Of a DNA stretch of 64,000 nucleotides, positions 1-64,000 are shown piece by piece. The position numbers were made by a program, and so were the translations under genes. The stretch comes from Macrostomum lignano (taxonomy: Eukaryota). Position 1 is the stretch's first letter; every line of letters starts with the position of its first letter. Where the stretch lies: positions 124,001 to 188,000 of the forward strand of contig NIVC01001747.1 in assembly GCA_002269645.1 (NCBI GenBank), written 5' to 3'. The notes under the pieces were generated by a model that was not told where the DNA came from, did not search any database, and was given only the letters and a program-made list of their open reading frames with translations.

Positions 1-657
1 TTTCTTGTTGCACAATTAACCAACTTGAAGATAAACCTCGAAGTGCACTTGTAAACCCTGATACTGATACTGCTTCAAAAATAAGGTCTAAGCAAGTGTG
101 AGACCATACAAGTCTATGTTTACTTTGCTGTAGCAACTCAAGCTACTAAATTATTGAACTTCGATCCATATTTGCATAGAAACCTGTCACCATTCATACG
201 GGCTAGTGCGCATCGTGAGAATGAAACAGCCATGCAGCAAGGCAGATGCATGAACTCAAGTTCGCGTATTGAACCAATCGGATTACTAAACTCTGTATAT
301 AACATGCATTAGAAGGCTCCTGTGTAACGATGGAGAGAAAGGCGAATAATTGCATGCTGATGAAGCACAGATGCTGGGAATGAACAGACGGAGAGACAGT
401 CGCACACAGGAGACGGGGAGGCACTGAGGCTGGCAACGAAGGAAAACAGAAGTTTTCTGCTCGCCCTCAGATAGGGGTGGGGGGATTAGGTTTCCCCGGG
501 CCCTCTGAGGCCGAAGGTGACGCTGTGGAGCTCAGAGGCGTGGAGGGAGTCAGAAAAAGTCTAATGCAATGCGGGACTTGGGAGCGCTAAGGCAGAAGAA
601 GCAAAGCAGACAAAAGGCTTTTATTATGATTGATAAAAATACCACTGCCATACTCAC

Positions 658-769
658 CTGCTGAACAAGTCGATGTTAAAGAAAACGTACTCTCCATTGA
701 TGAAGCCCAGCTCTTGAGCTTTGATCATGATCTCGCGAACAGTGTCCGGGTCCGCGCAGAGAACCACGA
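658..769 (-). CDS. Putative first constant exon of a natriuretic peptide receptor / receptor guanylyl cyclase-like gene (ANF_receptor ectodomain)
   Basis: Minus strand: C-rich acceptor ...ccaccccttcAG|TC, then VVLCADPDTVREIMIKAQELGFINGEYVFFNIDLFS, then AG|GTGAGT donor. 112 nt, phase 1 in, phase 2 out. Matches the NPR/rGC motif VVI(L/M)CA...+R.IM..A..LG...GEY.FF.I.LF. Too short for the supplied ORF track. Confidence 0.92.
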
Positions 770-3287
770 CTGAAGGGGTGGGGTGGGGGAGAAATACAGT
801 AGAGACGGTAAGTGTGTTATTACGATGTTCGACTTTGAAAGAAACGTCATAATTACAAAGTGAGATAATAATTTGTTTTTCCTTTTTTGACCCTTAAATT
901 TGTCGTGTGAAAATTGTTTCAAAATAATAAATTATTTACGAAAAATAGACGAATTCGGGCTACAAAAAAAGTACACAAAAGAGAGACTGGAACAGGTGAC
1001 ATTTCGCAGAAACTTTGCTTAAGAACCAAAAGTGCAATCAACCGTGGACTAAATCACACAAACTTGAGAAGGTGAGGCAATCTTAATTCAGTGAAATGCA
1101 TGCAGCCTTTTCCGGAACTTGCACAAATTTAAAGCCTGACGTAGTTTAAAGTGCATCGAATGATAAAGTTGTAAATTTTGATGCAGACTTTGTACTTTTG
1201 AATAAGCATTGGTCCGAACTCGAGTTCTTATCTCGATGTCAGCTTGGTAGCTTAGCCTTCACACTACTAGTAGAGGTACAATGCTCAATATTCACCCACT
1301 GATGGTGCAGCACGAATCAACACAGCCATTCAGTCAGTCAGTCAGCCCAGTCGTATATCACCAGCTATGCAAACTATGAGCACTTAGTGAGACGTAGAAT
1401 TTTTGAATATCGAATGGAAATTCCCTGTAGTAGCTAAGGGCACACACAGACTGTCGGGGCAATTAAATTACCATCTGGCAGTGGGCATGATGGTTGCATT
1501 TTTTAAACCCAACTGAGCTGCAGTGCAAGCAGTCTGAGCAGCTCATTGCAGCAGTTAAAGCACAAATTATTAATGCCAACACCAGTGGAGAGCTAGTGAC
1601 AGAGGACGCGGGGACATCCTAAAAGTGGACGGCAAAATGGTCAATGCATTGGCCTTGCCGTGCGGACAACAGCAAATGCAGAACTTTATCTGGAGCGCGC
1701 ACGGCTGCAAACCCGGCCAATACAGATTTTACTAGCCAAATCAGCTCTCTGCACATGTACTGCATGTAGAGCTGTTAAAAAACTCCGTCTTCCTTCCTTA
1801 CCGCCATCGCCATAAAAAGTGGCTAAGCCATGGTGACCCCTGCTTGTGCCCGGAAGGCATAAAACCGGTACGATACTCGTTAAGTCCTTGTCTATACACA
1901 GCGCGAATCGGCATCATAACATTGGGGAAGCGCCGGAAGACAGTTTTCTAGATAAGTCTCGTTTCTTTTGAAATAAGTGTAGCGTTGGTCTGACTCAACT
2001 GACCAGTTCTAAAAATTGCAGCTGTTAGAGTAAACCCGTACAGTAACGATGTAAGTTTTACATTACATGACGGATAACGACATAGTGTGGGACGATTTCG
2101 CTAAGGCCATTGCGCCACGGTGTTTATAGTATCAAGTTTTTTTGTAGTTTTTCGCCTTTAGAACCCGACTTAATTGCAAACGATGCAGAATAAGCATGGA
2201 GGATGCCTATAAAGATGCTGGCCTGACATACAGAGAAAGGCACGAAATGTAAACATGACGGCCTCAGCTTAAGAATTTGAGCTGGAAGAGAATAAAGCCT
2301 AATCTATGCAGAATTTGAGTGCGTGGGCGAAAATTGCAGAAATTCTCTTCCCTTTGCAAATGGAATTCCGATTTCAGATTAAAAATATAGTTCGGACGAG
2401 TTCTTGCACCGCCTTCAAGAGGCTCATAAATTTTGGATGGCTTGAGTTCCTACACTCTGAAAGAACCCAATTAATATTTCTACGAGACTCGTGGAAGTCG
2501 CTGACCGAATGTCATCGGGGCTTGGATGCAGCCAGTCGTGAACTCTCTTCATCTCTCCTCACTCTGACCCAAAAGATCCCTAAACTGCTCGGCCATCTCG
2601 CTATCGTTGACCCGCGCTTTTTCCGGGAATTAAAAAATCCCAAACGAACTGATTCAATTAGACGCTCTGCCGGTGGGATTTTCGAGAGATTAATTTGCAT
2701 AAAAATATACTTTTCCAAAGATATCTCTCATTGGGCCTAGGAAAGTCAACTAGCCGGGCTGACAGTCAGTGAGTAGATATGAGAGTCACGTATTATTGTT
2801 TTTTTTCTGTCACATCGGTTGCTGCCGTCACTGCATGACGGAGTTGCCGAGCTGGGTGGAGCTGCCCTAGCTCTACCCCCAGGGATTTCTCTGCCTCTCG
2901 TCCTCCAGTGTTTGCCCGAGCCCCCAATTTGTCTCGGTGCCCGAACCCGGTGCTGTGTCCAGAGAGTGAAACTCCATCACGGAGGCTGGACTACTATATC
3001 GGATAGATCAGCTCCACTCGGTAAGGGCCTCTATTCCCGGAGTCTGAGCAAGGAGACCGAGTTTAGCTTTGCCTGGTTCGGCGCCGCACCAATTATGAGC
3101 ATATTATTTGAGCTCGACAGGAGATCGAATCATTCCAATGGGAGCGTTTGAGAAGTGCTTCTTCTTCTTTTGAAGTTACGGCTTGTAAGGGCGATAGCTG
3201 GAAATGGACTTTGAGGACTGCTGCAGCTTCCGCTGAACACTGGAGTAAATATTTGGGCGGCGAGTTCGGGCGCCCCGAAGCGGACTC

Positions 3288-3830
3288 TAAGACAGACACT
3301 GAGACAGACACTGAGACAGACACTGAGACAGACACTGAGACAGACACTGAGACAGACCCTGAGACAGACACTGAGACAGACACTGAGACAGACATTGAGA
3401 CAGACACAGAGACAGACACTGAGACAGACATTGAGACAGACACTAAGACAGACACTGAGACAGACACTGAGACAGACACTGAGACAGACCCTGAGACAGA
3501 CACTGAGACAGACCCTGAGACAGACACTGAGACAGACACTGAGACAGACACTGAGACAGACACTGAGACAGACACTGAGACAGACCCTGAGACAGACACT
3601 GAGACAGACACTGAGACAGACATTGAGACAGACACAGAGACAGACACTGAGACAGACATTGAGACAGACCCTGAGACAGACACTGAGACAGACCCTGAGA
3701 CAGACACTGAGACAGACATTGAGACAGACACTAAGACAGACACTAAGGCAGACACTAAGATACACACTAAGACACACACTGAGACGGACACTGAGACAGA
3801 CACTGAGACGGACACTAGGACAGACAACTA
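3288..3830 (+). repeat. 12-bp minisatellite (GAGACAGACACT)n
   Basis: Direct reading; source of the TDTE/VSVS ORFs. Confidence 0.95.
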
Positions 3831-4369
3831 ACTAGACTACAAAATTGCACGCTAGACTTCCCAAAATCTCTGCCAATTCCCCCAATATAGTTACCCCTTC
3901 ACTGCATTGCAACTCCAATGTATCGAGTTTTAATTTTACCTCTGGGCTAGCCGGGGAGAAATCACTAAATAATAAATAATGGAGTCAACCCTTATCCAGC
4001 TCCCCGAGTGCTCAAGTCGCCAGCCTAGAGATGGAACTGAGTGGAACTGAGTGCGAGTGGAAAAATACGCGTGAAAAATAATTAACTCCCAATTCACGTT
4101 CTAACGAGTTAACCCCCTCGGCCTCGCCCTCAGACCGGCAGCCACACCTTCTTAGCGAAGTGAATCATAAAAATGTTAATAGAAAATATGGATGGAACAG
4201 AGTGTTTGCTTTGGCCAGAAATTAATTGAGAACCAAAGCCAACAAAACATGGGAGGCTCTCTATCTAATTTGCATTAGTTTATTTTGTCTTTGAGAACCT
4301 GCGTCCTATTGTACTTTCCTTCTCTCACCTTTATCGCCTATCTCTCCTATCACTACCGCATTATGCCTC

Positions 4370-4830
4370 ACTATGCCTCTCCAAATCTCACTCTACATCT
4401 CCAAATCTCATCCTGCCTATCCAATCCTATATACTATAAATTCCAAATGTCACACTGCACTCCAAATCTCACTATGACCCTGCTCTATAAATCTCACCCT
4501 GCCTATCCAAATCTTACCCTGCCTCTCTAAACCTCACTCTACCTCTCCAAATCTCACTCTAATACTCCAAATCTCACGCTACTTCTCCAAATCTCACCTG
4601 ATATCTCCGAATCTCACTCTATCTCTCCAAATCTCACCCTGCCGCTCCAAATCTTACCCTACCTCTCCATATCTCACTCTAACTCTCCAAATCTCACTCT
4701 ACCACTCCGATTCTCACCCTACCTCTCTAAATCTCCACCTACATGTACCTCTCCAAATCTCACTCTACCTCTCCAAAGCTAACCCTACTTCTCCAAGTCT
4801 TACTCTACCTACCTCTCCAAATCTCACCCT
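4370..4830 (+). repeat. ~20-bp degenerate minisatellite (CTCCAAATCTCACTCTAC core)
   Basis: Repeated ctccaaatctcac(t/c)ct(a/g)c units. Confidence 0.85.
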
Positions 4831-5264
4831 ACCCACCAAATCCCGTCAAAATATTTTTTGCACCCTATGGGGACACAGAAAGCAAATAAAAATCAATCGC
4901 CAAACTAAAAAGCACTCCTTTATTTTCAGCTCTCCCATCTGCCCTGCCCTTCACCAGAGTTTCGCCGCCTCAATCGCTCAGGTAACCAGTTCAGCCTAAC
5001 TTGCTTGCCGCTAATGAAGGTTTCACTCCTGCCGACTGAAAGCTGATCGATAACACACACCAGTTACATATCCATCAGCACTTATGCTGTGCTTAGTGAT
5101 ACACAGGCCGCTTTCGACTTTAGAGTATGTAGCCTTATAAATAGCTTCGTGTACTTTCAAAAACATTTGGTTATTGGCCTGTCTGTTTCGCAGCATTTTC
5201 TATTAATCAAAACATTATTTTATTCGTTTAGAATTTTCGATTTTTTGAAAATCTTTTATCTGAC

Positions 5265-5385
5265 GGTGTGGAATCTCTCCATCTGAAGGTGGGAATCTCT
5301 CAATCTGAAGGTGTGGAATCTCTCAATCTGAAGGTGTGGAATCTCTCCATCTGAAGGTGTGGAATCTCTCCATCTGAAGTTGTGG
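5265..5385 (+). repeat. ~23-bp tandem repeat (GTGTGGAATCTCTCCATCTGAAG), about 5 copies
   Basis: Direct reading, just inside the intron after cassette A. Confidence 0.9.
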
Positions 5386-5441
5386 ATATCTTTCTTTCTG
5401 CTCACTGCAGCCAGAAATGCTGACACCTCAAGCTGTCTTAC

Positions 5442-5864
5442 GCCGAATCTCATCGCGCATGACTCGAAAGATTTCGCTTTTAAACTGGGCATTGTGCATC
5501 TCGTACTGCAGCCTGCGCACAATGTACTTCTCCTGGACGAAGTGCTTCTCAATTCCGTGACACAAGATTCGACTCTGGGTGACCCCGATCTCATCTCTTG
5601 TGCGCTTCTCTTTCACGTCCTCGTCGGGCAGCTCGATGAACAGGATTGTCTGCACGTCCCTCGGCTTCCAGTTGAATCTCTGGAACACCAGGTAGAGCAT
5701 CTTCTCCACGCCGTCGAAACTGGGGCCGACTCGGATCAGATTGAAATATTCGGCTTTGTCGCGAAGTGCGCTGGCCACCCCGCCGGTGGTGAGTATCGGC
5801 CGTCGGTAGTGCGGCATCCGGTTGTAGCGGGCCACCGCTGCCAGGGCGAACGAGCAGTACGGGC
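5442..5864 (-). CDS. Variable cassette A, exon 2 (NPR/rGC ectodomain)
   Basis: Acceptor ccccAG|GC CCG TAC TGC completes G-PYCSFALAAVARYNRMPHYRRPILTTGG...YFNLIRVGPSF...FQRFNWK...ILCHG...MRDEIR. Ends C|GTAAGA (phase 1). 423 nt; overlaps track ORF 5428..5835. Confidence 0.9.
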
Positions 5865-5865
5865 C

Positions 5866-6120
5866 TGGGGGCGGATTGTAGGGCGGAATAGAGGGCGGAA
5901 TTGAGGGCGGAATAGAGGGCAGAAATGGTGGGCTGAATAGAGGGCGGAAATGGAGGGCGGAAATATAGGGCGGAAATGGAAGGCGGAATAGAGGGCGGAA
6001 TAGAGGGTGGAAACGGAGGGCGGAAATGGGGGCGGAAATACTTTGTAGAGGGCAGAAATGGAGGGCGGAAATGGAGGGCGGAAATGGAGGGTGGAGTAGA
6101 GCGTGGAATAGAAGACAAAA
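5866..6120 (+). repeat. ~12-bp G-rich minisatellite (GAGGGCGGAAAT)n
   Basis: Direct reading; abuts the A exon 2 acceptor. Confidence 0.9.
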
Positions 6121-6689
6121 TAGAGGTCTGATAGGATGCTGATCATGCTTGAAGAGTCCACAGCGTGGTGGACTTTCAGCACGGCAGAGAGGCCAGACAG
6201 TACTTCATGCAGGGCTGATCAGAGGAAGGATGGAGGAGGGAGGGAGAGGCAAAATGCCTTTCAGTCTGAAAGTCAAGCCGCAGTCAAACCATTCGGTACT
6301 TCATTATTAATGAAAGATTGACGCCCCAGCCCGGTTGGCAACCCAGCTTCACCAATCTGATGCGGCATTATGTATTTGCGTATATAAGCTTTTAGTATTG
6401 CCACTAGGGGGGGAACTTTGATCCCCAATAGGATAAGCATTAATTGGGAAGCCGAGAGGCGGATATTGCGGTTTTCTGCGAGGAGGGGGGCGGCGGGATC
6501 CAGCTTCGGGGATGAAGATGAAGGATGCTGCGCTCCCGTAGTCAGCGTAGTCTGTCTTCCATATCTCTTCCTAGATGTTTTAAACCTGATTCCCTCTTGA
6601 GGGAAGATGAAGGAAGACCAGATGCCTAGCTGGGTTTCTTTTGCAGCTGGGGGTCCTCTCTGGTATCGGATGTTTCAAACTCTTGAGAA

Positions 6690-7060
6690 ACCAGAGGGTG
6701 GAAACCAGAGGATGGAAACCAGGGGGTATAAACCAGAAGGGCAGAAACCATTGGGTGGAAGCGAGGGGGTGGAAACTAGGGGGAAAACAAGGGGGCGGAA
6801 ACGAGGGTTTGGAAACCAGGGGGCGGAAACGAGGGGGTTGTAATTAGGGGGAAAACAAGGGGGCGGAAACCAGGGGGCAGGAACCAGGGGGCGGAAACCA
6901 GGGGGCGGAAACCAGGGGGCGGAAACCAGGGGGCGGAAACCAGGGGGCGGAAACCAGGGGGCGGGAACCATGGGGCGGAAACGAGGGGGTGAAAACAAGG
7001 AGGCGGAAACCATGGGGGCAAAAACCAGGGGCGGAAACGAGGGGGCGGAGACGAGTGTTG
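6690..7060 (+). repeat. 14-bp G-rich minisatellite (AGGGGGCGGAAACC)n
   Basis: Direct reading; in the cassette A internal intron. Confidence 0.9.
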
Positions 7061-7150
7061 GAAGGCAAAAAGAGTCCCAAGAAAGACAGTCTGCACAACC
7101 GCAACAACAATTTAATAAATCATAATCAGCAACAACAGAAAGTGACTCAC

Positions 7151-7469
7151 CCAGCATGAGGTCAATCTTCTGCTGCAGAAGCAGCACTCCAAGCACCGGT
7201 GCCACAGAATAGTCGCATTTGCTGTCGTTGGCAATGAGACTGACAGAGTGGCCGTGAAGTAAGTCCAAGGTTGTCACTGTCTCGATGGCGATATCGACCA
7301 CAGGCAGCACCTGCTCCAAACTCATGTGGGACACATTGTGCCGAGCCCTTGGCAGCAGAACTGAGAACTTCAATTGTCTGTCAGACGTTGTCTGTGCCGA
7401 CTTTGTCAGCAGAGCAGTCAGCAGGAGCAGCGACAGCAGAGTCAAAGAGCGATACGAACAAGCAAGCAT
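7151..7469 (-). CDS. Variable cassette A, exon 1 (signal peptide + start of NPR/rGC ectodomain)
   Basis: ATG at 7469 (track ORF starts at an upstream GTG): MLACSYRSLTLLSLLLLTALLTKSAQT signal-like, then FSVLLP...SLEQVLPVVDIAIE...LLHGH...DSKCDYSVAP...IDLMLG. Donor G|GTGAGT, phase 1, splices in frame to 5864. Confidence 0.9.
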
Positions 7470-7650
7470 TTTTTCTGGCTTTCTGCCTTCTTTTAGAAGA
7501 AGCAGAACTATAACTACAGCTGAAATTCTCACTAACTAATCAGCTCATGCTTGCTGGTTTCTGAGGGCGCGGAAGTACTCGATACATTAAAAAAAAGAAA
7601 ATGGCCCTGTGTGTGTGTGGTGTGCCTGATAAACACTAATGAAGGGCCAC

Positions 7651-7660
7651 CATTGGCTGC
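7651..7660 (-). promoter_or_regulatory. Candidate CCAAT box, cassette A promoter
   Basis: Minus strand GCAGCCAATG about 185 nt upstream of the cassette A ATG; fits the NF-Y consensus RRCCAATSR. Confidence 0.4.
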
Positions 7661-7819
7661 TGCAAACCAATCCAATCTCTGGGAGTCTTTCCTCAAATCA
7701 TGGAAACTCCAAAGCTAGACATCTGGGAAGGAAGCAAAGGGGAAGTCGCAGAAATGTCGAAAATGTTAAACCCTAATTTCTAAGAAATTCCTAATTCATT
7801 GATAAAAGAGTGAGATTAT

Positions 7820-8900
7820 AGATTCTAAGGTGAGACTGATAGACGCAGTGGTGAGACTGATAGATCTGATAGATTCAGGGGTGAGACTGATAGATGCAAG
7901 GTTGAGACTGATAGATGCAGGGTTGAGATTGATAGATTCAGAGTTCAGATTGATAGATGCAGGGTCGAGACTGATAGATGCAGGGTTGAGATTGATAGAT
8001 GCAGGGTTGAGACTAATAGATGCAGGGTTGAGACTAATAGATGCAGGATTGAGACTGATAGATGCAGGGATAAGACTGATGGATGCAAGGGTGAGACTGA
8101 TGGAGTGATGGATGTAGGGTTGAGACTGATAGATTAGTTGTGAGACTAACCGATGCAGGGTTGAGACTTTTAGATGCAGGGATGAGACTGATAGACACAG
8201 GGGCGAGACGGATAGATGCAGGAGTCAGACTGATAGATGCAGGAGTTAAGACTAATAGATGCAGGAGTGAGACTGATAGATGCAGGGGTGAGACTGATGG
8301 ACTGATGGATGTAGGGGTGAGATTGATAGATGCAGGGGTGAGACTGAGGATACAGGGGAGAGAGAGATAGATTCAGGGGTGAGACTGATAGATTAGTTGT
8401 GAGACTAACCAATGCAGGGTTGAGACTATTAGATGCAGGGATGAGACTGATAGACGCAGGGGCGAGACTGATAGATGCAGGAGTTAAGACTGATAGATGC
8501 AGGGATGAGACTGGTGGATGCAGGAGTGAGACTCATAGATGCAGGAGTGAGATTGATAGATGCAGGGATGAGACTGATAGATGCAAGGTTGAGACTGATG
8601 GATGCAGGGGTGAGACTGATAGATGCAGGGGTGAGACTGATGGATGCAGGGTTGAGACTGATGGATGCAGGGATGAGACTGATAGATGCAGGGATGAGAC
8701 TGATGGATGCAGGAGTGAGACTGATAGATGCTTGGATGACACTGATGGATGCAGGGGTGAGACTGATGGATGCAGGGGTGAGACTGATAGATGCAGGGAT
8801 GACACTGATGGATGCAGGGGTGAGACTGATAGATGCAGGGATGAGAATGATAGATGCAGGGATGACACTGATAGATGCAGGATTGAGACTGATAGATGCA
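7820..8900 (+). repeat. 21-bp minisatellite (GAGACTGATAGATGCAGGGGT)n
   Basis: Direct reading; source of the RLIDAG ORFs. Confidence 0.95.
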
Positions 8901-9369
8901 CAGTTTCGCTCCAGATTGTGTCTCTAATTCTCCTTAACCCATCCAACAGCCCATTGTGCTCCCAGCAAACACGCTGTCTTGACTTTTCAAAACTCCCTTG
9001 GCAAACCCGGGCATCCCCCGAGATCCCGACGCCTTCTTGCCAGCCTGCGCAGCATCCCATCAATTCTCCCTACACCAAAGTCAGGCCAGGCGCTTTGACA
9101 AGAAAAAAAAGCAGACTCAGGCAAGCTCTGCTGAGAGCATGGGCTTCTCCCTTTTGGGAATTGGAGCTAAAAATTTCTGAATTATATTTGCCGTCATACC
9201 TGCGACATCCCATCTCCCCGCTACCCCAGTGAACGGTGAAAGATGCATTCATCTGAGCCAAGGGAGTTCCATTGTTAGATTAAAGTGCTTCATCTGATGC
9301 ATAGGGTTGACTTTTGTAATGCGTTCCTATGGTCAAGTATTAGATATTTATACACCCTATGAAGTTGTA

Positions 9370-10200
9370 TCTAAAACACCTGACTCTATTAATCTCAACT
9401 AATAACCTAGAAGTCTCACACCTGACTCTACCAATCTCAACTAATAATCTAGACGTCTCACACCTGACTCTACCAATCTCAACTGATAATCTAGAAGTCT
9501 CACACCTGACTCTATCAATCTCAACTAATAATCTAGACGTCTCACACCTGACTCTACCAATCTCAATTAATAATCTAGACGTCTCACACCTGACTCTACC
9601 AATCTCAACTGATAATCTAGAAGTCTCACACCTGACTCTATCAATCTCAACTAATAATCTAGACGTCTCACACCTGACTCTACCAATCTCAACTGATAAT
9701 CTAGAAGTCTCACACCTGACTCTACCAATCTCAATTAATAATCTAGACGTCTCACACCTGACTCTACCAATCTCAACTGATAATCTAGAAGTCTCACACC
9801 TGACTCTACCAATCTCAACTGATAATCTAGAAGTCTCACACCTGACTCTACCAATCTCAATTAATAATCTAGACGTCTCACACCTGACTCTACCAATCTC
9901 AACTGATAATCTAGAAGTCTCACACCTGACTCTATCAATCTCAACTAATAATCTACAAGTCTCACACCTGACTCTATCAATCTCAACTAATAATCTACAA
10001 GTCTCACACCTGACTCTATCAATCTCAACTAATAATCTACAAGTCTCACACCTGACTCTATCAATCTCCTAATTTAATCTAAAAGTCTCACACCTGACTC
10101 CATCAATCTCAACCATTAATCTACAAGTCTCACACCTGACTCTATTAATCTATCAACCATTAATCTAAAAGTCTCACACCTGACTCCATCAATCTCAACC
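9370..10200 (+). repeat. 42-bp minisatellite (CTCACACCTGACTCTACCAATCTCAACTGATAATCTAGAAGT)n
   Basis: Direct reading; 14-aa repeat in track ORF 9359..10072. Confidence 0.95.
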
Positions 10201-10679
10201 ATTTAATTGGCATGTCACTCGTCTAGTTTTATGACTCTCACCCAGCATCCATCAGTCTGACCTCTGCATGCATCAATTCCTTCCTTTATCTTTTTAGAAT
10301 ATCTTTTTTCCATTTATCAGAATAATATAATCAGAATAATTCTCTTTCAAGCAAAAGATTTTTTCTTGACTTAGCAATGAAGATCCTCTTTAGAAAAAAC
10401 TCTGACTTCTTAATCATGTTGAGCACGTTTCTCCTGAATCTTTTTCAGCCTCTCATTACACGGCCCTTTTGAACGAACTCCCCTCGGACCCTTAGAATCG
10501 ATATCTGCAAAAGATTTTAGTTTTATGTCACAAAGAAAGAAAGAAAAAGCCAACTGTGCATTTTTTGTTCATAAAGTACCAACTGAGGAAGATAATACTG
10601 CCCATTTCACGGAAAGCTCGTTTTGATCAGAGTCTTGAAATAAAATTTCGAATTTCATTTTGGTGTTACACTTTTCAAA

Positions 10680-11190
10680 CTATAGTGAATTATGTAAACT
10701 ACAGTGAATTATGTAAACTACAGTGAATTATGTAAACTACAGTAAATTCTGTAAACTACAGTGAATTATGTAAACTACAGTAAATTCTGTAAACTAAAGT
10801 AAATTCTGTAAACTACAGTAAATTCTGTAAACTACAGTAAATTCTATAAACTACAGTAAATTCTGTAAACTACAGTAAATTCTATAAACTACAGTAAATT
10901 CTGTAAACTACAGTAAATTCTGTAAACTACAGTAAATTCTATAAACTACAGTAAATTCTGTAAACTACAGTAAATTCTATAAACTACAGTAAATTCTGTA
11001 AACTACAGTAAGTTCTGTAAACTACAGTAAATTCTGTAAACTAGGGTAAATTCTGTAAACAACAGTAAATTCTGTAAACTACAGTAAATTCTATAAACTA
11101 CAGTAAATTCTGTAAACTACAGTAAATTCTATAAACTACAGTAAATTCTGTAAACTACAGTAAATTCTGTAAACTACAGTAAATTATTTA
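10680..11190 (+). repeat. 19-bp minisatellite (CTACAGTAAATTCTGTAAA)n
   Basis: Direct reading. Confidence 0.95.
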
Positions 11191-11383
11191 TCCAGGGACA
11201 GTTTATCGTACTAGATATTTTCAGATTCTTTGCTGATTTTATTTCAATATTTTCAGTTCACTACTTGGGAGTAGACTAACTAGAAAATGCTCCCACTTAG
11301 AAACATATCTAAGTAGAATATTTCTGCTCTACGAAGCCTCATTTCGATACATATCGGCGCCTTGCGAAATCGATTTCTTTTAC

Positions 11384-11739
11384 CAGAATAATCTGTGCCA
11401 ATTTTCTCGGTGAAAGCGGTGTGCAGGTCCTGATCAGAGAACCGGCCGCCGTAGGTGTCCATGAACTCAGCCTTCTTGCCCATGGCTTGCCATTCTTTGT
11501 TTAAATCCATCATTAGCAGGCTGCAGCCGTCCTTGGTATAGCCATAGTTCCACGAGTACAAGCCGAAGAACCTGCTCCAGTTGTTCGTGATGAAGATTCG
11601 CTTCAGAATCGAGCGCATCAATTCGCCGCTATCGAAGCTGACTCGGGCGAAAATCTTGTTTCTATATTTAATTTTTTCTGGATCGCGGAATGTCGACTCA
11701 ACTGAGCCGATGCTCACGACCGGCTTGTTCCAGATGGCA
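11384..11739 (-). CDS. Variable cassette B, exon 2 (NPR/rGC ectodomain)
   Basis: Acceptor ttctcccgcAG|T GCC ATC TGG AAC (phase 2): AIWNKPVVSIG...FRD...IFARVSF...ILKRIFITNNWSRFF...KDGCSLL...FTEKIGTDYS. Ends G|GTAAAA (phase 1). 356 nt; track ORF 11280..11798. Confidence 0.85.
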
Positions 11740-11821
11740 CTGCGGGAGAATTGTCCATGAATTTCTTTTTTTAATTTTATTAACTGGCTTAGTGGCAAAC
11801 AGTACAGATTAAACGATTTTT

Positions 11822-11859
11822 GGCCTGAGGAAGAGCCCAGAGGCTCGAAACCGGTAGCC
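11822..11859 (+). ncRNA. Minimal type I hammerhead ribozyme, Penelope-like-element type
   Basis: GGC-CTGAGGA(11825-31)-A-GAGCC/CAGA/GGCTC (helix II)-GAAA-palindrome ACCGGT (helix III)-GTA cleavage triplet (cut after 11856)-GCC pairing with GGC (helix I). Confidence 0.72.
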
Positions 11860-12009
11860 CATACTAAATTAATTATTTTTTAAACACGCTGTGACCTCTC
11901 TTCTCTCTCTCTCTACCTCTCTCTCTCACTCTCTCTCTCTCGCTTGCTAAACAAGTAGAAATACCGACACAAAAAATATCAAACCTCATTTTAAAACCTT
12001 ATTAAATCT

Positions 12010-13190
12010 CAACCTATCAACCCATCAAATCTCACTCTACATCCCCATCAAGTCTCCCTCTACAACCCCATCAAATCTCACTCTACTAACTCAATCAAAT
12101 CTCACTCTACTAACTAAATCAAATCTCACTCTACTAACTCGATCAAATCTCACTCTACTAACTCGATCAAATCTCACTCTACTAACTCAATCAAATCTCA
12201 CTCTACTAACTCAATCAAATCTCACTCTACTAACTCAATCAAATCTCACTCTACTAACCCCATCAAATCTCACTCTACTAACTCAATCAAATCTCACTCT
12301 ACTAACTCAATCAAATCTCACTCTACTAACTCGATCAAATCTCACTCTACTAACTCGATCAAATCTCACTCTACTAACTCAATCAAATCTCACTCTACTA
12401 ACTCAATCAAATCTCACTCTACTAACTCAATCAAATCTCACTCTACTAACCCCATCAAATCTCACTCTACTAACTCAATCAAATCTCACTCTACTAACTC
12501 AATCAAATCTCACTCTTCTAACTCAATCAAATCTCACTCTACTAACTCAATCAAATCTCACTCTACTAACCCCATCAAATCTCACTCTACTAACTCAATC
12601 AAATCTCATTCTACTAACTCAATCAAATCTCACTCTACTAACTCAATCAAATCTCACTCTACTAACTCGATCAAATCTCACTCTACTAACTCAATCAAAT
12701 CTCACTCTACTAACACCATCAAATCTCACTCTACTAACTCAATCAAATCTCACTCTACTAACTCAATCAAATCTCACTCTACTAACTCGATCAAATCTCA
12801 CTCTACTAACTCAATCAAATCTCACTCTACTAACTCAATCAAATTTCACTCTACTAACCCTATCAAATCTCACTCTACTAACTCAATCAAATCTCACTCT
12901 ACTAACCCCATCAAATCTCACTCTACTAACTCAATCAAATCTCACTCTACTAACTCAATCAAATCTCATTCTACTAACCCCATCAAATCTCACTCTTCTA
13001 ACTCAATCAAATCTCACTCTACTAACCCCATCAAATCTCACTCTACTAACTCAATCAAATCTCACTCTACTAACTCAATCAAATCTCACTCTACTAACTC
13101 AATCAAATCTTACTCTACTAACTCAATCAAATCTCACTCTACTAACTTAATCAAATCTCACTCTACAACCCCATCAAATCTCACCTGACC
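12010..13190 (+). repeat. 24-bp minisatellite (ATCAAATCTCACTCTACTAACTCA)n
   Basis: Direct reading, highly homogeneous. Confidence 0.95.
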
Positions 13191-13989
13191 ACCCCATAAA
13201 AAATTTGAGCTCTGCCATATGCAACTCCATCAGAACTCAGCGTGAAGTCTCACTCTGCATGTAAGCCTTCCTCAGTCAAAAATAAGTCTTGAACTGAATC
13301 AGTCAGAAAGCCCACTAATTCAGTAGGGCAACCGAAGCCGCACAATCGAGAATCTAGTTATTATTTTTTTGGCTAAACACTGCTAAGATTTCTTTTACTG
13401 GTTTGCATTTAAATCATTTACTGCCAGACTAAATGCTAATCCCCGTCTATAAAAGTGCTTTTTACTGATCTATTATATTTTAGACTAGAATAAATGACAG
13501 GGAAAAAACACACTAAGGCAACAGTACATGTATGTCTGGGCCTATCTGCAGAACCAAAAATCTCTAATCTTATATCTTCTTGTATCTTATTCTTTATCAT
13601 CTTACTGCCTGAAGAGCCTCAGCTCCCGTCCACTCCGCCTCTTCCTGGACCATCCATTTACTCAACTATCAGACAATATCCTCTTCATCCTTGCATTCGT
13701 ATGGCAGGATGTAAATTTAATTAGCATAATTAATTCACGACGGGACCATCAATATACCAGCTTGCGTGCATTTTCCGTTAATGGCTTGTATAGTAGAACA
13801 TATGCTATCATCAAACACTGAGAACCAACAGTCACAGTAAATAATAGCTGAGCTTGTCCATATAACAGTGCAAAATATTACACTACCCTGCTATCTTAGG
13901 ATTTTTAACTTGCAAGACAGCAGTTGGGAAAGAAAGGACAGCGTTTCAATATTCACGATACACAGCCGGCCAATTTCCCAGCCCTTCAA

Positions 13990-14360
13990 TACGCCACCAC
14001 CCCAACACGCCAACCCCCCAACACGACAACCCCCCAACACGACAACCCCCCAACACGATAACCCCCAACACGCCAACCCCCAACACGATAACCCCCAACA
14101 CGCCAACCCCCCAACACGATAACCCCCAACACGCCAACCCCCAACACGACAACCCCCAACACGACAACCCCCAACACGACAACCCCCCAACACGCCAACC
14201 CCCAAACACACCAACCCCCCAACAAACCACGCCCTAACAAACCAACTCCCCAGCTCAACAACCCTGGATTACAACCCCCCAAACAAGCCAACCGTAATAG
14301 ACCAACCCCACAAAAACGCCAACTGCCCAACATGCCAACCCCCCAACACGCCAACCCATG
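13990..14360 (+). repeat. ~15-16-bp C-rich minisatellite (CCCCAACACGACAACC-like)
   Basis: Direct reading; G-run rich on the gene strand. Confidence 0.85.
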
Positions 14361-14657
14361 ACACTTTAATCATTAGCCAGCAAATTTACCAAGCCCTGTC
14401 AAGCAAACAGATTTTTTAACAAAAATAAAAAACAGATTTCTGTTTCATTTCAAGTCGTCAAGCAGAGAAGCTGAGAGCTCAAATTAATCATGAATTTAAT
14501 GGATTCCTACCTTAAATTAACACTTGTTTGATGTAGGTAATTTTTCATACAAAAATTGGCACGCAGAGAAAAGTGCAAAAGCCTGGTTCTCTCTAGACAT
14601 TACCAGATCCTAAGTCTTTGATAATAAAAATTGTAACACAGTAAGCAATTAAAAGGC

Positions 14658-15695
<1,038 letters not shown>

Positions 15696-15721
15696 TAAAA
15701 AAGGTAGATAAACAGACTCAC

Positions 15722-16118
15722 TTGGAGTACTGCACCACCTGGCTGCAGCTCTCGGACACGGCAGGCCAACAAAGCCGTCAACCCAGCCAGAATAATAGTA
15801 CTGCATCGCAGGCACAGCTGCCAGGTTGGAGCAGGTGGACGCCTCAAAGCTGATGTTGATGCTGAACTGGTCTGCCAGGCCACGCCTCGTCAGCTCGGCG
15901 TTGATCAGGCTCTGGCTCGGCAGGATGTACCGCATGTCGAACTGATAATTAGACTGATTGGGCAGCAGACACAGCAGGCGGTATGGCAGCGGCTGATTCA
16001 ACGCTGCCATCGAGGCCTGACTCTGGACGGCCTGGCGCCCCAGGCTAATTACTATAATTAGTTGCCATGCAGTCACGATTGACAACCTGAGCCTGTTGTC
16101 TGCTTGTAGATCTAGCAT
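15722..16118 (-). CDS. Variable cassette B, exon 1 (signal peptide + start of ectodomain); apparent 1-nt frameshift near the 3' end
   Basis: ATG 16118: hydrophobic leader, then LLCLLP...FDMRYILP...INISFEASTCSNLAAVPAM...VDGFVGLPCPRAAA. Strong donor AA|GTGAGT at 15722/15721 fits exon 2 only in the shifted frame (QVVQYSN). An in-frame weak donor AG|GTGGTG lies at 15739. Confidence 0.8.
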
Positions 16119-16230
16119 GAAGATTTTCTTCTTTTTTTAATTTTCTTTTCAAACAAAAATTGTGACAGATGCTTCCAGCTGCTCAGATCGTCTTAAATAA
16201 TGAGACTCTCTCCGTGTCGCGACTTGTCTT

Positions 16231-16240
16231 GATTGGCTGT
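16231..16240 (-). promoter_or_regulatory. Candidate CCAAT box, cassette B promoter
   Basis: Minus strand ACAGCCAATC about 115 nt upstream of the cassette B ATG, followed about 30-35 nt later by TATA-like TATTTAAG. Confidence 0.45.
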
Positions 16241-16829
16241 GACGGCCTACAGCCAGTGAATGCTTCTGCTCCAGGAAATTTTGATCAGTTATCATATAGC
16301 TGCTGCTGCGTGCGTGTGTGTGTTTTGGTTTCAACTTGACCTCTCTGTCTTTCCCTCTACCTCTCAGTTTTTATCTGAACAGTGGCTGGCATCTGCGGAG
16401 GCTGAGAGGGTGCATGATTGCGCTGCACTTCAGGACCAACCCCGGGTTGCCGCACCCCACCCTCTCCAAACCCCTCTCTAGCAAGAGGAGAGAGTGGCGG
16501 CGGTTTCTGCTACACAGAGCGCCTGTTTCAAATAAAAGCAACGCACATAAGGCCATTTAGAATACGTAAAAGTCGAAAATATACCCAGTTTTCAAGGCCG
16601 TCGCTATTCGTTTTAATTAGGGTTTGTTGCTGGTGGGGAGGTCTGCAGGCAGCTTCACTTGACAGTGATTCAGTGATCACCTACAGTGTACTGTATACGA
16701 TCTTTACCTGCTTTCAAGTGCAGCTCTTATTGCCACAGATTTAATCGCAGTGGGCTTTTGCCGTCCTCAGTTGGATTGGCAGTTGGATGGACACCTGTCT
16801 GCCTGTTCCTGGGTACCGTCTGCCTGCCT

Positions 16830-16855
16830 GTTTAAATGTCTGTCTGTCTGTCTGG

Positions 16856-16937
<82 letters not shown>

Positions 16938-16958
16938 GTCTGTCTGTCTGTCTGTCTA

Positions 16959-16993
<35 letters not shown>

Positions 16994-17089
16994 GTCTGTC
17001 TGTCTGGTTGTCTGTCTGTCTGTCTGACAGTCTGTCTGTCTGTCTGTCTGTCCGTCTGTCTGTCTGACAGTCTGTCTGTCTGTCTGACA

Positions 17090-17145
<56 letters not shown>

Positions 17146-17175
17146 GTCTGTCTGCTGTCTGTCTGTCTGTCTGCC

Positions 17176-17228
<53 letters not shown>

Positions 17229-17250
17229 GCCTGTCTGTCTGTCTGTCAGA
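16830..17250 (+). repeat. (TGTC)n microsatellite
   Basis: Direct reading. Confidence 0.97.
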
Positions 17251-17929
17251 ATCACCCATCAGAAACTTCTGAGAAAAACAAAGCAGCCCCGTTTTCTCAA
17301 CCAGCTGCATCACTTCAGAACTGGAGCGTGTGCACCAAGCGCCTTATATGCAGCTTCAGTACCCGAGCTGGGCTGCCTAACAATGCACTTTTATTCGTAC
17401 TTAAGCGAGATGGATGAAGGCGGCCACTTAGAAGCTGAATAAATGAGCTCAGCATCTTGATGCGGCACCAGATCTGCTTCACGCCACAATAAGCTTTGCA
17501 GTTTTTAGCGTGGGAATATCTGGAGATGCTAAGGCTGATGCCTCGTGCGTTAATGCTTTAAGAGTTGACTTGCTAGTAGGCTGCACTTTTTGCTGCACAT
17601 TTTCTCCAGAGAATGGGAGTTTCTTTCTTTAATAAAGTTTATAGAAACTATGCATTTATTGATAGATTTGAAAATTGAAAATTTGATAAACAGAAAGATG
17701 TTTTCTACCGAAGATTGCGAGGCAAGCAAAGTTCCAGAGAATATTCATCCGCTTCTGTCTCCCTAGGGTACTTTTTCCTAGCAAGGATTCTACTCTGACC
17801 GGATTAGTCTATGGCTAAAACCCATTTAGCGCTATTGAAAAAAATCAAATCATTGCAAAATCAATAGACAATAGGACTGTAGATTGAGAGTTAATACTCT
17901 CTTCAATAAAACTCTTATAATTTTTTCTT

Positions 17930-18680
17930 CTCACCCTCTCTACCCTCCCTGACTACCCTGTCTTTACCCTCCATGCCTCACCCTCTCTATACCCTCCATG
18001 CCTCACCCTCTCTATCCCCTTAATGTCTCACCGTCTCTGTACCCTCCCTGTCTCACCGTCTCTGTACCCTCCCTGACTACCCTGTCTATACCCTCCATGC
18101 CTCACCCTCTCTATACCCTCCATGCCTCACCCTCTCTATCCCCTTAATGTCTCACCGTCTCTGTACCCTCCCTGTCTCACCGTCTCTGTACCCTCCCTGT
18201 CTCACCGTCTCTGTACCCTCCCTGACTACCCTGTCTATACCCTCCATGCCTCACCCTCTCTATACCCTCCCTGACTCACCCTCTCTATACCCTCCATGCC
18301 TCACCCTCTCTATACCCTCCATGCCTCACCCTCTCTATCCCCTTAATGTCTCACCGTCTCTGTACCCTCCCTGTCTCACCGTCTCTATACCCTCCATGCC
18401 TCACCCTCTCTGTACCCTCCCTATCTCACCCTCTCTATACCCTCCCTGACTCACCCTCTCTATACCCTCCCTGACTCACCCTCTCTATACCTTCAATGCC
18501 TCACCCTCTCTATACCCCCCATGCCTCACCCTCTCTATCCCCTTAATGTCTCACCGTCTCTGTACCCTCCCTGTCTCACCCTCTCTATACCCTCCATGCC
18601 TCACCCTCTCTGTACCCTCCCTAGCTCACCCTCTCTATACCCTCCCTGACTCACCCTCTCTGTACCCTCCCTGTATCATC
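17930..18680 (+). repeat. ~25-bp pyrimidine-rich minisatellite (CCTCACCCTCTCTATACCCTCCATG-like)
   Basis: Direct reading. Confidence 0.9.
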
Positions 18681-18689
18681 CTCTCTTAC

Positions 18690-19150
18690 CCACAGTCTCA
18701 TTGCAGTGTTTCTTCTCTCGCCAAGTCATATTTTGTTCTGTTAGCTGGCACCTATCTTCCAGTATCGCAAATAAGAATGCTTTGAGGATGAAGGCAACAT
18801 GCCACTGACGATATTTCACCCACAGCACGTTGACTATTGCTGACAAACTTAAAATTGTAAGTGCACCTGGGATTCCTTCATTTCATCAGAAATTTCTTCA
18901 ATACGCACATAAGAGTAGGAGTTTAGCGTTGCCAAATAGCTGGAATTGGAAAAGTACACAGAGATCTCGGCTTGTTTTGCACTGTAGAGATAACATCCCG
19001 TATGTAGATTTCTACATGTCACGCACCTGGCATAGCAACAGATATTGTCGCTTCTCCCCATTTCCGCATGGGAGATAAATAAAAAGAGGGATCCGAGAGG
19101 ATCAAAGCTACAAGTTTATCAGTCAGCTTCATCCCCAGGTTTACCACCTT
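18690..19150 (-). pseudogene. Possible decayed single-exon cassette
   Basis: Fragments in different frames: LVALILSDPSFYLSPMRKWGEATISVAM; YSYVRI; IVNVLWVKYRQWHVAFI...EDRC (spacing like B ILKRIFITNNWSRFF...KDGC). Ends G|GTAAGA (phase 1) at 18690. Confidence 0.3.
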
Positions 19151-19439
19151 CCAGCAACTACTAAGATATGGTTATAGAAAATGTCAGTTCACTATAGGAA
19201 CCGAACAGCCTTATGAAGCGGTAGTGAATCCAGGACATCAATTCGCCTCTCAGTCGAGCCCCCCTTCCCGATGTGCAGCTGCAGAAAGTCACGTAAAAAA
19301 TGGGGCGGCATCAATCTTCTAGCCAGTCTGGGGTGAACATCCTCCTTTTCTCCTCCTTTCTCTGCTATCTGCTCCGCGCTTGTCAAATTTCTTACCTTGC
19401 TTGTGTTTCTCCTCTCTGCTACCTCTGTGCTCACCCATC

Positions 19440-19960
19440 CCGTGTCACCCTCCCTGTGTCATCATCCCTACCCTCTCTGTGTCACCCTCTCTACCCTCCC
19501 TGTGTCACCCTCCCTACCCTCCCTGTGTCACCCTCTCTACCCTCCCTGTGTCATCCTCCCTACCCTCCCTGTGTCACCCTCTCTACCCTCCCTGTGTCAC
19601 CCTCCCTACTCTCTCTGTGTCACCCTCTCTACCCTCCCTGTGTCATCCGCCCTACCCTCCCTGTGTCACCCTCCCTACCCTCCCTGTGTCACCCTCCCTA
19701 CCCTCCCTGTGTCACCCTCTCTACCCTCCCTGTGTCACCCTCCCTACCCTCCCTGTGTCACCCTCCCTACCCTCCCTGTGTCACCCTCTCTACCCTCCCC
19801 GTGTCTCCCTCTCTACCCTTCCCGTGTTACCCTCTCTACCCTCCCTCTACCCTCTCTACCCTCCCTCTACCCTCTCTGTCTCCTTCTACCCTCCATGTGT
19901 CACCCTCTCTACCCCCCTGTCCCACCCTCTCTACCCTCCCTACCTCACCCTCTCTACACC
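19440..19960 (+). repeat. 23-bp minisatellite (GTGTCACCCTCTCTACCCTCCCT)n
   Basis: Direct reading; related to the 17930-18680 array. Confidence 0.9.
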
Positions 19961-20439
19961 GCCTCAGTTTCACCCTCTCTTCACTCACAATGTCTCCTAT
20001 TCCTCATCGTTCTCTCACCTATGTTTTTATCCCAAATATGAATATTATAAAGATAAAAACACACTGTGCACTCATGTATAATACCCATAGCATGATGAAG
20101 ATTCCCTGAATAGCTTAAGCAAGCAGAGATGCTGACCCAGCTTCATTTTCGCTCGCACTTTTCCTCTCACGATCCACAAACGGCTGTGTTCCCCCTTTTT
20201 GCGCTTTTGGTTAGTTGCCACTCAAGCAGGGGCTCTTTCTTTACTGGGATCAAATACCTGCTGACTGACTTTAACGAACCAAACGCTCAAACAGTGTAAT
20301 GCTTGACTTCCTTCATTATTCAATCTGAAAAGCAGCATATGGCCCGCATGTGCATCAGTGCCTGAGCTCATAGAAGTATGGAATAGTACACTCTCATGTT
20401 TATTAAGTTCGTGATACATTTCGCGATTCCTACGCTAGT

Positions 20440-20940
20440 CTATGAGTAATAGAAAAAAGTTATGATGCTAAATTGAGATCATAAGCCACTAAAATGAGTC
20501 ATAGAGAGGCTAAATAGAGGCAGGAGATACTATATCAATGTCATAGGATGCTGAAATGAGTTAAAATATGCTAAAATTAGTCATGCGGTGCAAGAATGAG
20601 TCATAAGATGACAACATGATTCATACGATTTTAATTTGAGTCATAGGAGGCTAAGATAAATAAAAAGACGCTAAAATGAGTCATAAGAAGCTACGAGCAG
20701 AATGAGTCAATAGATGTAAAAAAGTAATAAAACATTCTTAAATGAGTCACAAGATGCTAAATTGAGTCATAGAATACTAGAATGAGTCATAAGATGCTAC
20801 AATGAGTCATACGAATATAGATTAAGTCAGAAGATGTCAGGTTGAGTCATAAGATGCTAAAATGAGTCAGATGAGGATAAATGAGTCAGAAGACGAAAGA
20901 ATGGGTCAAAAGATGAGTCATAGGATGCCAAAAGAGAGTA
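20440..20940 (+). repeat. Degenerate ~20-bp repeat carrying TGAGTCA
   Basis: aatgagtcata(a/g)gatgct-type units, about 12 exact TGAGTCA. Confidence 0.8.
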
Positions 20941-21354
20941 CTGACAGAGAGAATTTTTTTTGAGTTCGAGGGCATATATTAAGTACTCGTATTTTACTTG
21001 GTCTATTATTGTTTGAACTTTTTTATCTTTTCTTTAAACTAAATCTCATCAATCAATTAACTCTGACAGGTAAAACGCGTAGGATTAATCAAATCTACCG
21101 GCTTGGATTTACCAGAAAGATGCATGCCTAACTTTTCCTATTTTTTGCCGCAGAGATTAGACAGAAGAAAATTGGAAAAGGCAACCTGTGCTCAAACATT
21201 GAGATCATAGCGAAATTTCGATCGATTTTGTTTGCTCTCAAATTTTGTCTTGTTACCTTTGCATTCTTTTATTTCTTTTTTTAACAATGATTTTTTGAAA
21301 ATTTTAGACGAATCCTAGCAATCCTACTTTAGGTAGAAATATAGGGACATTATT

Positions 21355-21430
21355 GGAGCAGAGCATCTCAGTGGTAAACGCGTCTGAATCTCGGGCCACG
21401 ACAAGTGGTTTGAGTTCGTTGGTCGCAACA
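21355..21430 (+). other. Degenerate tRNA-like / tRNA-SINE head
   Basis: A-box-like CTCAGTGGTAAACGCGTCTG and B-box-like GGTTTGAGTTC at tRNA-like spacing; no convincing cloverleaf. Confidence 0.3.
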
Positions 21431-21469
21431 ATCATTTAGGGCTTGTGCACGAAAATTGGCCTCTCTTCT

Positions 21470-24400
<2,931 letters not shown>

Positions 24401-24959
24401 TCCACCCCTTCCCATGCTGCATCCACACTAATATATCTCAATCCCAATTTACCTTCTCATGTGCATCTTTATCAACCGCCCTCCTTCCTCCAGTCCCATC
24501 AATCTATTTTTCTGCACCCTTCATCTTTCCCATTTTTCATTTTTCTCCCGAAATCCTCAATCCATCGACGCACAGACCGCACAGATAACAACCCCCGCTC
24601 TCCACTCCCCCCAGCTCCGTTTGTTGCCAAAAGCATTGAGCGCCATCATCAAAAAGCTGTGTCTTTCGGGGGCCCAATTGCCTTCGGGTGTGAAAGCTGT
24701 TCGTGCAGCTATCATTTAATCATAAATCAAAGCATGCAGCATTCCCCACCCAGCAGGCCTTGAGGACATTTTTCTTCTGATCAGCTGCTGGGAGTCTGCG
24801 TGCATGATGCAGCTTCTCTGCTGTCAATCGATTCCATATGCTGGCCGGCATTGCTAAAATCGCTATTCATTTAGAGATTAAAGATCAACAGACAGATAGA
24901 TGGATGGGTGGATATTCGGACGGGCTGTGAGCATCCTGGCGCAACACCCTGTGAGAATA

Positions 24960-27900
24960 GGAGACAGAGAGACAGGGAGACAGGGAGACAGGGAGACAGG
25001 GAGACAGGGAGACAGGCAGACAGGGAGACAGGCAGACAGGCAGACAGGGAGACAGGGAGACAAGGAGACAGGGAGACAGGGAGACAGGAAGACAGGCAGA
25101 CAGGGAGACAGCCAGACAGGCAGAAAGAGAGACAGCAAGACAGGGAGACAGGGAGACAGGGAGACAGGCAGACAGGGAGACACGGAGACAGGGAGACAGG
25201 CAGACAGGGAGACAGGCAGACAGGGAGTCACGGAGACAGGGAGACAGGCAGACAGGGAGTCACGGAGACAGGGAGACAGGCAGACAGGGAGACACGGGAA
25301 CAGGGAGACAGGCAGACAGGGAGACAGGCAGACAGGGAGTCACGGAGACAGGGAGACAGGCAGACAGGGAGACAGCCAGACAGGGAGACAGGGAGAGAGG
25401 GAGACAGGGAGAGAGGGAGACAGGGAGACAGGGAGACAGGCAGACAGGGAGACAGGGAGACAGGCAGACAGGGAGACATGGAGACAGGGAGAGAGAGAGA
25501 GACAGGCAGACAGGGAGACAGGGAAATAGGGAGACAGGCAGACAGGCAGACAGGCAGACAGGCAGACAGAGAGACAGCCAGACAGGGAGACAGGGAGACA
25601 GGGAGACACGGAGACAGGGAGACAGGCAGACAGGGAGACAGGCAGACAGGGAGACACGGAGACAGGGAGACAGGCAGACAGGGAGACACGGAGACAGGGA
25701 GACAGGCAGACAGGGAGACAGGGAGACAGGGAGTCACGGAGACAGGGAGCCAGGCAGACAGGGAGACAGGCAGACAGGGAGTCACGGAGACAGGGAGACA
25801 GGCAGACAGGGAGTCAAGGAGACAGGGAGACAGGCAGACAGGGAGACACGGAGACAGGGAGACAGGCAGACAGGGAGACAGGCAGACAGGGAGTCACGGA
25901 GACAGGGAGACAGGCAGACAGGGAGACAGCCAGACAGGGAGACAGGGAGAGAGGGAGACAGGGAGAGAGGGAGACAGGGAGACAGGGAGACAGGCAGACA
26001 GGGAGACAGGGAGACAGGCAGACAGGGAGACATGGAGACAGGGAGAGAGAGAGAGACAGGCAGACAGGGAGACAGGGAAATAGGGAGACAGGCAGACAGG
26101 CAGACAGGCAGACAGGCAGACAGAGAGACAGCCAGACAGGGAGACAGGGAGACAGGGAGACACGGAGACAGGGAGACAGGCAGACAGGGAGACAGGCAGA
26201 CAGGGAGACACGGAGACAGGGAGACAGGCAGACAGGGAGACACGGAGACAGGGAGACAGGCAGACAGGGAGACAGGCAGACAGGGAGACATGGAGACAGG
26301 GAGAGAGAGAGAGACAGGCAGACAGGGAGACAGGGAAATAGGGAGACAGGCAGACAGGCAGACAGGCAGACAGGCAGACAGAGAGACAGCCAGACAGGGA
26401 GACAGGGAGACAGGGAGACACGGAGACAGGGAGACAGGCAGACAGGGAGACAGGCAGACAGGGAGACACGGAGACAGGGAGACAGGCAGACAGGGAGACA
26501 CGGAGACAGGGAGACAGGCAGACAGGGAGACAGGGAGACAGGGAGTCACGGAGACAGGGAGCCAGGCAGACAGGGAGACAGGCAGACAGGGAGTCACGGA
26601 GACAGGGAGACAGGCAGACAGGGAGTCAAGGAGACAGGGAGACAGGCAGACAGGGAGACACGGAGACAGGGAGACAGGCAGACAGGGAGACAGGCAGACA
26701 GGGAGTCACGGAGACAGGGAGACAGGCAGACAGGGAGACAGCCAGACAGGGAGACAGGGAGAGAGGGAGACAGGGAGAGAGGGAGACAGGGAGACAGGGA
26801 GACAGGCAGACAGGGAGACAGGGAGACAGGCAGACAGGGAGACATGGAGACAGGGAGAGAGAGAGAGACAGGCAGACAGGGAGACAGGGAAATAGGGAGA
26901 CAGGCAGACAGGCAGACAGGGAGACAGGCAGACAGGCAGACAGAGAGACAGCCAGACAGGGAGACAGGGAGACAGGGAGACAGGGAGACAGGGAGACAGG
27001 CAGACAGGGAGACAGGCAGACAGGGAGACAGGCAGACAGGGAGACAGGCAGACAGGGAGACACGGAGACAGGGAGACAGGCAGACAGGGAGACAGGGAGA
27101 CAGGGAGTCACGGAGACAGGGAGCCAGGCAGACAGGGAGACAGGCAGACAGGGAGTCACGGAGACAGGGAGACAGGCAGACAGGGAGTCACGGAGACAGG
27201 GAGACAGGCAGACAGGGAGACACGGAGACAGGGAGACAGGCAGACAGGGAGACAGGCAGACAGGGAGTCACGGAGACAGGGAGACAGGCAGACAGGGAGA
27301 CAGCCAGACAGGGAGACAGGGAGAGAGGGAGACAGGGAGAGAGGGAGACAGGCAGACAGGGAGACAGGGAGACAGGGAGACAGGCAGACAGGGAGACAGG
27401 GAGACAGGCAGACAGGGAGACATGGAGACAGGGAGAGAGAGAGAGACAGGCAGACAGGGAGACAGGGAAATAGGGAGACAGGCAGACAGGCAGACAGGCA
27501 GACAGGCAGACAGAGAGACAGCCAGACAGGGAGACAGGGAGACAGGGAGACACGGAGACAGGGAGACAGGCAGACAGGGAGACAGGCAGACAGGGAGACA
27601 GGCAGACAGGGAGACAGGCAGACAGGGAGACACGGAGACAGGGAGACAGGCAGACAGGGAGACAGGCAGACAGGGAGACAGGGAGACAGGGAGTCACGGA
27701 GACAGGGAGCCAGGCAGACAGGGAGACAGGCAGACAGGGAGTCACGGAGACAGGGAGACAGGCAGACAGGGAGTCACGGAGACAGGGAGACAGGCAGACA
27801 GGGAGACACGGAGACAGGGAGACAGGCAGACAGGGAGACAGGCAGACAGGGAGTCACGGAGACAGGGAGACAGGCAGACAGGGAGACAGCCAGACAGGGA

Positions 27901-30470
27901 GACAGGGAGAGAGGGAGACAGGGAGAGAGGGAGACAGGGAGACAGGGAGACAGGCAGACAGGGAGACAGGGAGACAGGCAGACAGGGAGACATGGAGACA
28001 GGGAGAGAGAGAGAGACAGGCAGACAGGGAGACAGGGAAATAGGGAGACAGGCAGACAGGCAGACAGGCAGACAGGCAGACAGAGAGACAGCCAGACAGG
28101 GAGACAGGGAGACAGGGAGACACGGAGACAGGGAGACAGGCAGACAGGGAGACAGGCAGACAGGGAGACACGGAGACAGGGAGACAGGCAGACAGGGAGA
28201 CACGGAGACAGGGAGACAGGCAGACAGGGAGACAGGGAGACAGGGAGTCACGGAGACAGGGAGCCAGGCAGACAGGGAGACAGGCAGACAGGGAGTCACG
28301 GAGACAGGGAGACAGGCAGACAGGGAGACAGGCAGACAGGGAGACACGGAGACAGGGAGACAGGCAGACAGGGAGACACGGAGACAGGGAGACAGGGAGA
28401 CAGGGAGACAGGGAGACACGGAGACAGGGAGACAGGGAGACAGGGAGACAGGCAGACAGGGAGACAAGGAGACAGGGAGACAGGCAGACAGGCAGACAGG
28501 GAGACAGGCAGACAGGGAGACAGGCAGACAGGGAGACAGGCAGACAGGGAGACACGGAGACAAGGAGACAGGCAGACACGGAGACAGGGAGACAGGGAGA
28601 CAGGGAGACAGGGAGACAGGGAGACACGGAGACAGGGAGACAGGGAGACAGGGAGACAGGGAGACAGGGAGACAGGGAGACAGGCAGACAGGGAGACAGG
28701 CAGACAGGCAGACAGGGAGACAGGGAGACAGGCAGACAGGGAGACATGGAGACAGGGAGACAGGCAGACAGGGAGACAGGCAGACAGGGAGTCACGGAGA
28801 CAGGGAGACAGGCAGACAGGGAGACAGGCAGACAGGGAGACACGGAGACAGGGAGACAGGCAGACAGGGAGACACGGAGACAGGGAGACAGGGAGACAGG
28901 GAGACAGGGAGACACGGAGACAGGGAGACAGGGAGACAGGGAGACAGGCAGACAGGGAGACAAGGAGACAGGGAGACAGGCAGACAGGCAGACTGGGAGA
29001 CAGGCAGACAGGGAGACAGGCAGACAGGGAGACAGGCAGACAGGGAGACACGGAGACAAGGAGACAGGCAGACACGGAGACAGGGAGACAGGGAGACAGG
29101 GAGACAGGGAGACAGGGAGACACGGAAACAGGGAGACAGGGAGACAGGCAGACAGGGAGACAGGGAGACAGGGAGACAGGGAGACAGGCAGACAGGGAGA
29201 CAGGCAGACAGGCAGACAGGGAGACAGGGAGACAGGCAGACAGGGAGACATGGAGACAGGGAGACAGGCAGACAGGGAGTCAGGGAGACAAGGAGACAGG
29301 GAGACAGGGAGACAGGGAGACAGGCAGACAGGCAGACAGAGAGACAGCCAGACAGGGAGACAGGGAGACAGGGAGACAGGCAGACAGGCAGACAGGCAGA
29401 CAGGGAGACAGCCAGACAGGGAGACAGGGAGACAGCCAGACAGGGAGACAGGGAGACAGGAAGACAGGGAGACAGGCAGACAGGGAGACAGGGAGACAGG
29501 CAGACAGGGAGACAGGCAGACAGGGAGACACGGAGACAGGGAGAGAGAGAGAGACAGGCAGACAGGGAGACAGGGAAATAGGGAGACAGGACGACAGGCA
29601 GACAGGGAGACAGGCAGACAGGGAGACAGGGAGACAGGGAGACACGGAGACAGGGAGACAGCCAGACAGGGAGACAGGGAGACAGGGAGACACGGAGACA
29701 GGGAGACAGGCAGACAGGGAGACAGGCAGACAGGGAGACACGGAGACAGGGAGACAGGCAGACAGGGAGACACGGAGACAGGGAGACAGGCAGACAGGGA
29801 GACAGGCAGACAGGGAGACACGGAGACAGGGAGACACGGAGACAGGGAGACAGGCAGACAGGGAGACAGCCAGACAGGGAGACACGGAGACAGGGAGACA
29901 GGCAGACAGGGAGACAGGCAGACAGGGAGACACGGAGACAGGGAGACAGGCAGACAGGGAGACACGGAGACAAGGAGACAGGCAGACATGGAGACAGGGA
30001 GACAGGGAGACAGGGAGACACGGAGACAAGGAGACAGGCAGACAGGGAGACAAGGAGACAGAGAGACAGGCAGACAGGGAGACAGGGAGACAGGGAGAGA
30101 AGGGAGACAGGCAGACAGGGAGACAGGCAGACAGGGAGACACGGAGACAAGGAGACAGGCAGACACGGAGACAGGGAGACAGGGAGACAGGGAGACAGGC
30201 AGACAGGGAGACACGGAGACAGGGAGACAGGTAGACAGGGAGACACGGAGACAGGCAGACAGGGAGACACGGAGACAGGGAGACAGGCAGACAGGGAGAC
30301 AGGGAGACACGGAGACAGGCAGACAGGCAGACAGGGAGACACGGAGGCAGGGAGACAGGCAGACAGGGAGACACGGAGACAAGGAGACAGGCAGACAGGG
30401 AGACATGGAGACAGAGAGACAGGGAGACAGGGAGACAGGGAGACAGGGAGACAGGGAGAGAAGGGAGATT
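24960..30470 (+). repeat. GAGACAGG/GCAGACAG satellite, about 5.5 kb, with ~0.55-kb higher-order blocks
   Basis: Marker gggaaatagg at 25521, 26075, 26333, 26887, 27465, 28035 and 29573. Confidence 0.95.
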
Positions 30471-31689
30471 TGTAACCTTAAATCCTAGGTAAGCCCCAAT
30501 AAGGTTACCGGTAACATTAAGCTAGGACACTGCTAACATGATAATTCTACAATCAGAAACGCGAACTCAACAACAGGCGCACCCCAGCAGTTGCCTTAAA
30601 AGGAGCTGCTAACGAGAATTATGAAGACTCTTGTCAGAGCTTTGCGCGAAACACTGAGAGGGCCGGTGGGGCGGTGTGACTGAGAGCAAAGAGCCAAGCA
30701 GATTATAACAAAGATACAGGGCAGACTGTTGTCGCCAGCCGCTCCCAGCCAAGAAAACTTGCTTAGCCTTACAGCATGAAGCCTCAAAGGACTGTAACTG
30801 ACTAACTGACTTGATCAGCTTTCAACAGCTTTTTTGATACAGTTTCTGTGAAAAAGCAGACTCTGTACATAAAAGTACATATTAGGGCCACCTGCCATGT
30901 TGCCAAATTTCATTAGTAAAATTGTTATCTGATACTAATTTATATCATTAGTGAAAACAAATATTAAAGTAAAATCTCTTTTAGTAAAATTAAACAAAAC
31001 TAAAGTGAATCGATAGAATCGTTCGAAAGGTCGCGAGCTCGAGTCCCGATTGAGACTAATAATCTTTTCCGAGTTACAAAGACACCCCAAAAAGGTGGCA
31101 GAAACTGTCAAGTTTTATTCCCAGTAACACACTTTTAGTATTGTTTGAAATTTACCTCATCACTTACTTGAAATTTAGTAGAATTTTTACCGTACGATAT
31201 GTATCGAAAAGACGCTTCCGTAATGGGAAAAAAGTATGCGTAGACATTATATCTAGCTAGTGAATAACCAAGGAGCGTCCTAATTGTGACCGCAGTTACA
31301 TCTAAATGCTTTCACGGCTCTTCTTAATGTACTCATCGATTTTTTTATTCAAAATCCCAAAGGAATTCCAAATTTTTTTGGCTGGAACTTCTTCTGTCCT
31401 GGTGCCTCGATAATTAGGGCGCACGCACTCGGGCCGGGTCTGCAGGAGTTTCCTCAGCGCCCCGAATCCGCTCAACCGCAACGGCTTTTTTCAAGGTTCT
31501 CCGAAGCCTCTCCAGCGATTTTAAGTCCATCAGTGGGACAGAGAAATCTCCCATCTTTTTTTAATATCCACTACCGCCTCCATTATATTCCATGAGCGGT
31601 GCTTCTTCTAGGTAGGAGAAATTTCTATTTCATATAATTTACCCGCTCGAGTGAATAGAAGTACAGAATAGAAAGTCAAATCAGATTAC

Positions 31690-34600
31690 CCAAGATAGAT
31701 ATACTCAAGATAGAATTATCCAAGATAGAATCACCCAAGATAGAATCATCTAAGATAGCATCACCCATAATAGAATCACCCAAGATAGAATCACCCAAGA
31801 TAGAATCATCTAAGATAGCATCACCCAAAATATAATCATCTAAGACAGAATCACCACAGATAGAATCACCAGAGATAGAATCACCAGAGATAGAATCACC
31901 CAAGATAGAATCACCCATAATAGAATCACCCAAGATAGAATCACCCAAGATAGCATCACCCATAATAGAATCACCCAAGATAGAATCACCCAAGATAGAA
32001 TCATCTAAGATAGCATCACCCAAAATATAATCATCTAAGACAGAATCACCACAGATAGAATCACCACAGATAGAATCACCAGAGATAGAATCACCCAAGA
32101 TAGAATCACCCATAATAGAATCACCCAAGATAGAATCACCCAAGATAGCATCACCCAAGATAGAATCATCTAAGATAGCATCACCCAAAATATAATCATC
32201 TAAGACAGAATCACCACAGATAGAATCACCACAGATAGAATCACCAGAGATAGAATCACCCAAGATAGAATCACCCATAATAGAATCACCCAAGATAGAA
32301 TCACCCAAGATAGCATCACCCATAATAGAATCACCCAAGATAGAATCACCCAAGATAGAATCACCCAAGATAGAATCACCCATAATAGAATCACCCAAGA
32401 TAGAATCACCCATAATAGAATCACCCAAGATAGAATCACCCAAGATAGGATCACCCAAAATAGGATCACCCAAGATAGAATCGCCCAAGATAGAATCACC
32501 CAAAATAGAATCACCCAAGATAGAATCACCCAAGATAGAATCATCTAAGATAGCATCACCCATAATAGAATCACCCAAGATAGAATCATCCAAGATAGGA
32601 TCACCCAAGATAGAATCACCCAAGATAGAATCACCCAAGATAGAATCACCCATAATAGAATCACCCAAGATAGGATCACCCAAGATAGAATCATCTAAGA
32701 TAGCATCACCCAAAATATAATCATCTAAGACAGAATCACGACAGATAGAATCACCACAGATGAATCACCAGAGATAGAATCACCCAAGATAGAATCACCC
32801 ATAATAGAATCACCCAAGATAGGATCACCCAAGATAGAATCATCTAAGATAGCATCACCTAAAATATAATCATCTAAGACAGAATCACCACAGATAGAAT
32901 CACCACAGATAGAATCACCAGAGATAGAATCACTCAAAATAGCATCACCCATAATAGAATCACCCAAGATAGAATCACCCAAGATAGAATCACCCAAGAT
33001 AGCATCACCCAAGATAGAATCACCCAAGATAGAATCACCCAAGATAGAATCACCCAAGATAGAATCATCTAAGATAGCATCACCCAAGATGGAATCATCT
33101 AAGATAGCATCACCCAAAATATAATCATCTAAGACAGAATCACCACAGATAGAATCACCACAGATAGAATCACCACAGATAGAATCACCCATAATAGAAT
33201 CACCCAAGATAGAATCACCCAAGATAGAATCACCCAAGATAGAATCACCCAAGATAGAATCACCCAAGATAGAATCACCCAAGATAGAATCACCCAAGAT
33301 AGAATCATCTAAGATAGCATCACCCAAGATAGAATCATCTAAGATAGAATCACCCAAAATATAATCATCTAAGACAGAATCACCACAGATAGAATCACCA
33401 CAGATAGAATCACCACAGATAGAATCACCCAAGATAGAATCACCCACAATAGAATTACCCAAGATAGAATCACCCAAGATAGAATCACCCAAGATAGAAT
33501 CACCCATAATAGAAACACCCAAGATAGAATCATCTAAGATAGCATCACCCAAAATATAATCATCTAAGACAGAATCACCACAGATAGAATCACCACAGAT
33601 AGAATTACCACAGATAGAATCACCCAAAATAGAATCACCCAAGATAGAATCACTCAAGATAGAATCACCCATAATAGAACAACCCAAGATAGAATCACCC
33701 AAGATAGGATCACCCAAGATAGGATCACCCAAGATAGAATCACCCAAGATAGAATCACCCAAGATAGAATCACCCAAGATAGAATCACCCAAGATAGCAT
33801 CACCCAAGATAGTATCACCCAAGATAGAATCACCCAAGATAGAATCACCCAAGATAGAATCATCTAAGATAGCATCACCCAAGATGGAATCATCTAAGAT
33901 AGCATCACCCAAAAAATAATCATCTAAGACAGAATCACCACAGATAGAATCACCACAGATAGAATCACCAGAGATAGAATCACCCAAGATAGCATCACCC
34001 ATAATAGAATCACCCAAGATAGAATCACCCAAGATAGAATCACCCAAGATAGAATCACCCAAGATAGAATCACCCAAGATAGAATCATCTAAGATAGCAT
34101 CACCCAAGATAGAATCATCTAAGATAGCATCACCTAAAATATAATCATCTAATTCAGAATCACCACAGATAGAATCACCACAGATAGAATCACCACAGAT
34201 AGAATCACCCAAGATAGAATCACCCATAATAGAATCACCCAAGATAGAATCACCCAAGATAGAATCACCCAAGATAGAATTACCCATAATAGAATCACCC
34301 AAGATAGAATCACCCAAGATAGAATCACCCAAGATAGAATCACCCAAGATAGAATCACCCAAGATAGAATCATCTAAGATAGCATCACCCAAAATATAAT
34401 CATCTAAGACAGAATCACCACAGATAGAATCACCAGAGATAGAATCACCAGAGATAGAATCACCCAAGATAGAATCACCCATAATAGAATCACCCAAGAT
34501 AGAATCACCCAAGATAGCATCACCCATAATGAAATCACCCAAGATAGAATCACCCAAGATAGAATCATCTAAGATAGCATCACCCAAAATATAATCATCT

Positions 34601-37600
34601 AAGATAGAATCACCACAGATAGAATCACCACAGATAGAATCACCAGAGATAGAATCACCCAAGATAGAATCACCCATAATAGAATCACCCAAGATAGAAT
34701 CACCCAAGATAGCATCACCCATAATAGAATCACCCAAGATAGCATCACCCAAGATAGAATCATCTAAGATAGCATCACCCAAAATATAATCATCTAAGAC
34801 AGAATCACCACAGATAGATTCACCACAGATAGAATCACCAGAGATAGAATCACCCAAGATAGAATCACCCATAATAGAATCACCCAAGATAGAATCACCC
34901 AAGATAGCATCACCCATAATAGAATCACCCAAGATAGAATCACCCAAGATAGAATCACCCAAGATAGAATCACCCATAATAGAATCACCCAAGATAGAAT
35001 CACCCATAATAGAATCACCCAAGATAGGATCACCCAAGATAGGATCACCCAAGATAGAATCGCCCAAGATAGAATCACCCAAAATAGAATCACCCAAGAT
35101 AGAATCACCCAAGATAGAATCATCTAAGATAGCATCACCCATAATAGAATCACCCAAGATAGAATCATCCAAGATAGGATCACCCAAGATAGAATCACCC
35201 AAGATAGAATCACCCAAGATAGAATCACCCATAACAGAATCACCCAAGATAGGATCACCCAAGATAGAATCATCTAAGATAGCATCACCCAAAATATAAT
35301 CATCTAAGACAGAATCACCACAGATAGAATCACCACAGATGAATAACCAGAGATAGAATCACCCAAGATAGAATCACCCATAATAGAATCACCCAAGATA
35401 GGATCACCCAAGATAGAATCATCTAAGATAGCATCACCTAAAATATAATCATCTAATTCAGAATCACCACAGATAGAATCACCACAGATAGAATCACCAG
35501 AGATAGAATCACTCAAAATAGCATCACCCATAATAGAATCACCCAAGATAGAATCACCCAAGATAGAATCACCCAAGATAGCATCACCCAAGATAGAATC
35601 ACCCAAGATAGAATCACCCAAGATAGAATCACCCAAGATAGAATCATCTAAGATAGCATCACCCAAGATGGAATCATCTAAGATAGCATCACCCAAAATA
35701 TAATCATCTAAGACAGAATCACCACAGATAGAATCACCACAGATAGAATCACCAGAGATAGAATCACCCAAGATAGCATCACCCATAATAGAATCACCCA
35801 AGATAGAATCACCCAAGATAGAATCACCCAAGATAGAATCACCCAAGATAGAATCACCCAAGATAGGATCACCCAAGATAGAATCACCCAAGATAGAATC
35901 ACCCAAGATAGAATCATCTAAGATAGCATCACCCAAGATAGAATCATCTAAGATAGAATCACCCAAAATATAATCATCTAAGACAGAATCACCACAGATA
36001 GAATCACCACAGATAGAATCACCCATAATAGAATTACCCAAGATAGAATCACCCAAGATAGAATCACCCAAGATAGAATCATCTAAGATAGCATCACCCA
36101 AGATGGAATCATCTAAGATAGCATCACCCAAAATATAATCATCTAAGACAGAATCACCACAGATAGAATCACCACAGATAGAATTACCACAGATAGAATC
36201 ACCCAAGATAGAATCACCCAAGATAGAATCACTCAAGATAGAATCACCCATAATAGAACAACCCAAGATAGAATCACCCAAAATAGATCACCCAAGATAG
36301 ATCACCCAAGATAGAATCACCCAAGATAGAATCACCCAAGATAGAATCACCCAAGATAGAATCACCCATAATAGAATCACCCAAGATAGGATCACCCAAG
36401 ATAGAATCATCTAAGATAGCATCACCCAAAATATAATCATCTAAGACAGAATCACCACAGATAGAATCACCACAGATAGAATCACCAGAGATAGAATCAC
36501 CCAAGATAGCATCACCCATAATAGAATCACCCAAGATAGAATCACCCAAGATAGAATCACCCAAGATAGAATCACCCAAGATAGAATCACCCAAGATAGA
36601 ATCATCTAAGATAGCATCACCCAAGATAGAATCATCTAAGATAGCATCACCCAAAATATAATCATCTAAGACAGAATCACCACAGATAGAATCACCCAAG
36701 ATAGAATCACCACAGATAGAATCACCCAAGATAGAATCACCCAAGATAGAATCACCCAAGATAGAATTACCCATAATAGAATCACCCAAGATAGAATCAC
36801 CCAAGATAGAATACCCATAATAGAATCACCCAAGATAGAATCACCCAAGATAGAATCACCCAAGATAGCATCACCCAAGATAGAATCACCCAAGATAGCA
36901 TCACCCAAGATAGAATCACCCAAGATAGAATCACCCAAGATAGAATCACCCAAGATAGAATCATCTAAGATAGCATCACCCAAGATGGAATCATCTAAGA
37001 TAGCATCACCCAAAATATAATCATCTAAGACAGAATCACCACAGATAGAATCACCACAGATAGAATCACCACAGATAGAATCACCCATAATAGAATCACC
37101 CAAGATAGAATCACCCAAGATAGAATCACCCAAGATAGAATCACCCAAGATAGAATCACCCAAGATAGAATCACCCAAGATAGAATCACCCAAGATAGAA
37201 TCATCTAAGATAGCATCACCCAAGATAGAATCATCTAAGATAGAATCACCCAAAATATAATCATCTAAGACAGAATCACCACAGATAGAATCACCACAGA
37301 TAGAATCACCACAGATAGAATCACCCAAGATAGAATCACCCATAATAGAATTACCCAAGATAGAATCACCCAAGATAGAATCACCCAAGATAGAATCACC
37401 CATAATAGAAACACCCAAGATAGAATCATCTAAGATAGCATCACCCAAAATATAATCATCTAAGACAGAATCACCACAGATAGAATCACCACAGATAGAA
37501 TTACCACAGATAGAATCACCCAAGATAGAATCACCCAAGATAGAATCACTCAAGATAGAATCACCCATAATAGAACAACCCAAGATAGAATCACCCAAGA

Positions 37601-40600
37601 TAGATCACCCAAGATAGATCACCCAAGATAGAATCACCCAAGATAGAATCACCCAAGATAGAATCACCCAAGATAGAATCACCCAAGATAGATCACCCAA
37701 GATAGTATCACCCAAGATAGAATCACCCAAGATAGAATCACCCAAGATAGAATCATCTAAGATAGCATCACCCAAGATGGAATCATCTAAGATAGCATCA
37801 CCCAAAATATAATCATCTAAGACAGAATCACCACAGATAGAATCACCACAGATAGAATCACCAGAGATAGAATCACCCAAGATAGCATCACCCATAATAG
37901 AATCACCCAAGATAGAATCACCCAAGATAGAATCACCCAAGATAGAATCACCCAAGATAGAATCATCTAAGATAGCATCACCCAAGATAGAATCATCTAA
38001 GATAGCATCACCCAAAATATAATCATCTAATTCAGAATCACCACAGATAGAATCACCACAGATAGAATCACCACAGATAGAATCACCCAAGATAGAATCA
38101 CCCATAATAGAATCACCCAAGATAGAATCACCCAAGATAGAATCACCCAAGATAGAATTACCCATAATAGAATCACCCAAGATAGAATCACCCAAGATAG
38201 AATCACCCAAGATAGAATCACCCAAGATAGAATCACCCAAGATAGAATCATCTAAGATAGCATCACCCAAAATATAATCATCTAAGACAGAATCACCACA
38301 GATAGAATCACCAGAGATAGAATCACCAGAGATAGAATCACCCAAGATAGAATCACCCATAATAGAATCACCCAAGATAGAATCACCCAAGATAGCATCA
38401 CCCATAATGAATCACCCAAGATAGAATCACCCAAGATAGAATCATCTAAGATAGCATCACCCAAAATATAATCATCTAAGATAGAATCACCACAGATAGA
38501 ATCACCACAGATAGAATCACCAGAGATAGAATCACCCAAGATAGAATCACCCATAATAGAATCACCCAAGATAGAATCACCCAAGATAGCATCACCCATA
38601 ATAGAATCACCCAAGATAGCATCACCCAAGATAGAATCATCTAAGATAGCATCACCCAAAATATAATCATCTAAGACAGAATCACCACAGATAGATTCAC
38701 CACAGATAGAATCACCAGAGATAGAATCACCCAAGATAGAATCACCCATAATAGAATCACCCAAGATAGAATCACCCAAGATAGCATCACCCATAATAGA
38801 ATCACCCAAGATAGAATCACCCAAGATAGAATCACCCAAGATAGAATCACCCATAATAGAATCACCCAAGATAGAATCACCCATAATAGAATCACCCAAG
38901 ATAGAATCACCCAAGATAGGATCACCCAAGATAGATCACCCAAGATAGAATCGCCCAAGATAGAATCACCCAAAATAGAATCACCCAAGATAGAATCACC
39001 CAAGATAGAATCATCTAAGATAGCATCACCCATAATAGAATCACCCAAGATAGAATCATCCAAGATAGGATCACCCAAGATAGAATCACCCAAGATAGAA
39101 TCACCCAAGATAGAATCACCCATAACAGAATCACCCAAGATAGGATCACCCAAGATAGAATCATCTAAGATAGCATCACCCAAAATATAATCATCTAAGA
39201 CAGAATCACCACAGATAGAATCACCACAGATGAATAACCAGAGATAGAATCACCCAAGATAGAATCACCCATAATAGAATCACCCAAGATAGGATCACCC
39301 AAGATAGAATCATCTAAGATAGCATCACCTAAAATATAATCATCTAATTCAGAATCACCACAGATAGAATCACCACAGATAGAATCACCAGAGATAGAAT
39401 CACTCAAATAGCATCACCCATAATAGAATCACCCAAGATAGAATCACCCAAGATAGAATCACCCAAGATAGCATCACCCAAGATAGAATCACCCAAGATA
39501 GAATCACCCAAGATAGAATCACCCAAGATAGAATCATCTAAGATAGCATCACCCAAGATGGAATCATCTAAGATAGCATCACCCAAAATATAATCATCTA
39601 AGACAGAATCACCACAGATAGAATCACCACAGATAGAATCACCAGAGATAGAATCACCCAAGATAGCATCACCCATAATAGAATCACCCAAGATAGAATC
39701 ACCCAAGATAGAATCACCCAAGATAGAATCACCCAAGATAGAATCACCCAAGATAGGATCACCCAAGATAGAATCACCCAAGATAGAATCACCCAAGATA
39801 GAATCATCTAAGATAGCATCACCCAAGATAGAATCATCTAAGATAGAATCACCCAAAATATAATCATCTAAGACAGAATCACCACAGATAGAATCACCAC
39901 AGATAGAATCACCCATAATAGAATTACCCAAGATAGAATCACCCAAGATAGAATCACCCAAGATAGAATCATCTAAGATAGCATCACCCAAGATGGAATC
40001 ATCTAAGATAGCATCACCCAAAATATAATCATCTAAGACAGAATCACCACAGATAGAATCACCACAGATAGAATTACCACAGATAGAATCACCCAAGATA
40101 GAATCACCCAAGATAGAATCACTCAAGATAGAATCACCCATAATAGAACAACCCAAGATAGAATCACCCAAATAGGATCACCCAAGATAGGATCACCCAA
40201 GATAGAATCACCCAAGATAGAATCACCCAAGATAGAATCACCCAAGATAGAATCACCCATAATAGAATCACCCAAGATAGATCACCCAAGATAGAATCAT
40301 CTAAGATAGCATCACCCAAAATATAATCATCTAAGACAGAATCACCACAGATAGAATCACCACAGATAGAATCACCAGAGATAGAATCACCCAAGATAGC
40401 ATCACCCATAATAGAATCACCCAAGATAGAATCACCCAAGATAGAATCACCCAAGATAGAATCACCCAAGATAGAATCACCCAAGATAGAATCATCTAAG
40501 ATAGCATCACCCAAGATAGAATCATCTAAGATAGCATCACCCAAAATATAATCATCTAAGACAGAATCACCACAGATAGAATCACCCAAGATAGAATCAC

Positions 40601-43600
40601 CACAGATAGAATCACCCAAGATAGAATCACCCAAGATAGAATCACCCAAGATAGAATTACCCATAATAGAATCACCCAAGATAGAATCACCCAAGATAGA
40701 ATTACCCATAATAGAATCACCCAAGATAGAATCACCCAAGATAGAATCACCCAAGATAGCATCACCCAAGATAGAATCACCCAAGATAGCATCACCCAAG
40801 ATAGAATCACCCAAGATAGAATCACCCAAGATAGAATCACCCAAGATAGAATCATCTAAGATAGCATCACCCAAGATGGAATCATCTAAGATAGCATCAC
40901 CCAAAATATAATCATCTAAGACAGAATCACCACAGATAGAATCACCACAGATAGAATTACCACAGATAGAATCACCAGAGATAGAATCACCCAAGATAGC
41001 ATCACCCATAATAGAATCACCCAAGATAGAATCACCCAAGATAGAATCACCCAAGATAGAATCACCCAAGATAGAATCATCTAAGATAGCATCACCCAAG
41101 ATAGAATCATCTAAGATAGCATCACCCAAAATATAATCATCTAATTCAGAATCACCACAGATAGAATCACCACAGATAGAATCACCACAGATAGAATCAC
41201 CCAAGATAGAATCACCCATAATAGAATCACCCAAGATAGAATCACCCAAGATAGAATCACCCAAGATAGAATTACCCATAATAGAATCACCCAAGATAGA
41301 ATCACCCAAGATAGAATCACCCAAGATAGAATTACCCATAATAGAATCACCACAGATAGAATCACCACAGATAGAATCACCCATAATAGAATCACCCAAG
41401 ATAGAATCACCCAAGATAGAATCACCCAAGATAGAATCACCCAAGATAGAATCACCCAAGATAGAATCACCCAAGATAGAATCACCCAAGATAGAATCAT
41501 CTAAGATAGCATCACCCAAGATAGAATCATCTAAGATAGAATCACCCAAAATATAATCATCTAAGACAGAATCACCACAGATAGAATCACCACAGATAGA
41601 ATCACCACAGATAGAATCACCCAAGATAGAATCACCCATAATAGATAGAATCACCCAAGATAGAATCACCCAAGATAGAATCACCCATAATAGAAACACC
41701 CAAGATAGAATCACCCAAATATAATCATCTAAGACAGAATCACCACAGATAGAATCACCACAGATAGAATCACCACAGATAGAATCACCCAAGATAGAAT
41801 CACCCAAGATAGAATCACTCAAGATAGAATCACCCATAATAGAACAACCCAAGATAGAATCACCCAAGATAGGATCACCCAAGATAGGATCACCCAAGAT
41901 AGAATCACCCAAGATAGAATCACCCAAGATAGAATCACCCAAGATAGAATCACCCAAGATAGCATCACCCAAGATAGTATCACCCAAGATAGAATCACCC
42001 AAGATAGAATCACCCAAGATAGAATCATCTAAGATAGCATCACCCAAGATGGAATCATCTAAGATAGCATCACCCAAAATATAATCATCTAAGACAGAAT
42101 CACCACAGATAGAATCACCACAGATAGAATCACCAGAGATAGAATCACCCAAGATAGCATCACCCATAATAGAATCACCCAAGATAGAATCACCCAAGAT
42201 AGAATCACCCAAGATAGAATCACCCAAGATAGAATCATCTAAGATAGCATCACCCAAGATAGAATCATCTAAGATAGCATCACCCAAAATATAATCATCT
42301 AATTCAGAATCACCACAGATAGAATCACCACAGATAGAATCACCACAGATAGAATCACCCAAGATAGAATCACCCATAATAGAATCACCCAAGATAGAAT
42401 CACCCAAGATAGAATCACCCAAGATAGAATTACCCATAATAGAATCACCCAAGATAGAATCACCCAAGATAGAATCACCCAAGATAGAATCACCCAAGAT
42501 AGAATCACCCAAGATAGAATCATCTAAGATAGCATCACCCAAAATATAATCATCTAAGACAGAATCACCACAGATAGAATCACCAGAGATAGAATCACCA
42601 GAGATAGAATCACCCAAGATAGAATCACCCATAATAGAATCACCCAAGATAGAATCACCCAAGATAGCATCACCCATAATGAAATCACCCAAGATAGAAT
42701 CACCCAAGATAGAATCATCTAAGATAGCATCACCCAAAATATAATCATCTAAGATAGAATCACCACAGATAGAATCACCACAGATAGAATCACCAGAGAT
42801 AGAATCACCCAAGATAGAATCACCCATAATAGAATCACCCAAGATAGAATCACCCAAGATAGCATCACCCATAATAGAATCACCCAAGATAGCATCACCC
42901 AAGATAGAATCATCTAAGATAGCATCACCCAAAATATAATCATCTAAGACAGAATCACCACAGATAGATTCACCACAGATAGAATCACCAGAGATAGAAT
43001 CACCCAAGATAGAATCACCCATAATAGAATCACCCAAGATAGAATCACCCAAGATAGCATCACCCATAATAGAATCACCCAAGATAGAATCACCCAAGAT
43101 AGAATTACCCAAGATAGAATCACCCATAATAGAATCACCCAAGATAGAATCACCCATAATAGAATCACCCAAGATAGAATCACCCAAGATAGGATCACCC
43201 AAGATAGGATCACCCAAGATAGAATCGCCCAAGATAGAATCACCCAAAATAGAATCACCCAAGATAGAATCACCCAAGATAGAATCATCTAAGATAGCAT
43301 CACCCATAATAGAATCACCCAAGATAGAATCATCCAAGATAGGATCACCCAAGATAGAATCACCCAAGATAGAATCACCCAAGATAGAATCACCCATAAC
43401 AGAATCACCCAAGATAGGATCACCCAAGATAGAATCATCTAAGATAGCATCACCCAAAATATAATCATCTAAGACAGAATCACCACAGATAGAATCACCA
43501 CAGATGAATAACCAGAGATAGAATCACCCAAGATAGAATCACCCATAATAGAATCACCCAAGATAGGATCACCCAAGATAGAATCATCTAAGATAGCATC

Positions 43601-45540
43601 ACCTAAAATATAATCATCTAATTCAGAATCACCACAGATAGAATCACCACAGATAGAATCACCAGAGATAGAATCACTCAAAATAGCATCACCCATAATA
43701 GAATCACCCAAGATAGAATCACCCAAGATAGAATCACCCAAGATAGCATCACCCAAGATAGAATCACCCAAGATAGAATCACCCAAGATAGAATCACCCA
43801 AGATAGAATCATCTAAGATAGCATCACCCAAGATGGAATCATCTAAGATAGCATCACCCAAAATATAATCATCTAAGACAGAATCACTACAGATAGAATC
43901 ACCACAGATAGAATCACCAGAGATAGAATCACCCAAGATAGCATCACCCATAATAGAATCACCCAAGATAGAATCACCCAAGATAGAATCACCCAAGATA
44001 GAATCACCCAAGATAGAATCACCCAAGATAGGATCACCCAAGATAGAATCACCCAAGATAGAATCACCCAAGATAGAATCATCTAAGATAGCATCACCCA
44101 AGATAGAATCATCTAAGATAGAATCACCCAAAATATAATCATCTAAGACAGAATCACCACAGATAGAATCACCACAGATAGAATCACCCATAATAGAATT
44201 ACCCAAGATAGAATCACCCAAGATAGAATCACCCAAGATAGAATCATCTAAGATAGCATCACCCAAGATGGAATCATCTAAGATAGCATCACCCAAAATA
44301 TAATCATCTAAGACAGAATCACCACAGATAGAATCACCACAGATAGAATTACCACAGATAGAATCACCCAAGATAGAATCACCCAAGATAGAATCACTCA
44401 AGATAGAATCACCCATAATAGAACAACCCAAGATAGAATCACCCAAGATAGGATCACCCAAGATAGGATCACCCAAGATAGAATCACCCAAGATAGAATC
44501 ACCCAAGATAGAATCACCCAAGATAGAATCACCCATAATAGAATCACCCAAGATAGGATCACCCAAGATAGAATCATCTAAGATAGCATCACCCAAAATA
44601 TAATCATCTAAGACAGAATCACCACAGATAGAATCACCACAGATAGAATCACCAGAGATAGAATCACCCAAGATAGCATCACCCATAATAGAATCACCCA
44701 AGATAGAATCACCCAAGATAGAATCACCCAAGATAGAATCACCCAAGATAGAATCACCCAAGATAGAATCATCTAAGATAGCATCACCCAAGATAGAATC
44801 ATCTAAGATAGCATCACCCAAAATATAATCATCTAAGACAGAATCACCACAGATAGAATCACCCAAGATAGAATCACCACAGATAGAATCACCCAAGATA
44901 GAATCACCCAAGATAGAATCACCCAAGATAGAATTACCCATAATAGAATCACCCAAGATAGAATCACCCAAGATAGAATTACCCATAATAGAATCACCCA
45001 AGATAGGATCACCCAAGATAGAATCATCTAAGATAGCATCACCCAAAATATAATCATCTAAGACAGAATCACCACAGATAGAATCACCACAGATAGAATC
45101 ACCAGAGATAGAATCACCCAAGATAGCATCACCCATAATAGAATCACCCAAGATAGAATCACCCAAGATAGAATCACCCAAGATAGAATCACCCAAGATA
45201 GAATCACCCAAGATAGAATCACCCAAGATAGAATCACCCAAGATAGAATCACCCAAGATAGAATCACCCAAGATAGAATCATCTAAGATAGCATCACCCA
45301 AAATATAATCATCTAAGACAGAATCACCACAGATAGAATCACCACAGATAGAATCACCACAGATAGAATCACCCAAGATAGAATCACCCATAATAGAATT
45401 ACCCAAGATAGAATCACCCAAGATAGAATCACCCAAGATAGAATCACCCAAGATAGAATCACCCAAGATAGAATCACCCAAGATAGAATCACCCAAGATA
45501 GAATCACCCAAGATAGAATCAGCCAAGATAGAATCGCCCT
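31690..45540 (+). repeat. 15-bp satellite (CAAGATAGAATCACC)n, about 13.8 kb, with higher-order organisation
   Basis: Direct reading; source of the GDSIL and WVILS ORFs. Rare variants recur at about 3.9-4.3 kb. Confidence 0.98.
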
Positions 45541-45959
45541 AGATTTACCTGTTTCAAATTGACCGTTGATGTATTTCGCATTTTAGTCTTTACTGTTTAT
45601 TTGTAATTCCTGACTCTATATTTTTCCATTTTTAGTTGCACGATAACAATTGGAAAGGACAAAATGAAAGCTCAGTATTTTACCTAATTTGTTTTTACAC
45701 AAGGCAGACAAACAGACAGGCGCAAAGCTCCAAAGCTTTAGCAATTTTATTTAAAATTGAAAAGATAAAATCACTGTGCATATCGCCTTTGTTCTTCAGA
45801 TTTTAAGTTCAGATAATATGACTCATGGCTGGATTATAATGAAAAGATGGGTTTAAAATTCGAGTGCAAATTTGAAAGCAAACAATTGAGTCTTGCTGCT
45901 TCAGTGAAAGTACTTTAATTTATAGGCTGAATTTATGCCATCATTTTATTTATGATCTT

Positions 45960-46150
45960 TGAGGCCACTCAGCATCACCCTATCTATGATTCTTAAGGCC
46001 ATCATCCTTATCTATGATTCCTAAGGCCATCATCCTTATCTATGATTCCTAAGGCCACCATCCTTATCTATGATCCTTAAGGCCACTCAGCAACCCCTAT
46101 TATTTATGATCCGTCAGGAAACTCAGCAAACCCTATTTATGATCCTCACG
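45960..46150 (+). repeat. Short ~28-bp degenerate tandem repeat (TATCTATGATTCCTAAGGCCATCATCCT-like)
   Basis: Direct reading. Confidence 0.75.
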
Positions 46151-46635
46151 TAGTCTTAAGCCCGTATCTGCCATATACTCGTGCAGCTCTCTGTATCCTT
46201 GAACATTATCCCAAAAAGCCACCAAAAAGGCCTGGGAATTCTCAGGATTAGAAACAAATAATGATTCCCTCATCAGAATCTGAATCGCTCTTAGCCCAGC
46301 AACACTCTCTAGTTGGATTATTCCCAGCAAATGCGTGCAGTTTACCCCGCTGACCTGCGACAGTGGCTGTCTGTCTCTCGTCTATCCCGGCAGAAAAAAA
46401 ATATATATTGATCCATCGCAGCATCCATAGAAGAGCCTCATCCTGCAAGGACACTATCGGGGGTAATGCAAAACGCAATATATAACAGCAGCAACCCTGT
46501 TGAATTTTGGGAAAATGAACACTGAGAAAGCTGAGGGCTGCACTGGAGCTGCCGAGAGTGTGATGGAGAAGAGAGAGAAGAGAGCAGACTCAACTCAACA
46601 GCTGAGAATTTTAGCAGCTGTCTGGAGTCTCGCAT
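46150..46635 (-). pseudogene. Probable decayed variable cassette (frameshifted)
   Basis: Across shifted frames: ATG 46635, hydrophobic LFSLFSITLSAA, AFSVFIFP (cf. A FSVLLP), ALPPIVSL (cf. VLPVVDIA), INIYFF...KLHAFAG (cf. B INISF...VDGFVG and D IHAFFG). TATATATA about 40 nt upstream. Confidence 0.4.
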
Positions 46636-46919
46636 TCAACAGTTTGTCAATTCGCGCTCATCCCCAGCTAGCTGTATATATAATGCTAGTAGTTAAAATC
46701 CTTAAAAGCCCCTCGCTGGTCGAGATTTCCCAGATTATTATTATTGAACAAACTGTCTTTCTTTCAATGAATTCTGCACTAAGCAAAGCTGTGGGATATG
46801 CTATATGCTAATCCCGCTGAGTTTTATGGACCAGCTGAGCTCGTGGCTCACGCATTTGAACTGCAATTTCAAATTGAGAAACCGTTTTCTCGGGGAATGT
46901 CTTTTCTCCCTGAAGAAAG

Positions 46920-47960
46920 TCCTTCTGAGGTCCTTTAAACTCATCTATGGTCTTTTTGAGGTCCTCTAAACTCATCTATGGTCCTTCTGAGGTCCTCTAA
47001 ACTCATCTATGGTCTTTTTGAGGTCCTCTAAACTAATCTATGGTCCTTTTGAGGTTCTCTAAACTCATCTATGGTCCTTCTGAGGTCCTCTAAACACATA
47101 TATGGCGTTTCAGGGATCCTCTAAACTATGGTCCTTCTGGGTCCTCTAAAATCATATATCATCCTTTTATGGTCCTCTAAAAATATATATGGTCCTTCTG
47201 AGGTCCTCTAAAATCATCTATATGGTCCTTCTGAGGTCCTCTAAACTCATCTATGGTCCTTTTGAGGTCCTCTAAACTCATCTATGGTCCTTTTGAGGTC
47301 CTCTAAACTCATCTATGGTCCTTTTGAGGTCCTCTAAACTCATCTATGGTCCTTTTGAGGTCCTCGAAACTCATCTATGGTCCTTTTGAGGTCCTCTAAA
47401 CTAATCTATGGTCCTTTTGAGGTTCTCTAAACTCATCTATGGTCCTTCTGAGGTCCTCTAAACACATATATGGCGTTTCAGGGACCCTCTAAACTATGGT
47501 CCTTCTGGGTCCTCTAAAATCATATATCATCCTTTTATGGTCCTCTAAAAATATATATGGTCCTTCTGAGGTCCTCTAAAATCATCTATATGGTCCTTCT
47601 GAGGTCCTCTAAACTCATCTATGGTCCTTTTGAGGTCCTCTAAACTCATCTATGGTCCTTTTGAGGTCCTCTAAACTCATCTATGGTCCTTTTGAGGTCC
47701 TCTAAACTCATCTATGGTCCTTTTGAGGTCCTCGAAACTCATCTATGGTCCTTTTGAGGTCCTCTAAACTCATCTATGGTCCTTTTGAGGTCCTCTAAAC
47801 TCATCTATGGTCCTTTTGAGGTCCTCTAAACTCATCTATGGCGTTTCTGGGATCCTCTAAACTATGGTCCTTCTGGGTCCTCTAAAATAATATATCATCC
47901 TTCAATGGTCCTCTGAACTCATCTATATGGTCTTTTTGACGTCCTCTAGTTCTAATATGG
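46920..47960 (+). repeat. 31-bp minisatellite (TCTATGGTCCTTTTGAGGTCCTCTAAACTCA)n
   Basis: Direct reading. Confidence 0.93.
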
Positions 47961-48539
47961 TCCTTCTGGAGTCCTCTACTCCCCCCTATGATCCTTCTAC
48001 GGTGCTAAAGCATTCACCTAATGGTTCCAGTCGAGGTTCTCTAACATTTCCAAGAAAGCACACCAGTATTTCTGCTCTCAAGGCATCGCAGTACAGAAGC
48101 AATTTGCAATGAGAAAAACATCCCAGACTGCGCACCCACAGATGAAGGGTTGGGGCGGGGATGAGCTCAAGGCTGAGGAAGGCAGCCTGCTAATCTCTCC
48201 AGCTTTGGAGTTCCCGGAAACTTTTGCTAGATTAAAAAGATACAAACCAACCCCCTCCCTTCCCCCGGAGCACGCGGGTTCCTTTCCCCAGGGCAATTGG
48301 CACGCAAAAAATGCAGTATGCTTTTTTCTCTTCTTATCAGTCCTGCCCAACCCTCCTCCCGTGCTGCATTTTGCCGAATTCTGCCCGGAATTCTGTCAGG
48401 CAGGGTAGCGGAGTCAATTTGCTTGCCTGGCATTGACTGCTCATCGCTTGACAGCAAACAGAAAGAGAAATTGCAGTTGATAAATCTTTTGCTGCCTTTA
48501 GAGAGGATTTTTTGAGTTCTGCATTTGTTAGCGCTGTAA

Positions 48540-48990
<451 letters not shown>

Positions 48991-49676
48991 CTAGTGATTG
49001 AATCGTGTCAAAAAAGCATTGACAAAAATCGGGAAGTTCACTGCTCAGGGCAAAGTGGATCCCAGTGACTTCCCTACCCGTGTGTCAGTCAAGTTTGCTT
49101 AGTGGGGCCGAGCCATGCAGCCTGGAAGAGTCACTCCCAGAGCTACAGAAAAGGAAAAGTGGTCGGGAAGCGCCGGTGCTTTGAAATCCTTTGCAGGAAA
49201 TTCATATTTTTCGTCATTTTTCTACCCTTTTAGCTTGGAACGTGTGCCAGAGCATATTTTCACTCTGAGCAGCAGGCAATGCAAAGTGTTTTGCAAGGCA
49301 TTCCAAGGGGTAAAAATGAATGGGGAAATATGATTGACCCAATCGACTGTCCTCAAGAGTCGATCAGCTCCCTTGCCCTTCTCCTGTTGCCAACTTGTCA
49401 GCGGTTGGCAGTCAGGACCCACCGGTTTTAATTTTCAAGACTTGGAATTTCTTTTTCAACGTTTTGTTCCCTGCGCAGAATAAATAGTTGTTCAAATAAA
49501 GAAGATAGATGACAGGGGTGTGAGTGAGACGCTCCAGCATCAGGCCACGACATGCAGCTTCTCTGCTGCCAAGCCTTCATCACACTGTGTGCTCACTTTC
49601 AATTTTATCTTGCTTTCCATCTGGTTTGCTTAGAACTTAACCAATTCTTTACCTGCCTTCCTACATGACCGCTGGT

Positions 49677-49677
<1 letters not shown>

Positions 49678-49755
<78 letters not shown>

Positions 49756-50390
49756 GCTCCACTGCGCGTTAGCGACTGCGGGGACTTCTTTCTAGTGCAA
49801 AGTCCATATAAATTCGATTTTCTCGCTTTGAGAAATTCTTCGATTGTTAATAAAAAGATTGGCTTTGAATTCAGTGAGTGTACATGACTGACGGGGTGAA
49901 AGGTTGCTGTCGGCTTGAGTTGCGACAGCGTCATAGATTACCTCTGCGATGTCCTTTCTCTTCTCTCCCCTCTCCTACCTGGTTTCTCTCTCCTGTCTCT
50001 CACTCTCACCTCTCCCCTCTCCCATCTCTCCACTCTCTGGTCTCTCCTCTCCAATCTCAATCCTCTCTCTCATCTCTCTGATTTTCCAATCTCTCTCCTC
50101 CCATCCCTCTCCCCTCCCATCTCTCTCCTCTCCCATCTCTCTCCTGTCTCTCACTCTCCCCTCTCCACTCTCCCATCTCTCCACTCTCTGATCTTTCCTC
50201 TCCCATCTTAATCCTCTCTCACATCTCTCTCCTCTCAAATCTCAATCCTCTCTCCCCTCTCCCCTCTCTCTTCTCCCATCTCTCTCCTCTCCCATCTCTC
50301 CCTTTCCCTCTACCTCTCACCCTCTCCCTTTCATTCTCTCCCATCTCTCTCCCCTCCTTCTCTCCGTCCCCTCTCACTTTCTAATCCCTT
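49678..50390 (+). repeat. (CT)n tract (49678-49752) and CT-rich low-complexity region (49950-50390)
   Basis: Direct reading. Confidence 0.85.
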
Positions 50391-50437
50391 CCCGATCAAT
50401 TACACACCAGCCCCATTGCACTGTCAGTCTGTCTTAC

Positions 50438-50700
50438 AGCACTCTCCAATTTCACCCCTAAAAACATTTTTCCATTCCTCAGTCGTCAGACTTATCTATA
50501 GCTACCCAGCTCCCGATCCCAGCTTCCATGCAAGCTTGGCCATCTCTCTCTCTATCAGTAGGTCACTGATACGAGGCTTCTAGTTACTCTGCGCACCGCA
50601 GCCGCACTCTGGCAATCCATCTTCAATGGTTCCTTTTTATCTCCAGTCCACCGCGCCCCTAGCTATAGCATCTGCTGTCTACTGGTGGCATTTTAAACGT
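50438..50700 (-). pseudogene. Possible decayed cassette 3' end with intact phase-1 donor
   Basis: ISLTTEEWKNVFRGEIGEC then T|GTAAGA at 50438; resembles C ITDELYRKILLERVGNKLA and B LHTAFTEKIGTDYS. Stops and frameshifts upstream. Confidence 0.35.
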
Positions 50701-51849
50701 AGAAAAATTCATGGATTGTCAAAAATTCGTCCAGCGGAACCACACAACCAGCCAGTCAATTTGTTTTCTAGCCAAATCTGAAAAAATTCTTTTTTTTAAC
50801 TTCATTTTCTCCAGCACTGGAAAATCTGATCAGGTCACTTGAGAGCTACGAAGATGTGAAGGTCAAGTTTTTAGGTTCAACAAAAATTTTACCCCACCTA
50901 AAAGTACTTTTATGAAAACCATGCCCTCGCGAAAGTCGAGTTGGGACTAAATCTGATTTAATTTTGTATTAATTAAATCTGCAATAATTGTTATCTTTGA
51001 TTCGGAGGAATATTCTATAATTAAATTGTTTTTTTTTGTTTTGCATTAATTAAATTTGTTACCATTTTAAATTTTGTTTGTGAGGAACATTCTAGAAAGA
51101 TCGTTAGTACTAAATCTGTTTTATTTTATTGTTTAAATTAAATTCTAAATTCTTTCAAAGCTAAATTATTAGGCATCTAATGGTAGGAAGTATAGTTAAA
51201 TCTGTTTTGAGTTTGTTTAAAATAAATGCGTACTTTTTTGAAACTTCGTTCGGCAAATAAGCTTTAAAATATGGCACCATATTAATAAACAAAAAGTACT
51301 TGATAAAACAATTTAATAAAAATGGCTCTCAAGTGACTTCCTATAGAAAGCTTAGCTCATATAGATCTTAAACAGTGTTTACCACAATCCAATTTTGGCG
51401 CGAATTTAAACATAATTTTATAACGTCACATCGACCATAAATATCTAGCATAGAAGGTTTACTTTTTATAGTGCCAGTATGAGTATATATACATGCAATA
51501 TATCCATACTGTTTATACGGCCATGCACATACTAAATTGCCATGCCTTTAAAATAGTGGGGCCAAACTGCTAAATTACCTAATTACCCCCCCCGCCAGCT
51601 AATTGCTACGGTCGAGCCAAATTAGCCGCAAAAAGGAAGGAAAGCTCTCACAATGCCTGCTGACTGCTTTAAGGATGTGACAGTTAACCGACCACCCCCC
51701 CATCCCCTAGAGACTAATAATAAGCCATCGCTAGGGCGAAATTACATATTATATCCTTCTGCAAATCATCTTCTGCTTTTTGCTAACGTCACTGACTGCC
51801 TGTCTTTCTATTTTAGACCTCTTTATCTAAGCTCTGATTTGGCTCTTTT

Positions 51850-52590
51850 CTTGCCTCTACGTGTCTTCGCCTTCTTTTCTACCTGTCTTCGCCCACTTCT
51901 CTACCTGTCTTCGCCCACTTCTCTACCTGTCTTCGCCTTCTTCTCTACCTGTCTTCGCCTTTTTCTCTACCTGTCTTCGCCCTCTTCTCTACCTGTCTTC
52001 GCCCTCTTCTCTACCTGTCTTCGCCTTCTTCTCTACCTGTCTTCGCCCTCTTCTCTACCTGTCTTCACCCTCTTCTCTACCTGTCTTCGCCCTCTTCTCT
52101 ACCTGTCTTCGCCCTCTTCTCTACCGGTCTTTGCCCTCTTCTCTACGTGTCTTCGCCCTCTTCTCTACCTGTCTTCGCCCTCTTCTCTACCGGTCTTTGC
52201 CCTCTTCTCTACGTGTCTTCGCCTTCTTCTCTACGTGTCTTCGCCTTCTTCTCTACGTGTCTTCGCCTTCTTCTCTACGTGTCTTCGCCCTCTTCTCTAC
52301 CTGTCTTCGCCCTCTTCTCTACCGGTCTTTGCCCTCTTCTCTACGTGTCTTCGCCTTCTTCTCTACGTGTCTTCGCCTTCTTCTCTACGTGTCTTCTCCC
52401 TCTTCTCTACCAGTCTTCGCCCTCTTCTCTACCGGTCTTTGCCCTCTTCTCTACCTGTCTTCGCCCTCTTCTCTACCTGTCTTCGCCCTCTTCTCTACCG
52501 GTCTTCGCCCTCTTCTCTACGTGTCTTCGCCTTCTTCTCTACGTGTCTTCGCCTTCTTCTCTACCTGTCTTCGCCTTCTTCTCTACCTGC
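51850..52590 (+). repeat. 22-bp minisatellite (CTACCTGTCTTCGCCCTCTTCT)n
   Basis: Direct reading. Confidence 0.93.
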
Positions 52591-53548
52591 AGGCACGCAC
52601 GCATAGACACGCTCACACGGGTGCACAGCGGCTCCTGACTTTCTAATCGTCCGGCATGTACACTTTCTGTGCCATGGGGGTTCACCCAAGGGTGTGCGTG
52701 GGAATCGCACGACAACCCACTTGGTCGATTTTCGAGTGCACCGAAATCCCAGTGCACCCAAAGGGTCACCCACCGACCATGCGTTCTTTTATCAAATTGT
52801 CCATACGAAAATTAAATCATAAATTGTTAATGACAACCTTCACATGCCTCTCTTCCACGTAGCTATATATTTTTTATCTTCACCGGGTTATAGCTTTAGC
52901 CGCAAACGGTACGCCATTTAAATCGAATCTACTAATCAAATCATATCGAGCTCTCGTTGACTGCCAAACCCCGTTCAAAATTACCGATTAAGCTGTCAAG
53001 AATGACTTCAAACACACGCGAGGCTAGCTACACAGCTCACCCTCTACCCTCCATGCCCTCCCCCCCAGGGGTAACCCAGCCAGGAGACATGCTGTCTACT
53101 TCTCCCTTCCTGTGACTGACCCACGTCTTGGCCTGGCAGAAAAATCCCCGCGTCTCTCCGCGGGCAATTGAAGATAAAAGGGCATTTTGGTAATCGCACT
53201 AAGCATACAAGAATGATATTTCTTGCATGTTGCCTCAACTACTAAAACTACATGTTAGCTACGGCCGCTTTTGAGACGCCAATAGCTGGATGTGAAATAC
53301 AGAATTAGAAACGAGTTGATTGACTGACTGATTGATTGATTAATCGGTTACACATAGGGAGAAAAGGGCGCCCCGCCCAGAAAATTGATCCTTTGTCATT
53401 TCAAATAATTTTATCATTTTCTTTTGACCATCGCATGCATGTCAGTGTCGATTAGTGCTTATTTGATAGAAATTATTAATAATCTTTTTATTAGAGATTT
53501 GTCTCCTAGGACAATTCTTTGACGGCAAAAATACTTCTGCAAATTCAA

Positions 53549-55890
53549 GATTGCAGATCCCAGATTGCAGATCCCAGATTGCAGATCCCAGATTGCAGAT
53601 CCCAGATTGCAGATCCCAGATTGCAGATCCCAGATTGCAGATCCCAGATTGCAGATCCCAGATTGCAGATCCCAGATTGCAGATCCCAGATTGCAGATCC
53701 CAGATTGCAGATCCCAGATTGCAGATCCCAGATTGCAGATCCCAGATTGCAGATCCCAGATTGCAGATCCCAGATTGCAGATCCCAGATTGCAGATCCCA
53801 GATTGCAGATCCCAGATTGCAGATCCCAGATTGCAGATCCCAGATTGCAGATCCCAGATTGCAGATCCCAGATTGCAGATCCCAGATTGCAGATCCCAGA
53901 TTGCAGATCCCAGATTGCAGATCCCAGATTGCAGATCCCAGATTGCAGATCCCAGATTGCAGATCCCAGATTGCAGATCCCAGATTGCAGATCCCAGATT
54001 GCAGATCCCAGATTGCAGATCCCAGATTGCAGATCCCAGATTGCAGATCCCAGATTGCAGATCCCAGATTGCAGATCCCAGATTGCAGATCCCAGATTGC
54101 AGATCCCAGATTGCAGATCCCAGATTGCAGATCCCAGATTGCAGATCCCAGATTGCAGATCCCAGATTGCAGATCCCAGATTGCAGATCCCAGATTGCAG
54201 ATCCCAGATTGCAGATCCCAGATTGCAGATCCCAGATTGCAGATCCCAGATTGCAGATCCCAGATTGCAGATCCCAGATTGCAGATCCCAGATTGCAGAT
54301 CCCAGATTGCAGATCCCAGATTGCAGATCCCAGATTGCAGATCCCAGATTGCAGATCCCAGATTGCAGATCCCAGATTGCAGATCCCAGATTGCAGATCC
54401 CAGATTGCAGATCCCAGATTGCAGATCCCAGATTGCAGATCCCAGATTGCAGATCCCAGATTGCAGATCCCAGATTGCAGATCCCAGATTGCAGATCCCA
54501 GATTGCAGATCCCAGATTGCAGATCCCAGATTGCAGATCCCAGATTGCAGATCCCAGATTGCAGATCCCAGATTGCAGATCCCAGATTGCAGATCCCAGA
54601 TTGCAGATCCCAGATTGCAGATCCCAGATTGCAGATCCCAGATTGCAGATCCCAGATTGCAGATCCCAGATTGCAGATCCCAGATTGCAGATCCCAGATT
54701 GCAGATCCCAGATTGCAGATCCCAGATTGCAGATCCCAGATTGCAGATCCCAGATTGCAGATCCCAGATTGCAGATCCCAGATTGCAGATCCCAGATTGC
54801 AGATCCCAGATTGCAGATCCCAGATTGCAGATCCCAGATTGCAGATCCCAGATTGCAGATCCCAGATTGCAGATCCCAGATTGCAGATCCCAGATTGCAG
54901 ATCCCAGATTGCAGATCCCAGATTGCAGATCCCAGATTGCAGATCCCAGATTGCAGATCCCAGATTGCAGATCCCAGATTGCAGATCCCAGATAGCAGAT
55001 TCCAGATTGCAGATCCCAGATTGCAGATCCCAGATTGCAGATCCCAGATTGCAGATCCCAGATTGCTTCCCAAGATTTGCAGAAGTAATCTTGCTTCCCA
55101 AGATTACTTCTGCAAATTCAAGATTGCAGATCCCAGATTGCAGATCCCAGATTGCAGTTCCCAGATTGCAGATCCCAGATTGCAGATCCCAGATTGCAGA
55201 TCCCAGATTGCAGATCCCAGATTGCAGATTCCAGATTTTGCATCACAGATTGCAGATCCCAGGCTGCAGATCCCAGATTGCAGATCCCAGATTGCAGATC
55301 CCAGATTGCAGATCCCAGATTGCAGATCCCAGATTGCAGATCCCAGATTGCAGATCCCAGATTGCAGATCCCAGATTGCAGATCCCAGATTGCAGATTCC
55401 AGATTTTACATCACAGATTGCAGATCCCAGATTGCAGATCCCAGATAGCAGATCCCAGATTGCAGATCCCAGACTGCAGGTCCCAGATTGCAGATCCCAC
55501 ATAGCAGATTCCAATTTTCAAGATCCCACATTGCAGATCCCAGATTGCAGATTCCAATTTTCAAGATCCCACATTGCAGATCCCAGATTTTACATTCCTG
55601 AATGCAGATATCAAATTTCAGATCCCACATTGCAGATCCCAGATTGCAGATACCTGATTGCAGATCCCAGATTGCAGATCCCAGATTGCAGATCCCAGAT
55701 TGCAGATCCCAGATTGCAGATCCCAGAATGCAGATACCTGATTACAGATCCCAAATTGCAGATCCCAGATTTCAGATCCCAGATTGCAGATCCCAGAATG
55801 CAGATACCTGATTACAGATCCCAAATTGCAGATCCCAGATTTCAGATCCCAGATTGCAGATCCCAGATTGCAGATCCCAGATTTTGTTCT
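53549..55890 (+). repeat. 14-bp satellite (GATTGCAGATCCCA)n; about 100 apparently identical copies to 54990, degenerate thereafter
   Basis: Direct reading; source of the QIPDCRS and GSAIWDL ORFs. Confidence 0.98.
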
Positions 55891-55962
55891 TATACTTCGA
55901 GCCTCATCTCAAAGAATCCCAAGAAGGCATGTCTCCCGGCAACCGCCCCCCCCCACACTCAC

Positions 55963-56731
55963 CAGCCAGTTTATTCCCAACTCTTTCCAGCAGGATCTTC
56001 CGGTACAGCTCGTCCGTAATGTTTAGCTTCAAGTCTTCATCAATTTGAGAATCCAGCGTCATTGACTCGTACATGTAGGACATGTTTTGCTTGAAATTGA
56101 ATTCAAAGACTTTCTCTACGAACTGGCATTGGAACAGGTCTAGGAAGTAGCTGGGTCTGCCGTCAGTAGCCACGACACTTTTTCGTCGATTGATGAAGAA
56201 TAGCCGCTTCCAGCCTCCCAGATTGGTCATGACTGACTGCATTGTGTCGAAGATGCCTTTGCCCGTGGTGCCAACCCTGATCAAGTCGTACCTGTCGAGG
56301 CTGCCAGACAGGGCACCGGTGGAGATGAAAGTGTCGATGCTGTGCTTGTAGTACAGAAACACATTGTTGATGGAGTATGAGCACAGCAAGCCAGTGATGA
56401 GGCGCGGCTGCACTCCAGTTGAGGACTCGTGCTGCTTGCACTTCAGGGCCATCAGCTCCCTGATTGAAGCCACGTGTTCGCAAGGGAAGTCTTCCGGCTG
56501 CTTGACCAGCTGGATTGAGTGGCCGAGAGCTTGAAGAACAGTGGGATGCTGCATTGCAACATCGAATGTAGCCTGCAGCAGTTCAAGCGGACTGACCACT
56601 TGGTGACCAACTGAGTTGTACTTTGTCGCCAACAGCAGGACCGTGATGTTCTTCTTTGTTGAAGCGGTGACAGCAGCGGACAGACACAGGCACAGAAGCA
56701 AGATTGCTGCGGCGCTTTTAGAAGCAAGCAT
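55963..56731 (-). CDS. Variable cassette C, single exon (signal peptide + N-terminal ~256 aa of NPR/rGC ectodomain)
   Basis: ATG 56731 MLASKSAAAILLLCLCLSAAVTAS signal peptide; ITVLLL, FPCE, GLLCSYS, FISTGA, YDLIRVG, GGWKRLFFI, FQC, ILLERVGNKLA. Ends G|GTGAGT (phase 1). 769 nt; track ORF 55904..56731. Confidence 0.88.
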
Positions 56732-56917
56732 TGCGCTTAGCGATACTGTCTGTAGTTTTTGAATTTCTTAGATGCTTTCGGGAGACAACTACCAGCCGTA
56801 TGCAGCATTATACACGACAGAAGTGTTTCAGCCTATTGATAATGTTCGGCTGCATTTTATGGAGTTGGTAAGAGAGAAGAGGAGAGAGGAGGCAGAGACA
56901 GAGCAGAGGCGCTGACT

Positions 56918-56927
56918 GATTGGTTGT
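56918..56927 (-). promoter_or_regulatory. Candidate CCAAT box, cassette C promoter
   Basis: Minus strand ACAACCAATC about 190 nt upstream of the cassette C ATG, with TATA-like CATAAAA about 50 nt downstream. Confidence 0.4.
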
Positions 56928-57079
56928 GGTTGGTTTTGCTGGCAAGAAGAGAGAAAGAGAATCGTGGGAATGGCGCGGGTCTCCTTGGGGTTTGGAAACG
57001 CCCTTAAGCCATGGCTTTGGTTGGTTTGAACTGATTTCTTTAAACAAATTTTGTCTAATTTTAAAACAGATTAAAAATG

Positions 57080-57610
57080 ATCTTAATATGGCGCCCACCG
57101 AGAGACAGGGGCGCCCAACAAGAGACAGGGGCGCCCAACAAGAGACAGGGGCGCCCAACAAGAGACAGGGGCGCCCAACAAGAGAGTAGAGACAGGGGCG
57201 CCAAACAAGAGACAGGGACGCCCAACAAGAGACAGGGACGCCCAACAAGAGAGTAGAGACAGGGCGCCCAACAAGAGACAGGGGCGCCCAACAAGAGACA
57301 GGGGCGCCCAACAAGAGACAGGGGGCGCCAACCAAAAGATAAGGGCGCCAACTAAGAGACAGGGGGCGCCAACTAAGAGACAGGGGCGCCAACCAAGAGA
57401 CAGGGGCACCTTTCATAAAGACAGAGGCGCCTAACAAGAGACAGGGGCGCCCAACAAGAGACAGGGGCGCCCAACAAGAGACAGGGGGCGCCAACCAAAA
57501 GATAAGGGCGCCAACTAAGAGACAGGGGGCGCCAACTAAGAGACAGGGGCGCCAACCAAGAGACAGGGGCACCTTTCATAAAGACAGAGGCGCCTAACAA
57601 AAGGTAGAGG
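57080..57610 (+). repeat. ~20-bp minisatellite (GAGACAGGGGCGCCCAACAA)n
   Basis: Direct reading. Confidence 0.92.
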
Positions 57611-57799
57611 CACCCAACAAGGTCATAAAACTGCATTAAAGACCATTTCATGAGTCGGGGCACCTCATCGGGAGACAATTTGAATTAGTTAATTTATCAA
57701 AATGAATCGCTAATGCTGCAATTAAACAAGAGTTTTAAATAAAACAAACAGTATAGAACGACCCAAAAGTCACAAATAAGATGGTGTTTTAAATTAGAT

Positions 57800-58290
57800 A
57801 GGGCAACTAATAGTGTCCTAATAGGGCCTCTAATAGCGCCCTAATAGCGCCCTAATAGCGCACCTAATAGCGCTGTAATTGTGCCCATAATAGAATCCCT
57901 AATAGTACACCTAAAAGCTCTCTATGGTTTCCCTAATAGCGACCCTAATAGTCCCATAATAGCGCCCTAATGGTGCCCAAAAGCTACCTAATAGCAACCT
58001 AATAGCGCCCTAATAGCGCCCTAATAGCACACCTAATAGCGCCGTAATTGTGCCTATAATAGCATCCCTAATGGTGCACCTAAAAGCTCTCTATGGTTTC
58101 CCTAATAGCGACCCTAATAGTCCCATAATAGCGCCATGGTGCCCAAGAGCTACCTAATTGCAACCTAATAGCGTCCTAATAGCGCTCCTAATAGCACCCT
58201 AATAGCGTCTCTAATAGTGCACCTAATAGCGCCATAATAGCATCCCTAATAATGCACCTAATAGCGCCCCAAATAAGCTCGCAGCAACCC
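57800..58290 (+). repeat. ~11-bp degenerate repeat (AATAGCGCCCT)n
   Basis: Direct reading. Confidence 0.85.
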
Positions 58291-59359
58291 AATAGAGCCC
58301 AGCTTCCATCCAGAAAAGTATTAGGTCTCAGGAAATAACCATCCGCACAGAAGACAGGCAGACAGAAGAGATGAGGACAGGAACAAGAAGCTGTTGTGTT
58401 TTTTTGCCGCCTCAGCCAGGCAGGTGGAGAGGCATGAAATGAAATTCAAAAATCGTGACGCGGAATGATTATTTTCCTGATTATCAAGCCAGCCGAAATT
58501 CGAGGTGCTGTACTCGAAGCATTTCACTTAAACATGAATATGTATTATCAAAAAGTCTTGCTCAAGAACAATGCATTGCACTGAGCATTCCCCAGAGTCC
58601 TCAGAGCAATGCCAGTTGCTGGGCCAGTGCAGCGCAGCGCCCATACTTGAGTCAACAAGCCAGGAGCTTAAACTGCAGCTTATTCATTAAAAAAAGGTGC
58701 GGGGGCAGCAATGACTGGCTTGTTTGCTAAGCGCAGCAAAATCTCGCTGAGGCAGACAGACTAAACGGGCAGACATTCAGAAAGCCGCTGCTTTTTTCGG
58801 CTGGGGTCCGACAAGCGGAATTGTAAAATTCTCAATAATGCCTCAACAATGCTTTCAAAATTTTAAGTTAGCAATACCCCTTGATAGATTTATGCTACTA
58901 TTTGCTTTTCAGTTACTGTAAGTAGTAAGAACGTGTTTTTTAGCCAGACGAAAAGCGTAAAAAATCGTTAAAACAATTTTCCCCAATCAAATTCGATTTG
59001 CAATTTGTCTACTGTTTAGAAGTAGGATAATTAGCATATTTATCATAAAATTATATGTGGAAGATTTGCTAATTTGCATCTACCGGAAGCCTCCGAACTC
59101 ACAAGTGCATGCGTGTAATGTTTTATACGTTCAATTCATGGTCCTACTCATTACAAATTGGCTACCTGTTAGATATTGTACACCCGTAAGATACTGTACG
59201 ATACATCCGTTAGATACTGTAGATGAGTTAGATACGGTAGATCTGTTAAATACTATAGAACTGTTGGATATTGTAGATGTGTTAGATACAGTAGATATGT
59301 TATATACTGTAGAACTGTTAAATACTGTAGATGTGTTAGATATTCTAGAACTGTTCGAC

Positions 59360-59940
59360 ACACTGCAAAATCCTGTTAGACACTCTGTACACCCTGTTAG
59401 ACACACTGTTAAACCTGTTAGACACATTGGAAACCCTGTTAGACACATTGGAAACCCTGTTAGATACACTTTAAAAAGCTTTTAGACACACTGTAAAACC
59501 TGTTAGACACACTGTAAAACCTGTTAGACACACTGTAAAACCTGTTAGATACACTGTACACCCTGTTAGATACACTGTAAACCCTGTTAGATACACTGTA
59601 CACCCTGTTAGACACACTGTACACCCTGTTAGATACACTTTAAAAAGCTGTTAGACACACTTTAAAACCTGTTAGACACACTAAAACCTGTTAGACACAC
59701 TGTAAAACCTGTTAGATACACTGTAAAACCTGTTAGACACACTGCAAACCCTGTTAGAAACACTTTAAAAAGCTGTTAGACACACTGTAAACCCTGTTAG
59801 ATACACTTTAAAAATCTGTTAGACGCACTGTAAAACCTGTTAGACACCCTGTAAAACCTGTAAGACACACTGTAAAACCTGTTAGACACACTGTACACCC
59901 TGTTAGACACACTGTAAAACCTGTTAGACACACTGTACAC
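59360..59940 (+). repeat. ~21-bp minisatellite (CCTGTTAGACACACTGTAAAA)n
   Basis: Direct reading; directly abuts the cassette D donor. Confidence 0.92.
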
Positions 59941-59944
59941 TCAC

Positions 59945-60363
59945 AGGCCTTCCCAGTGCCAACTTTCCTGGTCAGCACATCCTCCCAGCTCAGCGAGCCA
60001 GCCAACTCGAACACGCAGTCGATGCCGTACAGGGCACCGGATATCCTGGTGCACCAGTTCATGAGCGCCTGGCCCAAGCCTCTCAAACTGGGGATGTCAT
60101 CTGACGGCTGGTAGGCCACCTCTCTGAACACAAAGGTCACCCGGCGCCAGCTGTTGTCCCGCATGAACACTCGAATGATGTCTGGCAGCACCTCCATTCG
60201 AAACGGGGTCACCCGGATCATTCTGGTGCCCTGTCTGTCGTGAAAGACGTCTCGCACGGCTCCCGGCGTGACTTCCGGTATCCGATTGTGAAATGTGAAC
60301 GGGATGAACTGCGTGATTGCGTAATCAGTCACCGGTCCGAAAAATGCGTGAATGCAGAGCTGC
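59945..60363 (-). CDS. Variable cassette D, terminal exon (NPR/rGC ectodomain); upstream exon not located in window
   Basis: Acceptor ttctcccatccgcAG|G CAG (phase 2): QLCIHAFFGPVTDYAITQFIPFTFHNRIPEVTPGA...FHD...MIRVTP...NSWRRVTFVF...LSWEDVLTRKVGTGKA. Ends T|GTGAGT (phase 1). 419 nt. Confidence 0.87.
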
Positions 60364-60439
60364 CTGCGGATGGGAGAATTTGGGAATTGATGTTTTTGTT
60401 TTTAACTAATTCACCTTTTCGGATTCTGAAATCGGTAGA

Positions 60440-60720
60440 TGTTTGAGATTCTGATAAATTCGGGATTCTGAGAAATTCGGGATTCTGAGAAATTCGGGAT
60501 TCTGAGAAATTCAAGATTCTGAGAAATTCGGGGTTCTGAGAAATTCGGGATTCTGAGAAATTCGGGATTCTGAGAAATTCGGGGTTCTGAGAAATTCGGG
60601 GTTCTGAGAAATTCTGGTTTCTGAGAAATTCGGGATTCTGAGAAATTCGGGATTCTGAGAAATTCGGGGTTCTGGGAAATTCGGGATTCTGAGAAGTTCG
60701 GGATTCTTGCGGGATTCGAG
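60440..60720 (+). repeat. 17-bp minisatellite (GATTCTGAGAAATTCGG)n
   Basis: Direct reading. Confidence 0.92.
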
Positions 60721-61199
60721 CATATTTGACGTAAAAATGTCAGCGGACAGCGGAGAACCGGGGAAAATGTCCCAATCTCTTATGTTGGCAACAAAAGATA
60801 TGCTCAACTCTGTAGGGAATTCAGATATAAAACTGCACGATGTGGCTACAGCCGAGGCCTACGTGATGTTTGGGACAAAAGAGAAGCAAGGGATGTTGAC
60901 CGGTTCCTGGGGGATTTTCTTTAGCAAAAAACCATGATGTTTCTCGATGAAAAGCCATGCAGGATGCTCCCTCCGGGGGGGGGAGGGGGCTGCATGGCCC
61001 TCAGGGTTCTCCGCATGCAGCATCGTTGCTGCCCCCCCCCCCCCCTACTCAAATTCTCTCGGTTCCAGGAAACAGAGAAAAATCCACTGGCAAACACGGG
61101 GTTGAAAACGCCGAGTATTCTTCTAGCAGTGGCGCCTCTGCCTTCTTGAATTGATTAGATCCGTTAAATCTACTTGAATTTGATAACGACAAATCAAAT

Positions 61200-61690
61200 C
61201 TTCTATTTTGGCGCCAATTTAAACTGCTATAGTTGGCACCCAATTAAACAAATATTTGACGCCAAGTTAAATAATATTTGGGCTCGTAATTTAACCGTAA
61301 GCTAAGAAAATATTTTTGCCGCCAAATTAAATTAAAATTTGGCTCTTAATTTTACCGTAAGTTAAACAAATATTTTAGCGCCAAATTAAATAGTATTTTG
61401 GCTCTTAATTTATTCCTAGGTTAAACAAATGTTTTGGCGCCAAATTAAATAATACTTTGGCGTTTAATTTTAACCGTAAGTTAATTAAAGTTAATTTTTG
61501 GCGCCAAATTGAAAATATTTGGCCCTTAATCTACCCGTAATATTTTGGCGCCGAATTAAACGATAATTAATTTTGGCGTTAAATTAGTTGCTTAGCTAAA
61601 CAAAAATTCTGGCGTCGAATTAAAATAATAGTTTAATTTTGCTATTTTGGCGCCAAATAATTTAGGATTATTTTTGCGTTAAATTAAAAT
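61200..61690 (+). repeat. AT-rich ~59-bp degenerate repeat with palindromic TTTGGCGCCAAA cores
   Basis: Exact palindromes near 61433, 61498 and 61646; several variants. Confidence 0.75.
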
Positions 61691-62099
61691 TCACTCTACT
61701 TTCACATCTTCCCGAAAAGAGCTGACCGGCCCAGCACTGGCACGTCTGAACTCGAAAAAAGTAAAATTAATGAAACCGACCAGCTCTGGCGGCATTCCGT
61801 GACCAGGTAAAAACTGAGGGCAAAAGTGAAGAGCGAAAATAATTGAGAAGATCAGAGAGGGCCGGAAGTTGAAATTCAGAGTAGTACGAGTTGGACAGGA
61901 AGTGAAGATTTGGTTATAAAGTAGCTGATAAACTATTCCGATTTTTACTGCTTAGACAGTTTTTGAGTCTGAATTGAAAACCGGAGAAAAAAAGTCAGAA
62001 AAGAGGTTTCCAAGCTGAGTGGACGGACTTTTGTGTGTTTCACAAAAAATGGGTTTCGGTCTCCCTTTCTCCTTCAATCTTAATCCACTTATTCTAACT

Positions 62100-63380
62100 C
62101 TCACTCTCTCAACTCTCTCCCTCTCTCCCTCTCTCCCTCTCTCCCTTCTCTCCCTATCGATCCCTTCTCTACCCCTCTCTCCTCTCTCCCTTCTCTCCCT
62201 CCTCTATCTCGCTTCTCTCCCTATCTCCCTTCTCTCCTCTCTCCCTTCTCTCCCTCTTCTATCTCCCTTCTTTCCCTATCTCCCTTCTTTCCCTATCTCC
62301 CTTCTCTCCCTATCTCCCTTCTCTCCCTATCTCCCTTCTCTCCCTATCGATCCCTTCTCTACCCCTCTCTCCTCTCTCCCTCCTCTATCTCGCTTCTCTC
62401 CCTATCTCCCTTCTCTCCTCTCTCCCTTCTCTCCCTCCTCTATCTCCCTTCTTTCCCTATCTCCCTTCTTTCCCTATCTCCCTTCTCTCCCTATCTCCCT
62501 TCTCTCCTCTCTCCCTTCTCTCCCTCCTCTATCTCCCTTCTTTCCCTATCTCCCTTCTTTCCCTATCTCCCTTCTCTCCCTATCTCCCTTCTCTCCCTAT
62601 CTCCCTTCTCTCCCCTATCTCCCTTCTCTCCCTATCTCCCTTCTCTCCCTATCCCCTTTCTCTCCTCTCTCCCTTCTCTCCCTATCCCCTTCTCTCCTCT
62701 CTCTCTTCTCTCCCTCCTCTATCTCCCTTCTTTCCCTATCTCCCTTCTCTCCCTATCTCCCTTCTCTCCCTATCCCCCTTCTCTCCCTATCCTCCTTCTC
62801 TCCCTATCTCCCTTCTCTCCCTATCCCCCTTCTCTCCCTATCCCCCTTCTCTCCCTATCCTCCTTCTCTCCCTATCCCCCTTCTCTCCCTATCCCCCTTC
62901 TCTCCATATCCCCTTCTCTCCCTATCCTCCTTCTCTCCCTATCTCCCTTCTCTCCCTATCTCCCTTCTCTCCCTATCCCCCTTCTCTCCCTATCCCCCTT
63001 CTCTCCCTATCTCCCTTCTCTCCCTATCTCCCTTCTCTCCCTATCCCCCTTCTCTCCCTATCCCCCTTCTCTCCCTATCTCCCTTCTCTCCCTATCCCCC
63101 TTCTCTCCCCATCTCCCCCTCGCCCTCTCTCCCCTCTTTTGACCTCTCTTCCAACTCTTCCCTCTCTTCCTCTCCCTTCTCCTCCTCTCTCCGTTTCTCC
63201 CTATATCCCACCCTCTCCCATCTCTTTTCTCTCCTCTTTATCATCCTCTCTCCTCTCTCACTTCTCGCCTCTGTATCCCCTCTCTCTCCCGTCACCCTCT
63301 CTCGCATCTCTCCTCCCTCCTCTGTATCATCTCTCCCCTCTATTCCTATCATTTCCCTCTTCACTCTCTCCCCCTCTCTT
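62100..63380 (+). repeat. CT-rich minisatellite (CTCCCTATCTCCCTTCT-like)
   Basis: Direct reading. Confidence 0.9.
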
Positions 63381-64000
63381 ATTGTGACCCATCGCAAGCT
63401 CAAGGACCACTAGAATTTACCGTTGTAGCAGAATAAGACATAAAATGTTTCTTAAGTCTAAATAAAAGAGATTTACCCAATCAAAACGTACCGATCGTAA
63501 ATGCATATCAAATTTCTTCAATGAGGAGGGGGTTGGGCTCAGGCTTTTTCGTAGCGGAGAGGTTTTCATTTGTATATACGTGTAGGGTTACGTCGATCGG
63601 TGAGCTATTAATTAATGCACATGCCATGTCGCTTCGTCCCACTAAATCTATCTATTGATAATAATATATACTAATGTTGTAATTGAAGGCGAAATGCACT
63701 GCTTGAAAAAAGCACTGGGGGGGGGGAATCATGGACACACCAATTTTGAAGCTATCGTGGCTCAAAGCTATTCCAGGTGTCTTTAAAAACACTTACTAAC
63801 GATTGCTAAATCTACGAGTATTGCTGCGCTCTCCCGTCTCCTCTCTCCTCTCTCCCCCTTTCCCCTTCTACCCTCTCTCTACCGCTCCCCTCTCCTCTCT
63901 CTTCGCTTTCTTCCCTTCTCTCTACCTCTGCTCTCTCCTCTCTCCTCTCTCCCCTCCACCTCTCCCCTTCTTTCCCTCTACCGTCTCCTCTCTGCCCTCC

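What the first reader, a model, noticed from the sequence alone, without database searches (positions are those of the whole stretch)
658..769. The single constant exon completes every cassette in frame with a hydrophobic residue
Seen: the exon begins TC after the acceptor. Joined to each donor's last base it gives C+TC=Leu (A), G+TC=Val (B, C) and T+TC=Phe (D), all hydrophobic, opening the conserved beta-strand xVVLC. This exon is near-canonical NPR/rGC sequence, while the cassettes are barely alignable to one another. Inference: strong purifying selection on a shared exon and splice compatibility kept across four independent donors up to 59 kb away.
Basis: partly seen in the sequence, partly recalled or inferred. 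Interest (0 to 1): 0.75.

Follow-up and report, generated by a model that had tools for sequence, protein, structure and literature searches.

The report
Flatworm receptor gene with swappable front ends
A natriuretic-peptide-receptor-like guanylyl cyclase gene of the flatworm Macrostomum lignano carries four very different alternative "front halves" of its hormone-binding domain, lined up over 59 kb in front of one shared 112-base exon; this would let one gene make several receptors with different ligand-binding surfaces, but only two of the four joins have support so far.

Summary
On the minus strand, 769-658 is a 112-nt exon (cag|TC...AG|gtgagt) encoding VVLCADPDTVREIMIKAQELGFINGEYVFFNIDLFS. 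It is the only such exon in the window by tblastn and by an exon HMM. Four upstream cassettes (A 7469-5442, B 16118-11384, C 56731-55963, D 60363-59945) end in phase-1 GT donors and read through it as Leu, Val, Val and Phe.

The "hydrophobic" part carries no information, because every NTC codon is Phe, Leu, Ile or Val. The phase is inherited rather than kept independently: two gastropods have the same 112-nt exon starting cag|TC.

The window is Macrostomum lignano.
- A joined to the constant exon is the annotated 1109-aa guanylate cyclase (A0A1I8HYF3, 100% identical).
- C joined to the constant exon is seen exactly in a spliced RNA contig of a congener. There the cassette has dN 0.26-0.30 and dS about 1.5-1.8. 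The constant exon has 0 nonsynonymous and 14 synonymous changes.
- The B and D joins are unverified. However, a paralogous M. lignano locus also has A', B', C' and D' types.
- B exon 1 in this copy lacks one base. D's first exon lies outside the window.

Best reading: a variable-5'-cassette, constant-body receptor gene of the protocadherin/UGT1A type. Its odd feature is two-exon cassettes, and how they are skipped is unknown.

The parts
658..769 (-). First constant exon (112 nt, phase 1 at its 5' end). It encodes a strand (VVLC), a helix (PDTVREIMIKAQEL) and a strand (YVFF) of the ANF_receptor domain.
   Evidence: It is 100% identical to M. lignano models P0037, P0180 and P0181. The secondary structure comes from the model of P0001. 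The same 112-nt exon occurs in two gastropods.
7151..7469 (-). Cassette A exon 1: ATG at 7469, signal peptide, start of the ligand-binding domain. Donor G|gtgagt, phase 1.
   Evidence: Pfam positions 2-63. 100% identical to P0037 from the internal Met MSLEQ onward.
5442..5864 (-). Cassette A exon 2: acceptor ccccag| in phase 1, donor C|gtaaga in phase 1. Joins the constant exon as CTC Leu.
   Evidence: the spliced product scores 77.6 bits on ANF_receptor. The junction RDEIR-L-VVLCADPD is present in P0037, P0180 and P0181.
15722..16118 (-). Cassette B exon 1: ATG at 16118, signal peptide. The strong donor is CAA|gtgagt. This copy lacks one G at 15753/15752, which shifts the frame.
   Evidence: The intact reading GLPCPESCSQVVQYSN|AIW is seen in M. 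lignano P0036 and P0182.
11384..11739 (-). Cassette B exon 2: acceptor cccgcag| in phase 2, donor G|gtaaaa in phase 1. Would join the constant exon as GTC Val.
   Evidence: Pfam aligns the spliced product in one stretch, positions 18-213. 97-98% identical to P0036 and P0182.
55963..56731 (-). Cassette C: a single exon with ATG at 56731 and a signal peptide, 256 codons. Donor G|gtgagt in phase 1. Joins the constant exon as GTC Val.
   Evidence: The orthologous transcript L001/P0001 (66% aa, 70% nt) is joined exactly at this donor to the constant exon. dN/dS is about 0.16.
59945..60363 (-). Cassette D exon 2: acceptor tccgcag| in phase 2, donor T|gtgagt in phase 1. Would join the constant exon as TTC Phe. 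D exon 1 is not in the window.
   Evidence: Pfam aligns the product in one stretch, positions 52-213. 45-47% identical to the D' part of M. lignano P0039.

Best explanation
The window holds the 5' part of a Macrostomum lignano receptor guanylyl cyclase gene of the natriuretic-peptide-receptor (GC-A/NPR-A, gcy-28-like) type. It is built as a set of variable 5' cassettes in front of a constant body.

Four cassettes lie in the order D, C, B, A on the minus strand. Start codons and signal peptides are seen for A, B and C. Each cassette encodes roughly the first 245 residues of the extracellular ANF_receptor domain, up to an ancient phase-1 intron.

A transcript would start at one cassette. The cassette's last donor would then be spliced to the single 112-nt exon at 769-658. 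That exon is followed, outside the window, by the rest of the ligand-binding domain, the membrane span, the kinase-homology domain and the cyclase domain. The products would share all signalling parts and differ in half of the ligand-binding domain.

Shown: there is one constant exon; all donors fit its frame; the A join is in gene models; the C join is in a spliced RNA of a related species; cassette C and the constant exon are under purifying selection; all four cassette types exist at a second locus.

Inferred: B and D are used in this way; each cassette has its own promoter; only one cassette is used per transcript. How a transcript that starts at C or D would skip the internal acceptors of B exon 2 and A exon 2 is not known.
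For: One constant exon only. A cassette HMM finds no cassette exons beyond the six listed.

All four final donors are phase 1 and read through the exon. Pfam aligns the B and D products across the junction in one stretch, and the A product scores 77.6 bits.

A join: P0037, P0180 and P0181 (UniProt A0A1I8HYF3, A0A1I8GF39, A0A1I8HCY1, M. lignano) are 100% identical to cassette A plus the constant exon. They continue into a full receptor cyclase. The best PDB match is NPR1, E=5e-266.

C join: contig L001 (Logan, SRR28338163) aligns to 56604-55967 and then directly to 773-658. It is RNA-derived, because its 3' end runs into an unspliced intron, CAG|GTGAGTAA.

Selection: cassette C has dN 0.26-0.30 and dS 1.5-1.8. 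The constant exon has dN 0 and dS 1.17.

Paralogous M. lignano locus: P0038 is A' plus constant'. P0039 is D' followed by A'. P0099 is C' followed by B'. That locus is older than the species split: the constant part is 62.5% identical to the paralogue but 92% identical to the congener.

Fold: a model of the C-type product (mean pLDDT 65, pTM 0.68) best matches the GC-A/NPR-A hormone-binding domain (TM 0.63-0.76, E about 1e-25).
Against: No junction-spanning RNA from M. lignano itself was available for any cassette. The A join rests on predicted gene models, and the C join on another species whose gene layout is unknown.

B exon 1 has a one-base frame defect in this copy. The two UniProt B models read through the B exon 2 donor into the intron rather than joining the constant exon.

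D exon 1, and so D's start codon, is not in the window.

A, B and D are two-exon cassettes. A transcript from C or D would meet the good acceptors of B exon 2 (phase 2, out of frame) and A exon 2 (phase 1, in frame) before the constant exon. No RNA pairing that could enforce skipping was found.

The 44 kb between C and B is mostly minisatellite, which is the kind of sequence where assemblies go wrong.
Confidence: 0.65

Rival explanations
1. Only some cassettes are in use. A, and probably C, are working alternative 5' ends. B and/or D at this locus are decaying leftovers of old duplications, or give only unproductive transcripts.
For: B exon 1 is frameshifted in this copy. The B models in UniProt end in the intron. 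D has no first exon in the window. No transcript with a B-type or D-type front end joined to a constant exon turned up in any search.
Against: The open frames are otherwise intact, with good GT and AG sites. Two other M. lignano copies of B are in frame, so the missing base may be an assembly error or a defect of this one copy. B' and D' are kept at the older paralogous locus, at 67% and 47% identity. That retention is not expected for dead sequence, given that cassettes of different types share only 17-23% identity.
Confidence: 0.2
2. Assembly artefact. C and D belong to a neighbouring or homeologous gene copy whose own constant exons were lost, or wrongly joined, inside the long minisatellite arrays. 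The 55-59 kb 'introns' would then not exist.
For: About half of the window is tandem repeat, including a 13.9-kb array of a 15-mer and a 5.5-kb array of a 16-mer between C and B. M. lignano is described as a hidden polyploid (abstract of PMC10468722, seen). The UniProt proteome holds near-identical duplicate models.
Against: Gene models at the paralogous locus chain C' with B' and D' with A'. This matches the cassette order in the window, so the cassette types lie together at a second locus too. No trace of any other downstream receptor exon lies between C and B.
Confidence: 0.08
3. Cassettes are used in series rather than as alternatives. Transcripts would chain two or more cassettes, as the UniProt models P0039 (D' then A') and P0099 (C' then B') suggest, giving receptors with tandem partial domains.
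For: P0039 and P0099 exist as predicted proteins. A phase-1 donor of C, D or B joined to the phase-1 acceptor of A exon 2 would stay in frame.
Against: The only real RNA seen joins C directly to the constant exon. In P0039 and P0099 the second cassette is entered in the middle of its first exon, and P0099 then runs on past the point that matches the B exon 1 donor in the window; this looks like a gene-predictor artefact. A doubled half-domain does not fit the bilobed fold. Joining C or D to B exon 2 is out of frame.
Confidence: 0.04

Closest known systems
Variable-first-exon gene clusters (clustered protocadherins alpha and gamma; UGT1A). Stated from my own knowledge of these loci.
   Same: A tandem array of homologous but divergent 5' units lies on one strand. 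Each unit has its own start codon, and each is spliced to one shared set of constant exons. The variable part carries the recognition surface and the constant part carries the common function. As in UGT1A, the variable and constant parts are two halves of one working protein.
   Different: Three of the four units here have two exons with an internal acceptor, so 'first exon without an acceptor' does not explain how downstream units are skipped. The split falls in the middle of a single bilobed domain. There are only four units. Promoters, and one-unit-per-transcript use, are not shown.
Vertebrate natriuretic peptide receptors NPR-A/GC-A and NPR-C (PDB 1DP4, 1T34, 9DZH, 1JDP)
   Same: Same domain family and fold. 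P0037 matches full-length NPR1 at E=5e-266 and the NPR-A hormone-binding domain at E=1e-55. The model of the C-type product matches these structures best.
   Different: To my knowledge, vertebrate NPR ligand diversity comes from separate genes (NPR1, NPR2, NPR3), not from alternative front halves of one gene. Cassettes B, C and D are far from the canonical sequence. Cassette C alone is not recognised by Pfam, and in the C spliced product Pfam aligns only positions 161-213, the cassette's tail plus the constant exon.
C. elegans gcy-28
   Same: It is a receptor guanylyl cyclase of the same subfamily; mollusc orthologues of this gene are named 'gcy-28-like'. Its splice isoforms gcy-28.c and gcy-28.d are driven from different promoters, with broad expression versus AIA-restricted expression (PMC9249223; PMC3842693).
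   Different: I recall, but could not check, that these isoforms differ in N-terminal extracellular exons; the primary papers were not held. No array of four deeply divergent half-domain cassettes is described for it in the texts I could read.
Mutually exclusive cassette splicing with docking and selector RNA pairing (Drosophila Dscam1 type). Stated from my own knowledge.
   Same: One of several homologous alternatives ends up in the mature mRNA, next to a constant exon.
   Different: The cassettes here carry start codons and signal peptides, so they are 5' modules rather than internal exons. No complementarity above shuffled controls was found between the intron in front of the constant exon and the introns after the donors.

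Membership tests
Receptor guanylyl cyclase, NPR-A/GC-A (gcy-28-like) type | Extracellular ANF_receptor (type I periplasmic-binding-protein-like) ligand-binding domain | tested here: met
   Pfam PF01094 on the spliced products: A 77.6, B 53.9, D 40.0 and C 28.4 bits. The C-type orthologue P0001 scores 128 bits over positions 4-352. Foldseek's best hits are GC-A and NPR-C ectodomains.
Receptor guanylyl cyclase, NPR-A/GC-A (gcy-28-like) type | Single membrane span, kinase-homology domain and class III cyclase domain downstream | tested here: met
   These parts are not in the window. M. lignano P0037 is 100% identical to cassette A plus the constant exon. It continues for 1109 aa and matches full-length NPR1 at E=5e-266.
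Receptor guanylyl cyclase, NPR-A/GC-A (gcy-28-like) type | Orthologous exon structure at this point of the domain | tested here: met
   Gigantopelta (L003) and Littorina (L004) have a 112-nt exon that starts cag|TC GTG GT and ends AG|gt.
Variable-first-exon / constant-exon gene cluster (protocadherin, UGT1A type) | Several homologous variable units in tandem, on one strand, upstream of a single set of constant exons | tested here: met
   Four cassettes and one constant exon within 60 kb.
Variable-first-exon / constant-exon gene cluster (protocadherin, UGT1A type) | Each unit has its own start codon (and promoter) | tested here: inconclusive
   ATG plus signal peptide is found for A, B and C. 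D exon 1 is outside the window. Promoters cannot be tested with these tools.
Variable-first-exon / constant-exon gene cluster (protocadherin, UGT1A type) | Each unit is a single 5' exon with a donor but no acceptor, so downstream units are skipped automatically | tested here: not met
   Only C is a single exon. A, B and D have a second exon with a good acceptor.
Variable-first-exon / constant-exon gene cluster (protocadherin, UGT1A type) | Each unit is spliced directly to the first constant exon, one unit per mRNA | tested here: inconclusive
   A by gene models. C by a spliced RNA of a congener. There are no data for B or D. No M. lignano reads were available.
Mutually exclusive internal exons with docking/selector pairing (Dscam1 type) | Complementary intronic sequences pair a docking site near the constant exon with a selector after each alternative | tested here: not met
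   The longest exact complementary matches are 9-12 nt, no longer than in shuffled controls. This is a crude test: exact matches only.

The most novel reading that the evidence does not exclude
NPR-like receptor cyclases of Macrostomum, at two or more paralogous loci, diversify ligand recognition by choosing one of four ancient, deeply divergent N-terminal half-domains and splicing it to a common body. The choice among two-exon cassettes would need a still unknown mechanism that hides the internal acceptors of downstream cassettes over 5-59 kb of minisatellite-filled intron. The long intron in front of the same exon in molluscs leaves open that the layout is wider among spiralians.
Probability: 0.45. 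Interest if true: 0.65.

Novelty: new member of a known kind. Interest (0 to 1): 0.5.

Why it matters
If all four joins are used, one gene makes four receptors that share the cGMP-generating machinery but differ in half of the hormone-binding domain. That would be a compact way to widen ligand or tissue specificity. It has not been described for natriuretic-peptide-type receptors in the literature I could search.

It also matters for annotation. The M. lignano proteome currently has the A form without its signal peptide, B as a stray fragment, and chimeric models at the paralogue. Several mollusc models of the orthologue start inside the constant exon because their 5' parts lie more than 10 kb upstream.

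The two-exon cassettes pose a clear, testable splicing question in an organism that can be made transgenic.

Tried and rejected
1. Second copy of the constant exon. tblastn with relaxed settings and an exon HMM with all filters off found none.

2. Further cassettes. A cassette HMM against all six-frame ORFs found only the six known exons.

3. D exon 1. Three-frame reading of 60364-64000 and tblastn with the D' model P0039 found nothing.

4. Alternative donor for B exon 1. CAG|GTGGTG at 15739 restores the frame but shortens a conserved segment by 5-6 residues. I dropped it once P0036 and P0182 showed the intact reading.

5. The same species in the assembly index. An exact look-up of the C open frame found nothing. 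The UniProt models have no contigs on record.

6. Cassettes upstream of the mollusc exon. None lies within the 10-kb flank in Gigantopelta or Littorina.

7. Docking/selector RNA pairing. Nothing above shuffled controls.

8. Spliced-leader sequence. None in the window, and none at the 5' end of L001.

9. Other genes in the window. No Pfam hit in ten other ORFs apart from one weak chance match, and no Rfam family.

10. Primary papers on gcy-28 isoforms were not held. Two literature searches for alternative first exons in receptor cyclases found nothing relevant.

Full report
WHAT IS AT 658-769. Read on the minus strand, the stretch is a clean internal exon of 112 nt. A long pyrimidine tract and cag (772-770) precede TC GTG GTT CTC TGC ..., and the exon ends ...TTC AGC AG followed by gtgagt. 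It encodes (x)VVLCADPDTVREIMIKAQELGFINGEYVFFNIDLFS. Pfam places it at positions 176-213 of the 353-position ANF_receptor model (E=5.9e-6). In a structure model of a full-length relative, it forms a strand (VVLC), a helix and a second strand. The window ends 657 bases downstream, so the rest of the gene is not in view.

THE FOUR CASSETTES. Stop-to-stop ORFs, tblastn and a profile search find six upstream coding exons on the same strand.
- A exon 1 is 7469-7151 (ATG, signal peptide). A exon 2 is 5864-5442.
- B exon 1 is 16118-15722 (ATG, signal peptide). B exon 2 is 11739-11384.
- C is a single exon, 56731-55963 (ATG, signal peptide, 256 codons).
- D exon 2 is 60363-59945.

The last donor of each cassette is a GT in phase 1: C|gtaaga, G|gtaaaa, G|gtgagt and T|gtgagt. 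Joined to TC, these give Leu, Val, Val and Phe, and the reading frame then runs through the constant exon. Pfam aligns the B and D spliced products across the junction in a single stretch (positions 18-213 and 52-213). The A product scores 77.6 bits. In the C product Pfam aligns only positions 161-213, the cassette's tail plus the constant exon. The cassettes share only 17-23% identity with each other, which is no more than they share with mollusc orthologues.

IS THE CONSTANT EXON REALLY SINGLE? Yes, within this window. Relaxed tblastn gives one hit. An HMM of the exon, run with all filters off against every six-frame ORF of 12 residues or more, gives 87 bits for this exon and 6 bits for the next best ORF. 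No other downstream receptor exon lies anywhere in the window.

WHAT CARRIES NO INFORMATION. A codon with T in second place and C in third can only be Phe, Leu, Ile or Val. Once the exon starts with TC in phase 1, any donor gives a hydrophobic residue, so this part of the title is automatic. The shared phase is also not four independent achievements. In the gastropods Gigantopelta aegis and Littorina saxatilis, the homologous exon is likewise exactly 112 nt, begins cag|TC GTG GT and ends AG|gt. The intron in front of VVLC, with its phase, is at least as old as the common ancestor of flatworms and molluscs. Cassettes made by duplicating the upstream exons inherited it.

WHOSE GENE IS IT? A search with cassettes B and D returned a Macrostomum lignano protein 94% identical to B. 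An exhaustive HMMER search with the relative P0001, followed by cluster look-ups, then gave the key proteins.
- P0037, P0180 and P0181 (UniProt A0A1I8HYF3, A0A1I8GF39 and A0A1I8HCY1, 'Guanylate cyclase', 1071-1111 aa) are 100% identical to cassette A from an internal methionine onward. They carry the junction ...RDEIR-L-VVLCADPD... and the constant exon.
- They continue into the rest of the ectodomain, a membrane span, a kinase-homology domain and a cyclase domain.
- The best solved relative is full-length human NPR1/GC-A (E=5e-266). The ectodomain matches 1DP4 at E=1e-55.

The window is thus M. lignano, and the A form is the annotated gene. These models are missing the real start at 7469 and its signal peptide.

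EVIDENCE THAT C IS SPLICED TO THE SAME EXON. P0001 is a 489-residue ORF on a 1677-nt Logan contig (L001) from run SRR28338163. At the DNA level, L001 aligns to 56604-55967 (cassette C, 70% identity) and then without a gap to 773-658 (constant exon, 87%). The switch falls exactly at the C donor and the constant acceptor. The contig goes on through sequence that is split into several exons in molluscs. It ends by running into an unspliced intron, CAG|GTGAGTAA, so it is RNA-derived. It comes from a related species: its constant ectodomain part is 92% identical to P0037.

Between the two species, cassette C has dN 0.26-0.30 and dS about 1.5-1.8. The constant exon has 14 synonymous and no nonsynonymous changes. 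Both are under purifying selection, and the shared exon far more strongly. A structure model of this C-type product has mean pLDDT 65 and pTM 0.68, and is weak over residues 181-268. It best matches the GC-A and NPR-C hormone-binding domains (E about 1e-25, TM 0.63-0.76). Even the most divergent cassette therefore completes an NPR-type ectodomain.

B AND D. No transcript or model joins them to the constant exon. Two M. lignano models of B (P0036, P0182) read GLPCPESCSQVVQYSN|AIWNKP across the B intron and then run through the B exon 2 donor into the intron. Compared with them, the window lacks one G at 15753/15752. As a result, the strong donor CAA|gtgagt at 15722 is in phase 1, while the B exon 2 acceptor is in phase 2. 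With that base counted, the whole B product is in frame up to and through the constant exon. This may be an assembly error or a defect of this copy; the species has near-identical duplicate copies. For D, only the second exon is present. Its first exon must lie beyond position 64000.

A SECOND LOCUS WITH THE SAME FOUR TYPES. Three further M. lignano models belong to a paralogue whose constant exon is 92% identical to this one.
- P0038 is A' plus constant'.
- P0039 is D' (including a D' first exon) run into A'.
- P0099 is C' run into B' exon 1.

Identities to the window cassettes are A' 50%, B' 67%, C' 32% and D' 47%. Each is far higher than the identity between cassette types. The chained models are probably predictor artefacts. 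They still show that the cassette types lie together there, in pairs whose order matches the window. The paralogue's constant ectodomain part is 62.5% identical to this locus, against 92% for the congener. The four cassette types therefore predate a duplication that itself predates the species split. Long retention of all four types at two loci is the main argument that B and D are not junk.

HOW IT MOST LIKELY WORKS. The gene looks like a variable-5'-cassette, constant-body gene. Transcription would start at one cassette, and that cassette's final donor would be spliced to the exon at 769-658. All products would share everything from the VVLC strand onward. In outline this is the layout of the clustered protocadherins and UGT1A. 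It departs from them in one respect that matters mechanistically: A, B and D have two exons. A pre-mRNA that begins at C or D contains the acceptors of B exon 2 (phase 2, out of frame with a phase-1 donor) and of A exon 2 (phase 1, in frame) before it reaches the constant exon. Something must hide them. A crude search for docking/selector complementarity found nothing above shuffled controls. M. lignano trans-splices about 30% of its genes (PMC8629364), but there is no leader-like sequence in the window or on L001. This step is open.

RIVALS.
1. Only A and C are in use, and B and/or D are relics here.
2. C and D were joined to this locus by misassembly in the minisatellites that fill about half of the window, including 13.9 kb of a 15-mer.
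3. Cassettes are chained in series.

The paralogue evidence weighs against the first two, and the L001 junction against the third. None is excluded without M. lignano junction reads.

VERDICT. The organisation is a new member of a known kind of gene layout, in a receptor family where I found no description of it. C. elegans gcy-28, with its promoter-specific isoforms, is the nearest functional precedent. Nothing in this work called for a referred step.

Noticed in passing
window 15745-15758 (minus strand): B exon 1 reads TGTCCGAGAGC where two other M. lignano copies imply TGTCCGGAGAGC. This is a one-base deletion in a GG pair that breaks the frame between B exon 1 and B exon 2. It may be an assembly indel or a copy-specific defect.
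   Followed up: partly
window 3290-63378, e.g. 31688-45544, 24960-30468, 21461-24394, 53548-55883: About half of the window is minisatellite arrays with periods of 4-46 nt. They include a 13.9-kb array of a 15-mer. The introns between cassettes are largely made of them.
   Followed up: partly
window 59351-59944; also 53548-55883, 14658-15697, 10677-11185, 5260-5400: Every cassette donor is followed within about 7-200 nt by a tandem array. The 21-mer array after the D donor starts about 7 nt after it and repeats GTTTTACAGTGTGTCTAACAG, i.e. a branch-point-like CTAAC followed by AG|GT. Several arrays carry acceptor-like YYYCAG motifs. I did not test whether they act as splice decoys or recursive sites, or are just the genome's background.
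   Followed up: no
window 7326-7469: The three UniProt models of the A form start at the internal Met MSLEQ. The window has an upstream in-frame ATG at 7469 with a typical signal peptide (MLACSYRSLTLLSLLLLTALLT...), so the deposited models look N-terminally truncated.
   Followed up: partly
L003 10077-11343 (Gigantopelta aegis CM027794.1): Directly downstream of the orthologous exon lies a tandem array of about 79-nt units. Each unit still translates to a 24-residue piece of that exon (58-79% identical), so a satellite seems to have been seeded by part of a coding exon.
   Followed up: no
L003 and L004, 1-9958: In both gastropods no cassette-like exon lies within 10 kb upstream of the constant exon. 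The deposited proteins start at a Met inside that exon. Many annotated 'gcy-28-like' and 'NPR-like' proteins are such N-terminally missing fragments.
   Followed up: partly
P0039 and P0099 (M. lignano paralogous locus; no DNA held): Two deposited gene models chain two cassettes (D' into mid-A'; C' into B' exon 1). They are probably prediction artefacts, but they reveal that a second locus has the same four cassette types.
   Followed up: partly
L001 1610-1677: The congener RNA contig ends in an unspliced intron (CAG|GTGAGTAA), which gives the ORF a false stop just before the expected membrane span. It should not be read as a soluble receptor without more evidence.
   Followed up: no
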